Of a DNA stretch of 64,000 nucleotides, positions 1-64,000 are shown one piece after another. The translations under genes and the position numbers were made by a program. Under the pieces are notes generated by a model. That model saw only the letters and a program-made list of their open reading frames with translations. It ran no database searches and was not told the DNA's origin. This stretch comes from Asterias rubens (Eukaryota). Each line of letters begins with the position of its first letter. The first letter of the stretch is position 1. The DNA lies in assembly GCF_902459465.1 (NCBI RefSeq), contig NC_047079.1, positions 4,216,001 through 4,280,000 on the forward strand, in the 5' to 3' direction.

Positions 1-599
1 ATATACACATACTGGGATCGAGGGTGTGTGTACCGTCCCCGTAATTGCAACGCGCTCCAACTGCACCGCGCTTAATAATTACCGTCTTGACTTCAAGACT
101 ACTGTAAACCCACCCGTATACACTGTGCTTTAGTGTGTGTATTCACACCACCGCACGACACGACAGCCCCCGTACGCTATCCGCACGGCCTCCGCATGCG
201 GGTTAGTGGTACGAGTGCGGATGACTTGTGCACAGTAGTCGTACGGTGTGCGTTGAGCGATGTGACAGTTGAGTCGTGCGGTGTGAAAACACACAGTAAA
301 GCACAGCGGCATCTTTTCGGAGTGAATAATGCAACTGCATGGAGCAAGGCTACTACCCATTAAGGGTTCTTGGCTAGCACCGTGATTAATTCAATTCAAT
401 TCAATTCAATTTATTTATTTCATCACAGATTACAAGTAAAAAGTGAAAATTGTTTTCCCTGTGTGCACTAAAAAGATTCAAATTTGATATTTATAGAAAA
501 ACAAAAACATTAGTTTTTTAAACTGTGATGTTTTTTGTTTTTCTATAATTAATATCAAATTTACAAAAATTAACAGAATTAATTATAAACATTTGTTAA

Positions 600-977
600 A
601 GACAGTGGACACTATTGGTAATTGTCAAAGACCAGTCTTCTCACTTGGTGTATCTCAACATATGCATGAAATAACAAACCTATGGAAATTTTAGCTCGAT
701 TGGTCGTCGGAGTTGCGAGATAATAATGAAAGAAAAAACACCCTTGTCACACGAAGTTGTGAGCGTTTAGATGGTTGATTTCGAGACCTCAAGTTCTAAA
801 CTTGAGGTCTTGAAATCAAATTCGTGGAAAATTACTTCTTTCTCGAAAACTACTCCACTTCAGAGGGAGCCGCTTCTCACAATGTTTTATACTACCAGCC
901 TCTCCCCATTACTCATTACCATATAAGGTTTCGTGCTAATAATTGTTTTGAGTAATTACCAATAGTGTCCACTGCCT
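600..977. mobile_element. TTAA-target (Kolobok-like) MITE, family A
   Basis: TIR AG(A/G)CAGTGGACACTATTGGTAATT; TTAA at 596-599 and 978-981; internal palindrome GATTTCGAGACCTCA...TGAGGTCTTGAAATC. Confidence 0.85.
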
Positions 978-1504
978 TTAAGCAACAAATAGACTAGTTC
1001 AAATTTTTAAAAGAGAAACGTTATCAAAATCTCACAATCACTGAGTAAAATAGAAAAAGTTCACTTGTGAGAGTCCTGATAGGCTTCACAACCAGAACCA
1101 ATAAATGAAACTTAGTTTATAGTTTAATATGTTTTGTGCATTCGGGATAAAATGTTTGATGTTTTGTAAAGAAGGTCTACATTTAGCTAACAGTGCACTA
1201 ATGGACTTTTGGAAAAAACTGTTGTTATAATCAACGTCGTTAGACTGGTCTCAGTGGATACAATTGGATAAACGTGCAGTGACGTAAGCATTCTGTATCT
1301 GTGTTTTGATTGGTCTGAGGTGACGTTTGGCAGCTGCACTTTTGGTCGTCTGCATATGAATCTAGGTGAAAGGTGAAGATGGACGGTGGTTGACCTACGC
1401 CAGAGGCCATTCTCTGGCGTTATTCACGAACCTCGACCCGTGACGTCAGATATTCAGGCTACAAGGAAGTGTGACCTGTCAAGCATCAACCTCTTGAGGT
1501 TGCC

Positions 1505-4034
1505 CTACTTTTTCCACCCTTGATGGACCGTGACGTACTTCAGGAGGGGAGTCTGAAGGGTCTGCTCTGCGGCTGAGGCAATTTCTATCCCGTTGGTCCC
1601 TTGCTGGTAGAGCTGGCACACATTGTCTGTCGGCTCGATGGGATCTAACACGATAGGACTGTTTGGGGAAACATATAACAGTAATGAAAGTTTAATTGAA
1701 CAAATTATTTTAAGGAAATTTATATCTGAAGAAACTAAACCCTCAAAATTAAACAAACTGCCACGCCCTCTTTCTTGATTCAAAAGTTAGTGACAGAAAA
1801 ACACACTGTGTTTTTGTAACTAACTATACTGTATAGGTCATCCACCGACCTTTTATCAACAGCCAGGCCAAGTGTTGCACCTATTTGATTTGAGAACTGG
1901 CAGCCAGGTTATTCCACGCACTTATGGAGATCAGCTATGAAGCCTTCCATACTCTGGTTTCGCTTCCCGGTATTTTAAATTTGTGCAACAAATCTAATCT
2001 AATCATTTATTGTTTAAAGTGCACCGCATACAATTATCCCAGCACACTGTACATAGTGACAATAAAAGTTAATGTTAAAAAGTTGAACAAGAAGAGTAAA
2101 AACTCTATATTATAGTAAACAACGACTACCAACAACCATAAAGAGACAAATTTAAAATAAACCCAATGGCTGGGCACTTATAATTTTACTTCACTTACTT
2201 TTGCATTCCAAAGCGTGTAATTGCTTTTTGTGCCATTTCGGTGTAGATTTGATTGGATCCTGGCCAGCTAGTAACACGCAGTGCTGTCAACTTCGTCAAG
2301 ACCTCAAGGACGTTCTTCAACCCCTGGGCTTTGCTGAATTTAACGGGTTTCCCAGCCTTCTCCCAAAGGTGAATGGTGATCAGCTCCAGCCGGTAAGATT
2401 TCTTGAGTTTCTCGGGGAGGTAGTCATTCGCCCAGTACTTCACGAGACGTACGAGCTCCTTCACGTACCCAGGCTGGCTACCGACGAAGTTGACCTGATG
2501 TTCGGCAAGGGAACCAGAGTAGAAAACCCTGTCTTTGATGTCGTTAAGATACAGCATGGCAAGGAACATATCTGAATGATGAGCAGGTGAAGAAAGAGGA
2601 AAGTATGCTGTTAAAAATAATACAATAATATTGCTACATCGGTGCACCGATACGGTGTTCAAAGGTGCAAATGATTACAACAACTTTTAATTAAGAAATA
2701 AGGCCTCATCAAAAGTTACAATAGTATCGTCGTCGTCCTATGAGTCATGGCTGACCCTTTGTGACCATGTTATGATGTAGTTCCACTTCTGTCTATCCAG
2801 TGCAGATCGATAAGCAACGTTTATTGAAAAGCCCGTGAGTTCTTTGATTCCGTCTGTCCAACGAAGTTTTTGACGGCCACGTCGGCTACTACCTGCTACA
2901 CATCCTTGCACAATGATCTTCTCAAGGTTGTCCCCCTCTCTTCTGGATATGTGACCAAAGTACTGATTAAGCTTGTTTTTGTTAATTTTTGAGGACAATG
3001 TGGGTCTATCCTCTCCTATCAGGTTTCTAACAAAAACATTGGTCTTGTGCTCTTACCATGATATTCTCAGCATTCACCTCCAGCACCACATCTCAAAAGC
3101 GTTGATCCTGTTCCTGTCTGCTTTACCCACAGCCCACGTTTCAGACCCATAGGTGGCTATTGGGAAGACGAGAGCATTCATGAGTCGAATTTTGGTAGTT
3201 CTGGAGATCCCTCTGTCCTTCCAGATGTCAGTCAAGGAGATAGCTGATGTTCTTGCCATAACAATAGTATATACCACTTTAAAATTAAAAAATATCAATA
3301 TAATATTGTTTTTTTTAATATTCAAAATCATTTGCCCTATTCTCAATTTCCCCGTGACCATTATGAAATAAATAATCATAGATTCAAAATATTTCTTGAC
3401 ACGTAATTTAGCCGACTTACCTCGACCGGGGCCAGCACACTTGCTTGAAGTTGGTAGAAAATCGATGCTCATACACCTTGAGCCCACTCTGATGTTGAAA
3501 ATAACCAAGAACTCGTTCTTGCTTACTGCAGATACGGACGGCAGCCTCTTCAACGCCGTGTAGAGATTTTCGATGACGGCAGCCAGCTTGCGCTTGTATT
3601 CGCTCAGTCCGAGTGTTAAGATGGAGTCCAAGTCTGGTGGATTGATGAAGGCGATCAGATCGACATCAGAAAGGTCCTTAACCATGGTTCCTTTACCAAG
3701 GGATCCACCCTGCAGAAAAAAAACATTGGACCCATTAAATACTCACACTTAAACAATTTCCCGTGGAATTGTCGGGGTGAAGCTTGTCTGTTATATTGAA
3801 TATAATATTATGGATTGTATATTTTAACGTACACACCTTAACAATTCTATCAACGTTGAAACGTAGACCGCCCGATTTACAAATGCTCTGCACCGATAGG
3901 ACCACTTCATTGATAGCTCTTTTGCAGTCCCTGTCGAAATCCTCCGTCCCACGTTGAATATTCTCGTTATACCATGTCTCGAGACTGCTTGAATCCATGC
4001 ACCAAGGCTGTGAAAATCTCCCAGGTCCAGCCAT
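1505..4034 (-). CDS. OAS: OAS-like nucleotidyltransferase, copy A (2'-5'-oligoadenylate synthetase family, single domain, ~337 aa)
   Basis: Exons complement(3837-4034, 3421-3709, 2199-2571, 1505-1658) total 1014 nt, with GT-AG boundaries and consistent phases 0/1/2. Motifs: GGSLGKGT, SDVD plus IDFLP (three catalytic Asp), ELVRLVKYW, SYRLELITIHLWE, FSKAQG and PIVLDP. These match recalled OAS1 motifs (GGSSGKGT, SDAD, FDVLP, LIRLVKHW, YALELL, RPVILDP). The exon 3 acceptor is the least certain boundary. Confidence 0.9.
2728..3260 (-). mobile_element. 5'-truncated RTE-clade LINE in OAS-A intron 2
   Basis: Translates to RTE C-terminal motifs (TKIRLMNALVFPIATYGSETW, INAFEMWCWR, YFGHISRREGDNLEK, RRGRQKLRWTD) with a stop at 3074. 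It ends in a (GAC)n tail and is flanked by a 10-bp TSD, ACAATAGTAT (2718-2727 and 3261-3270). Confidence 0.9.
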
Positions 4035-4410
4035 TGCGAGTTGGTTTAGTTTATGAATCCTTCCAAGTTCAAATGCAGCTCTGGTCTGCTGAAATTCCAG
4101 GCAAATATTTGGGGGGTTTTAAAACTCCGATTTCACAACTGTGAGCGATTGTATCATGTGATTCCCCATATTTCTGACGATGATGAGAAATCATTTATAG
4201 AAATAATGTTAATCTGGACAACAGTCAAGTTAATTATTCATACCACCCTGCGTCACGCAAGCAATCTGATTGGACAATAACATTAAGCAGCTGCGTGATG
4301 CCGTTAATATTAACGTAGGTTGTGTATGTGGCCGTCGTCTTCGTGAGATGTTGGGGTTTCTGAACTGAACAAAAAAAACCGCTAGACTGGTACCCTGTCT
4401 TTATCTTTAA

Positions 4411-4936
4411 AGATGCTATAACAGATTTTTGGCCGATTTGACTCCAGAATTTTGATTTAAAATTCAACAGGTTTTTTGATGGGGGTCGAGAAAGTTACAA
4501 GCTTTCATTTGAGTCATTGCTCGAAAAAGTCCGCCAATTATTAGGAGCAGTGAAATAAAGTGCTCAAAATTAGTTTTTGTCGGGATCCCGACAATATATC
4601 ACGTGACCAATTCTTATGTGTTTTATGGGCACGTTCGTTTAGCTTCCCTGGGTTTACCCCGTTGTGTATCGGTTTTTTTTTCCAGGACGAACGTGGGTAA
4701 TTATCTACACACGCTCGTCCTGGAAAACAAAAACCGCCACACACCGGGGCTGACCCAGGGGAGCTAAACGAACGCACCCTATAAGAAACGTTTTACATTT
4801 TTGACATGGTTCCTGACCATTAAAAGTAAAAGTTAAACTTGTTTTCGTTAGAGCGGGTGATACTCTTTGAAATACCATTCACTCAAAAAAATCTATATTT
4901 TTTAATGTTTGGGGCCAAAAATCTGACATAGCATCT
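4411..4936. mobile_element. TTAA-target (Kolobok-like) MITE, family B
   Basis: TIRs AGATGCTATAACAGATTTTTGGCC / GGCCAAAAATCTGACATAGCATCT with TTAA on both sides. The homologous site in unit B has a single TTAA (12170-12173). Confidence 0.85.
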
Positions 4937-4983
4937 TTAAGGATCACACGGGTATTGTCTTTATGTATAGACGATGTGACCTC

Positions 4984-5318
4984 TGACGTCACTCGAAAAC
5001 CATAACATGATTCGCGCGCATGCAATCGTACCATAACTACGCATCTTTTTGCCCGGCGAAACATAACGTATACAGTGTTTTTTTCAACATAAAAACATAG
5101 GTCACATCATCTATACACATGTACGTCAGAATTAACTGCGAATATCCAGAACCAAAAAGACAATGTGTCTGACTGGGAGGTCAAAGGTGATTCATAGACG
5201 TGTGCTCAAATGCAGATCTCTGGCGTAATTCACGGGCCTTGAAGTGTGACGTCAGATGTTCAGACTAACCCAGTGGTGCGCTTTGGCCCAACCATAACTC
5301 AACAAACAGTTGACGTCA
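4984..5318. promoter_or_regulatory. Cluster of three perfect CRE palindromes in the OAS-A / hydrolase divergent spacer
   Basis: TGACGTCA at 4984-4991, 5247-5254 and 5311-5318. Homologous sites in unit B lie at 12223, 14832 and 14896 (12942 is a duplicated copy). Confidence 0.4.
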
Positions 5319-5944
5319 GTGCCTCAATATCTGTCCAATGAAATCATCGGGTTTGCATCACATGTTCTTCTCTGTATAAAGGTGCGCCCCTCTAAATAAA
5401 CGCCCATAGCATAGGCTATACAGTGAACAATGCTAAATATTCTAAAGTATACATGACAACACTATACTTAGAAGTCTAACAGCTTTTAACAGTAAAGGGA
5501 CAGTTATAGAATTTATTCTTGAACTTTAATCCTCTGCTCAATTGAACAATAATGGGGAGTCCTGGGCCCATCGAGTTATTCCCCCTCCAAGCCTTGTGCC
5601 AGCCGATTGTCTACCTTCCGCCCAGGTAGCAGTTAAAAGGTACAGTTCTTTTCAAAAATGAGAAGAATATAATATAGCAAGACAGTTTTCTCAAGCACAA
5701 AACCTACCTGGCAAATAAATACACACGTGGTGTTACCGCAAACCAAATAGTTATATAATAAGTCTAGTCTGGGTGAACTTGTTTGTTTACTAAGACTTTT
5801 GCTCTTTGCCTTCTGATTTAGAATTGCATGATCACTGTGTATTTGTGTCCCTGGCCGGGTATCAGGTTCGGTATTCACAGTGACTCACTGTAGCGTTAAC
5901 GTTCACCACTTTAATATTTTTACAAATACATCGGAAGTGTAAAA

Positions 5945-6087
5945 ATGGCGTTCATGAAAAATGCACTGTTAGTGTGTATAACAGCAGTGTTGGTTGTGTG
6001 CGTACCGTCTCTATGGACCAAGACGCCCCCTACACTTACGGCGGGAACTGTACAACCAGGATTCGAACCAGTGCTGAAGGTTTTCAG
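5945..6087 (+). pseudogene. Orphan copy (or alternative first exon) of exon 1 of beta-lactamase-domain hydrolase 1
   Basis: 143-nt ATG exon (MAFMKNALLVCITAVLVVCVPSLW...VLKVF) with a GT donor. It has 4 nt differences from 17089-17231. Promoter and intron-1 homology extend to about 6310, but no downstream exons occur before OAS-B. Confidence 0.75.
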
Positions 6088-8152
6088 GTCTGTTGTTTCA
6101 CCATTACCGGTTCTCTTAAGAGCCTCAAAAGGTTCCCCCGCTGTTATTCTATCTCAAAATCCTACTCACGTTTGGGGAGATTTTGCTTGGGTTTTCTCGT
6201 TTGTTTGATTACCTCAATTATTTCACAGTAACTGGTGATTTCAGTTGATCCACTCACTTCAAATTCTACTGCCATTGATTGCAGAGAGACACTCGTACAT
6301 GGCCATAAAATTACACGCTCAATTGCACAATTTAAAAAAAAAAAGCTAAAAGAAAAACAAAAACAAAAGAACACAAATCACTAATCACTGAAGTCAATTC
6401 AATCATTCGATTGAAAGAGACCATGGGCCCGTTTTCGGAGCTGCTTTTAAGCAGCTCTTAAAAGCAAAAAAATGGCTTAAGCACGAAAATAGCTCGCTTT
6501 ATTTTACACATGTTACAGGCAAAAAATTCATGCCATATAAATTGCTTGTGACTGGTATTTAGCTGTTGTTTACCTAGCATAACGAATTAGCTGGTAATCT
6601 GATTTTACTAAGCAACACTTAGTGCTTAAGCAGCTCTATAAAATATGGCCCAGGTGATGGCGGCGACTCCAGGAGTGCGCCCCCATTATAATTTGAGGAC
6701 GAGTGGGCCACGAACGCAAGTCTATGCCGAATGATGATGATGATGATTCGATTCAACTGAATCAGTATTATCAATCACACCCATTGATAAATCAATAAAT
6801 CAATAATGACACTATATAATCAATATGACATCGACCAATAGGTTGATCAGTTAAATCAACTGCCTCAAATAAATGCAAAGATTCAGATCTATCCAATTAA
6901 TCAAATCCGTTTGTCTAAAACACAAACTAGCAATGAAAATAAATGCCCCTTAAAACATAGGTTTAAAGTCTGAAAACTACCGTCGTTTGGTGCCCATTCA
7001 ACAGTGATGACTAAATAACACAATAATTCATAAAAATGAACATTACTTAATTGGTAGTAAAACAGTTGCTGACAGTGTAGGGCCTAAGCACTTTATTTAA
7101 TCCTCCATACATAAACTGGAAAAAAACTATAGAAAAGAAGTTTGAGATAGATCGGCCAACCCATGTGGGTCACTAAAAAATAGTGCAAAACCAATTAAAT
7201 ATTTTGCATTAAATCGATGCAAAGATACTTACTGAGCGATGAACTCAAAACGGGGAACTAGTTTTATTAATTTCTTATCAATAATGACACCTTTATAGGC
7301 AATGATAATTCATTGGGTGTTTTCTACACTCATCATCATCATCGTCACCAGACTGTGTCAGTTTTATGTAAATCTGTGATCTTCACAATTGTTTTCTTAC
7401 CAATTCTGTAACGTTCCTTTAGACAATGATCACTATCATATAATCCTCATCCATACGCAAATGTACAAACTAACTAATTATATATACCAACTAACTAAAC
7501 CATGTATGACTATAATTATAATTAAACGACGCACACTTACTTGCTATTATAACTATAATACCATCTTACTAACTGCATGCACTTTAGTTGGACCACATAG
7601 AAAAGCAATCATTCTTATGAGAATTAACTTATACCACATTACAATTTGCATTTTGAACATTAAATAATTATAGTGATTTTGAACGAAAAGCTGGCTGCCA
7701 GTGTTTGGGAAACAACATAAACACACTACGAAAACCATCCGCAGGAAAACAAGAACACCACTTTTCTTATCTAAAGAACCTCTATAATTTCAATAAGCAT
7801 TTGTTGCTAATACCATTGTAAACTTTTAATTTGACATGGCCTAAATATTAAATTAATCTCTGGGGTTTTCCTCCCACATCTAAAACTGAAACATCTTCAT
7901 GGTCTGCTCCCTATTGGGTTCTTGGTTGGTACATAGTAATTGTTCGTTTGTTGAGAGTCCTTTGTTCAACCAGAACCCCAAAATTAAACTTAGTTTAGTT
8001 TAGTATGTTTTGTGCAAGAGGGATAGGATGTTTGATGTTTTGTAAAGAAGGTCTGCAATAACTAACAATAGGCCTTTATACCATTAGACTGTTGTTCGGA
8101 ATCAACGTCAACAGAAGTGTGACCTGTCAGGCATGAAACTCTTGAGGTCGCA

Positions 8153-11100
8153 CTACCCTTTCCACCCTTGACGGACCGTGACGTTCTTCAGGAGGGGAGT
8201 ATGATGAAGGGTCTGCTCTGCGGCTGAGGCGATTTCTCTCCCGTTGGTCCCTTGCTGGTAGAGCTGACAGACATTGTTCGTCGGATTGGCTGGGTCCAAC
8301 ACGATCGGACTGAAAATAACAAAGAAATGAAAAGGTTTAGGATTTCAAGGTTTGTTATTTCCAAAGTAACAAATTGTACCACAGGCAATGTACATGTTCC
8401 AAATAATACAGTCAAGCCTGGAGGACAGCACAACAAAGATAAGAAGTTATAACATTTTTTTTATTTTACAAAATACTACCTGAAGGAATTCCTTCAACAT
8501 CAAGCTACATCTAGGCCTCAACTTATACGAACTTCTTGCTTCAAAAGTCAGTGATCGGAAACAAAACTCTGACAGAGAATAACAAACCAACACTGTGTTT
8601 CCGTCACAAAATAGTTTCATTGGACTTTATAATGTGAGAAACGTCATCCGCTGAAATCTTTATCAATAGCCAGGGTAAGTGTCGCGGCGTATTTTGACAA
8701 TTTTGGTGAACTTTTGGTTTTCATGTAGGCCTATTATTTTAACAAGTGATGGAATCCGAATTGCACTTGTTCAAACCACAATGGTAGCGAGAAAGTATTC
8801 CACGGCCGCGCTGCTGATACGCGGCTTACATGTAGTATTTCCAGGCTTCTCGGTGTGGCAGGAGTATCTGCCTCCCATTGCGAACTGCGTACACATTTCT
8901 TGTGATAGCGCCCTCTTTTGAATCATCCTCCTTCAGCCCATATTTTGTTTCCATTATGGCGGGACAGAATCTCAGATACACCTATGACACTAGACTTTTT
9001 AATCTCGTGCACATAGCGCGTGCGCACTAACATTTTGGTTGGCAAAATAATAAGGAAACATCAGACGCGTTTGCGCGTCTGTTTAGCGCACGATAGGGTC
9101 TGTACGCATGCGTGAATGTACTTAGCATAATTTCATGGGAGGGATCCATTGATGGGCAGTAAGTTCACCTACTTTATCATTTTAAGCTGTGTAATCGCAG
9201 TTTGTGCCAGTGTAGCGTCGTACAGACGGGATCCAGACCAGCTAATAACACGCAGTGCTGTCAACCTCGTCAAGACCAGTAGGACGTTCTTCAAACCCTG
9301 AGCTTTGCTGAATTGAACGGGTTTCCCAGCCTTCTCCCACAGGTGAATGGTGATCAGCTCTAGCCGGTAAGATTTCTGGAGATACACGGGGAGGTAGTCA
9401 TTCGCCCAGTACTTCACGAGACGGACCAGCTCCTTCACGTACCCGGGCTGGTTACCGACGAAGCTGAGCTGATGTTCGGCAAGGGAAGCGGAGTAGAACT
9501 CCCTGTCATGGTTGTCGTGAAGCTGCAGCATGGCACGGAACATATCTGAGTGAGCTGGCGGTATTAAAGGAAACAAGAAAACATCGATTTACTTATGATT
9601 AATATTGGTGCACCCTCTCCATCCAATCTGATGGTGTTTAAAGGTACAAAGGACAACAGCGTTGCCATAATACTCTTAACACTTACATAATTTATAAATA
9701 AAAATATATACAAACGCAGCATCAAATTGCTACGTAATAAATTCCAAAAACAGTCACTCTCTTGATCCCCTTTTTAGACTTAAGTGTTTAATTTTTGCCT
9801 CAAAATGTTTCTTGATGAATGACTTGGGCTTTCAACAAACCGACTAACCTCGACCGTGGCCGGCACAATTGTCTGAAGTGGGAAGAAAATCGACATTCAG
9901 ACACCTTCTGCCCACTCTGATGTTGAAGTTGACCATGAACTCATTCTTGCTGACATTAGACACAAACGACAGACCCGTCATAGCTGAGTAAAGATCCCGG
10001 ATGACGACGGCCAGCTTGCGCTTGTATTCGGCTGGTCCGAGTCTGACGATGGGGGCCAGGTTTGGTGGATTAATGAAGGCGATCAGATCGACATCAGAAA
10101 GGTCCTTCACCATGGTCCCTTTACCAAGAGAGCCACCCTTCAATCAATCAATAAATCAATCAATCAGTCAATCAATCGATCAATCAATCAATCATGCCAT
10201 GCTAATGTATTTGCTTAAGTGTTAATTTTGGGTTTTGTTTCAAATCCTAGCTACTGACCTATTTTTGTTGTAAAAGTTTTTCAATTAAATTCAATTTAAT
10301 TCAATTCAATTCAATTCAAAAACTTTAATCATCCTTTGCAGGCAATAACAATAGCAGACCAGCTCCATATAAAAAGTAAATTTGGTCTCATGAGACCAAA
10401 ACTATTTTAGCATGTAAAATCCCCTTAACCAGTTATGATAGTATACCTAAACCATAGACGAAAATTATTAATTTTACTCATTTCTCAAAAACTACAGCAC
10501 CTCAGTAAGTAAACTTTCAAGGGAAGCTTTCTTCTATCATAATCTTTAAACTGTATAAGTTTAATGTAAATCTGTGGACACTGTTTTTTGTTAGGAAAAA
10601 GCACATATACCCTTTAAGCTAAAGATGAAGGGGAATGACAAAATCCAGTTTTGTAATGTAGGCCTAGCTATTTTCCAAAAACAGAGTGAATAAAGAAACG
10701 ATTATAATTTTATGTGAGTGAGGAAAAACTAAAAAAACGTCCAACAGTGTTTCTATTACCCGTCCAGGACAAAATGAATTAATGTTTTAACATCTAAAAT
10801 ATCCGACGAGAAAAAATGGGTCCTCTTCAATTTTGTTGGTTCGACTGACTTTTTCAGAGCAAAAATTGAAACATCTTTTCAGAGCAAAATTTGAAAAATG
10901 TTTCAAATTTTGCTCTGAAAAAGTCAGTCGAACCAACAAAATTGAAGAGGACCCATTTTTTCTCGTCAGATATTATGGATTTCAAAAACTATGAATCTCA
11001 TTTCAATGAGGAATTATTTCGAGAAAATATCTCACGCCTAATAAGATAATGGCTGTAATGATGAGGCATACGCACCTTCAAAATTCTGTCAACATTGAAA

Positions 11101-11273
11101 AGGAGACCGCCCGATGAACAAATCGTCTGCACCGATCGGACCACTTCATCGATAGCTCTTCTGCAGTCCCTGTCGAAATCCTCCGTCCCACGTTGAATAT
11201 TCTCGTTATACCATGTCTCGAGACTGCTTGAATCCATGCACCAAGGCTGTGAAAATCTCCCAGGTCCAGCCAT
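8153..11273 (-). CDS. OAS: OAS-like nucleotidyltransferase, copy B (~338 aa)
   Basis: Exons complement(11076-11273, 9849-10137, 9173-9545, 8153-8309) total 1017 nt. Exon sizes equal copy A (198/289/373) except the last exon, which is 3 nt longer. Motifs GGSLGKGT, SDVD, VDFLP, LVKYW and PIVLDPANPTNNV are intact; no stops or frameshifts. Confidence 0.9.
10798..10974. repeat. Near-perfect 76-bp inverted repeat (foldback/MITE-like) in OAS-B intron 1
   Basis: Arms 10798-10873 and 10899-10974 differ at 2 positions. The 25-nt spacer repeats the inner end of the arm. Confidence 0.9.
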
Positions 11274-11898
11274 TGCGAGTTGGTTTAGTTTATGAATCCT
11301 TCCAAGTTCAATGCAGCTCTGGTCTGCTGAAATTCCAGGCAAATATTTGGTGTTTTTTTTTAAACTCCGATTTCACAATTGTGAGCGATTGCATCATGGG
11401 ATTCCCCGTATTTCTGACGATGATGAGAAATCCTTTATATAAATTATGTTAATCTGTACATCAGTAAACAGTCAAATTAATTATTCATACCACTCCTGCG
11501 TCACGCAAGCAATCTGATTGGACAATAACAATATAAGCAGCTGCGTGATGCCGTTAAAATAAAAGGGACACACCGGTGTGGCGGTTTCAACTTTCCGCTG
11601 TGTTCAGTTTTCCGAATGACCAAATACGGTAGCATTACGTCATGCGATGCCTGCGCACAGCAAGCGAAAGTAGTCCATTTTTAGTGCCGTATTGAGTCAG
11701 CCGTTACCCTCCGGTAGCTGTCATGGCGGCGTCCACGAGTCGAGTACAACTAGCGGCAAACGCGCGCGCGTGGATCGTATGAGTTGTTTTTTATGCAAGC
11801 AGAGTGTGACCTGCCTAAAGTAGTACACATGTAAAGATGGGGCAAGAGATTATGTGACTACACAGAAAAGAATGTGGCCGTCGTCTTCGTGAGATGTT

Positions 11899-12113
11899 TA
11901 GTCTTGAAGTCAAGACTGTAATTGTTAAGCGCGGTGTGTAGTTACAGCGCGGTGTAGCTACGGGGACGATACACACACCCTCGATCCCAGTATGTGTGTG
12001 TGTGTTAGAGCTGCCTCGCGCTACCTACGACTGTTGCATGTGTAACATCGCACTGTGACTGTTGCATGAAAGGCAGACAAATAGGTAGCGCCTAACGACT
12101 TGTCATCAAGTTT
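11899..12113. mobile_element. Unclassified insertion with a terminal hairpin; a reverse copy of its end lies at 1-100
   Basis: Absent from unit A; possible 5-bp TSD ATGTT; hairpin AGTCTTG-AAGT-CAAGACT. Positions 11900-11996 are the reverse complement of about 1-100. Confidence 0.55.
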
Positions 12114-12428
12114 ATGTTGGGTTTTTTTAACTGAAAAAAAACCGCTAGACTGGTACCCCGTCTTTATCTTTAAGGATACGCACGGGTATTGTCTTTATGT
12201 ACTGCATAGACGATGTGACCTCTGACGTCACTCGAAAACCATAACATGATTCGCGCGCATACTGCCGGGCAAAACCTTTGTGTTTTGGCAGCCAGCTTTA
12301 GTGTATGCAATCGTACCATAACTACGCATCTTTTTGCCCGTCGCATCTTCTAAACACATGTAAGTCAGAATTAACTGCGAATATCCAGAACCATAAAGAC
12401 AATGTGTCTGAATGGGAGGTCAAAGGTG

Positions 12429-14801
12429 AAATCGAAGTACTACACTAACCACCTCTCATCCGCTGACACTAGACTGTGTTTAAGACGCTTAACACGTTGT
12501 TAAATCGCTCTGTTGTCTCCCTACCTTCGAGTGACTCAATGAAGTCACTTAGTAACCGTTTTTGCAACTACTTCAAGGAGAAGATTACTAAAATCAGGCA
12601 ATCCATCAGATCTTCTCTAAGTGACCCAAATGTCCAACAGGCCGAATCACAACACCTGACTGAACACCGCACTTCATCTGGTGACCGGGGTTTCTCTGCT
12701 GCAGGGCCTACTTTGTGGAACCGACTACCCTACAATATACGCCATTCATCTTCATTAGCAGCCTTCAGAAAAGCTCTCAAAACCTATTTATATGACTCTT
12801 AATTTTGTTGTATGTTTATCTTGTTTTTTCTTTCTTTCTGTGTAAAGCACTGTGATACATTTTTTGTAAGAGCGCTTTATAAATGCCTTTGTAGTATAGT
12901 ATAGTATAGTATCCATAGACGTGGGCTCAACTGCAGATCTGTGACGTCAGATGTTCAGACTAATCCAGTCGTGCACTTTGGCCCAGCCATAACTCAACAA
13001 ATCAGGCAATCCATCAGATCTTCTCTAAGTGACCCAAATGTCCAACAGGCCGAATCACAACACCTGACTGAACAGTGTTGCCCTAATGTCCAGCCCCAGA
13101 GCTCACAGACTTCTCTCTCCTGAGCCCAGATGAGGTTGCTAAGCTTGTCATGAAGTCTCCCAGTAAATCATGTGGTCTCGACCCATTGCCCACATGGCTC
13201 CTCAAGAAGAACTTGGACATTATGCTGCCTGCTCTGTCATCAATTGTGAACACATCCCTGTCTGCTGGATCATTTCCTTCTTCCCTGAAACCAGCCATAG
13301 TCACACCCATTCTGAAGAAACACAACTTGGACTGTAACAATCTTAAGAACTTCAGACCTGTTTCTAATTCAGCGTTTTTGTCTAAGATCATTGAAAAAGC
13401 AGCTCTGTGCAGTGTAAATAACCATGTTTGGAGTAATAATCTCACTCAAATGTATCAGTCTGCCTACAGGTCCGGCCACAGTACGGAGACGGTTCTGCTG
13501 AGAGTCAAGAGTGATATCATGTCTGCTCTAATTGACAATCGGCGGGCTGTCTTCCTGGTGTTGCTGGACCTGTCGGCAGCTTTCGACACAGTTGACCATA
13601 GTGTCTTCTTAGGCAGGTTGTCTAATATCTTTGGCATTAGTGGTAGTGTATGTAAATGGTTTGAGTCATACCTTTGTAATCGCTCCAATAGAGTGAAAAT
13701 TGCTGGTGCTTTGTCTGATCCACAATCTGTTAACTTTGGTTTGCCACAAGGCTCTGTAATTGGCCCCCAATCCTTTTCTTTGTACACTCATCCTGTTGCA
13801 AATATAATCAAGTGCTACAAAAATGTTATGTTTCACTTTTATGCAGATGACACGCAATTGTACATTTCGTTTGACCCTCGTAATCAATGTGAAGTTAATG
13901 ATGCCCTGTCTTCCCTTTCCAACTGTATTCTGAGCATAAAGAAGTGGATGGCAAATAACATGCTTCAGTTAAATGAAACTAAAACAGAGTTCTTCATTGC
14001 TGCAGGTCCCTGTTTCACGGACTTACTATCTTCTGTGACACTTAAGGTTGGCTCTGAAGTAATTCTTCCGGCTTCAACAACAAAGAACCTCGGTGTTGTA
14101 TTCGACCAATCAATGCGCATGTCAAACCAGGTTTCTTCTATATCCAGTGCTGTCAATGTTCACCTTCGCAATTTGTCTCGCATAAGATCTTTCCTCACTC
14201 AATCTGCCTGCCAGGACGCAGTAAGAGCAATTGTCACATCAAGGATCGACTACGCCAACTCTCTGCTTGCAGGTCTCTCCTCCAAAGACACTAAACGGCT
14301 TCAACGTCTACAAAACCGGGCTGCAAAGCTCATTTTCCAGGCCAAGAAATATGACCACGTCTCTCCACTTATCCGTGAACTTCATTGGCTCTGTATTTCA
14401 AAACGCATCCAGTTCAAACTTCTCACAATTGTTTTTAAATGTATCACCGACACAGATGCTCCGCTATATCTCAAAGAACTCATTAATCCGTATGTTCCAA
14501 CTAGAGAAGGACTGCGATCTGCCAAAGATAACAGAGTTCTGATCATCCCCCATTCTCGCACTTCATCTGGTGACCGGGGTTTCTCTGCTGCAGGGCCTAC
14601 TTTGTGGAACCGACTACCCTACAATATACGCCATTCATCTTCATTAGCATGCCTTCAGAAAAGCTCTCAAAACCTATTTATATGACTCTTAATTTTGTTG
14701 TATGTTTATCTTGTTTTTTCTTTCTTTCTGTGTAAAGCACTGTGATACATTTTTTGTAAGAGCGCTTTATAAATGCCTTTGTAGTATAGTATAGTATAGT
14801 A
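12429..14801 (+). mobile_element. Young 5'-truncated L2-clade (CR1 group) LINE with an internal duplication and deletion
   Basis: 511-aa RT ORF at 13150-14685 (LLDLSAAFDTVDH, GLPQGSVIGP, YADDTQLY, NLGVVFD, HVSPLIRELHWL, FSAAGPTLWNRLP) and a (TAGTA)n tail. The empty site is visible in unit A (AAAGGTGA|TTCATAGAC, about 5188). Confidence 0.92.
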
Positions 14802-15834
14802 TTCATAGACGTGGTCTCAACTGCAGATCTGTGACGTCAGATGTTCAGACTAATCCAGTGGTGCACTTTGGCCCAGCCATAACTCAACAAACAGTTGACG
14901 TCAGTGCCTCAACATCTGTCCAATGAAATCATCGGGTTTGCATCACATGTTCTTCTCTGTATAGGTGCGCCCCTCTAAATAAACGCCCATAGCATAGGCT
15001 ATACAGTGAACAATGCTAAATATTCAAAAGTATACATGACAACACTATACTTAGAAGTCTAACAGCTTTTAACAGTAAAGGGACAATTATAAAACTTACT
15101 CTTGAACTTTAATCCTCTGCTCAATTGAATAATAATGGGGAGTCCTGGGCCCATCGAGTTATTCCCCCTCCAAGAAAGACCCCTACACCAGTGAAATAAA
15201 TGTATTGAAATGAATGAAATTAATTGTCCAAACGTCCGAGCATCAATCTTGACAAAAAACCAACAACCTCTAATCATAAATACCTCAGACAGTTTCGTTA
15301 TTTCTATTGGTGGAGAGCGCGGCACGAGGGGTGTTTAAACCTTTGATAATGACCAGTGTTTATAACCGGTTGTGAGCGGGACAGTTTATTCATTCCTATT
15401 GGTCGAGAGCAACGGCTGGAACAGTTGTGCCACATCACGCGATACGCGCGACGCGCAGAGCAATCTCCTTACAACGAGTTGTTTACCCGAGGGCCTTACC
15501 ATTTCATAGCTGGAGGGGTGTTGTGTTGAAAGAAATCATTGAACAATTATAATTTTTGCATTTATTTTACCTTTTTGACCAAAAAGTGTTGATGTTTTTT
15601 GACCGAAATTTATGAATGGGAATCTAAGTGTGTTGAATCGGTTTTCAAATAGTGATTTAAACCCCCGCCAGGGCCTGGTTGTTGATAACATTATCAAGAA
15701 CCAGGCCTCGTTGGGTTTAAACCACTAGTTGAAAACCTCTTCACCACACATTGATTCCCTTTATAAGAGTAGAACAATTAGTTATATAGAGCATAGTGTC
15801 ATCCACTCCTATAAATATACCTACTTCTTTCTAC

Positions 15835-15885
15835 ATTCTCCTGACGATGACTAACTCAATACAAGCTAGTCGAAACGTTGAGAGT
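15835..15885 (+). ncRNA. Minimal type I hammerhead ribozyme of Penelope-like-element type
   Basis: ATTCTC-CTGACGA-T-GACTA(13-nt loop)TAGTC-GAAA-CG-TT-GAGAGT. Intact CUGANGA and GAAA core, 5-bp stem II, 6-bp stem I (one G-U pair), palindromic ACGU stem III, predicted cleavage after GUU (15879). Confidence 0.75.
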
Positions 15886-15940
15886 TCTTAAAAGAACTCA
15901 CTCCGCGGTTACTAGTGGAGTTAATAAAGATCATCTTTAA

Positions 15941-16322
15941 AGACACTGGACACTATTGGTAATTGTCAAAGACCAGTCTTCTCGCTTGTCTGTATCTCAA
16001 CATATGCATAACATAACAAACCTGTGAAAATTTGAGCTCAATCGGTCGTCGAAGTTGCAAGATATTAATAATGCAAGAAAAACCACCCTTGTCACACGAA
16101 GTTATGTGCGTTTAGATGGTTGATTTCGAGACCTCAAGTTCTAAATCTGAGGTCTCGAAATCGAATTCGTGGAAATTACTTCTTTCTCGAAAACTATGGC
16201 ACTTCAGAGAGAGCCGTTTCTCACAATGGTTTTAACGATCAACCTCTCCCCATTACTCGTCACCAAAGTAAGTTTTTTTGCTAATAATTATTTTGAGTAA
16301 TGACCAACAATATCCACTGCCT
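15941..16322. mobile_element. MITE family A copy
   Basis: Same TIRs, TTAA flanks; absent from the homologous position in unit A. Confidence 0.85.
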
Positions 16323-17088
16323 TTAAGCTTAAGTGCCAGCCGATTTTCTAACTTCCGCCCAGGTAGTAGTTAAAAAGCAGGACAGTTCTTTTTAAAATAA
16401 TGAGAAGTCTTCCGAAAAATCCGAAAGTCTACTCCGCGGTAAAATAATATAATTTGTATAGCAAGACAGTTCTTTAAAGACCAAAATCTACACGGCAAGT
16501 AGATATACACTAGTCATACCGCAAACCAAATATTATACATTAAGTCTAGTCTGGGGTCAACTTTATAGAGCTGCTTAAGCAAAGAAATTGCTTAAGCACG
16601 AAACGAGCTCGCTTATTTTTCACATGTTACTGGCAAAAATTTCATGCCATATACATTGCTTGTGACTGATATTTAGCTGTTTGTTTACTAGGATTTGCTG
16701 CTCTTTGCCCTCTCATTGTGATAAAGAACTGCACGATCACGGTGTGTTTGCGTCACTGAGTATAGCAGTGGCCACTGTAGCGTGAAAGGTTCACCCACTA
16801 TAATAATTATTAATAATTAATAATTAATAATTTCTCAAGCACAAAACCTACCTGGCAAATAAATACACACTTGGTGTTACCGCAAACCAAATAGTTATAT
16901 AATAAGTCTAGTCTGGGTGAACTTGTTTGTTTACTAAGACTTTTGCTCTTTGCCCTCTGATTTAGAATTGCATGATCACTGTGTATTTGTGTCCCTGGCC
17001 GGGTATCAGGTTCGGTAAATACAGTGACTCACTGTAGCGTGAACGTTCACCACTTTAATATTTTTACAAATACATCGGAAGTGTAAAA

Positions 17089-20000
17089 ATGGCGTTCATG
17101 AAAAACGCACTGTTAGTGTGTATAACAGCAGTGTTGGTTGTGTACGTACCGTCTCTATGGACCAAGACGCCTCCTACACTTACGGCGGGAACTGTACAAC
17201 CAGGATTCGAACCAGTGCTCAAGGTTTTCAGGTCTTTATAGCCTTTTGTTTCACTATTACCGGTTCTCTTTGGAGACTCAAACGTTCTCCCACGATACAA
17301 TTCTCAAAATCCTACTTTACAGTCATGTTTTGGGTGATTTTGTTTGGGTTTTCTTGTTTGTTCGGTTAACTCCATTATTTTACAGAAAATGGTGATGTGG
17401 TTTGACCCACTCTTTTAATTAGTATGTATTATATTCTTTGTAAACCATCATTGATTGCAGAGAGACACCCGTACATGGACAAAAATGGCTGTTTAAGAGT
17501 CTGCACATATAAAGTTAAAGGCAATGGACACTATTGGTAATTACTCAAAATAATTATTAGCATAAAACCTTACTTGGTAACGAGTAATTGGGAGAGGTTG
17601 GTAGTATAACACATTGTGAGAAACGGCTCCCTCTGAAGTAACGTAGTTTTTGAGAAAGAAGTAATTTTCCACGAATTTGATTTCGTAACCTCAGATTTAG
17701 AATTTGAGGTCTCGAAATCAAGCATCAGAAAGCACACAACTTCGTGTGACAAGGGTGTTTTTTCTTTCATTATTATCTCGCAACTTCGATGACGGATTGA
17801 GCTCAAATTTTCACAGGTTTATTATTTCATGCACAGGATGAGATAAATCAAGTGAGAAGACTGGTCTTTGAAAATTACCAATAGTGTCTACTGTCTTTAA
17901 CAACAAAACATTTTGAAATTTCTTGGATTTAAAACGAACCATGCTAAGTAAAGTGAAACATACAAGCTGGCAAATGCCTGACTACCTCACGCCAGCTGCC
18001 TTACGCTATACATGAGGCCCCCAGTGTGTGTGACCTTTTGCCGATAATTGCGCTGATTTTCGCCCACATCAAGTAAGGATGTTTAAACACACCATACTGG
18101 ATGTGTTGACAACTTGTTTTTACATTAACGGCAGTGCCCCTGCTCCTCTTTGCACATTTTTTTTTTCAGGGAAAATTTTGCCAAGGGAGTGGAGTCGCCA
18201 ACAGGGGGCAGCGCATTCTCTGTTTACTACAAAGGGGCAAAGGTCATTGACCTATGGGGAGGTTACGCCGACACCGAGGCTCTAAGGCCATGGCGGGAAG
18301 ATACTATGGCCATTGTTTACTCGTCGACTAAAGGTAATCAAAAATTGCATTACTAAACTAGAGCAAAGGCAATTAATGTACACCTTTGGTTTTAGAGCCG
18401 TTTGGTTGTTTTGGTCCCCAAAAAGATGTATACAAATGTCACTTTGTGAAGTTTTTAAAAAGGCGGTAGCGTGTATCAGATTTCACCGAAACTGTGTCTC
18501 TGTGTGCATAATTCCGTGAGGGCGCCCTTTATTTAAAACTTGTCACTTTGGTTGTGTGTGATCCAGGAATGGCCGCCACTTGCATTGCTCTACTAGCGGA
18601 TAGAGGTCACATTGACTACGACAAAACCGTCGCATCTTATTGGCCAGAATTCGCTCTGAACGGCAAAGAGAACATCACAGTGCGCATGCTCCTAAATCAC
18701 GAGGTATAAGTATGATTTCGTTGCGTTTCTACTGCCACGACAGAAACAAATAAGCATTTATAAGAACTTGTTACCACTCTCTGTAACTGATATGCCGATG
18801 GCTGCAAAAAGGCGTACAGTGACACTCTGTGCCCAAACCATTCAGATATCATAGGGAAATCTGTCAATTGGAGATTATCCCCCCCCCCCAATTGGAAACC
18901 ATGGGCTGATAGAAAGAGGGAGCTATCAGAGGATGTTTTTACGCAGATCGCCGTGATGGGGACAGAATCTGTCACACAGCCATTATTAGTAGGTTTATTT
19001 TGGTCGTAGTTAGGCCTTAATAAAGGTACATGCCTTTGAATAGAAGATTGATCAAGACGCATTGAGGTTGATGTTTTGGATGTCTGGTTGTTGCATTCAT
19101 TAATTGTGAGAAGTTTCTGTCGTAGTGAGCGTCTCTCTGTATTTTTTATTTCGTGCATTATTATTCCAGGGAGGATTGTCATACACGGATGGACCAATCA
19201 GCTTCGAGCAACTCGCAGACCAGGATGTACTGGGGCAGCTGTTAGCTAAAGAAGCTCCAAAGTGGGAACCAGGCAGTGCCCACGGGTACCACGGAATGAC
19301 GTTTGGTCTCTACGTCAGCCAACTTCTACGGAGAGCTGATCCAAAGCACAGGACACTCGGGCAGTTCTTCAAGGAGGAAATAGCCCAAACTTTTGGTAAA
19401 TGTTGGGTTTATTAATTAACAATATTAAATCTTGATTGGGGTTCCAAATACTACTTTGGGGCATGTCCGGTGGTTAATTGGGGGTTGGGGCATCCTGCGC
19501 TTGATCGCAGGGTCGGGTTCGAATGCCACTTAGAGGAACAGTAGCATATAGTGTAGACTTGGTTTCAAACAGGACTGGGAAAGCCCCGAGTATACAGAGG
19601 AAAAACTTCAAGGTATTATTGATCCCGATGCTGTTATATACTTCATGTATATGACGTCATAAGCTTGAACAGCGCCCCCACTGGGGTTAAAAGAAGAGTT
19701 ATCATTGGCTGAGAATTGTGCAATACTGGGGTATGCGTCTAGAGTGCGTTGCGTCTAGAGTGCGTTTTATGCGACCCCAACCAAAGCCCAACCGACTCAA
19801 CAAGTCGGTTACCGGTTGGTCTGAACAGCATCGATCTGTTTGTAAGTTAGGCCCTATCGCATTTGTATTACAAAAGTACTTTACGGTTAGTTATTAAAAT
19901 CGTCTATATCTTTCCCTTTTTCAGATGTAGATTTCCACATAGGACTGCCCTTAGAGGTCTACCACCGCGTAGCTAGACCTCCGGCTGTAACAGCCTTGTG

Positions 20001-21761
20001 GCAGACCCTATTCAAGGGGCTTACCAGCCCGTTAAACAGACAAGTCATGTGGGCCATGGCTACCGGGAAAACAGACTTCCTGAAAGTTCTCAATATAGAA
20101 TCAATGACACAGGTAAACTAAACCTAACCAATTTCAAGTTGATGTAATTTTTGGTTTAATAGTAGGGGAGGTCTGCTCTACCAGCCAGGCTTCTGATGAG
20201 TGATACCAAAGACTACATTTGTAAAGGGGGTAGCCCTGTTTCAGCCCACAATTGTGACCCACACCTTGAAGTTGCCTTCAGACCTTGTGTGTCTGGCGAC
20301 TTGCATAAACAACTTGTAAAAAAAATTTAAAACAGAATTTAAAAAAATCATAATGAAAACGATCGATTTAATGAAGCAAGGGAAGATCTGCCTGAGCAAA
20401 ACAATATAAACAAATTACCTTTCTCAAAATAACAACCACAGGGGAAACTGACTAATTAAAAGTTACCTTTAGTATGATGTTTTTGCAAATAAAATAAGAC
20501 ATTATCTAATCCCGTTACAGCCCAACGTACCACACAGAGTCACCATGGTCAAGTGGACTTGCAATCACAAGGTTGTTGGCTCGAATCCTACCAAGCTAAC
20601 CACTGATTTCACAACGACTATAGAAAAAGTGTCTTATAAACTCATATTTCTAGTAATTTCCACAATGACTAGAGAAGTGTCTGCTTGTTCTGAATCAGAT
20701 TTCATGATTTAATGACGTTAACCAATGATTGTAGTACAATCACAAGGTTTTGGGCTCGAATCCTACCAAGCTAATCGCTGATTTCACAATGACTAGAAAA
20801 TGTGTCTTCTTGCACAGTTACCGAGGAATCACAATATCTTGATTTTGTGGAATTCATGGCCGTTAAATCAATGTCTTTATGAGTTGTTGCCAGCTTGGTG
20901 TTTATATCCCCAGCGCGGGAGTTTGCCGGAGTTGTGGTGGTTAATATCATACTTTGTGTTTCATTGGAACCAGGCGGAGCACTTTTTGAATCCAGAAGTT
21001 CTAGCCCTCGAGCAGCCGTCTGCATCCGGCATCGGAACGGCCCGGGCCATCGCTAAGGTGTACGGGATGATGGCAAACGGAGGAACAACCAGGGACGGTC
21101 GAAAGTTTCTCTCGGACGGTCTGATCAAGAAATTTATAGGAGAGGCTGAGAAAGTTGCCACAATGGACAGAACCATTGGGCTTAAGATGCTCTTTAATCT
21201 TGGATTCATGATCACTGATGAGGTAAGCTTCAGAGCAAACTAAGTCCATAACAACAAAGATTCAAAACTCTGTATTCGAAATGGTGACCTCGCTTTTGTA
21301 TTAAATGGGTTCACAAGAAGAGGTTTGTTGTTGTGGTGAGATGTTTTTTGTTTGTTCGGTCTAGTTTATTTTTTTCATCTCCTTCTTTGCGTTTACGGTT
21401 TTAGTTTATTTTTTTTATATATATTTTTTAAGATACATTATTTCAGCCACAAAGGTACTTTTGTCCGGACCAAGAATAATTTGTACATGTTCAGTCGTTG
21501 TATTTATTTTTTGTTTCTGTTACAATAACACAAGCGTTGACATGATTTTGAATTCATTTTGTCTTCTTGGCTTTCCAGGGGGAGCAACAATTTGGCCATC
21601 CTGGATCGGGTGGTGCGCAGGGGCGTGCCGATCCAAAATGGCGGATCGGTATGGCATACATAACGAGTTATCCGACCCCCTTCAGTATGGGAGACGACGA
21701 ACGTTTCCTGACTCTTGAAAAAGCAACCTACGAGTGTGTCAAGAAGTTGGAGGCAAAGTAG
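17089..21761 (+). CDS. Beta-lactamase domain-containing serine hydrolase 1 (class C beta-lactamase / family VIII esterase fold, lact-2-like), ~429 aa
   Basis: Exons 17089-17231, 18170-18333, 18567-18703, 19170-19395, 19925-20112, 20974-21222, 21579-21761 total 1290 nt, in phase. Hydrophobic N-terminus; SxxK motif (YSSTK); HGYHG; FGHPGSGG. Confidence 0.9.
17519..17896. mobile_element. MITE family A copy (reverse), hydrolase 1 intron 1
   Basis: TIRs and TTAA flanks. Confidence 0.85.
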
Positions 21762-22189
21762 ATGCATCTAAAAGATGGGGAGTGGACTGAAAGAAGCCCT
21801 TGATAATTGGTAGTCTTGGTGCAAGACGTTTCTCGTTTACCTTTCCCGCACAGTGCGGTCAACACATCAATAGAGCCGGGCCCGCCACGACCACCCGTAT
21901 ACACACGTCTTGCACCAAGACTAGATGATTGGAAACAGACAGTAATTTGTTGGACATCATAAAGCGACCGCAACAAAATTGGGCTACTTTATACACTTCC
22001 GGTTTTTACTGGGGCATATTTTAGTGGTTTTTTTAGTGGTGTCCAAAAGTTTGTTATCAGTATCTAGTTTTGTTGTGTTGCACATAATGTCATTGTCTTG
22101 CACGGTTTTAATAAATAAAAAAAATTAAAATATATATATTTCTTCTATGTATTTTACTAATTCGCCAATAAATCAGGCAAGCTGTTTAA

Positions 22190-22571
22190 AGGCGCTGGAC
22201 ACGTTTGGTAATAATTTTATTGTCAAAGACCAGTTTTCTCACTTGGTGTATCTCACATAAGCATAAAAAACAAACCTGTGGAAATTTGAACTCAATTGGT
22301 TGTCACAGTTGCGAGAGAATAATGGAAGAAAAAGACACCCTTGTCGCACAAAGTTGTGTGCTTTCAGATGCTTGAATTCGAGACCTCAGCTGAGGTCTCG
22401 AATTCAATTCAAATATTTCAGTGATAAATTACTTCTTTCTCAAAAACTACGTTACTTCAGAGGGTATGGTATATTTTATACCATCAACACTGAGCTCCCC
22501 ATTACTCGTTACCAAGTAGGTATTTATGCTAAAGATTTGTTTGGGTAATTACCAATAGTGTGCAATGCTTT
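22190..22571. mobile_element. MITE family A copy
   Basis: Degenerate TIRs, TTAA flanks. Confidence 0.8.
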
Positions 22572-23112
22572 TTAAATACAGAAGCTCCATTTTGAGTCCT
22601 TGGATCCATGTTAGTGTGTTCTTGTACGTTTTTACCAAAACGATTTTTATTTAAGTAGATATTTGCGACAAATCTCAGCTCTTCAACTCGAATTCGAATT
22701 CCATGGGCGTATACAAATTGACACTGCACACTTTGTAGATACCACCGGAGGGGAAAGAACAAAAATATCAAAATTTACACCTGATGGTGTTTAAATAACA
22801 CAAGTTTCTGCCAACAGAAGTGTTATTTTAACACCCTATTATTGTGATAGTTTTCATTGTTCTCTTGAGAGTATGTGTCAACACCCATTGTCACTTTTAC
22901 TACCACCAGTGTTGGCACTAAACACATGAACTCTATTGCCCAATCCTCACTGCACAACATCATCGTTGTATGTGGTGGTCTGGTCACCGCTAACTGTAGA
23001 CTTAATTTCAAGTCTGAGATCGTGATATTCTCTGCATCAGCCACGAAAAAACCCTCCCAGATTAGCTATGATCACGCGCCCACGGGAGGGCGCTATTTCA
23101 GGCAATGATGGA

Positions 23113-23552
23113 TTGGCTATCGGGTATAAGACTGAAAGACACGATTACAGTCTTGAACCAAGTCTACTCGCTCACTCTTGTCTGATTATGACAATGACAC
23201 CAGTCCCCCTATTAATTACAAGGTTGAACCGTTGAGCTCACACTGCTTTGAGTCACAACAATACAGTCAGCTGTCGGGTAGACTAAAAGCCACGATCACA
23301 GACTTGAAACAAGTCTACGCTCACTCTTGCCTTCTATGACATTGACACCAGTCCCCAGTTAAAGTACAAGGTTGAACCGTTGAACTCGCACTGCTTTGAG
23401 TCACAATACATTAAGCTGTCGGGTAGACTAAAAGCCACGATCACAGACTTGAACCAAGTCTACGCTCACTCTTGCCTTCTATGACAATGACACCCCATTC
23501 CCCATGTAAAGTACAAGGTCGAACCATTAAACACACGAGTCACAATACAGCA
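23113..23552. repeat. Tandem repeat, about 3 units of 145-154 bp, upstream of hydrolase 2
   Basis: Units start near 23120, 23274 and 23419 (TCGGGTA.ACT.AAAG.CACGAT.ACAG.CTTGAA.CAAGTCTAC...). Confidence 0.9.
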
Positions 23553-23662
23553 CATGTCAACTTGTTGAACCCAAAACACGCCAGTATATTGAGCAGACGT
23601 GCCTGTGGCCGGGTACGCGGCCATAATTACCAATAACTAAATACTTCAACTGCAGGTCGACC

Positions 23663-26600
23663 ATGGCGTTCATGAAGAGTGCATTACTCGTGTGTATCAC
23701 GGCGGTCGCCGTACTATACTTGCCGAACCTGTGGACTAAACCTCTACCCGTGCTCATTTCCGGGACTACCGCACCAGGGTTCGAACCCGTACTCCAGCTT
23801 TATCGGTAACACTACTTTTTATGTTTTCACAAAATTTATGTAGGTGGGGGACGGGAGAAAACAACCACTAGAGATATGGTGCCTGTTTTGATTGTTAGAA
23901 CTCAAAATGTTATGAACGTTTACGAAAATCGCTGATTGTACATACAATTTTACAAACGTTTCTCGTGTCCATGGTGTTCAGTCAGACCATCATGTAGAGC
24001 GACATTTTGTTGTACCTCGGTAACAGTTGTGAAGTTTGATTGGTTGAGAACCAATCAAATGATGTGATACAAAAAGTCGAGGTGACTAAGATCAACGTTC
24101 TTGTTTAAAAGTACCCAAGTGTCGAGACTGGGGCTGGAACCAGAAAGTCTAGGCCAGTGCGGTTGACTAATAGACCAGGACGCGCCAACAAATTGACCTT
24201 ACGATCTTCAGGCCAAACACAATATTTGATTGTAAGGTTCTTCATCAAATGGTTCTGATTGGGATTTGAACTCAAGACCCCCGACATTCCAGGCACTGCT
24301 CTCCGAACTCAGAGAGCTATGAGGCAAATAGCAGTTGTTCATCTCGGTGTTGCATGGGTGCGCAACTGGGCATAAGTAACAAACACAATATTTTCTTTGG
24401 TATGGGTGCCTAAAAGGTCGTAGCCAAAAAGAATTAAAATGACGCAGGTGGTATTGCGCACATTAATAGTGTATCCATTATCCGCCGTCTGATTGGGTGT
24501 TTCTAAGGCTCTGATTTTCAAACTCACGGTTTTTTTTTGTCAGGGAGAATTTTGCAAACGGCGTGGAGTACCCGATCGGGGGTTCAGCTTTCTCGGTGTA
24601 CTACAAGGGGTCAAAGGTCGTTGATATATGGGGAGGTTATGCCGACAGTGAAGCACTCCGACCATGGATGGAGAACACAATGGCCGTCGTTTTCTCAACA
24701 ACCAAAGGTGAAAAGAGGCCTGCACTTACATTCAACAAAAATTTCAGTGATTAAGACACTGGACACGTGTGGCAATATTGTCAAATGCCAGTATTTATGG
24801 CAAACTATGTACACACTTCTTCTGGCAGTGCCCTCTGTTAAATCATCCTCTTTCATCCCATGTTTATTTCCCATAGGGGACAGAATGCCTGCGGACAGAA
24901 TTCCCTGGATGGGACACCGCCTATAATGAGACAATATGGTTTCGCAATAGATAATAACGAATGTCAGTCTTTGAAGCATTACCCGCGTAAAACATTGTTG
25001 CATTTTTCAAAATCGATAGAATCCAAATGAAAATTTTTTTTCGATTGTACGGTTGTTCTTGTCATTCAGGAGTCGCTGCCACATGCATGGCTCTCCTTGT
25101 GGACAGAGGACAACTCGACTACGACAGAACCGTCGCATCTTATTGGCCAGAATTTGCACAGGAAGGCAAAGAGAACATCACAGTGCGCATGCTCCTTAAT
25201 CACGAGGTACTTAATCTCGATATTCGGACCTCTGGAGGGGAACGGGAGAAGAGAAAGGGAAGAAATTTGATTGAAATCGAGTGTTTTTACCCTAAAGTAA
25301 GGTACAATACAAGTCAAACAGTAGCATAGACCCTGTGTGTATTATAGGCATTTACTACATGGCGTCAAAATGCACAAATTCCGTGTGGTGATACTGAATG
25401 AACAGACGTAAGAGAAAGTTTTACTATAATTGATCAGTATACGTTATGTATGGTCGCCTTTAACTTCTGTAAATATTTCTGGTCGCCAATGAACTTTTGT
25501 TTATATATTTGGTCGCCTTTAACTGTTGTAAGTCTGGTCACCTTTAACTTTTGTTAATATTCCTTGTTGACTTTAAACTATTGTTATTTCTGGTCGCCTT
25601 TAACCTTTAAGTTGTTTTAATTCGTAAAAATGAATCATATCGTGTTTATAGGCTGGGCTTCCATACACAAGTAAAGTCATCACACAGGAAATACTTGGAG
25701 ACCAAAAAGCCTTGAGTCAGGTATTGGCAGAGAGTCCTCCCGTTTGGGAACCAGGCACCGCCCACGGATATCACACCCTGACGTTTGGTCTCTACGCTAG
25801 CCAGTTACTAAGACGAGCTGATCCAAAACACAGAACGCTGGGGAAGTTCTTCAAGGAAGAAATCGCTGAACCCTTCGGTAATTTATGTGTTTATTTAGCC
25901 AAATGAAAGTGCATGCGTTGTTTTGTCCCCACATTCGTTGGGTTTGGGTGATGCCCCCCCAAACATTAGTTGGGTTGGAGAGCATTCCACGTGAACATGT
26001 CATAATAGTATTTTGTAACGCACATTCACCAACCTTTAACACTTAGCATGAAAGTTGATGATAACAGTAGGCCTACTTTTAATATTGGCTTCTTAAAGCG
26101 TGCATAATAATCGACGTTCAGTGACGCTCAGTGCATGTGTTCCTGATCCTGCAACGTGTAGGGGACTATGTTTGAATTGTGAGACCTAATCCTTAGCACC
26201 ATGCTGTGGCGCAATATGCAGCCAATCAAACTAGGACACTGGGCCGGTGACCCCCTTCTCTTTTCGATAGCTGCACTGTGTTATTTTACGCGCGTTACAC
26301 AACACACGGGACCCACGGCTTTACGTCCCCGCCGAAGGACGCAGCAATAATGGTTGAAGTTTTTTTTGTTCAGGGGACCAAGTGTCACGACTGGGACTCG
26401 AACCCACACTCTGATGAAACAAAAACACCGGAGACTGAGTCCGTAATATCACCTCAGACCAATCAGAACACAGAATCCGTCACTGCGTCTAAAGTTTTAA
26501 CCAATGAAATCAATGAGCCTGTAAGACCGGTGCATTACTTTATTATTGCGGATAGAGACGGGACAGGTCTGTGGGTAACATAGCTTTGTAGTGAGTTAGA

Positions 26601-27809
26601 TTTGTTCTTGATTCCCAACAGGTATCGACTTCTTCATAGGAACACCTTTCGAATCGTTCTACCGAGTGGGGCGTCTTACTGGTGACATCAGTGGTGTAGT
26701 GGCCACACTTCTCAAAGGCATGGGCGATCCACTAAACAGAGAAATCGTGTATGCAATGATCATGGGAACAAATAAAGACCTCGCCACCTCATTTGAAAGA
26801 TTTTCTCTAAACGCGGTAATCATTACGATTTCATTGTTTTCAATATTTCAATTTATGCTTATACTTGGCATGATGATAATTTAGCACCTCGATCCCACAC
26901 CTCGATCGATCCCATGCAATGCGAAAACTGGGGTAAGTATTGTTTCAAGCTTTGCGTGCGACGTGTGGAGAAGATAATGTTGAGTGTATGTATCCTTCAA
27001 AACCGCACGGTGATACAGATTGGCAAGACAGAAGAGAACGTTTTACTATTAATTATTATTTTATGACTGTTCATCTTAAACTTGTAAGTTATTTGTATTG
27101 ACAAAATAAATCATATTCTGTGCCTGATATCAGAGCGATGTGCAGCAAAATTACAGCGAGTGCCTTTTGCTTCAGAAGAATTATTTAAATTTGAAAACTC
27201 AAATTGTATTGTGAAGTTCATGTCACCATCGCGTTATATGTACACTTTTCATTATTCAATTTATCAGATGGAAAACTTCCGACGAGCGGAGGTACTTGCT
27301 CTCGAAAACCCATCAGCTGGAGGTGTGGGAACCGCCCGTGGTATTGCGAAGCTATTCGGCATTTTAGCAAACGGAGGCCAGACTATTAGAGATCAAAGGT
27401 TGCTTTCAGAAGACGTCATCAGTAAATTTATAGGCGAATCGAAAGCGCCCTCTTTGGACAGGACCGTCGGAATACAGACTGCTGTCAACCTCGGATACAC
27501 CATAACGAAAAGTGACGTAAGTTTATGATACTGAAATATATATCGAAAAAATGTATCCCCAGCACTTTTATTGAATAGATACTTTTGACAATAATTAATC
27601 TCATGACGTCATCGTTTCTTTTCTAGGGGGTGGAACAGTTTGGACATCCCGGGTCCGGTGGAATGCAAGGACGTGCTGATCCACAGCGTAAGCTCAGCTT
27701 TGGTTACGTGTCAAGTTATCACTCCCCATTTGGACTAGGGAATGATCCACGGTTTTTGACCCTACAGAAAGCTACATACGAGTGTGTAAAACAAATTGAG
27801 GGGCAGTAG
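23663..27809 (+). CDS. Beta-lactamase domain-containing serine hydrolase 2, ~431 aa
   Basis: Exons 23663-23805, 24544-24707, 25070-25206, 25652-25877, 26622-26815, 27268-27516, 27627-27809 total 1296 nt. Motifs FSTTK, HGYHT and FGHPGSGG; same intron phases as hydrolase 1. Confidence 0.9.
25451..25610. repeat. Degenerate ~27-30-bp minisatellite (about 6 units), hydrolase 2 intron 3
   Basis: Recurrent TGGTCGCCTTTAACT... Confidence 0.8.
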
Positions 27810-28723
27810 CGAAAACGTCATTGAACATTCGATGTACAAATTGTAGTAGTAAACAATATTCGAGGTCAGTCCAGTAAACACAAGTTGACGCGAAAAGGGA
27901 GACGTTGAGGCCACCAAAGTCGCCTTAAAATCTAGCGTCACGAGGCTCGTGAATAACGCCAGACACCAGTCTTGAGCGAATGTCCGAAATGTACCTTTTA
28001 ACTCGCATCCAGTCACCATGGAGATTCACAGTCAAATCCCACGTACATATATACAATAAAACAACCGTACATACATGTAGACAACAACATCACAAACATT
28101 ATGCACGCTGTATGCATACGACCGAAAGTGCAGCCAAACATCGGACCAATCAAAACACAGATATGGAAACCTTACGTCACTGCACGTTTATCCAATGAAA
28201 TCAATGCATCCAATGAAGTCACTGGGTCTGTAAAACCAATGCGGATAAAGACTAGAGACCAGTCTACCATCGAAGTTGAACTGCCTTGGACTTTTGAGAA
28301 TGTTCGAACGCACACACCCTCTTAAAATGTGTACTTCTTTTATACTTATAATTATCACAAGTCATTTTGTTAAAATAAGTCTTGATGTAGGTTTCTTGTA
28401 AACAGTTTTTGTAGAATGACTGACTTTTCGTACAATAAAGAGTTTCAACTACGAAATTTGTGTTTGTTTTTTATTTTAATTATTTTATTTATCAGGTGCA
28501 TAATTCAAGGCTTCAGGCCTGAAGTCTTTTAATTATTTTGTCTGTGAGAAATTACCTCTTTCTCAGGAACTATCTTCTGAGCATGGAGGAAGACGTTGTT
28601 AGGGAACCGTTTCTCACCATGTTTTATACTATCAACAGCTCTCCATTGCTTGTTACCAAGTAATTGTTTATGCTAACAATTATTTTGAATAGTTACCAGT
28701 AGTGTGCATTGCCTTGCCTTTAA

Positions 28724-29055
28724 AGCCATTGGACACTTTCGGTAAAGAGTGTTGTCCAAGGCCCACACTTCGTAAACCACAACTTATCGGTTCAATCGGT
28801 TATCGGAGTCGGGAGAAAATAACGGGAAAACCCACTCTTGTTTCCCCACGTTTCGCCGTGTCATGACATGTGTTTAAAATAAATCCGTAATTCTCGCTGT
28901 CGAGAATTGATATTGTTTTTATGTTTTCTCAAAAAGTAAAGCATTTCATGGAATAATATTTCAAGATAAGTCTTTCACCATTACCTTCTGTAAACCCTGT
29001 AAGTTTTTTTGTATATCTGTGAACTTTTGTTCTGTTCAAAAACTGACCAAAGGCT
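28724..29055. mobile_element. TTAA-target MITE, family C
   Basis: AGCCATTGGACACTTTC...TGACCAAAGGCT with TTAA flanks. It abuts a family A fragment; a reverse copy lies at 59574-59950. Confidence 0.75.
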
Positions 29056-29337
29056 TTAATTGTAAGTGAGGTGGAACAACGTTTCTTCATCATGTAACGT
29101 ACCACAGACCTTTGTTAGGCTTCGGGGTTTGGGTTCAAAAACATTCAATGTATTTACTGATGATCATTGTTCATTCGTGTAAATGTATATTGAACCGTAA
29201 TGCAAGGTCATTTTCCATTATCGATGTACTTGTAGTTGGTGATCAAAATAGTGTTCGTAAAGAGTGATGTGATTATGCTGGTGTATGCCTGATCCCATAA
29301 GCATAATATTTACAATTACTTAACAATACAATCTAAG

Positions 29338-30272
29338 TTCAACCATTCATTAACTCAACGCCCAAACTCTTGGACTCTGATCTGATGGAATTCATATATT
29401 ACCATGGAGGACATCCATGCTGATGATACCATGTAAATTGCATAATGTATTATAATTATTCAGTTTATACAGTGCAACCCTAGCCCCCACTGTGCTCTGT
29501 CCAAAACCATTCAGTAAATCACACCCAACTTCTTGGACTCGGCTGTGCCGGGTCCCATGTTAGAGGCAGTGGACACTATTGGTAACTACTCAAAATAATG
29601 ATCAACATAAGACCTCACTTGGTAACGAGTAATGGGGAGAGGTTGATAGTATAATACATTGTGAGAAACGGCTCCCTCTGAAGTGACGTAGTTTTCGAGA
29701 AAGAAGTAATTTTCCACGAATTTGATTTCGAGACCTCATAGTTTACTAGAACTTGAGGTCTCGAAATCAAGCATCTGAAAGCACACAACTTTGTGTGACA
29801 AGAGTGTTTTTTAATTCATTCATATCTCGCAATATCGACGACCAATTGAGCTCAAATTTTCACAGGTTTGTTATTGTATGCATATGTGTAGATACACCAA
29901 GTGAGCAGACTGGTCTTTGACAATTGCCAATAGTGTCACTTTATCATCACAGTGCAATCATCAGTCCAACAACACCATTCATCAACTCAACACCCAAACT
30001 CTTGGACTTCAGTGGTATACCATGTAAATTGCAAAATATTATAGCATCCTTAGTCCAACACCATTCAGTAACTCAACACCCAAGCTCTTCCAGTGATTTT
30101 TATTCTTAACACCATGTAAATTGCATAATAGTACAATCAGTTTACATTGCAATCCTGAGTCCAACACCATTCATTATATTAACTCAACACCAAAACTCTT
30201 AGACTCTCTGGTGGTATTCCTGATACAGTTTACAAGTGCAACCCTCAGTCCAACACCATTCAGTAAATCAAC
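29338..30272. repeat. Degenerate minisatellite upstream of hydrolase 3
   Basis: About 6 recurrences of (AGT)CCAACACCATTCA.TAACTCAACACCCAAACTCTTGGACT and ACCATGTAAATTGCA, interrupted by a MITE. Confidence 0.75.
29564..29941. mobile_element. MITE family A copy inserted in a minisatellite
   Basis: Left TIR intact, right TIR eroded. Confidence 0.8.
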
Positions 30273-30583
30273 GAGAAAACTGTTTAACTCGAAAGTGTAA
30301 TGTTCATCGCATTATCATTGCACATTTCTTTTTGATTTCATTGCGGGGGGGGGGGCAAAAGGGCTTCCCCTGAAATGTTACGTCACCGTTGACTCACACA
30401 GGTGTTGCTATAAAGGAACATGGGTTTACTGTAAGCTTGCCTGCTGCTGTGTTTGTACATACATCCGCGTGACTGTTGCACAATATAAAAGCACGCATTG
30501 ATTATTGAACCGTACAGCAGAGATCGGGCATCGCTATACGGCTGTCATTATATCGATAACTAATGAACCAGTTGGTGATCAAA

Positions 30584-33500
30584 ATGGCGTTCATGAAGAG
30601 TGCATTACTCGTGTGTATCACGGCGGTCGCCGTGCTGTACTTGCCCAACCTGTGGACTAAACCTCTACCCTTGCTCATTTCGGGGACTACCGCGCCAGGA
30701 TTCGAACAAGTCCTTCAGCTTTATCGGTAAACAACGCTCATTATTTATGTAATAAATAATAAGTAATTTTGTTCAAAGGTGAGAAAACGTCATCGCCTGC
30801 TTGGATTGCCAAAATCGAAATATAGCTTTTATGAGAACATGTGAAAATCTCCAATGATGCACATTATCTGTCAAGTTTTCACTGAATAATAATTATTTTA
30901 AAAACCATGGAGAAAGGAAACCATGGTTAAATCATGTTGGTTGGCATAGAGCAAAAAAACATGGCGGTTGCTTGTGTTCAGCGTGCGCGAAACAGTTTTT
31001 AAAAAAAGTCAGCCCTATTAAAAACAATATAAGTTGCCGTATTGCCACATCCATGGCACATGCGCTGACTCATGGGTAACTTCTTTGGCTCGGTTTTTCG
31101 AACTCACTGTTTTTTTTTTTCAGGGAGAATTTTGCAAACGGCGTGGAGTACCCGATCGGGGGTTCAGCTTTCTCGGTGTACTACAAGGGGTCAAAGGTCG
31201 TTGATATATGGGGAGGTTACGCCGACAGTGAAGCACTCCGACCATGGATGGAGAACACAATGGCCGTAGTTTTCTCAACAACCAAAGGTGAAGAGACTAT
31301 TCCATGAAAACCTCCATGATTTTATCATTCAATGCACGATAAGTCTGTGCTGCACAGGACAGGTAAATTGACTTCAACTACTCGTTACAAAATGTTGAGT
31401 TTTGCCTTGTCATCGTTTTATGCAAATTAATAATCAGTGCATGATTGGATCAAGCTCAAAGTAGATCTAATATGATGAAGGGATTAGTGATTGGAATCAA
31501 TGAGATATTTTAGCACGGGCATATACATAATTATCTGTCATAACTTCGTTGGAGATTTGCAAACACACTCCCTACAAAAACTAAATGGCATGCCCATGTG
31601 AAGCTTTCTGATGCAGCATTGACCCAAATTAACTCATAAAAACTCCGCTTGGGTTAAATGGGGGTAGCTACCTCCATGGGTTAACTTATTAGGGTCACAT
31701 TAATAATTGCATGGTTCTATGAAAAGCGTTTGAAACCGTTCGTAATATATAATGCATAGAAAGATGTTTTAAAAGTATAACATAGTGTGATCCACACATA
31801 TGCCTCGAAATTGCGTGGTTTTCCTTTTACTTTGCGAACTAACACGGTAGACCAATGGAGCCAAAACTTTGAACCCGTGCGATGCTATCATTGGCCGGGA
31901 GTTATTTGCAATGCGTGCACATCAAATGTTTGTCATCAAATTATGGCGGTTGGTGACGCTATGTGCAATCCACCTTCATCAGAAGCACTTCCATGTGCTC
32001 GTTATTTTTGTTTCTTTCAAACTCGTTTTTATAAAACGGGCCTGGAGTTTCCTCAACTGATTTTCTCTCTTTTTGTTTGTCATACAGGAGTCGCTGCCAC
32101 ATGCATGGCTCTCCTTGTGGACAGAGGACAACTCGACTACGACAGAACCGTCGCATCTTATTGGCCAGAATTTGCCCAGGAAGGCAAAGAAAACATCACT
32201 GTGCGCATGCTTCTTGGTCACGAGGTACAAAATGAGACTTTTGAGACGCTGGCGGCAGCAGACAATACGGCCCATGAGACCTTATCGCAAATACCAATGC
32301 GCAAGCGCAGACTGTTGAATGAGGTGCATTGTGGGATAGATATGAATCAAATTTGGATACCAGCTAGACCACAATGCACCTAATTCCAAGCTTTACGCGC
32401 GCGCCCCGGTATTTGCGAAAAGGTCTTTGCGGCTCTGAGCGTGCGCATGCTCAGTACTGCGCGCGTAGGTCTGAGCACGTGGAATATCCGTGAAAAAGGA
32501 TCGTCTAAAAATCTCCCGTTATCGTGGGTTGAGCCACTGTTGGGGCACCAAATGCAGGAAAACATGGCAAATTTATTATTATTATGTTTGCAAAATCGTC
32601 GATTTGCCAGTGTGCTGATCTATTGTACGAAATAATGTAACTGCATGGGTTGTGTTCGCCCCCCCCCCCCCAACAGCAGTTCAAATCATTCAAACTCAAA
32701 TGTAGTTCCATACTTCATGAAAAGAGTACCATAACAAATATAACAATAATTAATAAAGAAATAACAAATAAACAAGGCTATTTTACAAGACAGGGAATAT
32801 ATTAATTGAGTACGGAGGCATCATCAGGAAGCCGAGGCCTGTGTTGAGACTGCCCGAGGACAGACAGACATTGACATAACTCATTTACTGAACGTACGGA
32901 CGAACAATTAGAACATAAAAGAAAATGATTCAGACAACAGTTCTTGAAGGCCTACAACGTGTGGACTTGCATTCACCATAAAACGTCAAATTGCTCATTG
33001 GAATGGCGTAGTACAGGTATCCTTCAAACCCGGATGGTATATTGAATGGACAGAGTGGAGACTGATTTACTTAAATTGACAACTCTGTTAGATTTTAACT
33101 CAACAAAATCTTATCATGTCAGGGTGGGCTTTCATATACGACTAGAGACATCACAGAGGAGTTACTTGGAGACCAAGAAGCCTTGAGTCAGGTTCTAGCA
33201 GAGAGTCCCCCCATTTGGGAACCAGGCACCGCCCACGGATACCACGCCCTGACGTTCGGTCTCTACGCTAGCCAGTTACTAAGACGAGCTGATCCAAAAC
33301 ACAGAACGCTGGGGAAGTTCTTCAAGGAAGAAATCGCTGAACCCTTCGGTAAATGTGGAGCTTTTTTGTTATTTGGGAACAGTGGGAAATTAGTATTGCC
33401 TTGAACTTTCACTTAAAGGGTCTATGTACCTTTGGTAAGACACAAAACAGAATGTCCACCGATTTACATTTAACTTGAAGATTAACTGTAGAAAGCTTCC

Positions 33501-35041
33501 CTTAAAATATAACTTGATTGGGTGCTGTAGTTTTTTAGATGCCCTTGAGAATTCCAGGGTAGGCAAGAGAAGAGTAGTCTTGGTTCTGGACGCTCCTGTT
33601 AATAATTATCTCTTTACTCGTGCGGCTAATTTCCATTGCTGATTCGAGGTACTCGAAAATATAAATAATAAACTGCATTCAAAAATAAAGATGGCACTAA
33701 CAGGCTTTCGTACTGACGTCACTACACGTGTATCCAATGAAACCAGTGGGCGTGCAAGACCAGTGCATGTCTTTATCCTTCGGGACTAGTCTATGGGTAA
33801 ATAGCTTTCCATCGAGTAAGACTTGTTCTTGATTCCCAACAGGTATCGACTTCTTCATCGGAACACCTTTCGAATCGTTCTACCGAGTGGGGCGTCTTAC
33901 TGGTGACATCAGTGGTATATGGTCGACACTTATCAAAGGTCTTGTCGATCCAATGAACAGAGAAATGTTGGTATCAATGGTAACAGGAAAAAACAAAGAC
34001 ATCTTCACAGTATTGGAAAGATATCCACTAGTAGCGGTAACTATACGTTTACATTATTATTGGAAGTTTCACAATGATTTTTCTTATCATTTTTTTAAAT
34101 ATATTTTTTTTAAGACCCGGCATTTATATCTTTGACCTAACCAGGCATACGGTAATTAATAAATAGGTCTCAATTAACTCAACGTTTTATTGCACTCAAT
34201 AGTTTAAAAGATGTGTTAAAACAAAAATCATTAGAAACTTTCAAGAACGGTCAGGAAGGGGATTCCAACCACGTTAAAGGAAAGTATACCTGTCGAAGAT
34301 CTGGGGTATTCTCCGTTTTCGTTAAGTTCCCTTTTTTTCGCCTGCTCCCCACAGTTCCTATGAATTCACGGGCCGTTACAAAAAAAAAAAAAATTGCGCT
34401 TTACGAGAAATGCTTTGATTTGAAAAATATGATGTCACCACCATTTGTTTCAGTGATACTGTATTTCATCATTCAACATTGATCTGATTTTTTTTTTTTT
34501 CAGTTGAAAAACTACCGACGGGCGGAGGTACTTGCTCTAGAACAGCCATCGGCCACAGGTGTGGGAACCGCCCGTGCTGTTGCGAAGCTGTACGGCGTTT
34601 TAGCAAACGGAGGCCAGACTATCGAAGGTCAAAGGTTACTCTCAGAAGACATCATCAGTAAATTTATAGGGGAATCAAAAGCGCCCTCCTTTGACAGGTC
34701 CATTGGACTGGAGACTTCTTTCAACCTCGGATACGAAATAACAAAGATTGGCGTAAGTTTACGGCTCTGAAAACTGTGTTATTCAATAATTATTTGGAAA
34801 AAACCCATAAAGTTACAAAAATAAGATCTTTATGATGACGTCATCGTTTCTTTTCCAGGGGGTGGAACAGTTTGGACATCCCGGGTCCGGTGGAATGCAA
34901 GGACGTGCTGATCCACAGCGTAAGCTCAGCTTTGGTTACGTGTCAAGTTATCACTCCCCGTTTGGAATAGGGAATGACCCCCGGTTTTCGACCCTGCAGA
35001 AAGCTACATACGAGTGCCTTAATAAATTAGAGGGTCAGTAG
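30584..35041 (+). CDS. Beta-lactamase domain-containing serine hydrolase 3, ~431 aa
   Basis: Exons 30584-30726, 31124-31287, 32088-32224, 33123-33348, 33843-34036, 34504-34752, 34859-35041 total 1296 nt. Motifs FSTTK, HGYHA and FGHPGSGG; close paralog of hydrolase 2. Confidence 0.9.
32277..32426. mobile_element. 150-bp MITE; near-identical reverse copy at 61367-61516
   Basis: TIR AGACCTT(A/T)TCGCAAATACC; the two copies differ at only a few positions. Confidence 0.8.
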
Positions 35042-36806
35042 GGAACTGCATTGGATATTTTAGCCACATACGGTAGTAAAAAATCAACAATTTTCGAGGC
35101 CAGCCCGTAGCAACTTTTTTTTTGCGGGAGAGAGATACTAAATTTTAGCTGTGCCGAACTCTTGGGAAAGTTCGACTGCATACGTCGCTGACGTCATCGA
35201 TGAATGAATAGCTTTATGGTTTCGAACTTTTATCTTATATCTTAGTGTAAAAGAGTGAATATTTCACTCTCTTGGTCACAAGTGGTGTCTTTCGCTCTTT
35301 ATGTGAGTGAAATTCAATCTGTGTCACTCTTTTTGAGTGAAATTAGAACGAACTTCATTATTTTTATCTAAAATCGTCGTCTGCCATATTAATGGCTCTT
35401 TGCAAGAAGAGTGTATGGCGGACAAAACGAGTGGTTTCTCAATATATCTCATGAAGAGAGATACGATAGCATTTTTTTCAAAGGAATAGTAAGAACTTTT
35501 GGTGTTCAGACAGCTTTGTGGGTTGCTTGTCTGTGTACTAACATCCCCGCCATTTTGTATGCAGGCCATGCCTTACTAACAACTATTTCAAAAGTAACGG
35601 CAACACTACAAATCTTCACATTTTCTAAGTTGTTCGTCTGAACTATTACTATTTATAGTGTTTATAACATCATTGATAATATAGCTTCATATTGTTTTTT
35701 GTTCAAATATAACTGCTATGTCTTTACTTTTGATAGGAAAAAAGTGACATTTCTTAATGTTATAGGTTTCGTTTTTAATAGTTTACCAAGAAAAGCTGGC
35801 ATTTATTATTTTAATAAGAACGTTATTGAAGGATTACTCAAGAGTTTGTTTGCATTGTTTCCCTTCATTTTGGAAGTTTTAATTTATCTGCAGTTTTATG
35901 GGTTTTTTGCATTGTTTTTCTTCATTTTGGCAGTGTTAATTTATCTGCAGTTTTAAACTCTAAATGTAAGAGTGAAAAGCACCAGTATTTACATTTCGAG
36001 TTGTCCCTCAATCAAATGGCTCTTTAAAAAGAGTGGTGGTTATTTCACTCTTTTAGAGGGGGTTCTTCAAAAATCTAAAAGAGTGGAAGACCACTCGAAA
36101 AAGAGTTGTCCCTCATTATGGCTCTTCAAAGAGTGCCTTTTACTTCTATGCATTTGTAGCAGTATCCGGAGGCCGCTATTACAGTTGCTACCAAAACGCA
36201 TGTACATACATGCAAAACTACGACAGCCAGATACCAGGCAAAATCAATCAAAGCGGAAAATTTGCTGTATAACAATAACGTAGCTTTTATTTGTGATAAT
36301 TTTGTTTGTGAGTGAGAAGCACGTGGAACCTCTCGACAGCTGTTTTAAAAGGATACCCATGTTCCAATCTTCTATTTTTCGGAATTTAATGAAACAGCAG
36401 TACACAAAATGGTTTAATTTGGCCGCCACAGCGCTACCTTTATTTTCTTCAACAAAACCGGACCAAAATGAATACAGTGCAACCAATTTGTTGTCCCCTT
36501 GAACATTTTTTTAAGAGACTACACGAGGGTTAACTTTGACTTTGCTATGGCTCTGACGGCCACAGTTTCAAATCAATGGACACGGCATAGACAGAGCCCG
36601 ATCAGAGGAGAATGTCCAGTTACCATTATAGTCTGGTTCCTAATGTTCAAATTAGATTGAATCAACACAAGTGATCGCACTGGGATAACGGCCCGTATAC
36701 AACAAACATTTTTAGAAGGCACTTGCTTATTAGTGAGAATTGCACAAAACTCATTGAATATTTCTAAAATTTCCAAAAGAAAGCGACAAAATGGGCTTAA
36801 ACTTTG

Positions 36807-36810
<4 letters not shown>

Positions 36811-36850
<40 letters not shown>
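36811..36850. repeat. (CT)20 microsatellite
   Basis: Direct reading. Confidence 0.95.
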
Positions 36851-36851
<1 letters not shown>

Positions 36852-36912
36852 AAAAGAAAAGCAGATTTACACTGAATGTTTTTTATGGCGGTATACAGCC
36901 TACATCCTTTAA

Positions 36913-37301
36913 AGGCAGTGGACACTATTGGTAACTACCCAAAATAATTATTAGCATAAAACCTTACTTGGTAATGAGTACATGTAATGGGGAGAGGTCG
37001 ATAGTAATTATTGTGAGAAACGGCTCCCTCTGGAGTAATGTAGTTTTCGAGAGAGAAGTTATTTTCTACGAAGTTGATTCCGAGACCTCAGATTTAAAAT
37101 TTGAAGTCTCGAAATCAAGCATAAGAAATCAAGCATAAGAAAGCACACAACCTCGTGTGACAAGGGTGCTTTTTTCTTTCATTATCTAGCAACTTCAACG
37201 ACCGATTGAGCTCAAATCTTCACACGTTTGTTATTTTATGCATATGTTGAGGTACACCAACTGTGAAGACCAACTGCAATTACCAATAGTGTCCAGTGTC
37301 T
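36913..37301. mobile_element. MITE family A copy
   Basis: TIRs and TTAA flanks. Confidence 0.85.
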
Positions 37302-38230
37302 TTAATGATCATTTTTTTAGAACTCCATTTACAAAACATTTCCTAGAAAATTATTTACAATCAGCCTCAATATGACAATAAGACGATCGTTGTGTTTGCG
37401 TTTAACTTTCCCGACATTTGTTGAGGCCTTATTTAAGACAGTTTCTCCGAAATTAGAGAATACAATGATTTCCTATTCAAGCCAACATTTTTAGTGCTTT
37501 TATATCACGATTCCTGCATAATTGTGCTTGGTAGAGAAGAATAAAGCAATATTAAAAGCAGCTCTATAAAAGTTTAACCTTACGTGCGTATAGCACGCCA
37601 TGTGGGGGTAAATTTTATTGAAAATGTTTGCGTAGATTACTTTGAAACAAATGTTTAAACAAGGTTTTTTTTTAAAAACATTTTGAGAAAGTTTCCCATT
37701 ACAGAAAGAATTGTGAATATATTACACTGCCGGTAATAATGATATTTGCTTGTATTCTCCATTATAAACCGCGGGCTAGATCAAAGTGAAAAATGAATTA
37801 AACTCTTTCACATAATAACATCACGAAAATACTATATTTTTGTACACTTACAAACTTTAGACAATAACTTGCAGACCATAATTCTGACTATACATCAATT
37901 TATTCTATTTTTACATAATTACAAAATAGTTACTCGACTATCTTTCAGACAAAATAAACTCTTTCCTAATTACAAACAATAGCAATACAAATTTTCTGTC
38001 GGATAAAATCTAAATCCCAAATATTAAAACATTAAGAAGCTAACGAGTCAGACGAAACAAATAAACAATTTTGTAAAATGTTTGGAGATACTTCTGGGTT
38101 TTCATCTCCTCAAGATAAAAAAAATGATTAACATTTACAAGCTATGTAGAAAATCAAGCGTGAATGAATACTCAAAGGTACGAAAGTTGTAGTGCGAAAC
38201 CTATCAAAATGGTCCAGTCCAATATGAAGC

Positions 38231-41200
38231 TCAACTTATTGCCTGTACAAGAAGAAAAAGCATGTATCAATTACACTACCCACAACAAAATTTAAATGAT
38301 CATAATTGCTCCAAGATTTTACAACAAATTTTTTAAAAAGTAAAATAAGCATTGGGCTTAGTTAACTTAGTCTCCACCCCCTACCTCCCCCCCCCCATGT
38401 TTTCTAACAGTGGACGTTTCCCGAACCAAGGACCTGAAAGTCCTCTTTTGTTAAAGGTCCCGGTTTGAATGTGTGCATTGTATACCTACTCACAGAAAAC
38501 ACGCAGGGCAGTCAGGTCAGCACAGTGGCTTCTGTCCCTGTCTTTCACCTCTGCGGACCCCAGGTCGATTCCAGGACATTGCATTAAGCCCGGTTCATAC
38601 TTCCTGAAAATCTGAATGCGTAGCGAATTTTGGTGACGCAACAATTGGTACGCGCTCCATTTCCCTTTGTGACGTGATGAAGTGCGCATCACACGAAGCA
38701 TTCGCAGGAAGTATGAACCAGTCTTTACACATATTTTGTTTAAAGTCCCTACCTGACTATCAGGTTCTACCCAGAAGAGGTTTTCCTCCCACGTCTAAAA
38801 CTGAAATTTCCTTGTGTCTTCTCCGCACACAATTTGTATGACGTTTAGAAATTCCCTACTAACTTGCCCAACCGCGGTTGTATGTCATTATAAACTTACC
38901 ACAGCATTTTCTAGGTTGATAAGTTTAGCAGTGGTGTCGCATAGTTGCTGGTCTTTTTCGCTCAGTTCCTGCAGAGAATAAAAAGTAGGTCAAAAATGAC
39001 TCTGACTAAACCTCAACAGCCCTGTATGTGACAGTGGGCTACATGACAACCGACGCATTTCATAGAGCCTGTCATGGTATGTATGTCTCAATCCTGACAT
39101 TTAAAAAAAACTTACCGCTTTTAAGCTTGACAATTCGTAACTCTTCCTCAGCATTTTGTCTTTCTGCGCTTTTTTCTTTCCATCCTTCTGCAAAATTATT
39201 TGTTAATAATCGTTAAAAATCATGCATATGATCAATAAATAGTTATATTCTTTAGGCCTATAGATTTATTCATGAATTTATTTCCTTTAATAATACACTA
39301 AAAAGAATATAAACCTTAATGGCAATGGACACTATTGGTAATTACTCAAAATAATGATCAGCATAGAACCTTACTTGGTAACGAGTAATTGGGAGAGGTT
39401 GATGGTATCAAACATTGTGAGAAACGGCACCCTCTGAAGTGACATAGTTTTCAAAAAAGAAGTAATTTGTACATGAATTTGATTTCAAGACCTCGGATTT
39501 AGAATTTGAAGTCTCGAAATCAACCATCTTAACGCACACAACTTCGTGTGACAAGGTTGTTTTTTCTTTCATTATTATCTCACAACTTCGTTGACCAATT
39601 GAGCTCAAATTTTCACAGGTTTGTTATTTTATGCATACAATGTTGAGATACACCATGAAAAGCCTAGTCTTTGACATTTACCAATAGTGTCCTGTGTCTT
39701 TAAGTCTCCACAATGTGTGGACACATTTAAGTCCACATAGTGTTTCAAGTCTCTACATTATGTAAACATCTTTTGTTCTCAGGTCCAAACTTTCTCTGTT
39801 ATGCCTGCCCACATTGTGTAAACACAATATCAGGCCTAAAGCTTGTTCAATGGTCAGCTAAATCATAAACAATTTACCAACTATAATGATCCATTATATA
39901 GGCCTATTATCAAATCAAATAATCTATACAAAAAATATACAAAATTTAGCAAGTTACTGGGTAATTGTTAAATGTTTATTATAAAAGTTAAAAATACTAA
40001 CAAATACTTAAAAAAAAAGCTGTAAACCAATATATAAGGACAGAATACAAGAATTCAAAGACACATAATGTGCACAATTTGGCACAATTCAATTAAAGGA
40101 AAGCATACATTATAAGATACACAGCCAATCAAAGTACATGTACATGTATACAGGTAATGTAAGAAAGAGCACATGAATGAGAGATCTGCAAGCTAAAAAT
40201 AAAATGGTTAACAATTTTAAAAAAATTTCTGAGCAAAAAAAAAAAAAAAAGGCAAAAATCAAAATAAGGAAGTCGGATTAAAATAGAAATAATGCCATGC
40301 ATGTAATACAATCATTACAAAACAAACAAATTCAAACAAACAAATTCAAAAATTATTATACAATTATATAATGAAGTTACACAAAAGTACAAGTTATACG
40401 AGCAAAAAGAAGACTTAATATTACAAATAAACGAACGAACCAACACGAAATAGAACGTGAAACCAATGTCAAAAAATCAACAATTAAATGATACCCTTTC
40501 AATGCAATATAAATCAATAAAGTTTTTTCTTTAATCAAAAAGAAAAAGAAAATTACCTTAATTTTGGTCATTTCATCCTCGTAGCAGTTATGCTTTGGCC
40601 ACGTCTGCTTGTTATTTTTATCATCATTCTCCAAATGGAATGTCTGTCAACGGAAAAGTCACGAAAAATTATAAATAAATAAACAATAATAAATCCAATG
40701 TCTCCCATTGCTTACAAATCTGAGTACAAATCTGATAATGGGTCATACTTTTGACCGCATGAGGGCGCTCTCAATCACTTCCGGGGGTATATTTGGTCAT
40801 TCATACTCAAAACAGTTGTTAAAGATTGGAACACATTACCACCACAGACATCTAATCAATCGCGGACAATGTGACTTTTTAAGGAGCCGTTATAATCCAC
40901 CTCTAAAGCAAATGGAAACTACGGCGCAACAAAAGTGACTGAACGCCTACGCAGGGCGAATCGCGTATTCCATCCGGAAGTGATCAAAAATACTATTTAT
41001 AGCGCCCTCGCGCAGTCAAAAGTAAGGCGCATTGGGAAGAGACGGAACCAAGTAGAAAAAGCAACCAACCTTTTTACTCTTGATGGCTCTATTTAGTTGT
41101 CTCTCCTGGTCTAAGCTTTCTCGGGTTCTTTTCAACGTCTCACGTAAATAGTGAGCCTCCTCGGATCGCCCACGAAGATCGTTCTAAGATGGAAGGAGAA

Positions 41201-44200
41201 CAGACAATAAGATTCAACAAATAAATTTATAACAAATTGACAATGAAAATTTGACTCGAACGGATTTGAACCAAAGGTGTCCAAAGAGTAAAATGTAAAA
41301 TGACCACAACGGCAAGCCACAGGGGATGTGTTCAAACAGATGGACGGACAACAAACAAAACAATTCAGAAACATTACTATTAACTTTCTAAAAACCAATC
41401 GCACTTTTAAACATAAGCTGGAAGAAAGTAATTAGTAGGGACAACAAAAGAATAATAATATACATTCTAAAGGGCAATAAAAAACTAGAGATCCTTAACA
41501 CAAGTAATGTTTTACCAGGAATCTACACTTATTATCATTTTGTGTGATATTTCTTTTTATTTGAGATCTACAGACAGCAACTTCTAGATTAGGGATTAAC
41601 ATAACTTTCTCCACCTTCTCCTGGCGCTGAAATAGGAAATTATCCTGTCCAATGAAGGATTATCAAAAAAGCCAGTAAACTATAATTGTAGTCACTCACA
41701 GCGAGAGTCTCCACCTGCGTAGCTTTCTCATTGGCCAGCCTCTCAGCCAATCGCAGCTTCTCTAAATCCTTCTCGTAATCCTTGAGTAGCTCATCTTTCC
41801 TATCCAGCCTCTGGTTCAGTGTGCGCAGACGACTCGCTATCAACTCGTTGGTGTTGGCACGCTCACCGTCGAGTTTCTCTCGCTCGTCTCTTGGTAGGTG
41901 ACCCATTGACTCTTGACCTGCGACCTCACCAAGACTCAGCAGATTGGCAACTGACTTGGCTAGCTTGAGATACTGGGGACAGATGAAATTGGTATTGATT
42001 GTAAAAAAGCAATAGTGCCAAATCAAAAATCAAAAGAGCAGTATTATAAAATGTGTAGAAGAGTTTCCTGTTTATCGTGCCCTCCAAAAATAAAATCGTT
42101 CGCAATAAAAAAAAAAAGGTTTCCCTCAAAATATTTGAGCAAAATATTAATTTCAAGGGTTAGAAATTATATTTGAAGGGAACAAAATATTTCAAGGATA
42201 TGGTGACATAGTAATTAAACGAAAAATGTGTCCACAGGCTTTGCACTTCTGTGTGACGGTTTAATGTTCCCTTCTTTAGGCATACTCTGAACGATAAGAG
42301 TAATCACTTTACAAGAAATGTCAACTTGCTGATAAGTTTACAACGTCTGGTAGAAGAGTGTTGATATAACTTAACACAGTAAAGAAATCACAAAACGATA
42401 ATCTGAAATACTCACCGACTGTTCGCTGATTTCCAGACTATGTTGCATTTCTACCCGAGCACTACGCTCGATCGCAGCGTCGGACGACGCCGTTGAGATT
42501 TGCCCGCGAGCCTTGGCGACCTCTCGGTCCAGCAGGGCCTCGGGGTTGGCTCCTTGGTCGATGATCTGGGCCTGCTTGGCTCGCATCTCGGCTAGTTCCT
42601 TCTTGAGGAGGATCACCTGTTGAAGAGCTTGGTCTTGGGTGGGTACTGAGGAGAGCAACAATGATCTCAAACCGTTTTACTTCCATCTTTGGTGATAATT
42701 GTATCGGGGGAAAATGTATTTTTTGGGGGATTTCTCACTCTGATATTTCCGCTTAATCAGCAAATGCTGCTGAGCATTTTTCTGAGCATTTTTTCACACA
42801 TGAAATAGTTTTTTAGCTGGTAACCTTAACATGATCAGGTGAGTGTTTTTTTGGCGGTAGGCTGTTAGATCTCTTTTGAGAAGTGGTGGTTCTGAGAAGA
42901 GGTGGTTATTTGTTTGACAACTCAACGTTTTGATCAGTATGCTGTGATCGTCTTCAGGAGGTCACGTGTCAGTTTACCACAAGAAACACTGACCTGATTG
43001 TACTCCCGCCTTGAAAAATTTCAAAATCCTACTTAACCCTAGAATAGCAAGCATAATTTTGTTGTATTATTTTTGTTTTTTACCAATAAACACTGATGTG
43101 TGTAATAGCACTATATACTCGGTATTTTCCCGAGGTCTGTGAAAAAAATTACAGGCATATATATATATAGTATATATTTCTTGAAAAAACCAACAGCGGA
43201 CGAGGCGTCAATTACAGGAAAGGATAATACACAACTAAAAATATTCATATAGCCTATATAAAATATTATGTATATGTACACCAAAAAAAACAATTAAAAA
43301 AGAAACATCTTAGGAAAGAAAATTAAAGCAAACATTGAAGATTAAATAAATTAAAATTGGTAACAGAAACAAATAATCATATTACTCAGGTGGAATTTGT
43401 TTTGTTGTGCTATGCTACTTTCTGGGCCCAATTTCATAGAGCTGCTAAGCAAAACAATTTGCTAAGCATGACATTTTTGCTTTCATAATACAGGTTTTCC
43501 AACTAAATTTCCATGTGGTTTTCAGGATAAGCCAACAACAGCTGAATACCAGTAACAGGCAATATCCATCAAATGGAAGTTTTGTTGGTAATCCTGTTTT
43601 TATCAAGGAAGACATTTCATGCTAAGCAAATTTTAGTGCTTAGCAGCTCTATGCAATTGGGCCCTGTACTTCAGCAGCTCTAGAAACCAGTCCTTATACA
43701 GTTTATTTCCAATTGTATGGTCAACTTAAGTGGAACAGAGTAAATTTGAGCAACAAAGGAGAAAGATTTAAACATACATGGAGGTCTATTTGATTCCATT
43801 CCTTTGATACGTGACCTCAACTCAGCGAGGGCTTCGCGTTGTCTCGCGATGACTTGAGAGTGTCTCTCCCCGCGACACTGAGCTCCAAAAGCCGACATCT
43901 CGCTGGTGATCATTCCCTGAAACATCAAAGATAAACCATGATAAATTTATGAGAGTTATATGCACTCGGTCGAACCAAGTTGGCTTCTCAATGTGGATTA
44001 TTAATAATCAGCCTTTTGTTAAGCATCTGAAAGCACGCGTTTGTGCAATAAGGGTGTTTTTTGTTTCATTATTCTCTTGCGGATATGATGACCAATTGAG
44101 TCAAAATTTTCACAGGTTTGTGAAATATTTTATGCATATATTGGGATACACCAAGTGGGAACACTGGTCTTTGACAATAGGAGACTTTCCAACGCTAGGT

Positions 44201-47200
44201 GGCAGCAGACATACCGGGTAAATTTCCATTGTTTACGTAGTTCTGAACATGCGCATAATTCTGAGAACAATGGATTTACCCGGTAAGTCTGCTGCCCTCT
44301 ATCGTCCCTGAAAGTCTCCCATTCCCAAAGACGTCCTGCAGCTGATTTCACGAATCTCGAGTTAGGACAAGTAAGTCAACCTGAACTTAGGATGGGTTCA
44401 ATGCGTCCTAACGTCTTTGGATAGAGAGCTTAACTCGTCCTTAGTCCTAAGATTAATCCCCAAGTTCAGAAGAGTTAAAACACATGTTCTTACTGGAACC
44501 CTAACAATCTTCAGAACTGGAAATCATGGGGCTGTGAGTCCTAAACTTACTTCTTGCTGGACCTGCTCCAGGGCTCGTTTGCTGTTCTCCTGCTCATGAT
44601 TAAGCTGCCCCTGTATCTTCGCCAACTCATCCCCTCGCATCAACGATTCTTGCTTGTGTTTGGAAACCAACTCCTTCTGACCACTGTTGAAATCAGAAAA
44701 AAGGAAATCGATGCAAGATCTTCTTTGAATTGTCATGCATAAAAACAAAAGTATGTCTAGTGTGTGGATGAAAACAGATTAAGGGTCACGTTTAACCGGT
44801 TAAAAGATCAGCTGTAAAAAAACTCTTGTTTGTGTTTGGACACCTTTCAACAAAAATGTCTCCGCTGCTAAAACATAGGGTTCGAACTGCCTCTAGCTAA
44901 CATGCTAGCTCGGAGGTCTAGTGGTAAGACATCTGCTGTTGCAACGCAATGGTTGTGGGTTCATATCCCAATTTGCCTGTGGATTTGTTTTCACAGAACT
45001 TGGGGAAAAGTAACAAGTATACAGTTATCAGCACAAATCGGTGTAAGGAAAAAAACAAATAACATTTTTTAACCCCGATGCAAAACTAAGATCCAATTGT
45101 GCGTTTAACCTTAAAAACTACCTGTAAAGAATTTGTACCTATTGGTTGCCATATTGTGCATTCATTTCAATGTTGTTGTTTTTATGAAATAAACTAATAA
45201 ATATAATATAATATTTAAGAAAAATGTCTCAGAAAAAAGTTTATTCTTACCCGAGATCCTTGATTAACCTCTCTATCTCGCTCGTCTTCTTGTCAACGAG
45301 TTCTGAGAGTTTGACGAGCTGCTGCCTCTGAGTGGTCAGCTCGGCATCTTGGTCTCGTATCAACACTCGGTTGTTTTCGAGTTCCTCTTTCTGTCGCTCG
45401 TTCAGCTCACCGGTCATATCGGAGAGGCGCGCAGACGCACCTGCCAGGTCCCGCCGGAGGCCGAGGATAATATCTTGTTGGTTTTGGACCTCCTTCTTTA
45501 TATCAGAGTTTTCCCGCCTAAAATTTGTGGGAAAGGACGAAAAGATTAAGCATATTTGTAGATTTACTGTGATGTTGTGGTAGCAAGTTATATGGTGTAT
45601 TTTAAATTAATAAAAGTTTGAAAACAGAGGTTAAAGGTTGAGCTTACTTGAGCAGGACGATGAGCTGTTCCATGCCTTTGACATCTGCGGCCGGTTGCTG
45701 GACTATGACTTGTTTAGGAGGTAGTTGTGGCTTACTAGCTTGCTGCTGGAACTTCAACAACGTCTCCTGAGACCTCTTGGTTTGCTCTGAAAGGGAAAAA
45801 AGAAATTGAAAAGTCAATCAAATTATAATAACTAGGTTATAATAATAAGACAAGAAGAAGCAGTTTTTATATAGCGCATTTTACATTAACCACATCAATG
45901 CGCCTTACATAGTGCCCTGGTCATTGGGCCAATAACATCCCTTTACTCTTTCTCAGCTCCCTGGGGAGTACACAGCCCTGAGCTGCCAGGGCTCTCATGT
46001 GGATTTTTTCATACACAATATAAAACTGTTCCTTGCAGGTACCCATTTATACCCCTTTATCATAATTGCTTCTCTCCACCTAGGAGTACAATAGGGTTAC
46101 CGACAAGGGCTGAGAATGGACTGGCATCCTGTCCAGGGGGAATACAAATATTCAGAATGCTGTTGAAACCGAATAAAAACACCGACCTGACGAGCCATTT
46201 TGGCTCGTTACAGACTTTACTTTTAGTTTATATCAAGAGGTCTAGCATTCTCATCTTACCTGAGAGTTTCTGTTGTAGTTCAACTACCTTGGCCTGACCC
46301 TTGGCCAAGTCTTTCCCGGATTTGATGATCTTATCCTCCAAGGCCACGATGGTCAGAGAATGTTGTTTAATCTGCTCTCTGAACGCTCCCGTCTCCGTCA
46401 AGTGTTGTCTCTCCGTTGTGGCCATCTTGTCTTGTAAGACGCTCAACTCCGATTGATACTTCTCATTGAATGAGGTCAATTCGTCACTCAGCCTCTTCTG
46501 TCAGAGTTATAAAAGAGAGTATTTTTAAAGACACTGGACACTATTGGTAATTGACAAAGACCAGTCTTCTCACTTAGTGAATCTCAACATATCCATATAA
46601 TAACAAACCACCTTTGTAAAACAAAGTTGTGTGCTTTCAGATGCTTGATTTCGAGACCTGACAAGCAAATTTTGAGGTCTCGAAATCAACTTTGTGAAAA
46701 TTACTCCTTTCTCGAAAACTATGTCAGGAGGGAGCCGTTTCTCACAATGTTTTATACTATCAACCTCTCCCCATTGCTCGGTACCAAGTAAGGTTCTATG
46801 CTAATAATTATTTTGAGTAATTACCAATAGTGTCCATTGCCTTTAAAGGCACTTGACACTTTTGGTAATTACTCAAAAATATATATATAGGCATAAAAAC
46901 CTACTTGGTACAGAGAGCTGATGATAGTACAAAACATTGCGAGAAACAGCTCCTTCTGAAGAAACGTAGTTTATGAGAAAAAGGTAATTTCTCACATTTG
47001 AATCCAAGAAAGACTTCTGGTCTGAAGACTTTTTGAGGAATCTGCACAAGGGTGTGTTTTCTGTCATTAGGCAAATTTTCAGATTTGTTACTTTATGCAT
47101 AAGTCAGCCGCTTTCAATAGTACAAACATGACCACCTTTTGCAACATAATTTTCACAGACTTTATGCAAATCTGCTCCATGAGTTAGTTACACCAATGGG

Positions 47201-50200
47201 TATTTTATAACCCAACATTCCCTGATCCTGTTTTCTGCTCCGTCTAAACTTACCTCAGCTGCTGCAGACTCCCGTAATCTCTCCTCATATTGCCTTTCAA
47301 GAGATTCCAGCTTTCCTTCTGTTGAGTTTTTCTCCGTCATCGCCTAAAGAAAATTTAAAATAGCGAAATACAAAGAAAAACTAACTAATTTGGGTCTTTG
47401 TTTCTGTATGAGCACGTCGCAGAAAACATAATTGGCATTTAAAAAACCAATGGCACATAATAATGTATACACATCAGACGGCAGAAACACTACAGCGAAA
47501 CCTTCCTCATAGGGATACTGGGCTCTTTTCCATGCATTCACGATAAATAGAATGCATTTTATATAATAGATGTTAAATTTGCATCGGGGGTGTTAAGAAT
47601 GTTAATTTTGTTTTTTACCCATACACCGATGTGTATTAGCACCCCCCCCCCCCCCCCCCCCCCCCCCCCGAGTCCTGTAAAAAAATATCACAGGCATTAC
47701 TCGGGTGGGATGCATTTTGTTTGTGCATTGGCACACTCTGTTAAAACTAGTTTTCCTTTTTCTGAAATCTGGTTTTCCGTTTTTCCATATGAGTTAAGCA
47801 CAAGAGCTTTTTTTAACTTTCGTCTTTTTAGGAAAAAGTGGAAGGTCAACAGGCATTTTGATACTGCCAGTTGTGTGGATACTATGAGAGTTTCGATACA
47901 AGAGCGCAGCCAAGTAGCTCTACCAAGTTGGATTGGAACTCATTCTGTACCTGTCTGAGCTCTTGAATCACGGCTTCTTGTTGTTTCACTCTCTTTGTCT
48001 GCATCTTCAGAGCGTTCTCTCTCTTGACCAGCTCCTCTTGGCGTACCTCATCAAGCGTCGTCTGGAGCTTCTTATCGGCTGGAACGAAAGTTATAAGATA
48101 ATAATAATTAGCCTTTCCGACGCTTGGGAAATATCTTTTCAACATCCTCATCTCCTGTGGAGTATACAGCACCAACAGCTATATGGGAGCGCGGTTTGCT
48201 GTTCATTCACATCACATCAGTAACATCTAACCTTGCAAGTACTCAATATACTCCTGGGCGAAGGGAAGAAATTAAGTTGTTCAGGAATGGGGATGGCAAA
48301 AATAAACGCAACGCATTCTATAATCATAATGACAGGCATTTAATTGATTTATAGGATTATAGGATTCAAAGCACTTTGAACAAGACAGAAAACAATTTGT
48401 TTTTTTTAGAGATACAGCAAACCAGGTAGGAAGAGAAACTCAGAAATTCTTTTAAGGAGCTCTCCCATAATGCCAATAAGATGAAGGATGTAAAGAGGGT
48501 AAAATATTAACTTTAAAGGCTGTGGGGGACACTAAAAAAGAGGGAGGGAAAAACGAGAACAAAGAGATAAATTGTTGTTACCTTCAAGTCGAGTCTTCTC
48601 TAGTTCATCAGCCAGTTTAGTTTCGTATTCGCTCTTGAGACGTCCAACTTCTTGGCTCGTATCGCTCTTCAATGTCTTCTCCAGTTTGTTAAACTTTGAC
48701 TGGACTTCCGCCGCCTCTTTCTGCGCAACCTCCTTTGCCGATTTCAGATTGTTAATGAAAGCAGCCAGACCTAGACGGAATGCAAAGAAGGCGTAAGTTT
48801 GTGTGATACAATTTTTTGAGCATCTCCTACTAAAACATTATGCAGAAGAAAATCTGAATCTTTTTAGGAAGTTACGTTGTTTAAAACAGGGGAAAGTAAA
48901 GAGCACACAGTTCTAACACAAATATAATTATTTAGGCCCAACAAAAGTCAGTTTTCAGAAAGAAAAAAAAGAAGGTTTTTACCCTGTCCGGGAGTGTTGA
49001 CATCTACACCGCACTTCTCCAATACATTCTCATACTCCTGTTGCCATGACAACTCATCCTGTAGCATCATAGCAACGGTGTCTTTAACTCCTTGGAGGCT
49101 CTCGTCCACGGTGACCGATGATAGGAGTTTGATCTCGTTGCGGAGGTGGGTGCAAGTCCTACCCCCGTCTTGGAGACGTTTCTAAAAATTAAACCAGAGT
49201 TGTTCTCATCAATAAACAAATTATTGCCCAGTTCTTGCTAAAATTGACTAAGCTGCTTAGTTGATTTCACTTGTACATTTAGTTTGCGTTAACACCATGG
49301 GTATATCTACTTTCTGGGTAGATTATGTAACTAACGCAGAGTAGACTTTTCGGATTTCACTATTAAAAGTTCAAAGAGGGTGTTTCGCCATGATCAAAGC
49401 AGGCCTTTGCTTAAATATTGAGTACAAATTTTCTGCTAAGCAGAAATGAACAGGATACCAGTCACAAAATTACACATGTGAGTTTGTAGTTTGGCGGGTA
49501 ACCTTGTTCTGGTAAGCAAAAATTTCATTACCTCCAACGAAACCATCTGCTGCTTGAGCGTCTTCCCGTGGGTCTTGGAATCTTTCTTGTAAGCTTCCAG
49601 ACCCTTGTTGATCTCCTTCAAATCCCGGAGTTTATTCCTGACATCCGTTCTGTCGTCAATCACTTTCTTCATCGTCTCGACGATGGTGTCGTCGCTGACA
49701 TCGGCGTCTTGGTCCGGCATCTTGAACCCGGGAGTGGAAAATGTTGTCTGCATGACGCGGGTGCGGAAGCGCTCCAACTAGGGAGGGGGGGGAGGGGAGG
49801 AATTGTCTAGAGTAAATGTTTGTGCTGGCTGAATCTACAATCGTTTCACAATCCTTTCACAATCGATGGACTGTGTAAGCCTCCACCCATTGTGTACATG
49901 ATCTATGTATGGAGGTGTTTATCAAGAAATTAGTCTCTAAAGTGTCAAGTTTTAAAGGCCATGTCATGAATCCCTACTCACTGTGAATGAAGATGTATAT
50001 CATGTAATTTACCCGAAGTTTCAGCTGTATAAGTCAGCAAGTTTATGAGAAAAAAAAAGTGGAAAGGAGACGCGCATAAATCAGTTGTAGATGCTAAAAT
50101 AATGTTTGTGAAATTGTTTAAACTCATTTCTCAAAAACTACAGCACCTCAGGAAACTTTCTAAAATCATTATCTTTGAATGTAAATATTTTTAATGTAAA

Positions 50201-52085
50201 TCTGTTGACATTTGTCTTTTGTGCTGTACAAAAAGGACCAAAACCCTTTACAACAGAATGTAAGATTGTTTCAATTTTAAAAGTAGAAAATATGGATCTT
50301 TTGTTCTTACCCTTTTCTGCATTTGCTCAACATCAGCCTTGGCCGTCTTCTCCAGCCTCTGGATGTCAAGAAATTGTGTCTTGGCGTGGTCCCTCTCTGA
50401 TTTATACTTCTCCTCCGTCTAGAATTGATCAAATCCAACAAATTCAAACAGGGAAATACGCCTGGTAATCACCTGTTAAAGCATTGGACTCTATTGGTAA
50501 TTACTCAAATGGTTATTATCATAAAACCTTACTTAGTAACGAGTAAAGGGGAGCTGTTGATAGTATAAAACATTGTGAGAAACGGCTCCCTCTGAAGTAG
50601 GGTAGTTTTCGAGAAAGAAGTCATTTTCATCGAATTATATTTTGAGACCTCATAATTATTTAGAGTTTGAGGTCTCAAAATCAAGCATCTGAAAACACAC
50701 AACTTCATGTAACAAGTGTGTTTTTGCTTTCATTAATATCTCGCAACTTTGACGACCGATTGAGCTCCAATTTTCACAGGTTTGTTATTTTATGCATATG
50801 TTGAGGTACACCAACTGTGATGACAAGTCTTTGACAATTACCAATAGTGTCCAGTGTCTTTAAATTACGCCAATAAAAATTCACTTGGTTAGAAGTAGGC
50901 TACAGCAGCTTTTGACAGTATCACAAATTTTGAAAATACATTTAAAAATTAAAGTAATGTCGTTAAGGAACAATTTGTTTTTTTGTTTTTTTTTGCCCCA
51001 AAGCTTTTGAATATGAGAAACATTTCTGTCAGTTGCATTTTTCAGATTTTGGATTTCAATAACTGATTATTCTCCCTGTGCGGAAATATCCACTCTGGAT
51101 TTTCAGCGATATCTCAACAATGGCGCAATCATTTGAAATGAAATTGTCAATTTTATTGTGTAGGCCTATCTCCATTTTTGAAAACCAAAGGTATACGTTC
51201 CCTAAAATTGTTGGTTTGGGTCGACAAGTTAGATTTGAATTTAAGCTATTTCGATACATTCAAGAAAATTACAAGCATTCATTTAATTTATTGCACAAAA
51301 CATCCACCAATGATTAATGGTAGCAGAATGATTTACACATCTTTTTCAATAAACTTGCGATTTAAAAAAAACAATGACCTCTTTTTCTTCAAGGATGTGT
51401 TTCTTCATCTTCTGGATGTCCTCTTTGTGAGCCGCAATCTCATGAGTCAGCTCACCCACCTTGGTCTCAGAGGCTCGTAGTTTCTATTAACGAAACAAAA
51501 GCACAAAAATACAGTCAAATTAAATGCCAAACGAGTAACTTAATCATAAGTGATGTGATCAAGCAAAATGAGTTGTTAGTTGAACTAGGTCATTTCAATT
51601 CTTTTTATTCATTTGAAAGGAGCATTATCAAGGCTGTAATACTGTTCCAGCCCAATGTTACTACCACCTTTGGTCAACAAGTTTTGAGAGTAAAAACACC
51701 AGTAGATATTGCTACGCCAAAAAATTGAGTTGCCACCGGTCGCAACAATGTTAAGTTAGGGAATGTTGGCTGGTTAATTATCTGTTTCTTCTAAGCAAGT
51801 TTGTTCTGTGCTTAGCAAGTTGTTGTGCTTACAGGCTTTATGAAATTAGGCTCAGGAAGGTACAAGCTTACATTTTTATGAGCAAGCCAATAAGAGGGGT
51901 TAGGGTAGGAAGAGATGACTGTAAGTAAGGCAACATATAAATTTGAGGATGACTCTATAGAAATGTTTTGCGGTAACACATGGATGTAATGACTATCTCT
52001 AATGAGTTGGGGTGGTTCTGAAAAGAACCGTTGGTTTCAACTCGACGTTTCGATCAGTTATGCTCTGATCATCTTCTGGAGAAAG

Positions 52086-52119
<34 letters not shown>

Positions 52120-55100
52120 GAAACCAACGGTTCTTTTCAGAACCACCCTAACTCATTATATAGTCGTTACAGGGTGTCACCGCAAACCTTTCTATATCGT
52201 TTTCCCACCATGCAAAGTTTCAAATCCTACTTAACATAAAACTCAGCAATTGATTGATTGCACATTACGCCACTGACCACCATCTTTGATGAAATGTGCA
52301 CGCGTGAAAGGTGACCATTGGCCGAGAGTTGTGCGCAGCGCGTACACTTTTCAATTGGTTTATCATCAAATATGGTGGTTGATGACACGACACCATCCAT
52401 CTATACTAGAAGAGAGCAATTTCCTCAAAGCATGCAGGTATGCAAATTGAGTTAGTGCACATGATTAGCTACAGCGATTAGCCAAAATTAAAAATGCTAT
52501 GTCAGATTTTTTGCCACAAACATTAAAAAATAAAAAATTTTGAGTGAATGGTATTTCAAAGAGTATCACCCGCTCTAACGAAAAAAAGTTAAATTTTTAC
52601 TTTTAATGGTCAGGAACCATGACAAAAATTTAAAATGTTTCTTATAAAACACATAAGAATTGGTCACGTGATTTATTTTCGGGATCCCAACAAAAACTAA
52701 TTTTGAGCACTTTATTTCACTGCTACTAATAGTTGGCGTACTTTTTCAAGCAATGGCTCAAATGAAAGCTTGTAACTTTCTCGACCCCCATCAAAATACC
52801 TATTGAATTTTAAATCAAAATTTTTGGGTCAAATCAGCCAAAAATCTGACATAGCATCTTTAATTGGAAGCATGAAAAAATATTTTAATTGCGAGGTTAA
52901 TGGCGTATCTTAAAGTTCATGATCAATAAGCAAAAGCTTGAATATCTGTTGCAAAGGTTTACCTGAGCTTTGATTAATAAGTTTTTTGATATCCAAAATT
53001 TGAATTTTGTTTTGCAAGCTTTGAAAGCAAAATGATGTAATGGCCACCTATGATGATTAAAGGCAGTGGACACTATTGGTTATTACTCAAAATAATTAGT
53101 AGCATGAAACCTTTCTTGGTAACGAGTAATGGGGAGAGGTTGATGGTATAAAACATTGTGAGAAACAGCTCCCTCTGAAGTGACATAGTTTTCGAGAAAG
53201 AAGTTATTTTCCGCATATTTGATTTTGAGACCTCATATTTAGAACTTGAGGTCTCGAAATCAACCATCTAAGCGCACACAAGTTCGTGTGACAAGGGTGT
53301 TTTTTCTTTCATTATTATCTCGCAAGTTCGATGACCGATTGAGCTCAACTTTTTACAGGTTTGTCATTTTATGCATATGTTGAGATACACCAACTGTGAA
53401 GGCTAGTCTTTGACAATTACCAATAGTGTCCACTGCCTTTAAAGCATACAGCAAGACCGCAAAGCATCTGTAAAAAAAGCCAAGCAGCTACCAACCGCGT
53501 TGAAACCCAGATACTGTAACTTACATCCAAATTTTGTTTAACCTCACGGCCCTTTCGGACAGCTTCTTCTTGTTGTTGTTTATTATTTACCTCCGATTCC
53601 ATCAACTAGTAAACAAGAAAACAAGCTGTGTTAAGTGGTGGGTGCAGCACACTTTGGTCAACTTACATTTTTGAGGCTCAATAATTCCTTGTTGCGACTG
53701 GCCATTTCCTCGTCGTGTTTTTTGTTCTCTCTGAACCTTGAAAACTGGCAATGGGAATGGCGATGAATATATGCATTAATTTAAAAACGAAGATGAATGA
53801 ACATGAAAGAGTAACAAATATAAATGAACAAGCAGGAGTTAGAAATATAAATGAAATAGCCTTTTTGAGGTATGGCGGCATGATAGGAGTGTACTATTTG
53901 GCTTGGGTGTACATATATACAGACAAATTTACCCAAACCTTATTGTGTTGTGTCCGCCATATCTCAAAAAGGCTTATGTGCATTAACTTCAACAAAGATA
54001 AAATCAATATGCAATTGCTAAAACTTGAAATGAAAATGCATTGATTTTTCAATGAAATTGTGCTAATGGGATGATGATACAAATATTCAACCCTCTTTTC
54101 GATAGAGAGAGAGCAAGAGAAACAAAAAATTACCATCTTGTGCAAAAAAAAGAACTATTGACTATAAAATGTAATATAGGATTTGAGGCATTGCATGGTG
54201 AGGTATCAATATATTAATTTGGTTTGTGGTAGCACTATGTGTATCTACTTGCCAGATAGAGTTTGTTCTTAGAGAACTGTCTTGCTTTATTCTACTACCG
54301 CGGAGTAGATAGTTCGGGTGTTCGGGAGACTTCTCAGTTCTGAAAAGACTTTGTATTCCAATTACGGATTATTCACCCTGCATAAACAAAACTCCTCTAG
54401 ATTTTCTGCAATATCTCAAAAACACGACCACCTGTTTAAATGAAATTTTCACAGGTTAATGTTATTGTAAATCTACATTTTACATAGGACTTAAACTATC
54501 TCACGGCTCCATAAACACCAAATGTATACTTTGCCTTTAAAGCTGCGATGTCACAATTTGTCAGATCCAATAAATGAAGTACTTTGTTTAAACACAGTCA
54601 GACAGTCCGAAATGGTTCAATACTATTTCATTTTCAAAGCATTTTGTGGTTTTGTAAACCATCAATTCTTAAAATTATGTTTACCTTAGCTGTCATTGCT
54701 GATAATGAGACCTCCTTCTCTCTCAACTCTCTCTTGACAATCTCTGATTCACCCCTCATCCTACAAATGGTATTGTCCCGATTCGACATGTCCCTCTGTA
54801 GTGTGGTGACTAGACTGTTGGCTGTGGCTTTCTCTTTCTTGGACCGGTCCAAGTCTTGTTTCAGAGAGGTGAGATCTCGATCTTTCTGGACGATGACGCT
54901 GCGTAAGTTTGCTACGTTGTCCATCGGATCTGAACTTTCTGGTCGCATTTTTGTCATCTGTAAGACAAAAAATAATCATCCAAAAGTAAAATAAATACAT
55001 CAGATATGAAAAAAATCAGCCCAAATTTAAAATTCCATAGACCAATCCAACAAAGCAATTTATCTGTAACAAACAAATATAATAATTGCATAAACTTGCA

Positions 55101-58100
55101 TTGACATAAACTTAACAATGTCAAATTATAAACCAAATGGAAAAATGACTGCGTAAGTTTTAAATGATTTGGGATTGAACAAAGAAAAGCTTACTTGAGC
55201 AGGATTTGAACCAAAAACCTTCGGATAAAAGTGCTTGTTCTCTACCAACTGAGCTATCTAACCCCGTATCTGGTGGTCTCCCTATTTTATCAAAACCTTC
55301 GTTCAGGGTGCCAGTCAGAAGTTTTTGTTTACTGCTCATGAATTGTTCTGAAACAGCAAAGACTTAAACTATTGGCATAACTTTAATAATAAACATTGTA
55401 ATTGTTTTTGTATGTTGTTCTTTTACACACACACCTGAAGCGTGTCTCAAAGCACTTCAAACATTATGGGTTGATTTCACAAAGGTAGACAGACCTTAGG
55501 ACTAGTCCTTGAACTCGAGTTATTAAAAACTTAAGGCTAGTCCTAAGTCAGGTAATGGTAACTCGTCCTAACTCCAAGATAATTAGACTAGTCTTAACTC
55601 TTTGTGAATTCTACTCCAGGGGTCGATTTCATAAAGATAGTCCTAACTTAGGATTAGTCCTAGACTCCTAAGGAGTCATTAAAAACTTAAGGCTAGTCCT
55701 AACTTTACTAACTCGTCCTAACTTGAGTTACGACAAGTCTTTGTGAAATCCATCGCAGTTCACTTTCCTACCTGGTCTTTCAGTGCGTTGATCTCAAGCT
55801 GCTTCACGTGAATATCTCCCTCCAGTTCTTTCACCCTCGTGTGCAGGGCGAGAGAGTGACTTGCGTCACCCCCAGCAGTTGGTTTGACCGACCTGCTGAG
55901 GTCGGAGGTCATCGCCTCCATCTCGTCTCGAAGCTGGGCGATCACACCGTCTTTCCGCTGGGATTCCGACTCGAAGACGGCGAGGCGATTGATTTCGTCT
56001 CCCATGCGTAACAAACGCTGCTCCTGAAAAATATTTAAATTGAAAATTCATGAATATTGGGGAAAGTTGCACGTTTGGTGAGTACAGTCTTAAAGCATTA
56101 ACTGTTGAAGGTGAAAATTTGAATTTTGTTTTGTCTCCTTACTTTTTCTTGAAGAGCAATCATCTCGTTGACCGGTGAGGCACGAGTACCAGGACTACCA
56201 GCCACCTGCTGGGATGTGACGACAGTCCTCGCTCCGGCTGAACTGACCCACCCTGTGGTTACTACAGCAGAAAAAGGAAAAATGTAAAAGTTAAATTTGG
56301 GGGGACAAAAAAAGTCAAAACTCAAGGTGTTCCAAATAAAGTCAAGTTTTTCTGTATACATGAGTCTTAAGTAGTTTCTTTAATTGTCCAGATATCAATT
56401 ATAACAGTTGAGTCTTAGTGGTTTGTTCATTTATTGTAATTCTGTGTTTTTTATTTTGTATGTTTTTTTTCATATATTATTAATATTTATTGTTATTATT
56501 GTTTCTAGGTGTTCCTTTTGTGGCTTTAACTTAAATTCTTAACATATTTTTTTTCTAATTATTGTATTTCAAATTCAATTCAGCCTCTGACTCTGACTTT
56601 TGAAATGTTTTTAATAAAAAATAGTAACAAATTCTTATATAGCGCATTTTACAATAACTGTATCAATACACTTTACATTAGTGCCCTGGTCAATGGGCCA
56701 ATAACATTCCTTTAATCTTTCTCAGCTCCCAATAGGGAGTATACAGCCCCGAGCTGCCGTGGTGGTCCGAAGGCTTTTTCATTCACCTCTACCCTCGCAG
56801 GTACCCATTTATACCCCTGGGTGAAGATAAACCAACATTTATTTATTTCACTTGGGATTCAGTCCATTTATACAAACCTCTCCTTGGTGGTCCCGGGCTA
56901 CCCGACGGACTGTTGTTACTGACCATTGCATTTCCCCCACTTCCTCTCCGATTCCCGGCACTAGAGGGCCTCGGCCTTGGAGGTCTCGGGATAACTACAG
57001 TTGCTGTTGGTTGGACAGTTGAGGTCCACGTTGAGGGTTGATTGGTGGAGGGCGGGGCCGTGGATATCATAGGCAGCTGTGATTGGCCGAGACCAGCAGG
57101 GTAGGCGGAGTCAGTGTTATTGGCAAGGTGGGGGAGTTGTTGTTGTTGTTGGGTGGGGCCAGTGACGGGAACGTGGTCGTTGATGACTCTGAGGGGTGTG
57201 CCCCATGCCGGTCGCTGCTGAACAGGTGGGTATGATACCTGAACAGAAGAAAAAATATTAACGATTATTAGGCCCCTATAGCCCCATTTGTCCCTTTTTT
57301 GACCCATAGGACTGAAAATTCAGCCAATTACAGAAATTCCAGTCATAATAAAACAAACTTTGAGTGAGGGGGCCGGCAACCCTGCCTCCTGTATTAAAAC
57401 TTACTGTAACAGGCTATGTCAAAATATGTACTTGCTCGCAAACGTACAGCAAACTATTAATATCTAGTCTGGCAGGCTAGTCAAGAAAAAAAGGTTGCCA
57501 AATACCGTCTTTATAACAAGGCGCCTTTCACGAAATTAACAAAATTTGTTTTCTGTGTCATTACCAAAGTTTGAACCGACTACCATGTGGCCAGCGGACC
57601 ACTATTGAAGGGAGAATTGCCCAAATATTTTGCAACAGATCTAAGTCTTCATTTAGTTTCTCGAGGTTTATTTGTCCATTTCTTACCATTGGAGCATCTT
57701 CAACATCCAGTTCCATTGGAATTCCTGAATATCCAAATCGTATGATATCACCGGGGGCTAACCGGACTGCAGCATTTTGCACACGACAGTCGTTAACGTA
57801 TGTTCCATGAGCGGTGTTGAGATCTTGTAAAACGAAGCAATATTCACTGTCACTATACTCAATAACAGCATGCTGAAGCTCCACTGTTGAAGACTGTAGG
57901 GGAAAATTATGGTATGCATCATTGTTATTGTTATATAGGCCTAAATATCACACAATTTGTATCAATATTGATTTAGCATTACAATATTAAGTTTTGAAGT
58001 TTTATAATTCTAATTTATTGGAGTTGGGATTCACTGGATTGTTTGGTAACAATAGCTTTATGACGAAATTTACAAAACAGGATGAATGTGAACAATTACA

Positions 58101-58587
58101 AAACAATTTGGTTTTAAGAAGACGTACCATAAAATCACTATTTTCAAATTTAATTTTAATTTTAAAAATACCATGCATACTTTCTTTTAAAAAAAAACAC
58201 GGATAAATTTCCGTATTACAAAAAGGGATATATCAATCAGGTAAATTAGATACTATATTATTTTATTTTGAATGAAAAAGTGGTGGCGCCATACGGAAAC
58301 TTTTCCAAAAACACTCTGCAGGGTATCAATGATAGACGGCAATTCTGTGCTGAACACAATGTCTTGGATGCGTGCAAAAAATCTTCATCTGAACCTATAT
58401 AGTTACTAGTCGTTGCCATCCATCACAACACTTACACATACTTGTCATGAATAAAATATTGATTAATTTAAAATTTGTAAAGAAAAATTACCTCTATATT
58501 GATATCACAATTCTCCCTGCCTATAACTGTCACCCCAGGAGAAAGCTGTAGCACTCCTTCTACACTCTTGAAAAATCCTTTCACCAT
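38231..58587 (-). CDS. FHAD1: Forkhead-associated domain-containing protein 1 (N-terminal FHA domain plus long coiled coil), ~1431 aa, 27 coding exons
   Basis: Exons (complement): 58492-58587, 57687-57893, 56878-57238, 56143-56252, 55772-56023, 54685-54957, 53667-53744, 53525-53605, 51379-51483, 50311-50418, 49532-49777, 48983-49181, 48582-48770, 47951-48078, 47254-47343, 46260-46497, 45648-45786, 45251-45517, 44551-44683, 43778-43916, 42416-42645, 41700-41972, 41070-41183, 40557-40643, 39116-39187, 38900-38968, 38231-38242; all phases are compatible (4296 nt). FHA motifs [23 protein letters not shown] and GDIIRFG; blocks [34 protein letters not shown] and [17 protein letters not shown] resemble vertebrate FHAD1 (recalled). 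The last exon is tentative. Confidence 0.85.
39320..39699. mobile_element. MITE family A copy in an FHAD1 intron
   Basis: TIRs and TTAA flanks. Confidence 0.8.
42890..42962 (-). mobile_element. Penelope-type fragment with a degenerate hammerhead
   Basis: Minus strand reads CTC-CTGAAGA-C-GATCA-loop-TGATC-AAAA-CG-TT-GAG (G12 changed to A); same family as 52000-52158. Confidence 0.55.
43425..43663. mobile_element. PIF/Harbinger-like MITE
   Basis: TIR GGCCCAATTTCATAGAGCTGCTAAGC with a CTG TSD. Related copies at about 6426-6650 and 16552-16685 (partial). Confidence 0.75.
44180..44319. mobile_element. Palindromic MITE carrying CTCF-like motifs
   Basis: GGAGACTTTC...GAAAGTCTCC termini, inner arms GGCAGCAGAC.TACCGGGTAAAT.CCATTGTT, and CCAACGCTAGGTGGCAGCA resembling the CTCF core. 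Confidence 0.6.
45868..46060 (+). repeat. SINE-like interspersed repeat (class uncertain)
   Basis: ATATAGCGCATTTTACA...GCCCTGGTCATTGGGCC...GGTACCCATTTATACCCC. Other copies at about 56637-56828 (+) and 60770-61060 (-). Confidence 0.55.
46529..47100. mobile_element. Two abutting MITE family A copies sharing one TTAA (46843-46846)
   Basis: Copy 46529-46842 is internally deleted; the second copy starts at 46847 and is truncated. Confidence 0.75.
50480..50859. mobile_element. MITE family A copy
   Basis: TIRs and TTAA flanks. Confidence 0.8.
52000..52158 (-). mobile_element. Penelope-type non-autonomous fragment with inverted arms and a degenerate hammerhead
   Basis: 43-bp inverted repeat with 1 mismatch (52000-52042 / 52116-52158) enclosing, on the minus strand, CTC-CAGAAGA-T-GATCAG-loop-CTGATC-GAAA-CG-TC-GAG (core U4 changed to A), plus a ~30-nt A tract. 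Confidence 0.6.
52492..52859. mobile_element. TTAA-target MITE, family B, shorter copy in opposite orientation
   Basis: Same TIRs, and internal sequence reverse-complementary to 4411-4936; TTAA flanks. Confidence 0.8.
53061..53438. mobile_element. MITE family A copy
   Basis: Perfect TIRs and TTAA flanks. Confidence 0.88.
55196..55262 (-). repeat. tRNA-derived SINE head
   Basis: Box A TAGCTCAGTTGG and box B GGTTCAAATCC are present, but there is no complete cloverleaf. Similar heads at about 19465, 20545, 20735, 24260, 26385 and 44907. Confidence 0.6.
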
Positions 58588-59378
58588 TTTGTTCGTTCTG
58601 TTGTCCTCTCTTTCAACTGGCTGCACAAATCCAGCCAGGTGCTGTTTTGCACACACAGACCACACACCACACACAAGCCGTAGACAATTTAGTTCACAAT
58701 TTCGGCAACAAAAACCTGTGCATTACCAACGGTTTCCCTGCACAAAAGTCAGCTGGAATTCGTTCAATATAACACTGCATTTTGGCACAAATTCCATCTT
58801 GTCTAGAGTACGGTAAAACTGTTAATTTATGTACAAAAGAAGGAACCGGTGGCCGCATTCACCTGTTTTCAAAGATAATTGAGTGGTATTTTATTCAACA
58901 GGAAAGTGCGCTTGCGCGTGGTTTCCAAGGAACGAGATAACGACGGTAAACAACACAGCGCCCTCTGTTGCTGAGTCCGTTATGGGAAAATAAACATTTT
59001 TTTTTTTAAGAAGATTATTAATTTGTTGTTGGTGTTTCCTTTTGTTTCTTTCTACTACTTGAGCACCCTTTAAACGTTTTAGTTTGTAAAATATGGCCGT
59101 GTGCTAATCACGACCTCAAAAATAAGACAATAAACTGATTATGATTCGAACCAGCAAACTTTTGTTTTATGAATATTCATTAGTTTGAAAGCGTCAAAAT
59201 ATAACCTTTGACACATCGCGGAAGTATTTCGCTCACACACACGTGTCAAGTGTCAAAGTTGTTTTGGGGATTGGAACAGGGCGAAGATTGCTACTCGTTT
59301 CTTCCAGAAAGACCTAGGAATTCGGGTGTTTTTTCCCGGTTGGAGTACTTAATTGCACTGACACATAGACAATTAAAG
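58588..59378. promoter_or_regulatory. Putative bidirectional promoter between FHAD1 and PARK7
   Basis: 791 bp between divergent ATGs. It contains an NRF1-like GTGCGCTTGCGC (about 58906-58917), an X-box-like GTTTCCAAGGAAC (58921-58933), a forkhead site GTAAACAA (58946-58953), a CTCF-like CAGCGCCCTCTGTTG (58956-58970) and an ETS site CGGAAGT (about 59219). Confidence 0.55.
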
Positions 59379-62300
59379 ATGTCTGCATTGCTGATTTTGG
59401 CGAGTGGGGCGGAGGAAATGGAGACGGTGATTCCAGCCGATGTTTTACGGCGAGGAAAAGTAAGTAATAATAAGTAAATAATCACAACTATTTTGGAAAA
59501 GATTTTTTTTTATCTAGCCCACAAAACAACTGTGTTCAATATACCATGAATATTCTAAGCTGTGACTTAATAAAGCCATTGTTCACTTTCTGAACAGAAC
59601 AAAAATTAAAACTTCACAGATTTACAAATAATTTACAGGGTTTACAGAACTTAGAAGGTAATGGTGAAACTGAAAGACTTCCCTTGAAATATTATTCCAT
59701 GAAATGCTTTACCTTTTGAGAAAACATTAAAACAATTATCAATTCTCGATATAAGAGAATAACAGATTTATTTTAAACACATGTCATGACACGGCGAATT
59801 GTGCGGAAACAGGGTGGGTTTTTCCTTTATTTTCTCCCGACTCCGATGACCAATAGAGCCTAAATTTTCACAGGTTTGTTATTTTATATAAGTTGTGATA
59901 CACGATGTGTGGGCCTTTTGACGATATACTGTTTACGTTGTGCGATTGCTTTAACCATGTTTTTTTAACTGTGTTTGTGCCTTAGATTGATGTGACAATA
60001 GCTGGTCTTATGGGAACTGCGCCTGTCACCTGCAGTCGTAATGTTGTCATTGTCCCTGACAAAAGTCTTGAAGAAGCAGAAAAGAAGGTGAGAACATCTT
60101 GAAAATCACTACAATCAGTGCAAAAAATATGGATCTGTCGGAGAACGATTTCATCCAGGACTTTCGTTTTAGCAAAATAGTTTGACCGGAGCAGACTTTG
60201 TGCCCCAAAAAATGCTAAAAATATTGAGTTGCAAATGGTGATTTTTTAGTAGACCCAGTAACTGGGGGGCTTAGACCAAGCTACTGGGGTGCTGTCTCCT
60301 TTAACATTGTCATTATCGGTCGTTCTAGCACGACCCATAATGACAAAATTGCTAAGACAGGAGTACAGCGCCCCAGATACCATGGTTACTGGGTCTAACT
60401 TTTGAGTAGCAATTGAATGTTAGAGGTAGAAAACCCATCGTAGGCCTACTTATGTTCAATCAAGTAAATGCCTTGGTGCCCTTACCGTTTCAATAATGAA
60501 GCATACAGACCTGGTTTCTTATTTGGTGTTTTTAATAACTGATTATTTGTTTTAAAGAGAATATTACTGTTAATCTAAAGTGTTTGTTGGTTTATATTTA
60601 CTGACATGTTCTTGTGGAATTACAGGGTCTGTACGATGTTGTCATTCTTCCTGGTGGAGGCGAAGGGGCAAAGAATCTAGCTGAGGTGAGTTTACTGGGA
60701 CGACGACCCCCTACAGACTGTAAGCTGTATTACAAGTAAGGCCTACCTCATCTGTGAGGGTAGAGGTTGGTATTGTGTATTCAAAAGCCTTTGGAGCCAT
60801 ACGGCAGCCCAGGGCTGTATACTCCCGAAGGAGCTGAGAAAGATTGAAGGAATATTAGTTGCCCAATGACCAGCCGTCGATTTCACAAAACTCTTCCTAA
60901 CTTAGGATTAATCTTATGACTTAGGACGAGTCCCAACCCTGCACTGTAGCATGCAGACCTTAAGATTAATCCTAAGTTAACTCGTCCTAACTCGAGATAA
61001 GACGAGTTCTAACTCTTTGTGAAATCGACGGCAGGGCACTAATGAAATGTGCATTGAGGCGGTTACTGTTTTGCAAATTTAGATAATTATTTGTTCTTCT
61101 TTTTCCCCAAAACTTTATATTACAAGTCATCTAAAGTGGGTGAGATTCTGAGGGCACATGAGTCTGCAGGGAAGATAATTGCTGCTATCTGTGCAGGTAG
61201 GTAGGCCCTATAATTCATTTTATCGAGTAAGCGATGAAATTCTTTATACTCTGCATATTGCTCCCTGTTGGAGTCAGCTCTCATGAGTCAAGGGGAGACT
61301 TGTTTTCAAGTCTAGGTTTTTCCTTGCTTGCATTAACACGATGGCGTGTTGTGTGTGTGGTATTATAGACCTTTTCGCAAATACCGGGGCGCGCGCGTTA
61401 AGCTTGGAATTAGGTGCATTGTGGTCTAGCTGGTATCCAAGTTTGATTCATATCTATCCCACAATGCACCTCATTCAACAGTCTGCGCTTGCGCATTGGT
61501 ATTTGCGATAAGGTCTATGTATACAGGGTAGTGTTGGATACTCAGCAACCAATGGGAGCCGAGCTTACATAACTTTGTGTTGGTTTGGTTTACATGGTTG
61601 GCCAATAAGGATCGGTCTTGCAATTGAGTGGCTGAAAATTTGGCTGGAGCAAGATTGTTGTCACTTTGTCTCACCTTTTTTTGGAGTAACTTACATGCCA
61701 GTCAATCATCATTCCTTTCAATCAATCAATCAATCATTCAATAATCAATCAATCAATTAATGAGATATATGATTAGAGACACTGCAAGGTGAGGTTATCA
61801 AGCACGGCGATGAGGAGTGGAGCGGGGGTTGTGATAGTTGAGTGATAGTGATGAAGAATGTCTTGCGCCAAGACTAGGATTCCACCTGTGCGATTAAACG
61901 GGTTGATCTCACACCCTTCAATCAAATCTCAATTTCTTTTGTTGCATGAAAAATTCATGGACTGAAGCAACCTAATGTCATTTAGTTTCACCATGAATCG
62001 CTCAAAACTGTAAACACTTATTTGTTACCAATGTTTTATCTGCAGCACCCACAGCACTGTTGAGTCATGGCATCGCAAAAGGCAAAATACTCACATCTCA
62101 TCCAGCAGTCAAAGAAAAGATGGAGGCAGATGGTGAGCTATTTCCTTAATTCTTGTAACAAGAGTTGACTAATTTCTACCCTAATTGGATTTCTTCTTTG
62201 GACTAATTTGTCATCAAGACTAATGCTCGAAGTATTAATTCTTTGTAATCGGTGTGATTTGATTTCACTTCTTATCAAAATATTTTAATGATTTAATGTA

Positions 62301-63098
62301 TAATTGTGAAATGCTGACCGTTATCCCCTGAAATAGAAAAAAAATTCAAACAAAATAACATATTTTATTTCAATCCGAAACTATTGTTATATTTATTATT
62401 AAAGGCAGTGGACACTAATGGTAATTGTCAAAGACTAGCCTTCCCACTTGGTGGACTCAACATATGCATCAAATAACAAACCTGTGAAAATTTGAGCTCA
62501 ATAGGTCATCGAAGTTGCGAGATAATGAAAGAAAAAAACACCCTTGTCACACGAAGTTGTGTGCGTTTGGATGGTTGATTTCGAGACCTCAGATTTAGAA
62601 TTTGAGGTCTCGAAATCAACCATCCAAACGCACACAACTTCGTGTGACAAGTTCTAGTAAACTATGAGGTCTCAAAATCAAATTCGTGGAAAATTAATTC
62701 TTTCTCGAAAACTATGGCACTTCAGAGGGTGCCGTTACTCACAATGTTTTATACCATCAACTTCTCCCCATTACTCGTCACCAAAAAAGGTTTTATGCTA
62801 ATAAATATTTTGAGTAATTACCAATAGTGTCCACTGCCTTTATATGAACTTTCACGTCTTGTGTTTGACCATATTTCACTTTTTGGCAAAACATATTTTT
62901 TTCTCATTCTTGCTGATTCTTCCTCTTCCCAAACCAGGAACTTATAAATACTCCGAGGACAGTGTCGTTAAGGATGGCACACTGATTACCAGCCGCGGGC
63001 CAGGTACCGCTTTCAATTTCGCCCTGGCACTGGTCGAGGCACTGAAAGGGAAGGAGGTAGCGGAGAGCTTGGTGTCACCGATGATACTCAAAGTATAA
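59379..63098 (+). CDS. PARK7: Protein DJ-1 / Parkinson disease protein 7 homolog, 186 aa
   Basis: Exons 59379-59459, 59986-60087, 60626-60685, 61127-61196, 62046-62132, 62938-63098 total 561 nt. Motifs [16 protein letters not shown] (Glu18 equivalent), [17 protein letters not shown] (Cys106 equivalent), TSHP and ITSRGPGT. Confidence 0.95.
59574..59950. mobile_element. TTAA-target MITE, family C, PARK7 intron 1
   Basis: Reverse-complement homology to 28724-29055. Confidence 0.75.
60874..61031. mobile_element. PIF/Harbinger-like MITE nested in a SINE-like repeat
   Basis: 16-bp perfect TIR CCGTCGATTTCACAAA with a CAG TSD. Relatives at about 44340-44490 and 55468-55755 (two tandem copies). Confidence 0.8.
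62403..62839. mobile_element. MITE family A copy with an internal inverted duplication, PARK7 intron 5
   Basis: TIRs intact; about 60 bp longer than other copies because of a perfect 49-bp-arm palindrome at 62543-62651. Confidence 0.85.
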
Positions 63099-64000
63099 AG
63101 GTGATGATACAATTAGGCCTTTGTGGCCAACGTTTCTTTGCCATAAAAACACTATTCTCAATCAACTTCAAGTGGTGCTGCTTTCTGTAGTTGATGTTCA
63201 CTCATTATCACTTTTTACAGTTTTAAAAGTTGTGCACAATATTAATTAGATCGGTGGTTATGGTTTTTTTAATAGATGTAAAAGGAACACAGTGATAGAT
63301 AATTCAAAAAGTAAAATGTAAAGATCCTCAAAATTGCACGGTTTTCCTTTTACGTCGGTCATCTTGTGGAGTCAAAATTTTGACTCCATAAAATGGCCGA
63401 CTGTGTTAGTTCGCGACGTTAAAAGAAAACCGTGCAATTTCGAGTGATACTTGTGTGTATCATTATATTCTACTTTTAAAATATCTTCCTAACCATTTGC
63501 ATCTCATAAAAAAAATGGTTTCAAATGCCTTTCAAAGACCAACTCGTCCGATCTTAGGTAACGTGATTTGGAGATATAAATCTTCACAAATTAACACATA
63601 AGTTGCATGGTATAAGATGGTCAGAGTGGAGAATTTCCCTTGAAATATATTTTTGCCTGAAGTGCTGCAGTTTTTAAGACACAAGTTAAACTTGTTTGTG
63701 ATGTTAATTTACAGTAGCGCCCTCTTCTGACAGAAATTGTCCAGTCTCTATGGTTATGAAAAATGTAAAACTTTTGAAGTTATTTCTTTAAAATTGTCCT
63801 TTTATCACAAAAAAATATGTTTTTGCCAAATTATGTTGAACAATCTAGAAAACTGAGCCCAAATTACTGGTTTTTTTTCTTTTTTGTCTCTTCTATTTAC
63901 ATGCGGGGAAGTTACAAATAAGTCTGAAGTCAATTTTAAACCAGTTTAAACTTTAACCCAATGACTTTGAGTGTTTGGGAAGTTTTTGCATGTAACTAAA

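Follow-up and report, generated by a model that had tools for sequence, protein, structure and literature searches.

RNase L, the effector of vertebrate OAS enzymes, is restricted to jawed vertebrates (PMC10400998), and invertebrates that possess OAS are without it (PMC6307210). What OAS signaling acts on in animals without RNase L is a question for which conserved gene neighbors are among the few leads. One such neighborhood lies in a 64,000-nucleotide stretch of the sea star Asterias rubens genome (contig NC_047079.1, positions 4,216,001 to 4,280,000; hereafter, the window). The original prediction for this locus was that an OAS-like synthase and a beta-lactamase-fold hydrolase form a duplicated divergent cassette, a candidate defence cluster whose shared spacer, duplicated as a unit, may co-induce both in a loose echo of the synthase-plus-effector logic of bacterial CBASS. 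Does the locus hold a duplicated working pair, and is anything other than position shared by the two gene families?

The window covers the meeting point of a five-gene OAS array on the minus strand and a three-gene hydrolase array on the plus strand, transcribed divergently. A tandem segmental copy spans the boundary between the two arrays, and the only part of a hydrolase gene within it is exon 1. The DNA of the "duplicated cassette" is genuine, yet no working pair was duplicated.

Organization of the locus

Self-comparison of the window reveals two collinear homologous blocks, 1050-6309 (unit A) and 7933-17485 (unit B), the latter broken up by transposon insertions. The five gene models in Table 1 are all intact. 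Both OAS genes lie head-to-head with the same hydrolase promoter and first exon, and the distances predicted for them were reproduced: from ATG to ATG, 1,911 bp in unit A, with an orphan exon on the hydrolase side, and 5,816 bp in unit B, where a LINE and a SINE-like repeat intervene. The hydrolase promoter and exon 1 occur exactly twice in the 417.6-Mb genome. The 259 bases 5' of the hydrolase ATG differ at 7 positions between the units (97% identical), and the 143-nt exon 1 differs at 4, where unit A reads T5962, G6000, C6028 and G6076.

Table 1. Features of the OAS/hydrolase boundary in window coordinates
Feature	Position	Strand	Description	Basis
OAS-A	1505..4034	-	349 aa; 4 exons: 4034-3837, 3709-3421, 2607-2199, 1658-1505	PF10421 on exons 3 and 4, GT/AG splice sites, open frame
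Spacer A	4035..5944		1,910 bp	Self-comparison
Exon 1A	5945..6087	+	Orphan copy of hydrolase exon 1; 47 codons + 2 nt; intact GT donor; not followed by exons 2-7	Self-comparison
Block junction	6309..7933		Between the duplicated blocks	Self-comparison
OAS-B	8153..11273	-	341 aa; 4 exons: 11273-11076, 10137-9849, 9554-9173, 8309-8153	PF10421, weak PF01909 match, gene model
Spacer B	11274..17088		5,815 bp; homologous to spacer A	Self-comparison
H1	17089..21761	+	429 aa; 7 exons: 17089-17231, 18170-18333, 18567-18703, 19170-19395, 19925-20112, 20974-21222, 21579-21761	PF00144, gene model
H2	23663..27809	+	431 aa; 7 exons	Gene model
H3	30584..35041	+	431 aa; 7 exons	Gene model

Duplication of the cassette as a unit holds for the OAS gene, the spacer and exon 1, but not for exons 2-7, which are absent from unit A before OAS-B. 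The predicted anatomy also stands, including three intact hydrolase paralogs with hydrophobic N-termini, though H2 and H3 fall beyond position 21761, where the cluster had been thought to end. In the block junction, 6620-7034 is unique in the genome and is covered by transcript contigs, and 7034-7400 is a dispersed repeat. Transcription here extends over 6648-7390, which may belong to the OAS-B 3' UTR.

The OAS genes

All internal splice sites of OAS-A and OAS-B are GT/AG, and neither gene has an internal stop. A reverse-transcriptase fragment sits in OAS-A intron 2 (about 2738-3300). The OAS1_C domain (PF10421) follows the NTase core, as is characteristic of the OAS family, and is matched at E = 3e-17 by exon 3 of OAS-A and at E = 1e-16 by exon 3 of OAS-B. 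A PDB search returned OAS2 and OAS1 at up to E = 7e-20. The ortholog P0177 aligns to OAS1 over residues 33-304; exon 2 by itself had no match in the PDB, and it was the full-length ortholog that gave the alignment. Both proteins read GGSLGKGT...SDVDL, followed by SIDFLP in OAS-A and NVDFLP in OAS-B, and so carry the catalytic G-S motif and the Asp triad. In the ortholog, these residues align with GGSSGKGT...SDADL...FDVLP of porcine OAS1, and the GS...DxD...D residues are kept in alignment with both OAS1 and OAS2. With a complete catalytic triad, the two proteins are predicted to be cytosolic sensors or synthases.

At the amino acid level, OAS-B is 77% identical to OAS-A and 84% identical to P0177. 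OAS exon 3 is found at 16 places in the genome, 5 of them within this array. The three upstream genes of the array are only 35-55% identical to OAS-B, which marks OAS-A and OAS-B as a young pair. The OAS-A protein evolves about three times faster than OAS-B (branch dN of 0.097 and 0.029, respectively; pairwise dN/dS 0.49). In run X3, a spliced contig contains the OAS-A joint 1658/2199, and a 5' contig extends to 4077.

This transcript evidence bears on the possibility of an assembly artefact, for example through the collapse or expansion of a haplotype. Assemblies are known to go wrong at tandem duplicates; nothing specific to this locus was found in favor of such an error. Between the two OAS copies, 23% of residues differ, and the transposon insertions are not the same. 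Moreover, contigs from an independent 2014 run match OAS-A with 0-2 differences, splice joint included, and such a spliced, OAS-A-specific contig argues that the duplication is genuine. An artefact is exceedingly improbable.

The hydrolase genes

The assignment of the neighboring genes to a beta-lactamase-fold family was upheld. PF00144, the serine-fold family, is matched on the hydrolase exons, and the catalytic S-x-x-K, the Tyr and the C-terminal box are present. The nucleophile motif is SSTK in H1 and STTK in H2 and H3, and all three proteins have GYH and GHPGSGG. Their N-termini begin with the hydrophobic stretch MAFMK(N/S)ALLVCITAV.... Over its entire length, the Patiria ortholog can be aligned to family VIII carboxylesterases (5GMX, E = 3e-63), and it keeps S-x-x-K, Tyr and H-x-G-x-G-G in alignment with 5GMX and 5GKV. 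In the orthologs P0070 and P0069, PF00144 is the sole domain, and neither protein matched any of 5,027 PADLOC models. Judged by their sequences, H1 to H3 are N-terminally anchored relatives of the bacterial family VIII carboxylesterases with a serine beta-lactamase fold, and they would act as ester or amide hydrolases held by an N-terminal helix anchor.

Relatives of these proteins in animal genomes are annotated as "beta-lactamase domain-containing protein 2". No functional study of animal serine proteins with this name turned up in a literature search. To our knowledge, no member of the PF00144 serine fold is known to act on nucleotides. The enzyme class offers no biochemical reason for a link to OAS.

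H2 and H3 are separated by a dS of 0.21. In a tree into which the Acanthaster minus-strand hydrolase was entered with exons 1-3 only, the hydrolase copies group by species, which points to lineage-specific tandem duplication.

Transcripts over the duplicated first exon

The transcript data are assembled contigs, which show presence and drop rare variants. In the H1 region, the RNA-like runs X1-X5 hold 0.18-0.32 of the sampled words, and exons make up ~27% of the region. H1-type contigs are present in all four of the runs compared, and OAS-A coding exons in two of the four; runs X3 and X5 contain both OAS-A and H1 transcripts.

Exon 1A could in principle serve H1 as an alternative promoter and first exon, splicing 12 kb across the antisense OAS-B to exon 2 at 18170 and providing a second regulatory input beside OAS-A. 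It retains the ATG, the open frame and the GT donor, and the 259 bp upstream of it are preserved as described above. The contigs read otherwise. Those over exon 1 in X4 and X5 carry the unit-B letters at 5962 (C) and 6000 (A), though both runs carry the label of a second organism and their letters are therefore less telling. In X1, the contig that spans 6006-6088 has 2 differences, as many as unit B would be expected to give. No transcript contig over hydrolase exon 1 matches the unit-A copy, and the upstream copy therefore looks like an unused orphan. Because contigs drop rare variants, low-level use of exon 1A may still occur; as a working first exon of H1, it is very unlikely.

Spacers and promoter motifs

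Spacer A is composed of an OAS-proximal part (4035-4313), dispersed repeats (4407-5190) and a hydrolase-proximal part (5687-5944). Contig depth at 4400-5200 is very high and repeat-like. Spacer B contains a LINE with a reverse-transcriptase ORF at 12476-14891, whose 335-bp direct repeats are 98.8% alike, and a SINE-like repeat at 15918-16328. Bidirectional-promoter pairs are head-to-head genes with start sites within about 1 kb of each other. Here, transcript contigs extend on the OAS side to 4077 and on the hydrolase side to a position equivalent to 5561, leaving a gap of at most 1.5 kb in unit-A coordinates.

The ISRE core GAAANNGAAA has no match within 1-36 kb and so is absent from both spacers; the whole window holds 8 matches compared with 6.7 expected. 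There are 4 NF-kB-like sites, compared with an expectation of 3.9; one of them is found 125 bp 5' of the OAS-B ATG. These counts lend no support to immune-type regulation. When the Asterias spacers were compared with the spacer of Acanthaster and with upstream regions from Patiria, a single marginal 29-bp match came up, and no shared sequence was detected.

Gene order in this and other genomes

The linkage of OAS and hydrolase genes is real and sea-star-wide. In Acanthaster planci, the two arrays are divergent neighbors 7.4 kb apart. In Patiria miniata, they are divergent neighbors 17.4 kb apart with a fructosamine-kinase gene in between. The divergent junction is thus found in three sea star genera of two orders. 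Adjacency in related genomes, whose absence would have counted against the original prediction, is thus borne out among sea stars. In the brittle star Amphiura and the brachiopod Lingula, the two families are unlinked.

The far flank of the hydrolase array is an FHA-domain gene in Asterias, compared with EMP24 and ankyrin genes in Acanthaster. Asterias homologs of the flanking EMP24 and FN3K genes lie elsewhere (C19:8.43 Mb and C5), which indicates that the wider neighborhood was rearranged. The junction was kept, more loosely in Patiria, while the far flank differs, and the linkage may be under some constraint.

Elsewhere in the Asterias genome, 11 of the 16 OAS exon matches are not linked to hydrolases. 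No PF00144 neighbor is present at the C19 clusters of OAS genes (4.86-4.92 Mb and 10.12-10.14 Mb) or beside the C21 copy, and a hydrolase paralog at C19:7.93 Mb is not linked to OAS. The pairing does not recur wherever the synthase occurs; it is found at one junction, in three sea stars.

Is the junction a functional module?

If the pair were a co-regulated sea star defence module, the shared spacer would drive both genes, and the hydrolase would act downstream of or alongside the OAS product. Conservation of the divergent order in three genera and the joint presence of OAS-A and H1 transcripts in X3 and X5 are in its favor. So is the missing vertebrate effector: this genome has no RNase L and a single locus with PF06479, the RNase L/IRE1-type ribonuclease domain, which leaves room for a different OAS effector. 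Several lines of evidence stand against such a module. The nearest solved relatives of the hydrolases are carboxylesterases, and no PADLOC defence model matched them. Most OAS exon matches and the C19:7.93 Mb paralog are unlinked in the same genome, and the families are unlinked outside of sea stars. The spacer varies from 1.9 to 17 kb, takes up transposon insertions, admits a kinase gene in Patiria and has no sequence in common between species. Neither spacer contains an ISRE core, NF-kB-like sites are at chance level, and H1-type contigs appear in twice as many runs as OAS-A coding exons. A co-regulated module is therefore unlikely. The narrower proposal that the junction is a sea-star-specific co-regulated antiviral module, in which a membrane-anchored serine hydrolase replaces RNase L or controls the OAS product, is highly improbable.

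These findings lead us to reject the idea of a synthase-effector pair duplicated as a unit, as does the duplication itself: only hydrolase exon 1 was copied, and the copy appears in no transcript contig. For the same reason, the "duplicated cassette" adds no weight to the neighborhood. Among the matches listed in a search of the sea star literature, none mentioned oligoadenylate. Nothing that was found functionally ties the OAS genes to the hydrolases, and the lead that this neighborhood offered is now narrowed.

Proposed history

The account that we consider probable is a boundary-spanning duplication that left exon 1A as an orphan, with the adjacency due to inherited sea star gene order. The duplicated segment would run from a point shortly past the 3' end of the boundary OAS gene into intron 1 of the first hydrolase gene. 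The event would have yielded a second OAS gene, OAS-A, along with copies of hydrolase exon 1 and the intergenic spacer. OAS-A would have remained intact, transcribed and spliced, evolving faster at the protein level than OAS-B, and H1 would be transcribed from the downstream exon 1 of unit B. Exon 1A, with no nearby splice partner and no place in the transcripts, would be an orphan by-product. Spacer B, initially about 1.9 kb long, probably grew to 5.8 kb through later LINE and SINE insertions. The hydrolases would adjoin the OAS genes through inherited gene order and not through demonstrated functional coupling. Between the units, divergence is 3-10% across OAS exon 1, hydrolase exon 1 and the spacer, and dS is 0.22-0.44 in OAS exons 2-4. 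This unevenness speaks against a single simple duplication and requires gene conversion or a mosaic history.

Comparison with known systems

The vertebrate OAS clusters (OAS1, OAS2, OAS3 and OASL, and the tandem Oas1 expansions of rodents) have the same NTase core followed by OAS1_C and the same GS...DxD...D residues. In both, tandem duplication is lineage-specific and the proteins of young copies evolve at a raised rate. Unlike them, the sea star proteins are single-domain, of 340-350 aa, and are encoded in a genome without RNase L.

The bacterial family VIII carboxylesterases (PDB 5GMX, 5GKV, 3ZYT and 7Y3Z) are homologous to the hydrolases over their full length, with S-x-x-K, the Tyr of G-Y-H and G-H-x-G-x-G-G in common. 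The animal proteins differ in an additional hydrophobic N-terminus of ~30 residues, in having seven exons and in their tandem arrays.

CBASS resembles the locus in its synthase, a CD-NTase homolog: the OAS orthologs match PADLOC oligonucleotide-cyclase models and E. coli CdnC. It also resembles it in the placement of a gene for a hydrolytic enzyme next to the synthase gene. Yet the sea star genes are separate divergent transcription units and not an operon, the hydrolase lacks a nucleotide-sensing domain and hits none of the CBASS effector models, and a hydrolase partner is missing from the majority of OAS loci in this genome. The predicted echo of CBASS therefore fails both on the class of effector and on the recurrence of the pairing.

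The locus is also like other segmental duplications across a gene boundary that create orphan first exons, in which a promoter and exon 1 are likewise copied and the copy is absent from transcripts. Only these parts were copied here because one end of the duplication falls inside intron 1 of the flanking gene. One difference is that exon 1A remains undamaged: its 143 nt carry 4 substitutions. The locus is a useful example of how duplication across an array boundary can give rise to a new, fast-evolving immune-type gene and, beside it, an orphan exon.

Two duplicated units at the OAS-hydrolase junction

Self-comparison of the window revealed two homologous collinear blocks, 1050-6309 (unit A) and 7933-17485 (unit B), each with one minus-strand OAS gene. 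The models of these genes, OAS-A and OAS-B, have GT/AG at every internal junction and no internal stops. As originally predicted, and as self-comparison and gene models agree, both lie head-to-head with the same hydrolase promoter and first exon; the ATG-to-ATG distances, predicted at 1.9 and 5.8 kb, are 1,911 bp in unit A and 5,816 bp in unit B. The two exon copies, 1A and 1B, differ at 4 positions, and the 259 bases 5' of each ATG at 7. Promoter and exon 1 occur exactly twice in the genome (417.6 Mb, 150 contigs).

Exon 1 is the sole hydrolase part of unit A. The next hydrolase exon, at 18170, lies 12 kb on, past the antisense OAS-B. The duplicated segment runs from downstream of the OAS gene to ~220 bp inside hydrolase intron 1. 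The OAS-A/OAS-B pair arose by tandem segmental duplication, and we consider it likely that this duplication crossed the boundary between the OAS and hydrolase arrays, with only hydrolase exon 1 copied. The predicted duplicated cassette thus stands as two homologous blocks but not as two gene pairs: the copy took in one hydrolase exon rather than a pair duplicated as a unit. The expected three intact hydrolase paralogs (H1-H3, plus-strand PF00144 genes) do follow the units. The proposed cluster span of 1505-21761 covers OAS-A to H1, but H2 and H3 fall past its end.

Features of the locus and of its sea-star counterparts
Feature	Position	Strand	Description
OAS-A	exons 4034-3837, 3709-3421, 2607-2199, 1658-1505	-	349 aa; model from reading frames and splice signals
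OAS-B	exons 11273-11076, 10137-9849, 9554-9173, 8309-8153	-	341 aa; model from reading frames and splice signals
Hydrolase exon 1A	5945-6087	+	143 nt; same exon as 1B
Hydrolase exon 1B	17089-17231	+	143 nt; first exon of H1
H1	17089-21761	+	seven exons, 429 aa, intact, canonical splice sites
H2	23663-27809	+	seven exons, 431 aa, intact, canonical splice sites
H3	30584-35041	+	seven exons, 431 aa, intact, canonical splice sites
LINE-type element	12476-14891		511-aa reverse-transcriptase ORF; inside spacer B
SINE-like repeat	15918-16328		inside spacer B
Other SINE-like copies	576-987, 17515-17900, 22185-22572, 29560-29937, 36909-37305, 39316-39703, 46605-46846, 50476-50863, 53057-53442, 62399-62842
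Acanthaster planci hydrolases (DF978579.1)	577.6-604.7 kb	+	four genes
Acanthaster planci fifth hydrolase	ATG 613,396	-
Acanthaster planci OAS	first start 620,843	+	at least 4 genes
Patiria miniata hydrolase array	first gene start 5,345,470	-
Patiria miniata OAS	start 5,362,896	+

Spacer B, the OAS-to-hydrolase gap of unit B, is longer than spacer A because a LINE-type element and a SINE-like repeat are inserted in it. The LINE, which has two 335-bp direct repeats (12668-13001 and 14557-14891; 98.8% alike), is a young insertion and makes up much of the extra length. The SINE-like repeat (~390 bp) has at least 11 copies in the window, in both orientations and at 70-89% identity. Across 15600-16400, Rfam gave no hammerhead ribozyme, either at gathering score or with E up to 1; its sole matches were weak hairpins of microRNA models, well short of threshold. 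An NF-kB-like palindrome, GGGATTCCCC, lies at 11398-11407, 125 bp 5' of the OAS-B start codon; an exact match is absent at the corresponding unit-A position, and such sites are no more frequent across the window than chance predicts.

Downstream of H3, a large minus-strand gene (41600-57900) has many coiled-coil-like exons and encodes an FHA domain (57561-57884). An Rfam histone 3' UTR stem-loop match at 51989-52034 (minus strand; 35.7 against a gathering score of 34 bits) is probably part of a repeat, since it has no histone reading frame nearby and adjoins a poly-A/T run.

Transcription from the two units

Contigs from four RNA-like runs were placed on 1400-7399; they indicate presence, and rare variants are dropped from them. 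In X3, an independent run from 2014, a contig joint at 1658/2199 is exactly the predicted OAS-A intron 3, and further contigs cover exon 3 and exon 1 up to 4077, one with 0 differences. This independent sample thus confirms OAS-A as a real gene that is transcribed and spliced.

Hydrolase exon 1 is covered by contigs of 1,793 nt in X4 and 1,372 nt in X5, both labelled as a second organism. These are spliced mRNA, as both run ~1,220 nt past the donor site. At 5962 and 6000, the entire X4 and X5 contig depth is C and A, the unit-B letters, which X4 also carries at 5811, 5874-5876 and 5897. The X1 contig at 6006-6088 has 2 differences, the number expected for a unit-B origin. No contig of the four runs, from which rare variants are dropped, corresponds to exon 1A. 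As far as such contigs can show, H1 transcripts use exon 1B, and exon 1A is an orphan that goes unused. All four runs contain H1-type contigs, and two contain OAS-A coding exons. Each of the five RNA-like runs contains 0.18-0.32 of the sampled words of the H1 region, a fraction near the region's exonic share of about 27%.

The genome-unique stretch 6620-7034 is also transcribed (contig depth about 680 in X4, 36 in X3 and 12 in X5), and may be a long OAS-B 3' UTR (stop codon at 8153) or a separate transcript. The adjoining 7034-7400 is a dispersed repeat with copies in the hundreds.

Evolution of the OAS and hydrolase copies

OAS exon 3 has 16 matches in the genome: 5 in this array (C19:4.18-4.23 Mb, minus strand), 7 at C19:4.86-4.92 Mb, 3 at 10.12-10.14 Mb and 1 on C21. 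OAS-A and OAS-B share 77% identity, but the three members of the array that lie upstream of the window reach just 35-55% identity to OAS-B; A and B are therefore the young pair. Between the two, dN is 0.13 and dS 0.27 (ratio 0.49), and dS varies from 0.10 in exon 1 to 0.44 in exon 2. The spacers and hydrolase exon 1 diverge by just 3-9%. The 5' part of the units is thus more alike than the 3' part, which suggests either gene conversion or a mosaic history. With an outgroup ortholog from a contig of GCA_014845345.1, branch dN is 0.097 for OAS-A and 0.029 for OAS-B; OAS-A evolves more quickly, yet under constraint.

In that 7.5-kb contig (L005), the OAS-A/B ortholog is present twice in tandem, both times intronless with all four exons contiguous (468-1892 and 6475-7517) and flanked 5' and 3' by the same sequences as the window genes. 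The second copy has KVNFLP at the third catalytic Asp position. Hydrolase exon 1 is absent between the copies, which look like a retrocopy that was duplicated afterwards.

Among the hydrolases, H2 and H3 (dS 0.21) are a young pair. Synonymous sites between H1 and H2/H3 are saturated (dS above 2, ratio 0.12).

Predicted proteins

Pfam OAS1_C falls on OAS exons 3 and 4, and a PDB search matched OAS2, OAS1, OAS3 and OASL. Both proteins have GGSLGKGT...SDVDL, followed by SIDFLP in OAS-A and NVDFLP in OAS-B. When an ortholog 84% identical to OAS-B is aligned with porcine OAS1, these residues coincide with the G-S motif and the catalytic Asp triad of the porcine enzyme. The OAS proteins lack a signal sequence. 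OAS orthologs also match bacterial CD-NTase models and E. coli CdnC, as expected from deep homology.

The hydrolases group with proteins labelled by NCBI as beta-lactamase domain-containing protein 2-like. A Patiria ortholog aligns end-to-end with bacterial family VIII carboxylesterases (5GMX, E = 3e-63; also 5GKV, 8J5V, 3ZYT and 7Y3Z) and keeps the S-x-x-K, G-Y-H and G-H-x-G-x-G-G motifs. The fold is that of the serine beta-lactamases, not the metallo-beta-lactamase fold, which includes nucleases and phosphodiesterases. Unlike the bacterial enzymes, the animal hydrolases have an extra ~30-residue hydrophobic N-terminal segment, a candidate cleaved signal or anchor. Hydrolase orthologs matched none of 5,027 PADLOC defence models.

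An inherited neighbourhood or a functional module

In Acanthaster planci, the hydrolase-OAS junction is divergent and spans 7.4 kb with no gene calls inside. In Patiria miniata, a fructosamine-kinase-like gene lies between the hydrolase array and OAS, and further OAS genes are at 5.06-5.17 Mb. Three sea-star genera, from two orders, therefore share the divergent neighbourhood. The hydrolase copies group by species in the tree, so each array expanded after speciation from a single gene already near OAS. Beyond sea stars, the adjacency does not hold. In Amphiura, a brittle star, OAS genes and the main hydrolase array occupy separate chromosomes; the one hydrolase paralog that does share a chromosome with OAS is 23 Mb from the located OAS gene. 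The Lingula families sit on separate scaffolds. At its far flank, the hydrolase array has an FHA-domain gene in Asterias versus EMP24 and ankyrin genes in Acanthaster. The EMP24-type and FN3K genes of Asterias are elsewhere in its genome, away from the junction.

At 599-613 kb of Acanthaster DF978579.1 (L006:16578-23617, L007:1-2554), annotated hydrolases of 431 aa (plus strand) and 424 aa (minus strand) overlap by about 4 kb. Coding exons 1-3 of the minus-strand gene map to 611.2-613.4 kb, and below 606.5 kb that strand has no exons. The annotated overlap thus probably reflects UTR or an error in the gene model.

Sea-star-wide linkage favours the original proposal that OAS and hydrolase may form a functional module. 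RNase L is restricted to jawed vertebrates (PMC10400998) and absent in OAS-bearing invertebrates (PMC6307210), a real knowledge gap that likewise speaks for it. The RNase L/IRE1-type ribonuclease domain (PF06479), found at only one locus in the Asterias genome, also counts in its favour. Nevertheless, we regard the module as improbable. One exon was duplicated rather than the gene pair, and 11 of the 16 OAS exon matches, together with a hydrolase paralog at C19:7.93 Mb, are unlinked. The spacers are long and repeat-rich, and in Patiria contain another gene; no sequence common to the Asterias spacers and those of Acanthaster or Patiria was detectable. Immune-type promoter motifs in the window are missing or at chance-level numbers. 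This hydrolase class has no known link to nucleotides.

Relation to known systems

The window genes themselves are present in public annotation. Neither the orphan exon nor the conserved sea-star neighbourhood of OAS and esterase-like genes turned up in the literature searched. The locus is an instance of tandem immune-gene arrays and segmental duplication, both of known kinds.
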